Sequence record: SRR2962707_2549
Strand: one strand, 5' to 3'
Length of the DNA: 20,000 bases
Position numbers and translations under genes: made by a program. Shown here piece by piece: positions 1 through 20,000 of the stretch. Numbering within the stretch: the stretch's first letter is position 1; each line of letters begins with the position of its first letter. Under the pieces are notes generated by a model. The model had not been told where the DNA came from, made no database searches, and saw only the letters and a list, made by a program, of their open reading frames with translations.

Positions 1-228
1 GGCTAACTCTTGAGAGGACGAAACCAAGTTTAATGTAATCGACATATTTTCAATAATTGATTCAACACTTTGCGCAACAATATCTGCAGTGCGCAACGTG
101 CGCTGCTCTAGCGCTGCATCCTCTGTTTTCTTCAACTGCCCGACTAGGAATAGGAGGAAGATAAGAAGTGGAACAAAGGTCGCGATAAGAAGCGCTGCAA
201 GCCATAACGAAATTGAAAATCGTCTCAT
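1..228 (-). CDS. 5' part of a membrane-anchored sensor protein, probably a sensor histidine kinase (TM1 plus start of a Cache-like periplasmic region); truncated by the window edge
   Basis: Not in the ORF track. Hand translation from the ATG at 228-226 is open to position 1: MRRFSISLWLAALLIATFVPLLIFLLFLVGQLKKTEDAALEQRTLRTADIVAQSVESIIENMSITLNLVSSSQELA. SD-like GAGGA lies upstream. A basic N-terminus, one TM helix and a long amphipathic helix are typical of two-TM sensors. The kinase domain itself is outside the window. Confidence 0.7.
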   Translation of the reverse strand, partial: MRRFSISLWLAALLIATFVPLLIFLLFLVGQLKKTEDAALEQRTLRTADIVAQSVESIIENMSITLNLVSSSQELA

Positions 229-567
229 CTCTGGTCCTCAAAGCGACTGCAAATCATACGAGAACAAAGGATGGTGTTACATCAACGCTATCGTCAATTA
301 TTCTCTATCTTATTGATTTATCTGAAATTTAAACAAGAGTGAACTTGAATTTATAGCTGCTGCATTTTTTGTTACAGATGATAGAGAGACGCGGTAGAAA
401 ATTGATAGGGGAATTAGTAATAATGTTTCTTATTCAGTGACTTAGAGTGCGCCATAACGAAAATTTTGCTTCACTATCGCAAGCAACCGGATTTATATCG
501 TTGGGAATTGTAAGGAAACTTATCGCAAGGTCACGCAGTATTTCTGCAAAAGACAGCTTTATTCTCC

Positions 568-611
568 CAATAACAAATGCGCCATGGATCGTTTTTGATC
601 CATGGCGCATT
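568..611 (-). terminator. Intrinsic terminator of the heme receptor gene
   Basis: Perfect 15-bp stem AATGCGCCATGGATC (576-590) / GATCCATGGCGCATT (597-611) with a 6-nt loop. On the minus strand it is followed by TGTTATT, about 75 nt after the receptor stop. Confidence 0.8.
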
Positions 612-685
612 GCAGCGTTTTTGATTAATTCAAGTTACCGTTACAGCCGTTAAACTTGAATGATCGATGTGTTTATAGACAGTTT

Positions 686-2806
686 TTACCAACCGATTTG
701 TTTTGCAAATGTCAGCTTAAATGTCCGGCCAGTCGAGCGATTGGCCGCAAGGTTTTGGCGGTAGTCGGCGTTAAATAAATTATCTACCGAGAAACGCGTT
801 TCAGTGCCAGCGAACGCCCCATCTTCAGGTTTCCAAGAGGCAAATAGATTGACCGTGTTCCAAGCCTTAGCCGAGCCATCTGCCTGCGGACCTCTTGATC
901 CAAAAGCCTCAAAAATATTCCGCCCTTCATCTGCAAAAGTCAGCTGAGCGCCACCTTCAAGGTTCCACTCCGGTTTACGCGCACCGATTGTTGCAACAAC
1001 CTTATTTTGCGGCACTGTGGTGAGCGCCGTATTGGTCGTCAAATCATTGCCAACGGTGAACGTGTAAGCCAAGTTCGCAAACACATAGTCTGAATCATAG
1101 GCCGCTTCAATTTCAACGCCATAAAGTTCAGCTTCCGCGATATTGCCATAGTAAGGAACACCAGTGCCGCTATTGGAAGCGATCATGTCAGTTATGTGGT
1201 TGTAGAAAACTGTGGTCTTGATCGCTGTTGAATCGCCGGCGGTGAGCAAATCATTATTAGAAAATGAAATGCCTGCTTCAATGCTGTTGGCTTTTTCTTT
1301 ACGCAAATCGAGACTTGTGAGTTTGCCACGTCCTGACGAGTAAAGCTCATCTATCGTTGGCAGACGTTCAGTATGTGCCAAAGAACCAAATACGCTTACA
1401 TTATCAGATAAATCATATTGAGCGGCCAACTTTGGAGACAATGCATAGCCGTTGCGATCTGCCAATCCAGGTGTCGTTGGTGTGATCTGGTGTCCATCAA
1501 CGCGCATGCCAGCAATGAACGTCAGCTTGTCATCTAAGATGAACTCATTTTGCGCAAATAGACCACCGCGCCGTTCCGTACCCTCAGGGTGTGTTGTGAC
1601 ATCAACATCGCCTGCGGGGAAGTACACGGTTCGGTCTTGTGAACTAGCTTGCAAACCAAATGTAAAATAGTTCTCAAATCTTTCGCCCGTCCATTCAACC
1701 GTGTTGTCAGCTTTAAATTGGAAAGTTTGATATCCATAATCGGTGTCGGCAAAAGTGTCGGGTGGGGACGCATTGGTCAGCGGGCCATTATAAGTGTCGC
1801 GGTGATTGCGCTGCTCGTTGAGCGTGTCAGAATAGCTCAAAGACACATTAGCATTAAGCCATGGATTATCACTTGCTGGGTTCGACCATTCAATAACCGC
1901 CGTTTTGTCCGTCACATAACGGTCGGTATATCCAAATCCGATGCCTGAAATGACACCCGTTGCGGCATAGGGCATTTGGTCTGCGCCGCTGTGCCAATGC
2001 TGATAGGACGCTTTAAGCGTCTGCTCGTTATTCTCACCAAAATGCGCAGTGCCTTTGATCAATCCGGAAAGCCCGTTAAATGATGATCCTTCCAGCGGAG
2101 CGCCATTGGCTTGCGTCATTTCATTGGAACGCCGCCAATTGCCAGATGCAAGAACTTCAAAGCTGTCGTTAATACGCTGTGCAATCGTTGCCGAAGTTGT
2201 CGTTCCTGAACCGTTGCTATTAAAAGTTTCTTTTAGTTTTAAAGCACCATTCATGCCCGGTTCGATAAAGTCAGACGCATCTTTTGTCGTAAAGTTTATA
2301 ACGCCGCCGATAGCCCCTGCACCATAAAGAGTAGATGAGGCAGGCCCGCGCAAAACTTCAACCTGTTTATAAAGTTCAGGATCTGAGAAAAATGATCCCA
2401 TGCGGTACTGTTCAAAAAACTTCGGCATGCCGTCGACATTCACGATGATACGCGAGCCATCTGAGGAGTTCTCCGTTGTACCGATGCCGCGTATATTGAA
2501 CGCTTCACCAAGCTGGCGGTTGGATCCTACAATGTTCACGCCCGGGACAGCATCAAACAAGTCGCCAGTCGTAGAGGCTTGTTGTTTGTCGATATCCTCT
2601 TGGTCCAGAACAGTAACGGCCTGCGGTGTATCAATCGCAATTTTTTCTTCCCCAGCGCCAACAACAAGGCGGTTAAGAAGTGTCACTCTGTTTGATTTTT
2701 GTGTTTCGCTCGCCGTCGCTGCTTCTTCTTGTGCATAGGCAGCGCTTGTCAAAAGCATTGCCGCGCAGGCCAAAAGAACGCCCCGCCTTTTTTTAGCCAG
2801 TTCCAT
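686..2806 (-). CDS. hmuR: TonB-dependent outer-membrane heme/hemoglobin receptor (HmuR/ShmR-like)
   Basis: Signal peptide (AYA-QE), TonB-box-like LLNRLVVGA, plug motifs (IRG, VEVLRGPASSTLYGAGAIGGVINFTTK), C-terminal VDNLFN...GRTFKLTF with terminal W. Divergent from hmuPSTUV. The ATG at 2806 has a GGAG SD and is preferred over the TTG at 2818. Confidence 0.92.
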   Translation of the reverse strand: MELAKKRRGVLLACAAMLLTSAAYAQEEAATASETQKSNRVTLLNRLVVGAGEEKIAIDTPQAVTVLDQEDIDKQQASTTGDLFDAVPGVNIVGSNRQLGEAFNIRGIGTTENSSDGSRIIVNVDGMPKFFEQYRMGSFFSDPELYKQVEVLRGPASSTLYGAGAIGGVINFTTKDASDFIEPGMNGALKLKETFNSNGSGTTTSATIAQRINDSFEVLASGNWRRSNEMTQANGAPLEGSSFNGLSGLIKGTAHFGENNEQTLKASYQHWHSGADQMPYAATGVISGIGFGYTDRYVTDKTAVIEWSNPASDNPWLNANVSLSYSDTLNEQRNHRDTYNGPLTNASPPDTFADTDYGYQTFQFKADNTVEWTGERFENYFTFGLQASSQDRTVYFPAGDVDVTTHPEGTERRGGLFAQNEFILDDKLTFIAGMRVDGHQITPTTPGLADRNGYALSPKLAAQYDLSDNVSVFGSLAHTERLPTIDELYSSGRGKLTSLDLRKEKANSIEAGISFSNNDLLTAGDSTAIKTTVFYNHITDMIASNSGTGVPYYGNIAEAELYGVEIEAAYDSDYVFANLAYTFTVGNDLTTNTALTTVPQNKVVATIGARKPEWNLEGGAQLTFADEGRNIFEAFGSRGPQADGSAKAWNTVNLFASWKPEDGAFAGTETRFSVDNLFNADYRQNLAANRSTGRTFKLTFAKQIGW

Positions 2807-2829
2807 AAATGTCTCCAAATATTTTGAAT

Positions 2830-2855
2830 GCTGGCTTGCAGACGGCTGGCTTGCA
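2830..2855 (-). repeat. 11-bp direct repeat in the receptor 5' leader (candidate HmuP-responsive element)
   Basis: GCTGGCTTGCA at 2830-2840 and 2845-2855, which reads TGCAAGCCAGC twice on the minus strand, just upstream of the receptor SD. Confidence 0.7.
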
Positions 2856-2867
2856 TAGTTTTTAATA

Positions 2868-2882
2868 TGATTGTTTTAGTCA
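2868..2882. promoter_or_regulatory. Iron-responsive operator (IRO/RirA-type or Iron-Rhodo-type box) 1
   Basis: TGA-TTGTTTTAG-TCA matches TGA-N9-TCA and lies between divergent heme uptake genes. Confidence 0.7.
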
Positions 2883-2890
2883 AGTATTGC

Positions 2891-2919
2891 CTTTTATAAA
2901 ACATGACTATATGAGTCAA
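2891..2919 (-). promoter_or_regulatory. Candidate sigma70 promoter for the receptor
   Basis: Minus strand TTGACT-N17-TAAAAG; the -35 overlaps the second iron box. Confidence 0.4.
2904..2918. promoter_or_regulatory. Iron-responsive operator (IRO/RirA-type or Iron-Rhodo-type box) 2
   Basis: TGACT-ATATG-AGTCA is a palindrome matching TGA-N9-TCA. Confidence 0.8.
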
Positions 2920-2937
2920 CTATTGAATGAAGAAAAT

Positions 2938-2971
2938 GCCAAGCAAGCTACCAGCCAGCCAGGCAAGCCAG
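2938..2971 (+). repeat. CAAG/CCAG-rich repeat tract in the hmuP leader
   Basis: GCCAAGCAAGCTACCAGCCAGCCAGGCAAGCCAG; it ends in GCAAGCCAG (2963-2971), the same core as the receptor-leader repeat. Confidence 0.6.
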
Positions 2972-2988
2972 AATAGGCCAATCCTGTG

Positions 2989-3168
2989 ATGCAAAACGCT
3001 GATAACGTTGTTAAATCTGTAGAAAAGTCCGGTCAAAATAATCGGCAATCTTCCCATATCTCTAGCGCTGCGCTGTTCAAAGGCACGCGTGAAATTTCTA
3101 TTGAGCATAATGGTGAGTTCTACCGGCTAAAAATCACGCGCCAGGACAAGCTTATTCTCAACAAATAA
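2989..3168 (+). CDS. hmuP: Hemin uptake regulator HemP/HmuP
   Basis: About 59 aa with ISSAALFKGTREISIEHNGEFYRLKITRQDKLILNK and the diagnostic C-terminal KLILNK; first gene before hmuS. The start could be GTG 2986 or ATG 2989. Confidence 0.93.
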   Translation: MQNADNVVKSVEKSGQNNRQSSHISSAALFKGTREISIEHNGEFYRLKITRQDKLILNK

Positions 3169-3185
3169 GAGAGTTTGATAAGAGT

Positions 3186-4232
3186 ATGGTAGAACACACC
3201 AGTGCGAGCATTCGTAAGGCGAAGCTTGATAATCCGAAAAAGCGTGAGCGTGATATCGCGAATGAATTGGGCATTAGCGAAGCTGAATACGTAGAGGCAT
3301 GGCTTGGTCATGGTGCAACCCGCATCACAACCGATTTCGAAAGAATTTTTCCTGAAATGGAAGCGCTGGGGCCGGTGCTTGCGTTAACGCGCAATGAAAA
3401 TGCGGTTCATGAAAAAATCGGCGTTTACGATAACTTCATCAGCGGAAAGCGTGCTGCGATGATGCTGGGTGAACTGATCGATACCCGCATGTTTCCAGCG
3501 CACTGGGTTTATGGCTTTGCGTTTGAAAACACAGCCGGTGACACGGTCAAACGCAGCTTTCAGTTTTTTGACGCCCACGGTGAAGCTGTGCACAAAATTC
3601 ATTTGCGCGAAGAAAGCAATATAGAAGCTTGGCAAAACCTAGCCCAAAAGCTTGCATTGGATGAACAATCAAGCGCGGTTTCTATTGAGCAAGTTAAAGC
3701 GCCAGTATTTGAAAATGATCATGCTGTGCCGGTTGACGAATTGCGCACAAGCTGGCGCGCAATGACAGATACACACCAATTCTTCAACATTTTGAATCGG
3801 TTGAAAATCTCTCGCGTGAAAGCATTTGAGATCATTGGCGCAGAATTTGCGTGGAAAGTAGAGCCTGCGGCTGTCTCCAAAATGCTGCAAGATGCAGCGG
3901 ATATAAAAGTGCCGCTAATGTGCTTTGTCGCTAATCGTGGATGCATCCAAATTCATTCAGGGCCGGTGAGTCAAATTAAAGAGATGGGTCCGTGGCTCAA
4001 CATTATGGACGAAACCTTTCATCTGCATCTTCGCCAAGACCGAATCCAAGATATTTGGGTGGTTCGCAAGCCAACAGATAAGGGCCATGTCACATCACTG
4101 GAAGCATATGACGCACATGGCGAGTTGATTATCCAATTCTTCGGAAAGCGTGTTGAGGGACAGGATGAGCGCACTGAGTGGCGTGAAGTGCTGGAAAATC
4201 TTGCCAGCGCTGAAAATTCAATAGCGGCTTGA
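3186..4232 (+). CDS. hmuS: Hemin-degrading/trafficking factor HemS/HmuS (ChuS/PhuS family)
   Basis: 348 aa with two repeated domains and the motifs LTRNENAVHEK, SFQFFDAHGEAVHKI, MTDTHQFF, GCIQIHSG and VRKPTDKGHVTSLE. Confidence 0.95.
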   Translation: MVEHTSASIRKAKLDNPKKRERDIANELGISEAEYVEAWLGHGATRITTDFERIFPEMEALGPVLALTRNENAVHEKIGVYDNFISGKRAAMMLGELIDTRMFPAHWVYGFAFENTAGDTVKRSFQFFDAHGEAVHKIHLREESNIEAWQNLAQKLALDEQSSAVSIEQVKAPVFENDHAVPVDELRTSWRAMTDTHQFFNILNRLKISRVKAFEIIGAEFAWKVEPAAVSKMLQDAADIKVPLMCFVANRGCIQIHSGPVSQIKEMGPWLNIMDETFHLHLRQDRIQDIWVVRKPTDKGHVTSLEAYDAHGELIIQFFGKRVEGQDERTEWREVLENLASAENSIAA

Positions 4233-4246
4233 TGGGTAGTATAAAA

Positions 4247-5119
4247 ATGCATCTTAAATCTCTCATCTTACCGGCATCTTTCTTTGCAAGTCTGTTTTTC
4301 ACAGGGGCGAGTTATGCGCAGGACGCTCAAGCGAGCCGAATTGTTGCCGTTGGCGGATCAATAACCGAAATTGTCTATGCACTTGGCGAGGAAGAGCGGC
4401 TCATTGGCCGCGATTCCACCAGTGTTTATCCGCCAGAGGCCTTGGCGCTCAAGGATACAGGTTACATCAGAGCGCTTTCACCTGAAGGCGTTTTGTCACT
4501 TAACCCTGACCTTATTCTGGCGCTTGATGGCGCAGGTCCGCCAGATGCACTTGCGACGCTTCAATCGGCGGGTGTCCGCGTTGTTATGATTCCCGAAGGT
4601 TATGACGAGGAAGCGATCTCGCGCAAAGTGAAGGCTGTTGGGCAAGCACTTGGCGAGGAAGATAAAGCCAACGCACTCGCAGCGAAAATTGATCTGGCGT
4701 TAAGTGAAGCAATCAAAAAAGCAAATAACACCGAAACAAAACCGCGCGTGCTGTTTGTGTTGTCATTGCAGGGCGGCCGAATAATGGCTGCTGGTAGCGA
4801 TAGCCATGCGGACGGCATCATCAAATTGGCCGGCGGCGAGAACGTGATGGCGGCGATTACCGGCTACAAACAAATCAGTGATGAGGCGATAATCAAAGCT
4901 GCGCCGGACGTGATTTTAATGATGACGCGTGCTGGCGATCACACCGTTAACGATGACGCCGTGTTAGCGCAGGCAGCCATTGCCGCTACGCCTGCAGGAA
5001 AGGCAAAACAAGTCATCCGCATGGATGGTGCCTATCTTCTTGGTTTTGGCCCGAGAACGGCAGATGCTGTGGCAGATCTTCATGATGCACTTTACCCAGA
5101 TGCTCAGGTAACGGATTAA
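4247..5119 (+). CDS. hmuT: Hemin ABC transporter periplasmic binding protein
   Basis: Signal peptide, RIVAVGGSITEIVYALG, GYIRALSPEGVLSLNPD (Tyr heme-ligand region), LLGFGPRT. An alternative start is the ATG at 4232 overlapping the hmuS stop. Confidence 0.93.
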   Translation: MHLKSLILPASFFASLFFTGASYAQDAQASRIVAVGGSITEIVYALGEEERLIGRDSTSVYPPEALALKDTGYIRALSPEGVLSLNPDLILALDGAGPPDALATLQSAGVRVVMIPEGYDEEAISRKVKAVGQALGEEDKANALAAKIDLALSEAIKKANNTETKPRVLFVLSLQGGRIMAAGSDSHADGIIKLAGGENVMAAITGYKQISDEAIIKAAPDVILMMTRAGDHTVNDDAVLAQAAIAATPAGKAKQVIRMDGAYLLGFGPRTADAVADLHDALYPDAQVTD

Positions 5120-5123
5120 TCCA

Positions 5124-6221
5124 GTGTTAGATAATTCGCGTCTCATTTTAAACGGACCTGTTCCAGCGCCGACCCATTGGTCACGTGACCAATGGGCCAA
5201 GTTGGCATTGCCGCTGCTTGCCTTGTTGCTCGCAGTTTCTGCGTTCATTTCGCTGACAGCAGGTGCCTCTGATAGCTCGGCAATAAACGTGCTTCGCAAT
5301 TATCTTGGTTTTTCCAGTGATGGTGACGTTACAGGACGCGATTTTCTAATCATCATGAATATCCGCATGCCGCGGGTTGTTATGGGCATGTTTGTTGGCG
5401 CAACCTTGGCGGTTTCAGGCGCTATAATGCAGGGCGTCTTTAGAAACCCATTGGCTGATCCGGGGCTTGCTGGCGTGTCGGCAGGTTCAGGTCTGGGCGC
5501 GGCTACGATTATTGTGCTGGGCGGTTCGCTCGCAGCGCCTTTTATGGCTTTTATGGGCTTCTTAGCACTGCCATTGGCCGCATTTATTGGCGGGCTTTTG
5601 ACCACCTTAATGCTCTATAGTTTGGCAACGCAGCAAGGGCAGACATCCATCGCGACGATGCTGCTCGCAGGCATCGCCCTTGGCGCTCTGGCGATGGCGC
5701 TAACGGGCAGTCTTGTTTACATTGCTGATGATCGTGAATTGCGAGACCTCACATTTTGGGGGCTTGGTTCTCTGGCTGGTGCCAACTGGCTGAAGGTCAC
5801 TACAATTGGCTGTGTTCTGTTTATTTCCTTGCTCATTCTGCCGTTTATGGCACGAGGGCTCAATGCGCTAACGATGGGCGAAGCGGTTGCTTATCACATG
5901 GGTGTGCCCGTTGAGCGCTTGAAAAAGAGCGCCATCGTTCTTGTCGCGGCCATGACTGGCGCAGCTGTCGCAGTCAGCGGCGGTATTGGCTTTGTAGGCA
6001 TTGTTGTGCCGCATATTTTGCGTCTTTCAATTGGACCCGACCATCGTTTTCTCTTGCCTGGTTCTGCACTTCTTGGCGCATCCTTGCTGGCTCTCGCCGA
6101 TGCCGTCGCGCGTACAATCGTTGCGCCTGCCGAATTGCCGGTCGGGATTATTACCGCGCTATTTGGTGCACCATTTTTTCTTTGGATTTTGCTGCGCCGC
6201 CGCAACATTTTGGACAATTAG
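5124..6221 (+). CDS. hmuU: Hemin ABC transporter permease (FecCD family)
   Basis: IRMPRVV, QGVFRNPLADPG, GGIGFVGIVVPH, ELPVGIITALFGAPFF; multiple TM helices. Start position uncertain. Confidence 0.93.
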   Translation: MLDNSRLILNGPVPAPTHWSRDQWAKLALPLLALLLAVSAFISLTAGASDSSAINVLRNYLGFSSDGDVTGRDFLIIMNIRMPRVVMGMFVGATLAVSGAIMQGVFRNPLADPGLAGVSAGSGLGAATIIVLGGSLAAPFMAFMGFLALPLAAFIGGLLTTLMLYSLATQQGQTSIATMLLAGIALGALAMALTGSLVYIADDRELRDLTFWGLGSLAGANWLKVTTIGCVLFISLLILPFMARGLNALTMGEAVAYHMGVPVERLKKSAIVLVAAMTGAAVAVSGGIGFVGIVVPHILRLSIGPDHRFLLPGSALLGASLLALADAVARTIVAPAELPVGIITALFGAPFFLWILLRRRNILDN

Positions 6222-6230
6222 GAGAACTGC

Positions 6231-7046
6231 ATGTTTGAACTAACTGCGAATGATCTGGTCGTTCATTATGGGCGGCGCATGGTTTTGAAAAATGCCAATT
6301 TCACGGCCCAAGCGGGAGAGATAACCGTTATTGCCGGCCCTAACGGGTCTGGAAAATCAACGCTGGTGAAAGCAATTTGCGGCGAAATTAATTATCGCGG
6401 CGATGTCAAAATCAACGGCTCCAATATTGCCAAAATTCCAGCTTGGCAGCTCGCGGGAATGCGGGCAGTTCTGCCGCAAGAAACCAAGGTTTCATTTCCA
6501 TTTACAGTCGGCGAAATCATACGCCTTGGATTGAATGCAGGTGGTCGGTCAACTCAGACGAACGATCTGATCGAAGCCGCGCTGGAAAAGGTTGGCCTTC
6601 AAGGATTTTCTCAAAGATTGCTGCCTCAGCTTTCTGGCGGCGAGCGCCAGCGTGTTCAATTGGCCCGTGTGCTTTGCCAAATTTGGGATCCTGTTGGCGA
6701 ACTGGGACCGCGCTGGTTGATTATGGATGAGCCAGTGGCCAGCCTTGATGTTCATCACCAAATTTCTTTGATGGAACTTGCGCGTGATTATGCTGCAAAA
6801 GGTGGCGGTGTGATCGCTGTCATGCACGATCTCAATTTAAGCGCGCTTTATGCCGAAAAGATTGTGCTTATGGATGATGGTGTCATCGCGGCCAGTGGCG
6901 ATCCTCAGTCGGTGTTCACTGCATCAACACTCTGCAATGTATTTAACTGTCCGCTCCAGCCTAATTGTTCGCCGCAGGAGGGAACTTTTATCCTTCCTCA
7001 TTCTGCTGTCGGCAATTCAGCAAACATCGCTATTGCGGCTGAGTGA
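6231..7046 (+). CDS. hmuV: Hemin ABC transporter ATP-binding protein
   Basis: Walker A GPNGSGKS, signature LSGGERQRVQLARVLCQIW, Walker B LIMDEP, H-loop VMHDLNL; AGGAG SD. Confidence 0.95.
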   Translation: MFELTANDLVVHYGRRMVLKNANFTAQAGEITVIAGPNGSGKSTLVKAICGEINYRGDVKINGSNIAKIPAWQLAGMRAVLPQETKVSFPFTVGEIIRLGLNAGGRSTQTNDLIEAALEKVGLQGFSQRLLPQLSGGERQRVQLARVLCQIWDPVGELGPRWLIMDEPVASLDVHHQISLMELARDYAAKGGGVIAVMHDLNLSALYAEKIVLMDDGVIAASGDPQSVFTASTLCNVFNCPLQPNCSPQEGTFILPHSAVGNSANIAIAAE

Positions 7047-7064
7047 ATAGGAAAGGTTAAAGCC

Positions 7065-7493
7065 ATGTTTTATCGGACAATGAAGCTCACATTATTTTTG
7101 CTGCTCATGCTAACTTTCAGTTCTGCTTTGGCGCAAGAAGATGCGCCCAAGATCAATGTGGAGTTCAATCGGCTGACTGACACGCCCAATGGGTGCCGCT
7201 TCACTTTTGTGGTCTCCAATCAGCTGACACAGAGCGTTTCTAAAGCGGTGATTGAACTTGCCTTTTTTAACACGGAAGGTTTGGTCGAGCGGCTGACAGC
7301 GCTCAACTTTGGATCGCTTGCGGCAGGACGCGCCAGCGTTAAGCAATTTGAATTATCCGGCCCCCAATGCGGCAACTATTCACGACTTCTGATCAATGCA
7401 GTGAAAGCATGTGACGGCCTAACCGATGGCGTGAAGGCCTGCGATGCGGCGCTTGCCTTGTCCAACAAAACAGAAATTAAATTTGGAGTTTAG
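7065..7493 (+). CDS. Secreted/periplasmic hypothetical protein with 4 Cys, encoded between hmuV and exbB
   Basis: Signal peptide (ALA-QE), beta-rich pattern, Cys44/102/116/126, SD-like GGAAAGG, 2-nt gap to exbB. Confidence 0.85.
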   Translation: MFYRTMKLTLFLLLMLTFSSALAQEDAPKINVEFNRLTDTPNGCRFTFVVSNQLTQSVSKAVIELAFFNTEGLVERLTALNFGSLAAGRASVKQFELSGPQCGNYSRLLINAVKACDGLTDGVKACDAALALSNKTEIKFGV

Positions 7494-7495
7494 AA

Positions 7496-8185
7496 ATGGC
7501 GTCAGCTTTAGAGAATATGATTTCACTTCTTAAATTAGGCGGCCCCGTTGTTACTATTATCGCATGTGTGTCGATTATTGCGCTCGCGCTAATTCTTGTA
7601 AAAGCATGGCAGTTTTGGATTTGCGGCGTTGGTCATCGTCGTAGCGCACGCGCTTTGCTGGCGCAGCTACGTGCGGGGCAGGTGACACCTAGTAAACTTT
7701 CCAATGCGCAACAGCGTAATCCAGCGTCAAGTGCGGTCGCCTTTGCATTCTCGCTTAAAAAACGAGGCTTTAAAAAAGCTGAAATTGAGGAGGAGGTTGG
7801 TCGTCACGCGGCAGTTAAAATGCATGAGCTGCAAAGCGGACTGCGGCTTTTGGATGCGATTGCACAACTAGCGCCCTTGATGGGACTGTTTGGAACGGTT
7901 CTCGGGATGATTGACGCATTTCGGCAAATGCAGGGCGCAGGATCAAATGTTGATCCATCTTTGCTGGCTGGCGGCATATGGGTTGCGCTCTTAACAACAG
8001 CTGCGGGTCTGGTTGTGGCGATGCCGGTTTCGCTTGTCCTGACCTTGCTTGAAACACGCATTGAAAGTGAACGCGTTGCTATCGAAACACTCGTCAGCGA
8101 AGTCTTATCTCCTGTGTTAAACGCACAAGCGCGCGAAGACGTTGTTAAAGAGTTCCCTTCACGGAGCGCAGTTCATGCGCATTAA
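7496..8185 (+). CDS. exbB: MotA/TolQ/ExbB proton channel family protein
   Basis: GGPVV N-terminal TM, IAQLAPLMGLFGTVLGMIDAF, LAGGIWVALLTTAAGLVVA. Confidence 0.92.
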   Translation: MASALENMISLLKLGGPVVTIIACVSIIALALILVKAWQFWICGVGHRRSARALLAQLRAGQVTPSKLSNAQQRNPASSAVAFAFSLKKRGFKKAEIEEEVGRHAAVKMHELQSGLRLLDAIAQLAPLMGLFGTVLGMIDAFRQMQGAGSNVDPSLLAGGIWVALLTTAAGLVVAMPVSLVLTLLETRIESERVAIETLVSEVLSPVLNAQAREDVVKEFPSRSAVHAH

Positions 8186-8555
8186 TATTGCGCAGCGGGA
8201 GCGGCGGCGTTTGTCGGTCACTTCGTTGATTGATATTGTTTTTCTGTTGCTGCTGTTTTTTATGCTGACATCATCATTTTCGCATTATTCTAAAACGCAG
8301 ATTACATCGGCGCAAAGCGGTGGCGGTGCCAGCAGTGAGCACCCAGTTATTCTCGCCAAACCCTTAAAAGATGGTTGGCAGATCAACGGTCAATCAGTAA
8401 GCGATGGCGATATTGCTGGCTTTCTCCACCAATATTCAGACAGGGGTTTAGACCGCATTTTTCTGAGCGTCTCAGAGGATTTAAGCACGCAGCGGATGGT
8501 CGCTGCGCTAGAGGAATTGCGCCAGCTAAAATTCAAAGTCACGGTGTCGAGATAA
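8175..8555 (+). CDS. exbD: Biopolymer transport protein ExbD/TolR, copy 1 (canonical TM Asp)
   Basis: TSLIDIVFLLLLFFML; ATG 8175 with GGAG SD, overlapping the exbB end. Confidence 0.9.
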   Translation: MRINIAQRERRRLSVTSLIDIVFLLLLFFMLTSSFSHYSKTQITSAQSGGGASSEHPVILAKPLKDGWQINGQSVSDGDIAGFLHQYSDRGLDRIFLSVSEDLSTQRMVAALEELRQLKFKVTVSR

Positions 8556-8558
8556 GCC

Positions 8559-8957
8559 ATGATGCAAATTGAACGGCGGCGAAAACCGCGGCAGATGGAA
8601 AACACCATTGCGCTCATTAACATTGTTTTTCTGATGCTTGTTTTTTTCATGATTGCCGCAACAATCGCGCCAGCTTCCGCGCCGAAGGTCAATCCAATCA
8701 CAACGCAGGATGCAAAAACCACCACGCATGGCTTGATGCTTGGCGTTAATGTTGATGGCGTCCTGATTTATCAAGGAGAGGAAATTTCAGCTCAAGCCTA
8801 TCTCGCCAGTTTGGAGAGTGGGGCTGGAGATAGCCCTGAAATTCGCCTTTTCCCCGACCGTGATCTGCCTGCGATAAAACTCTTGGATATTCTGACCGCG
8901 CTTAAGGATGCAGGCGGCGAAAATATAACCATTATCAGCGAACGGACGCAGCAATGA
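8559..8957 (+). CDS. exbD: Biopolymer transport protein ExbD/TolR, copy 2 (TM Asp replaced by Asn)
   Basis: IALINIVFLMLVFFMI; C-terminal IRLFPDRDLP...LKDAGGENITI fits the ExbD periplasmic domain. Confidence 0.88.
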   Translation: MMQIERRRKPRQMENTIALINIVFLMLVFFMIAATIAPASAPKVNPITTQDAKTTTHGLMLGVNVDGVLIYQGEEISAQAYLASLESGAGDSPEIRLFPDRDLPAIKLLDILTALKDAGGENITIISERTQQ

Positions 8958-9829
8958 AATTGACTGCATTCCACTGGGCTGGTGCACTTATATTTTCAGT
9001 GTCTGCCCATTTTTTTGCTGCATCATTTATGGGTGAAAAGCCCGATCAAATGTTGATTGAAGGCAGCGCGGGTGATGTCGCGGTTGTGATGCTCGGCGAT
9101 GCTGCCGCAGATGCAATTGCTGCAGGTAATCCGTCAGATACGCTTGACGCGCAGGACGTGGCCGAGACTTTGCAAGAAAATGTGCAAGAAACCGAAACTG
9201 CGCAGGAACCCGTTGTACAAGAAAATGTGTTGGTGTCTATAGAACAGGCGGTTGAGCCCGCAGCGCTCGAACAAGTGTCTGCAGAGGCACCAAACGAAGT
9301 GGAAGCTGTTGAAGAAGAGGTGCTGGCTGTAGAGACATTGCCAGTGCCTGCCGCTAGGCTGCAAAAATCGGAGGTTACGTCTAAAGAAACAACGAAAAAA
9401 CCAGCAAAGAAAGAAACCAAAAAGGCACCTAAAAAAACTACCGCAAAGAAAAAGGCTGGTAGCGGCGGTACGTCTAATACAAATACGCAAAAGAAGGCAG
9501 CAAAAGGCAATGTTGCGCCTAAAAGCAGCCAAGCAGGAAACGCTGCGGCTTCAAATTATCCAGGAAAGGTCGCTCGGCGCCTAAGCCGTTCGCTTCGCTA
9601 TCCAAAAAGCGCGCTTCGGGGAAGCCGAACCGGTCAGGCAAATGTAAGTTTTGTTGTTACAAAAAATGGCCAAGCAAAGTCCATTCGCATTATAGCCAGT
9701 TCAGGAAATCCGGTGCTTGATGAAGCAGCTGTAGATGCAGTTAAACGCGCTTCTCCATTTCCACCTATTCCTGAGGACGCGGGGCGTGACCAATGGCAAT
9801 TCACCGTGCCGATCTATTTTAAACGATAG
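8954..9829 (+). CDS. tonB: Energy transducer TonB
   Basis: N-terminal TM with SxxxH (SVSAH), Glu-rich then Lys-rich spacer, C-terminal domain LRYP...G...VSFVV...SSGNPVLDEAAVDAVKRASPFPPIP; ATGA overlap with exbD2. Confidence 0.92.
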   Translation: MKLTAFHWAGALIFSVSAHFFAASFMGEKPDQMLIEGSAGDVAVVMLGDAAADAIAAGNPSDTLDAQDVAETLQENVQETETAQEPVVQENVLVSIEQAVEPAALEQVSAEAPNEVEAVEEEVLAVETLPVPAARLQKSEVTSKETTKKPAKKETKKAPKKTTAKKKAGSGGTSNTNTQKKAAKGNVAPKSSQAGNAAASNYPGKVARRLSRSLRYPKSALRGSRTGQANVSFVVTKNGQAKSIRIIASSGNPVLDEAAVDAVKRASPFPPIPEDAGRDQWQFTVPIYFKR

Positions 9830-9900
9830 TTGATCAGCGACCTAATTTCACTCGCGCGTGCGGAGTTTTAAAAGCGCTTTTAGTGCGTTCAAAAATCAAT

Positions 9901-10782
9901 CTATAGCGATATGCCATATTTGCCAGATGCGGTCGAAAGACGGGTGTGTACTTCATCAAAGAACTCATCCTTTGGCGATAGGCTCGGTCTCACAATGCCG
10001 ATTTTACGGAACAGCTGAGGTTCACCAAATGGCACAGTGACAAGCTCGGCCTTCTCATTGCGCTGAGCGATTTCAGGAACGATGCCAACACCGAGTCCAG
10101 ATGCCACGCACTCGACAATCGTCGAGATCGTATCAATTTCAGCGGTGTCTTGCGGCACGATGTTTAGGCGCGAAAGTTCCGTGTCAATCATATTGGCAAG
10201 CGGAACATTCGCACAAAAGCGGACAAATGGATAAGTTTCTAGCATTTCACGCGCTGGCATTACGGGTGTTCCAGGTGGGGCAATGACCACAAGTGGCTCG
10301 CGAATAAATGGTGTCCATTTCAAAGATTTTGGTATGCCGAGGTGTTCGGCCACAATCGCAATATCAAGCCTGCTTGCTAGAACATCGCTAATCAGCGAGT
10401 TCGACATGCCGACACGAAGCTTGATTAAGAGTTCGGGATAGGTCTCGCGCAGAGAAATAATTGCGAGTGGCAAGAGGCCAATCGTGCTCGTGCGCACAGA
10501 ACCAATGGTCAGTGTGCCGGTGGATCTTTTCCCTTCAATGACGCTTTGCGTGTCATGAACCATACGCAAAATTTTGCGCGCCGATTCCAAAAGCTGAAGC
10601 CCTTGTAAAGTAAGCGAAGGAGGGCGTGTTTCACGATTGAAAAGCGGCGCTCCAACTTCCGTTTCCAAGGCCAGAATCTGTTGGCTGACCGCGGACGGCG
10701 TAATGTGAACCACTTCGGCTGCTCGCGCGAAGGTTCCGTGTTCGGCAATAGCCACCAATGTCTTTAGCTGACGTGTATCCAT
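9901..10782 (-). CDS. LysR family transcriptional regulator
   Basis: MDTRQLKTLVAIAEHGTFARAAEVVHITPSAVSQQILALE...LFNR helix-turn-helix; 293 aa; divergent from the catabolic cluster. Confidence 0.95.
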   Translation of the reverse strand: MDTRQLKTLVAIAEHGTFARAAEVVHITPSAVSQQILALETEVGAPLFNRETRPPSLTLQGLQLLESARKILRMVHDTQSVIEGKRSTGTLTIGSVRTSTIGLLPLAIISLRETYPELLIKLRVGMSNSLISDVLASRLDIAIVAEHLGIPKSLKWTPFIREPLVVIAPPGTPVMPAREMLETYPFVRFCANVPLANMIDTELSRLNIVPQDTAEIDTISTIVECVASGLGVGIVPEIAQRNEKAELVTVPFGEPQLFRKIGIVRPSLSPKDEFFDEVHTRLSTASGKYGISL

Positions 10783-10794
10783 AATTAATCCAGT

Positions 10795-10809
10795 TTATCT
10801 TCATCTTAA
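10795..10809. promoter_or_regulatory. Candidate LysR recognition site
   Basis: TTATCTTCATCTTAA (TTA...TAA dyad containing T-N11-A), 13 nt upstream of the lysR start in the divergent intergenic region. Confidence 0.45.
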
Positions 10810-10916
10810 GATCAAATTTATTCTCTTTTCTGAAGCAACGCTATGGGTAATATATGTTTTTGCAAGGGATGCAATCCCGACACGTGCCTAAACCATTGGG
10901 AGGAGAATTGGCAATT

Positions 10917-11912
10917 ATGCGAAAGATTTTAGTAAGTGGGCCGGAAATCGCGTCCGCTGCAATCCGTATTGCAGAAAAATCAGGCTATGAACTCGTCTTT
11001 GCGCCAGCCTATTCAAATTCCGATGCTTTGGTGGAGTTGATGCGCGAACATGACCCAGTTGGCGTGGTTTCACGCGCAGGCAATTTTGGGGCAGGGCCAA
11101 TCAGTGCGGGGCGTTCACTGCGTATTATTTCTAAGCACGGCGCTGGCGTCGATAACATCGATGTTGAATGCGCAACGCAGCATCAGATCCAAGTAATCCG
11201 AGCGACTGGCGCAAATGCTGTCTCGGTGGCTGAACATGCCGTTGCCCTTGCCATGGCCTCAGTGAAGCGCTTGCGCACACTTGATGGCACCTTGCGCCAA
11301 GGTAAATGGGAAAAGATGGCCTTTGTTGGGCGTGAATTAGCCGGCATGCGCGTTGGTCTCGTGGGCGCTGGCGCAATTGCGCAAGTGGCAGCGCGGCTTT
11401 TCCGCGGACTTGGACTTGAAGTCGCCGCCTATGATCCATTTGCTAATCAATCTGTTTTTACCCAGATGGGCGCTGAACACTTCGCTGATTTAGACAAAAT
11501 GCTGCACACGGTAGATATCGTTAGCCTGCATTGCCCGCTAGTGCCTGAGACCCACCATTTGATGAATGAGCGGACAATCGCGCTGCTGCCAAAGGGGAGC
11601 TATATTATCAATGCTGCGCGGGGCGGGCTTGTTGATGAGCGTGCCCTTCTTGATGCTTTGGCAACGGGGCAGATTGCGGGCGCTGGCCTTGACACTTTAG
11701 AGGTTGAGCCACCTGAAGGCGATAATCCACTCTTTGATGTGCCCGAACTAATCGTGACGCCGCATGTCGGCGCTTCGACCGCTGAAGCAATGATGCGCGT
11801 GGCCGCTGAGGCTATGAACGGCATCATAGATTTCATCGAAGGGCGCGAAATTCCTTCCAGCCGACTTGTGAATAAAATTGACAGCGAAATCGCTGCGAAC
11901 CCTACTGCATAA
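10917..11912 (+). CDS. D-isomer-specific 2-hydroxyacid dehydrogenase (SerA-like, no ACT domain)
   Basis: KHGAGVDNID, NAVSVAEHA, Rossmann GAGAIA followed by YDPF, SLHCPL, INAARGGLVDE, EVEP, TPHVGAST. The GGGAGGAG SD favours ATG 10917 over the track start at 10854. Confidence 0.9.
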   Translation: MRKILVSGPEIASAAIRIAEKSGYELVFAPAYSNSDALVELMREHDPVGVVSRAGNFGAGPISAGRSLRIISKHGAGVDNIDVECATQHQIQVIRATGANAVSVAEHAVALAMASVKRLRTLDGTLRQGKWEKMAFVGRELAGMRVGLVGAGAIAQVAARLFRGLGLEVAAYDPFANQSVFTQMGAEHFADLDKMLHTVDIVSLHCPLVPETHHLMNERTIALLPKGSYIINAARGGLVDERALLDALATGQIAGAGLDTLEVEPPEGDNPLFDVPELIVTPHVGASTAEAMMRVAAEAMNGIIDFIEGREIPSSRLVNKIDSEIAANPTA

Positions 11913-11927
11913 TTAGAGGATATACCT

Positions 11928-12608
11928 ATGACGATCGGAAACCGCATATTAAGTGCTAAACGCAAAGCCAGCAAAGAAATGGTTGATGCGTTCAAGCAAT
12001 TGCCCGTAGCCAATGTCAGCGATTGTATGTCGCGTATGTCTGCTGCCGGTCCACAAATTAGACCGATGCATACGAGCGGAGTGCTCGCCGGTCCAGCATT
12101 GACTGTCGTAACGCGCCCAGGCGACAATCTTTTTATCCATAAGGCCATAGATATGGCTGAACCCGGCGATGTGATCGTTGTCGATGGTGCTGGCGATTTG
12201 ACAAATTCTCTCATGGGCGAGCTGATGCTTGCCTATGCAATAAAACGCGGGGTTGCTGGCTTTGTGTTGAACGGCGCAATCCGCGATATTGATGAATTTC
12301 GTTCTATGAATCTGCCTGTTTATGCCGCCGGCGTAACGCATCGCGGTCCATACAAAGTTGGCCCTGGCGAAATTAATGTTACGATTGCGATAGATGGAAT
12401 GACGATCGAGCCCGGTGACTTAATTCTTGGTGACAACGATGGCGTATTGTCTGTGCCATATGACGAAATGGAAACAGTGCTTGCAGCTACGCAGAAAAAA
12501 AGCGAAGCAGAGAAAAAGCAAATGGGTGATATTCTTAATGGCACAGTTGATCGCAGCTGGATCGATATTAAATTGCGTGAAACTGGGTGCATTTTCCCAA
12601 GCAACTAG
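11928..12608 (+). CDS. RraA family protein (4-hydroxy-4-methyl-2-oxoglutarate aldolase / oxaloacetate decarboxylase-like)
   Basis: VANVSDCM, GPALTV..RPGDNL, PGDVIVVDG, GELM, GAIRD, PGDLILGDNDGV; GAGGA SD. Confidence 0.9.
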   Translation: MTIGNRILSAKRKASKEMVDAFKQLPVANVSDCMSRMSAAGPQIRPMHTSGVLAGPALTVVTRPGDNLFIHKAIDMAEPGDVIVVDGAGDLTNSLMGELMLAYAIKRGVAGFVLNGAIRDIDEFRSMNLPVYAAGVTHRGPYKVGPGEINVTIAIDGMTIEPGDLILGDNDGVLSVPYDEMETVLAATQKKSEAEKKQMGDILNGTVDRSWIDIKLRETGCIFPSN

Positions 12609-12620
12609 CGCAATGATTAA

Positions 12621-13820
12621 ATGTTAGCAGCACTCCGAGACCGCAAACTTCAAGGCTATCTCGCTGGAAATCTGCTCTCAATCGTTGGAACATGGGCGCA
12701 GCGTGTCGTCGTTTTCTGGATCGCTTGGGAGATGACCGGCTCCACTGCGGTGCTCGGCGTGTTGGCAGCGCTGGACATGGCGCCCGCTGTTCTGGCAGCG
12801 CCGATAGCTGGAGCGCTCGCAGATCGCCAGCCTGCACGAAAGCTAACGATTGTTGTGCAACTATTTTCGATGTTGCCGCCGATTATTTTGGCCGGATTCG
12901 CAATCGTTGACCAAATTAGTCTGCCTCTTCTGATGGTGCTGACACTGTGTACCGGTTTGCTCAGTGGCTTTGATCATCCGCTGAGATTGCTACTTGTCGG
13001 CAGCATTACAGGGCAGGCGCAGGTATCTAACGCCGTTGCCTTAAATTCCACCGTATTTAATATTGGTCGTATGATTGGTCCGGCCTTTGGTGGTTGGATG
13101 ATATCGCAGGGGCATACCGCTATCGTTTTTGGTTTAAACGCTGCGACCTTTCTCGCCTTCGCTATTTTGCTTTCGCTGCCCGGAATGTTTCGCGAAGATG
13201 CGATGCCAAAATCAAATGGTAACAAATTTAGTCTTGGAAGCTGGGTTAGCGTCTTCAAACAAATGGAACCGTTAGATCGACGGTTGTTTCTATATTTCGC
13301 TTCAATCGGACTCATGATGAGACCTGTATTTGAGTTGCTGCCTTCACAGGCGGCGCGGTTCACTTCAGAGGTTTTTAGCGAAGCTCAGGCCTATTCCTTG
13401 CTCACCTCGACACAAGGTTTCGGCGCATTGCTTAGTGCCATCCTGACTTCAATATTGCTCAGCAGGATCAATGGTAAGTTCATCGCCGTCTATGCAGGTC
13501 TTGGTGCTACTTTAGCAATTCTGGCCTTCCTATTTAGTACGCCGCTTAGCGTCGCTTTAGTGGCACTTGCTACCCTGTCGGGAGCCGTATTGATGAACGG
13601 TATTTCAACGCAAGTGATGTTGCAGACGCGCTTGCCGCGTGAGGTGCGGGGGCGGGCACTTGCTATCTATACAATGACGCTTCGTGGAGCGCCGGCGCTT
13701 GGTGCATTTCTAGCCGGTGTTCTGGGCGGATATGTATCCCAAGTGACTTTGTTTAGTGCAGCTGCAGTCCTCATGTTCGTCTGGGGTGTTAGCTTTTTGC
13801 GAAATCAGGCGCGCGCTTGA
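12621..13820 (+). CDS. Major facilitator superfamily permease (MFS_3 / EntS-like)
   Basis: GNLLSIVGTWAQRV...W..WEMTGS, AGALADR, NAVALNSTVFNIGRMIGPAFGG, LQTRLPREVRGR; about 12 TM helices. Confidence 0.9.
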   Translation: MLAALRDRKLQGYLAGNLLSIVGTWAQRVVVFWIAWEMTGSTAVLGVLAALDMAPAVLAAPIAGALADRQPARKLTIVVQLFSMLPPIILAGFAIVDQISLPLLMVLTLCTGLLSGFDHPLRLLLVGSITGQAQVSNAVALNSTVFNIGRMIGPAFGGWMISQGHTAIVFGLNAATFLAFAILLSLPGMFREDAMPKSNGNKFSLGSWVSVFKQMEPLDRRLFLYFASIGLMMRPVFELLPSQAARFTSEVFSEAQAYSLLTSTQGFGALLSAILTSILLSRINGKFIAVYAGLGATLAILAFLFSTPLSVALVALATLSGAVLMNGISTQVMLQTRLPREVRGRALAIYTMTLRGAPALGAFLAGVLGGYVSQVTLFSAAAVLMFVWGVSFLRNQARA

Positions 13821-13909
13821 TTAAGAAAAACTTGATGTAATCGAAATTATTTATCGCTTTTAGTTAGTCTGACTTTTTGTATATTAATTTCTCAACGGGA
13901 GGAAACATA

Positions 13910-14860
13910 ATGAAAATTCTTAAAGCAACACTACTCGCTGGCTCAATGAGCCTAATCGCAACGTCCGCATTTGCGGAATTCCCAGAACGTGACATCGAAC
14001 TACTAGTCGGCTTTTCAGCCGGTGGTGGTACTGATGTAATGGCGCGTACACTGGAACCGTTCTTAGAGAAGTATCTCGGAGACGGCACAAATATCGTTAT
14101 CAAAAATATTCCAGGTGCAAGTGGCCAGATTGCCGTGACGCAGGTGGCGCAGTCAGAAGCCGATGGCTACACAATCGGCACTTACAACTTGCCGGGCGTG
14201 ATGGCGCGTACATTAGACCGTAAAGCTGACTATACAGCTGATAGCTTCACCTACCTTGCCAATGTTGTTGATGATCCAAATGTGATCGTAACACCGCAAA
14301 CCAGCTCTATTTCAAGCATGTCTGAGTTGATTGAAAAAGCCAAAGCTGACCCAGGTTCAATCACAATGGGTATTTCAGGCTTGGGCGGCGATGACCATTT
14401 CATGTTCATTGCACTTCAAGAAGCAACTGGCGCAGAATTCACACTTGTGCCCTTCGGTAGCTCAGCACCGACACGCACAGCTCTTATGGGCGGCCATGTT
14501 GCAGCAGGTATCCTAAACGTATCTGAGGTTGCTGGTTTTGAAGAATCTGTTCGCGTGCTTGGCGTCGCCTCTGAAGAACCTTCAGAATATGCGCCTGACG
14601 TTCCAACATTGAAATCCCAAGGCATAGACATAACCAATGGTTCTATGCGCGGGTTTGTTGCTCCAGCGAACCTACCGGATGATGTTCGCGAGAAGCTGCT
14701 CAACGCATTTAGTAAAACTTTTGAAGATCCAGAATTTCAAAAAGCGATGCGTGCTACATCCAATCCAACAAGGCTTTCTCTTGGTGAGGATTTCCGAGTG
14801 CTCAATAATTCTCAACTTACTTTCGCTAAGAAGGTTTGGGAAACTTCTCCCTGGAAATAA
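13910..14860 (+). CDS. tctC: Tripartite tricarboxylate transporter substrate-binding protein (TctC/Bug family)
   Basis: Signal peptide (AFA-EFP), FPERDIELLVGFSAGGGTDVMAR, NIPGASG, ADGYTIG, DVPTLKSQG; GGGAGG SD before ATG 13910. Confidence 0.93.
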   Translation: MKILKATLLAGSMSLIATSAFAEFPERDIELLVGFSAGGGTDVMARTLEPFLEKYLGDGTNIVIKNIPGASGQIAVTQVAQSEADGYTIGTYNLPGVMARTLDRKADYTADSFTYLANVVDDPNVIVTPQTSSISSMSELIEKAKADPGSITMGISGLGGDDHFMFIALQEATGAEFTLVPFGSSAPTRTALMGGHVAAGILNVSEVAGFEESVRVLGVASEEPSEYAPDVPTLKSQGIDITNGSMRGFVAPANLPDDVREKLLNAFSKTFEDPEFQKAMRATSNPTRLSLGEDFRVLNNSQLTFAKKVWETSPWK

Positions 14861-14866
14861 AATTAT

Positions 14867-14892
14867 GCCTACCGTCCTTTGGGGCGGTAGGC
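14867..14892 (+). other. Intra-operon stem-loop after tctC (mRNA-stabilising or attenuating)
   Basis: GCCTACCGTCC-TTTG-GGGCGGTAGGC, an 11-bp stem with one G-U pair and no following U tract. Confidence 0.7.
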
Positions 14893-14943
14893 CAAAATTC
14901 CCAAAAATATCACTAGATAATTCGCTGTATCTTGGGGGGTCCA

Positions 14944-15402
14944 ATGGATACCAAAGGTCTTAGTACTCGGTTGTGGGCAGAAGTCGCCTTCGCCGGTTTC
15001 ATCATTGTTGCAAGCGCTTTGCTGTTGTTTTCGGCGTTGGATTTGCCGACGATGTCGGCGCTTTTGCCCGTTGCGATGCTCGGTTGTCTAATTGCTCTGG
15101 GTGTTGCGCTCATTTTCGTTCAGTTCATGCGCAGACAAAGCGTTGCAGATAAGGATCTGAAAGTTGGTGATCCGGCGCGCGCTTTAGGAGCATTTAGCGC
15201 TATCATTATCTACACATTAGCCGTTCAATATATCGGCTTTTATATCTCTACAATCATAATGGTACCCACGGTCGCTTGGTTGTTCGGCTTTCGCAATATT
15301 CGCGGATTGGCTCTCGCCACTGTCATTTTCGTTGGCGGTACCTTCCTTATTTTTTCGATGCTGATGGGACAGCGCTTCCCTGAAGAAATCTTTTTACGCT
15401 GA
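14944..15402 (+). CDS. tctB: Tripartite tricarboxylate transporter small permease (TctB family)
   Basis: About 152 aa, 4-5 TM helices, IGFYIST and C-terminal FSMLMGQRFP; lies between tctC and tctA. Confidence 0.88.
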   Translation: MDTKGLSTRLWAEVAFAGFIIVASALLLFSALDLPTMSALLPVAMLGCLIALGVALIFVQFMRRQSVADKDLKVGDPARALGAFSAIIIYTLAVQYIGFYISTIIMVPTVAWLFGFRNIRGLALATVIFVGGTFLIFSMLMGQRFPEEIFLR

Positions 15403-15414
15403 AGAGAAAAGCTT

Positions 15415-16917
15415 ATGTATAGTAACTTACTCGACGCACTGCCTGAGGTTCTCACCCTTGCGAATTTTGCCGCTGTCGTGATCGGCGTGCTTTCGGGCAT
15501 CATTGTGGGCGCGCTTCCAGGTTTGAGCGCTACCATGGCTATATCAGTTCTCATTCCTTTCACTTATGCGTTTGAACCGCTTGTCGCGCTTGGCCTCATG
15601 GCAGGCATCTATAATGGAGCGATGTATGGCGGCGCTATTCCGGCTGTTTTGCTGCGCATTCCCGGCACCCCTGCTGCGGTAGCGACGAGCTTTGATGGCT
15701 ATCCTATGGCGCAGCAAGGTCGCGGCGGCTACGCGCTGCAAGTTGCAGTCGTATCATCATCAATCGGCGGTACAGCCAGCGCGCTAGCCCTTATGCTTCT
15801 TGCGCCACCATTGGCACAATTGACATTGCTTTTTGGTCCGTCAGAGATTTTCTGGATCGCGGTTTTTGCGATGACAAGTATTGTCTTCCTGCTTGGCGGC
15901 AATCCTATTAAAGGCCTTATTAGCGCCTCTTTCGGTATCTTGATATCGTTGGTCGGTTCGGACGTGATTACCGGATATGACCGTTTCACTTTTGGCAACC
16001 TCGAAGTCCTTGATGGCATCAATATCGTTGTGTTGTTGGTCGGACTTTATGCGCTTCCGCCGGTTATTGACTTGTTGCAGAAAGAGCATGGCACAGATAA
16101 ATCAGGTGCCCGCGATCTAGTGACGGAAAGCCTTTGGAAAAATCTTCCTGGGATGCGCCGATTTACCAAAACATGGGCGCGCGGCTCTATTATTGGTATT
16201 TTTGTTGGGATATTGCCCGGTGCAGGCGGATCAATGGCTGCATTCCTCAGCTACAATGAAGCGCGCCGCGCCTCTAAAAATCCTGAAGAATGGGGCAAGG
16301 GCGAGCCTGAGGGCGTTGCGGCGGCTGAAACGGCAAACAATGCAGACACTGCTGCAGCTCTGATTCCTGCTTTGACGCTTGGGATTCCAGGAACTGCGGT
16401 TGCTGCTGTCATGCTTGGCGGGCTATTAATTCACGGCTTGCAGCCCGGACCAATGCTGTTTCGCGAAAATCCAGACATCGTGTTTGGATTTATGTGGCAG
16501 TTCTTGTTCGCGGCTATTTTGCTAATTTTCCTTGGCGGATCACTTGCGACAAACAATTTTGCCAAAGTGCTTCGTTTGCCGCGCCCACTGCTCGGCTCGA
16601 TTATTATTGCGTTGATGCTGATCGGTGTTTATTCAATCCATGGACGCATGTTTGACGTCTATCTGATGCTCGGCTTTGGCTTAATTGGCTATGTTATGGA
16701 CAAGCTCGATTATCCGCTGCCGCCTGTTGTGCTTGGCGTTATTCTAGGTGGTTTTGCTGAACAGAACTTGCGCTTGGCCCTGCGCATTGGGCGCGGTGAC
16801 TGGTCGTATCTGTGGCAGAATACAACCAGCATAGTGCTTATAGCTATGACTGTGTTCGTGATCGTCGGTCCAATGGCAATGAAGCTATGGAAGCGCCAAA
16901 AAAGCCAGCAGGGCTAA
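15415..16917 (+). CDS. tctA: Tripartite tricarboxylate transporter large permease (TctA family)
   Basis: GALPGLSATMAI, YGGAIPAVLLRIPGTP, DGYPMAQQGR, GILPGAGG, AETANNA, LTLGIPG, GLQPGP; 500 aa. Confidence 0.95.
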   Translation: MYSNLLDALPEVLTLANFAAVVIGVLSGIIVGALPGLSATMAISVLIPFTYAFEPLVALGLMAGIYNGAMYGGAIPAVLLRIPGTPAAVATSFDGYPMAQQGRGGYALQVAVVSSSIGGTASALALMLLAPPLAQLTLLFGPSEIFWIAVFAMTSIVFLLGGNPIKGLISASFGILISLVGSDVITGYDRFTFGNLEVLDGINIVVLLVGLYALPPVIDLLQKEHGTDKSGARDLVTESLWKNLPGMRRFTKTWARGSIIGIFVGILPGAGGSMAAFLSYNEARRASKNPEEWGKGEPEGVAAAETANNADTAAALIPALTLGIPGTAVAAVMLGGLLIHGLQPGPMLFRENPDIVFGFMWQFLFAAILLIFLGGSLATNNFAKVLRLPRPLLGSIIIALMLIGVYSIHGRMFDVYLMLGFGLIGYVMDKLDYPLPPVVLGVILGGFAEQNLRLALRIGRGDWSYLWQNTTSIVLIAMTVFVIVGPMAMKLWKRQKSQQG

Positions 16918-16948
16918 GCCCGATAACAAGTAAATAATTAAAGCTAAT

Positions 16949-17021
16949 CTATCGCGGTAGTCTTTTGATTTATGTGCCGAACTTGGCCTAAATCATTAGA
17001 ACGCCGCGATAGTTTTGTTTT
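16949..17021 (+). terminator. Long imperfect hairpin plus T tract after tctA
   Basis: CTATCGCGG (16949-16957) / CCGCGATAG (17004-17012) outer stem with inner TGATTTA/TAAATCA and GCC/GGC stems, followed by TTTTGTTTT. Confidence 0.7.
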
Positions 17022-17151
17022 GTAGGCCCAAAATGTTCGCCGCTGATCGATTTATACTACGTATAAATTTCACAAGCTCCATATTTGTTGGCATAAATAT
17101 GTAAAGACCCTTCAAATTTAAATAAAATCATAAAATATAAAACTTTATATA

Positions 17152-17201
17152 TTAACCAATAAATGAATTGGTTATTAAAATATTGGTTAAAAATAGATTA
17201 A
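17152..17201. promoter_or_regulatory. Inverted repeats and a CtrA-type box upstream of the oxidase operon
   Basis: TTAACCAATA (17152-17161) / TATTGGTTAA (17181-17190) is a perfect 10-bp inverted repeat, with an extra ATTGGTTA at 17167-17174. 17186-17201 reads TTAA-TCTATTT-TTAAC on the minus strand. Confidence 0.5.
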
Positions 17202-17265
17202 TGCGGTAATTGTGGAGAATAAAATATGTAGTCAGTAGAAGACTAGCGAAAAGGGGGGCTATTCG

Positions 17266-17571
17266 ATGGTCGATAAAGCAAAAGTGTATAGCAGAATTGC
17301 TAATGGTGTTGCTGGAGTGGGCGCTATACTTACAGGCTTGGGTGTTGCGAAGATTGCCGCCCACATTTCAAATCAAAATGGTCTGGACTGGTCTATCTGC
17401 GGTACGGGGCAATTCACCGACGCAACGTTTTTGACCAATAGTGCGATCCACTGTTGGGGATGCGCCGCTGTTGCGCTTGGCCTAGCGATGTTAGCCGCCT
17501 CGATATTTACCCCTCATTCCAAATTCTTTGCGCCCTTCCATGCGCAGCAAGCAGGGAGCGCAGCACAATGA
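17266..17571 (+). CDS. Small two-TM membrane protein with ICG...HCWGC motif
   Basis: 101 aa with hydrophobic segments at about 11-32 and 62-81; His33, Cys45, His62, Cys63, Cys66; AGGGGGG SD; stop overlaps the next ATG (ATGA 17568-17571). Confidence 0.75.
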   Translation: MVDKAKVYSRIANGVAGVGAILTGLGVAKIAAHISNQNGLDWSICGTGQFTDATFLTNSAIHCWGCAAVALGLAMLAASIFTPHSKFFAPFHAQQAGSAAQ

Positions 17572-20000
17572 TTGACGGCACATCAAAAGATATTCAGGGC
17601 GATGGCGAGTGGGGCGAAGTTCTCGACTGGACCATCATACCAATTCATTCAATCGTTCTGCCTGATGGAAAGCTTCTGTCCTTTGGTACCGACCAAAACG
17701 CCAATCAAGTCGGTCAGTTTGTTTATAGCCTCTGGGACCCAGAAACCAACGAAACGAAGATTTTGCCCAATACCACTGGCGTGAATATCTTCTGCTCAAA
17801 CATGGCAATTGATCCGGTCACTGGCAATGTCATCATCATGGGTGGTGACCAATATGAGTATCTTGATGGTCCACAATATGGCGGCATCACTGATGCGGTT
17901 GTCTTTGACTATAAAACTGAAACAATCCGTGACGCGACAGACCAAGATGGCAATTTGACGGACTTGGCCTATGGGCGCTGGTACGGCTCTGTCATCACTT
18001 TGAGCAATGGCGAAATCCTCATGGCCGGTGGCCGTGGTGACGACTATACTGGTTCGACCATTCCAGAAATTTACAATGCGCAGACCGGTTTTCGTTCGCT
18101 GACAGGCGCTGAGATTGTAGATATTCGTGATAATGATACGGGGGTCGGTCCCTATTGGTATCCGCATCTTTGGCAGGCGTCAGATGGCGATGTTTGGTTT
18201 GTAGAAGCCAATGGCGGCAGCGGCGGCCGAGGCGATATGTACCGCATGGATGTGACTGGCCTTGGCTCGGTTACAAAAGTCGGCCAAGTGCCTTTTGACT
18301 CACGCGAAAGCGCGTCATCCATCATGTATCAAACCGATAAGGTGCTAGTTACAGCTAATGATGGCTGGGTATGGTCTGGCGATCTGTCGACAGAAGTTCC
18401 TTCGTGGGAGCGGGCGTTTTATATGCCCGATAGCAACGATGCTTCGCAAAGTTCATCACGCTCACAAGGCATGTTTGTCCTTCTACCAGATGGCCGTGTA
18501 TCGATCGTGGGCGGCACAGATCCCAATGGCGATGATGCGTACAAATTAGAAAATGCCCAGCTAACGGTAGTTACTTGGGATCCGAAAAATCCAACTGCGC
18601 CGCTTGAAGTATCTGCCGAGCAGAGCTTAGCGCGATTATATCACTCATCTGCGCAATTGTTGCCCGATGGCACAATCTGGTCTGGCGGCGGCGGGGCACC
18701 TGGTCCTCTGGAAAACAAAAATGCAGAAGTGCTCACGCCTTCGTATCTTTATGATGAAAATGGCGATCTAGCCGATCGACCACAAATCGTTGATGCGCCA
18801 ACAAATATAGATGCAGGCACAACCTTCCGCATGACTGTTGATGAGGCCAGCACTCTATCGATGGTAAGTGTTGTCAAATCGGGTGCAGCGACACACGCGC
18901 GCAATTCAGACGCACGGTTTTTAGAACTCGACTACGCAATTATTGATGAGAACACGATTGAGGTAACTGCGCCGGCATCTAACGAGATGATCCCAGGCCT
19001 CTATATGCTCTACACCGTCGGCACCGATGGTGTGCCATCTGAAGCAAGCATGCTCGGTGTTAATATGGCCACCTTGGTGGACACCGGTTCTGTCGGCAAT
19101 GATGTGACGACCGTCTACAATATTGATGACGAACAGATCGACGGCGCATTTGCGCTATCTGCAGAAGTGCGTTTTGATGATGTGGATGGATCAGCCAATC
19201 AGATCATTTTCGATTTTGGAAATACGGCAGGTGCAGATTCTATTAGCCTTTCGCAAATTGGCACAACGAACGATTTGGAATTCTCAGTCACTATCGATGG
19301 ACAGACCTTTAGCATCATTGCGCAAAACGCAATTGTTGAAGGTGAATCGGCGATATACCGTGTTGGTATTGATCCAGATGGTATCATGCGCATCGCAAAA
19401 AATGGCGATTTGTTGGTCGAAAGCGAGACGGCTGATCCAAGCCGCGTGCCTGCAGATGTAGACCGGCTAAATTACCTCGTCGGTGAAAGCACAGAAGCGG
19501 GAAGCTCAGAACTCATCGGCTTGATCCGCAATCTTAAGATCGCAAATTATGGTGAAATCGACGAGCTTGATGGCGCCAATGCACTGAGCCCATGCGCGGT
19601 CACAGGCGAGGCGGCTTGTCTTTGCAGTAAACTGGTTCCTGGTGTTGATGATACCGAAGGCAATGATGCACCAAAAATCTTTGCCGACTATTCAGTGATC
19701 GCTGGCATGGTGAGCGAAGTTCCGCACAATGTGCAAGGTGAGAATACAGCGCTATTAGCAACGAACGGTGTTGTTGCATTTGCCGATGCAGATACAACGG
19801 ACACACATACAGCGAGCTTTGTTCCCAAGGATGGCGGCGTTGGTTATCTGGGCACATTCGCGCTTGGTCTGCCGACTACAACTGAATGGGCAATTACCGG
19901 CTCAGTCGCATGGACATTTAAGGTGCCTGACTCTGCACTGGTCAATTTGAACACCGGTGAGAGCATTACACAAAGCTATGACATCACCGTTGATGACGGC
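17568..20000 (+). CDS. Large multidomain copper-radical oxidase (galactose/glyoxal oxidase-like Kelch propeller plus DUF1929) fused to LamG-like and VCBS-type domains; 3' end outside the window
   Basis: Not in the ORF track because it has no stop in the window. Hand translation is open for 811 codons from ATG 17568 (GGGAG SD): MIDGTSKDIQGDGEWGEVLDWTIIPIHSIVLPDGKLLSFG...NIFCS...RWYGSVITLSNGEILMAGG...WYP...RLYHSSAQLLPDGTIWSGGGG...AEVLTPSYL...RPQI...GAATHARNSDAR...PGLYML...GVPS...VRFDD...IFDFGN...NDAP...FADADTTDTHT...GSVAWTF...GESITQSYDITVDDG. Confidence 0.9.
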   Translation, partial: MIDGTSKDIQGDGEWGEVLDWTIIPIHSIVLPDGKLLSFGTDQNANQVGQFVYSLWDPETNETKILPNTTGVNIFCSNMAIDPVTGNVIIMGGDQYEYLDGPQYGGITDAVVFDYKTETIRDATDQDGNLTDLAYGRWYGSVITLSNGEILMAGGRGDDYTGSTIPEIYNAQTGFRSLTGAEIVDIRDNDTGVGPYWYPHLWQASDGDVWFVEANGGSGGRGDMYRMDVTGLGSVTKVGQVPFDSRESASSIMYQTDKVLVTANDGWVWSGDLSTEVPSWERAFYMPDSNDASQSSSRSQGMFVLLPDGRVSIVGGTDPNGDDAYKLENAQLTVVTWDPKNPTAPLEVSAEQSLARLYHSSAQLLPDGTIWSGGGGAPGPLENKNAEVLTPSYLYDENGDLADRPQIVDAPTNIDAGTTFRMTVDEASTLSMVSVVKSGAATHARNSDARFLELDYAIIDENTIEVTAPASNEMIPGLYMLYTVGTDGVPSEASMLGVNMATLVDTGSVGNDVTTVYNIDDEQIDGAFALSAEVRFDDVDGSANQIIFDFGNTAGADSISLSQIGTTNDLEFSVTIDGQTFSIIAQNAIVEGESAIYRVGIDPDGIMRIAKNGDLLVESETADPSRVPADVDRLNYLVGESTEAGSSELIGLIRNLKIANYGEIDELDGANALSPCAVTGEAACLCSKLVPGVDDTEGNDAPKIFADYSVIAGMVSEVPHNVQGENTALLATNGVVAFADADTTDTHTASFVPKDGGVGYLGTFALGLPTTTEWAITGSVAWTFKVPDSALVNLNTGESITQSYDITVDDG

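Follow-up and report, generated by a model that had tools for sequence, protein, structure and literature searches.

A small two-helix membrane protein with an invariant HCWGC motif, encoded ahead of a copper-radical oxidase or fixLJ, as a possible copper accessory factor

The stretch of DNA analyzed here (the window) comprises 20,000 nucleotides of sequence record SRR2962707_2549 and carries, toward its 3′ end, a small open reading frame (ORF) that directly precedes the 5′ part of a gene for a galactose-oxidase-like copper-radical oxidase. The following features were delineated in this part of the window.

17150–17190, + strand: AT-rich promoter region with a candidate operator (consensus matches only)
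17253–17258, + strand: Shine–Dalgarno (SD)-like G-run of the small ORF, 7 nt upstream of its ATG (sequence reading)
17266–17571, + strand: gene for the HCWGC-family membrane protein, ATG start, 101 aa (sequence reading and homologues)
17296–17361, + strand: transmembrane (TM) helix 1, approximately residues 11–32 (alignment, charge count, and AlphaFold2)
17362–17445, + strand: predicted periplasmic loop, approximately residues 33–60, with His33 and Cys45 (alignment and charge count)
17446–17508, + strand: TM helix 2, approximately residues 61–81, with the invariant Gly72 (alignment and AlphaFold2)
17449–17463, + strand: His62-Cys63-Trp64-Gly65-Cys66 at the periplasmic end of helix 2, invariant (17/17)
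17509–17568, + strand: non-conserved C-tail, cytoplasmic by prediction (alignment)
17553–17558, + strand: AGGGAG, SD-like site for the oxidase, within the small ORF and 9 nt upstream of the oxidase ATG
17568–17571, + strand: ATGA overlap of the oxidase ATG (17568–17570) and the small-ORF TGA stop (17569–17571)
17568–20000, + strand: galactose-oxidase-like copper-radical oxidase, 5′ part, 811 aa, open at the end of the window

The encoded small protein has a basic N-terminus (K4, K6, and R10) and 2 hydrophobic segments around a loop with His33 (codon 17362–17364), Cys45 within I-C-G (codon 17398–17400), and HCWGC, all as the preliminary description had it. The overlap of the small-ORF stop with the oxidase start and the oxidase SD site inside the small ORF are likewise present, and the remark that HCWGC does not qualify as a CxxCH haem-c site reads the sequence correctly. 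Upstream of the small ORF, sigma-70-like hexamers (TTAACC-18-TAAAAT, 17152–17181) match the consensus, with 2 promoter-like sites found versus 2.4 expected, and 3 copies of a TTAACCAAT/ATTGGTTA(A/T) half-site form nested palindromes within 17150–17190. No FixK/Fnr box (TTGA-N6-TCAA) was present in the window or in 15 loci.

The ORF at 17266–17571 is a real gene under protein-level selection. All 6 strain variants listed inside it, taken from contigs of 2 related strains, are synonymous third-position changes, and all 6 would be non-synonymous in either of the other forward frames; for comparison, 25 of the 28 variants listed in the oxidase gene are synonymous, with the analysis limited to the contig-covered parts (17155–17205 is among the uncovered ones). 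Among 3 FixL-linked relatives, dN/dS ranges from 0.08 to 0.17. The sequencing runs listed for the stretch include no RNA run. A chance open frame in the 5′ leader of the oxidase gene is hardly credible as an explanation of the ORF. This reading would accommodate the empty result of a single-sequence word-index search of 5.8 billion clusters, a collection from which the ORF itself is absent, but it is refuted by the existence of homologues with an invariant motif, the synonymous variants, the low dN/dS in relatives, the SD-like site that the small ORF has of its own, and the rise in GC content from 16% to 26% over the 17050–17250 spacer to 48% to 59% over the ORF.

A phmmer search of 1.84 billion representative sequences gave 21 matches, 10 of which are small homologues (E-values from 1.6e-9 to 9.9e-4); several of these and their cluster members are on contigs of 11 to 368 kb. 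The other 11, of which 3 were inspected (P0124, P0128, and P0138), are long repeat proteins with 5 to 17 matched stretches and were set aside as compositional. Loci analyzed for gene context supplied 7 further members, and the resulting alignment, A2, contains 17 family sequences; a partial or doubtful family match (L010) was excluded from both A2 and the context counts. Profile search of the word index returned 5 proteins, all of them already known. Profile scans centered on G001, the genome of locus L001, scored 12 first-look candidates per genome and can therefore miss members; they gave no match in 401 genomes of the same order and a single one (L005) in 401 genomes of the same class, which lacks the two-helix architecture and is spurious. 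A back-translated HCWGCP pattern had 3 matches in 401 genomes of the phylum, equal to the 3 obtained with the reversed control; 2 of them are due to chance and 1 is real, namely, a member likewise carrying HCWGC in the species-representative genome G905, a possible entry point for experiments on the family. A tblastn search of a plasmid collection yielded no match. The family is thus far rare and almost confined to metagenomes, and its genes are often missed by gene callers.

Neither Pfam (searched with the window protein and the 17 members) nor NCBIfam nor the source records assign these proteins a name or family. Sequence search of the PDB gave nothing at E ≤ 10, Foldseek nothing at E ≤ 0.001 and otherwise only generic helical hairpins, and the ESM Atlas no clusters other than those labeled "hypothetical protein", whose recognition fell short of the mark of the tool. 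Judged by their sequences, the HCWGC proteins form a family without a name, whose members are two-helix membrane proteins sharing an invariant Cys/His cluster. Cys45, HCWGC, Gly19, Gly26, and Gly72 are identical in all 17 aligned members, so that the ICG-type cysteine and HCWGC, the 2 motifs singled out in the preliminary description, make up the invariant core. His33 and the basic residue at position 29 (K/R29) are each found in 14 of the 17, whereas the cytoplasmic N- and C-tails contain no conserved residue and nothing is conserved past Gly72.

The Cys/His loop is assigned to the periplasm, and both ends to the cytoplasm, by the positive-inside count: Lys and Arg residues number 31 in the N-tail and 43 in the C-tail (74 in total) versus 10 in the loop, which has 36 Asp and Glu residues. 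The count agrees with the topology previously deduced from the basic N-terminus. AlphaFold2 predicts a helical hairpin (helices 4–36 and 53–88, mean pLDDT 70), and the invariant glycines within the helices suggest that the mature protein is folded as such. Two other possibilities were rejected. A cleaved signal peptide in place of helix 1 was dismissed by eye, the residues preceding His33 being a poor fit to a signal-peptidase site (several members have L, Q, S, or P at −1), and a cytoplasmic Fe-S or zinc cluster was discarded because the charge count places the loop outside.

The downstream gene encodes what appears by sequence to be a competent copper enzyme. The product matches the Pfam families GO-like_E_set (6.7e-17), Kelch, and Glyoxal_oxid_N, with LamG-like and VCBS modules C-terminal of the catalytic domain, and aligns with galactose oxidase structures at 1e-34, including the F-C, W-Y, Y-H, and T-H positions. 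A set of 40 homologues has Cys76, Tyr139, Tyr358, His359, and His443 without exception, and we take these residues to correspond, in fungal galactose oxidase numbering, to the cross-linked Cys and Tyr, the axial Tyr, and the 2 His ligands; all catalytic residues are therefore kept. The match to the GlxA model (4.1e-34) scores 118 bits against a cut-off of 800, and hence the enzyme does not count as a GlxA equivalog. Its N-terminus lacks a signal peptide of the Sec or Tat type. The closest homologues start at the same Met and carry Gly/Asp repeats, 10 of the 120 homologues listed contain RTX repeats (PF00353), and in locus L008 genes for an ABC exporter, an HlyD-type protein, and a TolC-like protein divergently adjoin the pair. 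Accordingly, the oxidase looks like a type I secretion substrate whose C-terminus lies beyond the window. Substrates of this kind normally bypass the periplasm unfolded. The oxidase would not normally pass through the periplasm, in which the Cys/His loop is placed, and this weakens the case for simple periplasmic loading of copper. A literature search found no paper joining a copper radical oxidase with type I secretion. To our knowledge, copper acquisition by bacterial copper-radical oxidases has been described only for Streptomyces GlxA, via Sco, and we know of nothing comparable for the RTX-type oxidases without a signal peptide that occur in marine Alphaproteobacteria. A conserved partner of approximately 100 aa with a cluster of 3 Cys and His would be a small, mutable handle on the copper supply of such oxidases.

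In all 9 loci with known context (the window included, the 10 phmmer homologues not), the small gene lies directly upstream of its partner gene and on the same strand. The next gene is galactose-oxidase-like in 5 loci (the window, L006, L007, L008, and L009), the paired oxidases being 47% to 53% identical between lineages (77% for L006 versus L007, and 98% for L009 versus L007), and encodes a FixL-like kinase in the other 4. In 3 of the 4 FixL-type loci, a fixJ gene and a divergent ccoN-O-P-G cluster (ccoNOQP, for the cbb3 haem-copper oxidase) are also present, with the small gene oriented as fixL and not as ccoN. These observations bear on the preliminary description in several ways. The small gene and the galactose-oxidase/AA5-like gene look like a conserved and undescribed two-gene unit, as proposed, and their pairing recurs across lineages, but the 3 closest homologues of the oxidase (L001–L003) lack an upstream small gene, no profile match came from any of their genomes (0/3), and in L001 and L002 there is no small partner gene downstream of the oxidase either. 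The oxidase clade in general thus does not need the small protein. Conversely, the link of the small gene to AA5 or other copper enzymes holds in the 5 oxidase loci, but its dedication to the oxidase does not stand, because 4 of the 9 loci place it ahead of fixL-fixJ, 3 of them beside ccoNOQP. The second location of the small gene, flanked by ccoNOQP and fixLJ, would give a first indication that copper or thiols act on the FixLJ oxygen cascade. Finally, translational coupling through ATGA is possible in the window, where the gap is −4 nt, but the overlap is not conserved; the gaps in the other loci are 38 to 93 nt.

Given the invariant cluster and the place of its gene ahead of an oxidase gene or fixLJ, the HCWGC protein probably serves to handle or report copper on behalf of copper enzymes that use oxygen. 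As for how, we tentatively propose, with less than even confidence, that it is a Cu(I)-binding accessory factor for such enzymes of its neighborhood. The small protein would be a mature two-helix hairpin in the inner membrane, with both ends in the cytoplasm and a cluster on the outer face. A Cys3-His(-His) site for a soft metal, most likely Cu(I), could be formed by the loop residue Cys45 together with His62-Cys63-x-x-Cys66 at the entrance to helix 2 and, in most members, His33, where helix 1 ends. The client would be the copper-radical oxidase here and, in the sister branch, the cbb3 oxidase expressed under FixLJ; as the small gene comes first in the unit, its product would be made together with or just before the client. 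It would then act after translation, by donation or insertion, and not as a regulator. Since the oxidase apparently leaves by type I secretion, direct hand-over would require its N-terminal catalytic domain to linger in the periplasm, where the retention modules of LapA-type adhesins hold an N-terminal domain; otherwise, the action would be indirect, for example, through a Cu(I) pool kept at the membrane. A predicted complex of oxidase residues 1–500 with the small protein, modeled without controls, scored 0.01 against a mark of 0.34 and speaks neither for nor against binding. We infer all 3 elements of this proposal, i.e., metal binding by the cluster, copper as the metal, and post-translational action. 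As a precedent, GlxA is reported to be a bacterial radical copper oxidase whose maturation depends on the copper chaperone Sco (PMC4736821), and cbb3 is reported to need SenC/PccA (PMC8456105).

In the FixL-type loci, the small gene is co-oriented with fixL, whose product is a cytoplasmic haem protein, and not with ccoN, an observation that runs against an accessory factor for copper enzymes. Some FixL proteins possess an N-terminal membrane region, and the small protein might replace it, serving as a membrane tether or partner for a soluble FixL or for the N-terminal domain of the oxidase. The FixL-like kinases of our loci match the rhizobial FixL model (485 positions) only over positions 117–480, an N-terminal extension would be encoded at the place that the small gene occupies, and Streptomyces GlxA is itself described as membrane-associated. 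However, the cytoplasmic tails that would be needed for contact with FixL or with the oxidase before secretion are not conserved, the small protein has no match to the FixL model (0 families), and a fully secreted protein cannot be tethered across the outer membrane, all of which makes such a role improbable.

The chemistry of the cluster allows another assignment. Periplasmic copper sites are mostly built from Met and His, and exposed cysteines in this compartment tend to be oxidized, so that a disulfide role is equally compatible with the small protein. The protein could be a membrane thiol-disulfide redox module, similar to a minimal DsbB/VKOR or CcmH-type unit, exchanging disulfides with a periplasmic partner or quinone and thereby tuning oxidative folding or redox signaling under the oxygen regime of its neighbors. 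An invariant CxxC with a flanking Trp at the periplasmic helix end, a third invariant Cys in the loop, the oxidizing surroundings, and the relation of both gene contexts to O2 are all in keeping with this. The number of cysteines is odd, though, and there are only 2 helices; the invariant His62, together with His33 in most members, suits metal ligation better, and no thioredoxin-fold or Dsb gene is conserved beside the small gene in the 9 loci. We consider a redox module rather unlikely.

If the Cu(I) accessory factor would act on proteins, the same gene order could also signal action on expression. In the available texts (PMC8456105, PMC9973294, PMC9426467, bioRxiv 10.1101/2025.02.05.636593), the exported 118-aa protein CutF carries a CxxxC motif and affects the multicopper oxidase gene cutO in cis alone, CruR is a CxxC protein encoded by an upstream ORF, a C-terminal proline arrest motif (PPP or R-A-P-P) is named for the CutF/CruR proteins, and CutF-like genes head diverse metal-related operons. 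By analogy, the HCWGC gene might be a cis-acting copper- or redox-sensing leader, in which membrane insertion of the small protein would sense periplasmic copper and set translation or transcription of the next gene, so that the oxidase (or, in the other context, FixLJ and consequently cbb3) would be made only if the copper supply is right. A small gene that is first, upstream, and co-directional in 9 of 9 loci, before 2 unrelated kinds of genes, has the pattern of a portable leader; in the window, it ends in an overlap with the start codon of the oxidase, whose SD, internal to the small ORF, can pair in a local hairpin. Moreover, a leader would cover both contexts without any contact with a type I substrate or a cytoplasmic FixL. 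Nevertheless, the window hairpin (−15.5 kcal/mol) is matched or exceeded in stability by 54 of 200 shuffles (z = −0.47), the junction RNAs of 7 loci are no more structured than their shuffles (z from −0.16 to +0.86), and the gaps to the next gene are variable. In addition, HCWGC lies approximately 30 to 40 residues from the C-terminus in the 17 aligned members, directly ahead of helix 2, and would still be within the ribosome or translocon at the end of translation; the full site would thus exist only in the released protein, too late for exposure on a nascent chain. The invariant helix glycines, too, suggest a folded mature hairpin. A leader function therefore appears doubtful, though it is not as poorly placed as a redox module.

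Despite these differences, the copper-sensing leaders CutF/CruR (DUF2946) appear to be the closest analogue of the HCWGC protein, in functional resemblance only. DUF2946 proteins (CutF/CruR/CopL) are also about 100 to 120 aa long, are encoded by a leading gene that immediately precedes one for a cuproenzyme or for copper homeostasis, and have an N-terminal hydrophobic export or anchor segment followed by a periplasm-exposed Cys motif (CxxxC or CxxC), features present in the HCWGC family. Alphaproteobacteria commonly have them, with 14 carriers among 81 genomes of the order of G001. Yet no homology was detected between the families: PF11162 (DUF2946) had no match at E ≤ 1 to the window protein or any of the 17 members, and hhalign of A2 against A4, a set of 9 DUF2946 proteins each above the Pfam cut-off, gave a probability of 0.1% (E = 0.51 over 15 columns). 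The cysteine ahead of the motif is set in I-C-x-x-x-G in A4 and in I-C-G, approximately 17 residues before CxxC, in the HCWGC family. In A4, R107, P109, and P110 are invariant and form the C-terminal R-x-P-P arrest motif, whereas the HCWGC tails have scattered prolines only, with neither PPP nor R-A/G-P-P conserved. Further differences are the second TM helix directly after the motif and the lack of a significant RNA stem-loop at the HCWGC junction. Copper-radical oxidase and fixLJ are not among the neighbor classes named for CutF-like genes in the available texts; one of the 29 clusters published there may overlap the HCWGC family. More speculatively, and with a good deal of doubt, the HCWGC proteins could be a new class of membrane micro-proteins in which a Cys3-His Cu(I) site on the outer side of the inner membrane makes the output of oxygen-dependent copper enzymes depend on the copper of the periplasm, in 2 wirings (directly ahead of a secreted copper-radical oxidase, and ahead of fixLJ and thereby cbb3), having arisen independently of DUF2946 leaders and working without an arrest peptide. 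If so, the cbb3 oxidase, which requires copper and is driven by the FixLJ oxygen cascade, would receive an input from copper supply through that cascade.

Other known systems share parts of this design. DsbB and VKOR resemble the HCWGC protein in placing a CxxC where a membrane helix meets the periplasm and in having cysteines in a loop; they are, however, bundles of four helices in which a quinone site is present and the loop cysteines are paired, as opposed to 2 helices and a single loop Cys, and neither they nor any other protein gave a sequence or fold match. The mercury transporters MerF, MerT, and MerE, which also had no Pfam match to the window protein or the 17 members, have 2 to 3 membrane helices and approximately 80 to 115 aa, and capture a thiophilic metal with cysteines at the periplasmic surface of the membrane; the HCWGC protein is similar in size, helix number, and the placement of its cysteines. 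Unlike the HCWGC family, which conserves no such pair and no mid-membrane ligand, they relay the metal to a second Cys pair on the cytoplasmic side. The copper chaperones Sco/SenC, PCuAC/PccA, Cox11, and ECuC carry a globular thioredoxin- or cupredoxin-like domain on a single anchor, in contrast to a bare two-helix hairpin with its ligands at the membrane surface, and none of them had a Pfam match among the 17 members, nor did Sco/SenC, PCuAC, or Cox11 models match the window protein in NCBIfam. Like the HCWGC protein, they are anchored in the inner membrane and face the periplasm with Cys/His ligands (CxxxC plus His in Sco), and they have genetic or functional ties to copper oxidases, one of which is a radical copper oxidase.

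All the elements from which the preliminary description had argued for a small membrane protein as a candidate dedicated copper-loading or redox partner of the adjoining oxidase, namely the ORF, its residues, the overlap and the Shine-Dalgarno (SD) sequence, were recovered in the window at the coordinates given, the features of which are as follows.

686-9829: haem-uptake cluster
686-2818, minus strand: TonB-dependent receptor
3186-4232: HemS/ChuX, after which the cluster lists a periplasmic binding protein, FecCD permease and ABC ATPase
7496-8185: ExbB
8954-9829: TonB
within 9901-16917, ahead of 13877: LysR regulator (minus strand), D-2-hydroxyacid dehydrogenase, MFS transporter
13877-16917: three ORFs, taken from their translations only to be a putative TctC-TctB-TctA tripartite tricarboxylate transporter
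17253-17258, plus strand: SD-like G-run, 7 nt ahead of the ATG of the small ORF
17266-17571, plus strand: ORF of the HCWGC protein, ATG start, 101 codons
17553-17558, plus strand: AGGGAG hexamer within the small ORF, 9 nt ahead of the oxidase ATG
17568, plus strand: oxidase ATG, in an ATGA overlap that shares the stop codon of the small ORF
17568 to window end, plus strand: oxidase ORF, 811 aa visible, C-terminus beyond the window

In the spacer of approximately 350 bp 5' of the small ORF, the GC content drops to 16-26%, returning to 48-59% over the ORF. At 17150-17190, inside this spacer, 3 copies of the half-site TTAACCAAT / ATTGGTTA(A/T) form nested palindromes and overlap the sole forward promoter-like hexamers 5' of the small gene; they look like a candidate operator. 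A 33-nt imperfect inverted repeat (16940-17021; 76% complementary, 16-nt loop) directly follows the tctA stop codon and was not called a terminator by the scan because no T-run comes after it.

The HCWGC protein had no match in Pfam or NCBIfam, and searching 5.8 billion clusters of proteins by word index returned nothing. Exhaustive phmmer comparison with 1.84 billion representatives (E <= 0.001) yielded 21 matches, 10 of which are proteins of 86-111 aa (E 1.6e-9 to 9.9e-4), all with two hydrophobic segments, a single loop Cys and HCWGC. The other 11, P0121, P0123, P0124 and P0128 among them, are long repeat proteins (500-3467 aa) that match the loop region of the query in 5-17 stretches each; the three inspected consist of Cys/Gly/Thr-rich tandem repeats, and all 11 were dropped as compositional and unrelated. 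A motif scan of metagenome contigs added true family members at 7 loci (L006-L009 and L011-L013, with L007 and L009 98% identical), and a pattern scan of 401 genomes added one member, in genome G905. None of the homologues is named in its source record; all are metagenome proteins whose clusters have 1-4 members.

In public sequencing runs, contigs of closely related strains list 6 differences within the small ORF, run X3 supplying 5 in a single contig and run X2 the sixth. In this frame all 6 fall on third codon positions and are synonymous; in either of the other forward frames each would alter the residue. By our own arithmetic, chance would place all six at third positions with a probability of (1/3)^6, or approximately 0.001, and although differences from one low-depth contig may be errors, random errors would not prefer third positions. 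Of the 28 strain changes listed for the adjoining oxidase, 25 are synonymous. Three family members linked to fixL-like genes display pN of 0.16-0.25 versus pS of 0.66-0.75 (dN/dS 0.08-0.17, with dS close to saturation). Synonymous strain variants and low dN/dS are two independent lines of evidence for selection on the HCWGC protein. Thus, the small ORF is a real gene, and a chance ORF is excluded by the conserved family and the protein-level selection.

The translation has a basic N-terminus (K4, K6, R10) followed by these features, all on the plus strand.

residues ~11-32: hydrophobic stretch 1
between the hydrophobic stretches: polar acidic loop with His33 and Cys45 (I-C-G)
His62-Cys63-Trp64-Gly65-Cys66: at the onset of hydrophobic stretch 2 (~61-81)
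after hydrophobic stretch 2: tail of 20 residues

Across the alignment of 17 family sequences, Gly19, Gly26, Cys45, His62, Cys63, Trp64, Gly65, Cys66 and Gly72 are invariant, so that both motifs singled out in the preliminary description, ICG (in its cysteine) and HCWGC, are conserved in 17/17 members. His33 and Lys/Arg29 are each present in 14/17 sequences and Pro67 in 13/17, and neither tail contains a conserved residue. AlphaFold2 run on the alignment predicts a helical hairpin (helices 4-36 and 53-88, mean pLDDT 70), with which the three invariant glycines within the helices fit, being consistent with close helix packing. Over the 17 sequences together, the loop has 10 Lys or Arg and 36 Asp or Glu residues, compared with 31 Lys or Arg ahead of helix 1 and 43 beyond helix 2. 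By the positive-inside rule, this distribution predicts that both termini are cytoplasmic and the Cys/His loop periplasmic, as had been proposed from the basic N-terminus of the single protein. The conserved chemistry would thus lie on the outer surface of the inner membrane, in a predicted cluster to which the end of helix 1 contributes His33, the loop Cys45 and the mouth of helix 2 His-Cys-x-x-Cys. No solved structure matched by sequence; by fold only generic hairpins did, and the ESM Atlas held only unnamed clusters.

The downstream ORF is, by sequence, a galactose-oxidase-like copper-radical oxidase in which Kelch, Glyoxal_oxid_N and GO-like_E_set domains are recognised. Its match to the GlxA model (4.1e-34) is far under the equivalog cut-off, and it matches solved galactose oxidases at ~1e-34. 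Cys76, Tyr139, Tyr358, His359 and His443 are invariant in 40 homologues, and the F-C, W-Y, Y-H and T-H positions, which we take to be the cross-link Cys and Tyr, the axial Tyr and the two His ligands, align with those of the solved enzymes. The protein begins straight at the propeller, with no signal peptide, and its closest homologues (<= 56% identity) start at the same Met. The window oxidase and its closest relatives have no LamG-like module ahead of the propeller, unlike the oxidases of L003 (3386-7903) and L008 (6318-9191), in which it spans ~180-190 aa. RTX repeats occur in 10 of 120 oxidase homologues among the matches listed, the closest ones ending in Gly/Asp-rich repeats, and at L008 a complete, divergent type I secretion trio (1021-5660; ABC exporter, HlyD-type adaptor and TolC-like protein of 609, 459 and 477 aa, respectively) stands beside the small-gene/oxidase pair. 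The missing signal peptide, the repeats and the trio together point to type I secretion as the most likely export route of the window oxidase.

Nine family loci have known context, and in 9/9 the small gene lies immediately upstream of the next gene and on its strand. The next gene encodes a galactose-oxidase-like protein in the window, L006, L007, L008 and L009, and a FixL-like PAS histidine kinase in L011, L012, L013 and L036 of G905. The proposed module of small protein and oxidase therefore recurs in 5/9 loci but is not the only arrangement, a kinase gene following in 4/9. The five oxidases are 47-53% identical between lineages (77% for L006-L007) and their small proteins 33-41%; gene order kept at such divergence indicates that the small gene and oxidase are functionally linked. 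The best NCBIfam match of the kinases is FixL (2e-122), limited to positions 117-480 of the 485-position rhizobial model, so they have no counterpart of its N-terminal part. In L012 and L036, such shorter kinases, each of 383 aa (6300-7451 and 8135-9286, respectively), lie directly behind the small gene. In L012, L013 and G905, a FixJ-type regulator and a single-receiver protein follow the kinase, and ccoN, ccoO, ccoP and ccoG are divergent on the other side; L011 is a 1.1-kb contig in which only the kinase start is visible. Both neighbourhoods centre on oxygen-using copper enzymes, the copper-radical oxidase and the cbb3 haem-copper oxidase with its oxygen-sensing activators.

G905 yielded no homologue to the window-oxidase query. 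Conversely, no small gene lies upstream of the three closest oxidase homologues in species genomes (L001-L003), none of these 3 genomes has a profile match to the family, and in L001 and L002 no small partner gene follows the oxidase either. In sampled genomes, the oxidase clade occurs in 2/401 of the class of G001, the genome of L001 and itself one of the two, and the HCWGC family in 0/401 of that class (plus 1 spurious match), 0/401 of the order and 1/401 of the phylum, with the profile route scoring only 12 candidates per genome. Both are rare. A conserved, unannotated family of HCWGC membrane proteins with two fixed genomic positions is firmly established.

Three Cys with one or two His are a classic soft-metal site, and the conservation pattern points to the mature protein as the functional form, acting on the periplasmic surface of the membrane. 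We tentatively infer, at less than even confidence, a Cu(I) site at this surface that serves oxygen-using copper enzymes after translation. A thiol-disulfide factor seems rather improbable, and a tether is very doubtful. Maturation of the radical copper oxidase GlxA requires the chaperone Sco (PMC4736821) and cbb3 oxidase requires SenC and PccA (PMC8456105), providing precedents for chaperone-dependent copper oxidases. The main difficulty for such a role is geometric: neither a type I substrate nor cytoplasmic FixL comes into contact with a loop on the periplasmic side. The earlier functional proposal is partly supported: the conserved family and oxidase pairing stand, whereas exclusive pairing does not, and the oxidase is probably type I secreted. 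In type I secretion the N-terminal part is last to leave, and LapA-type adhesins have periplasmic retention modules. Speculatively, the N-terminal catalytic domain of the oxidase might be retained in the periplasm, or the HCWGC protein might act on the copper pool rather than directly on its client.

The strict upstream position in 9/9 loci, the two unrelated kinds of downstream gene and the ATGA overlap in the window would all be explained by a CutF-type nascent-chain leader acting in cis. Rhodobacter CutF, Bordetella CruR and Xanthomonas CopL (PMC8456105, PMC9973294, PMC9426467, bioRxiv 10.1101/2025.02.05.636593), which belong to DUF2946 (PF11162), are small and exported, carry a CxxxC or CxxC motif and are encoded first, ahead of copper genes. 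They act in cis: when copper binds the nascent chain, the arrest of ribosomes at a C-terminal proline motif changes, and expression of the next gene is controlled in this way. However, none of the 17 HCWGC members matched DUF2946, hhalign of their alignment against nine DUF2946 proteins from genomes of the order of G001 gave a probability of 0.1%, and nothing in the HCWGC alignment corresponds to the R-x-P-P that is invariant among those nine. Junction RNAs were no more structured than shuffles, and HCWGC, 30-40 residues from the C-terminus and directly followed by a membrane helix, would not be exposed to the periplasm before the chain leaves the ribosome. These comparisons and the motif position place the family outside DUF2946 and make a CutF-type leader unlikely; a regulatory role of another type is possible.

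Literature searches found nothing relevant on HCWGC as a motif, and nothing related on a small membrane protein upstream of fixL, on bacterial RTX or DUF1929 galactose oxidases, or joining copper radical oxidases with type I secretion. The family is unnamed in every library or record searched, and published CutF cluster lists might include such proteins. The HCWGC family resembles known small proteins that have Cys motifs and are linked to cuproenzyme genes, yet is not one of them.
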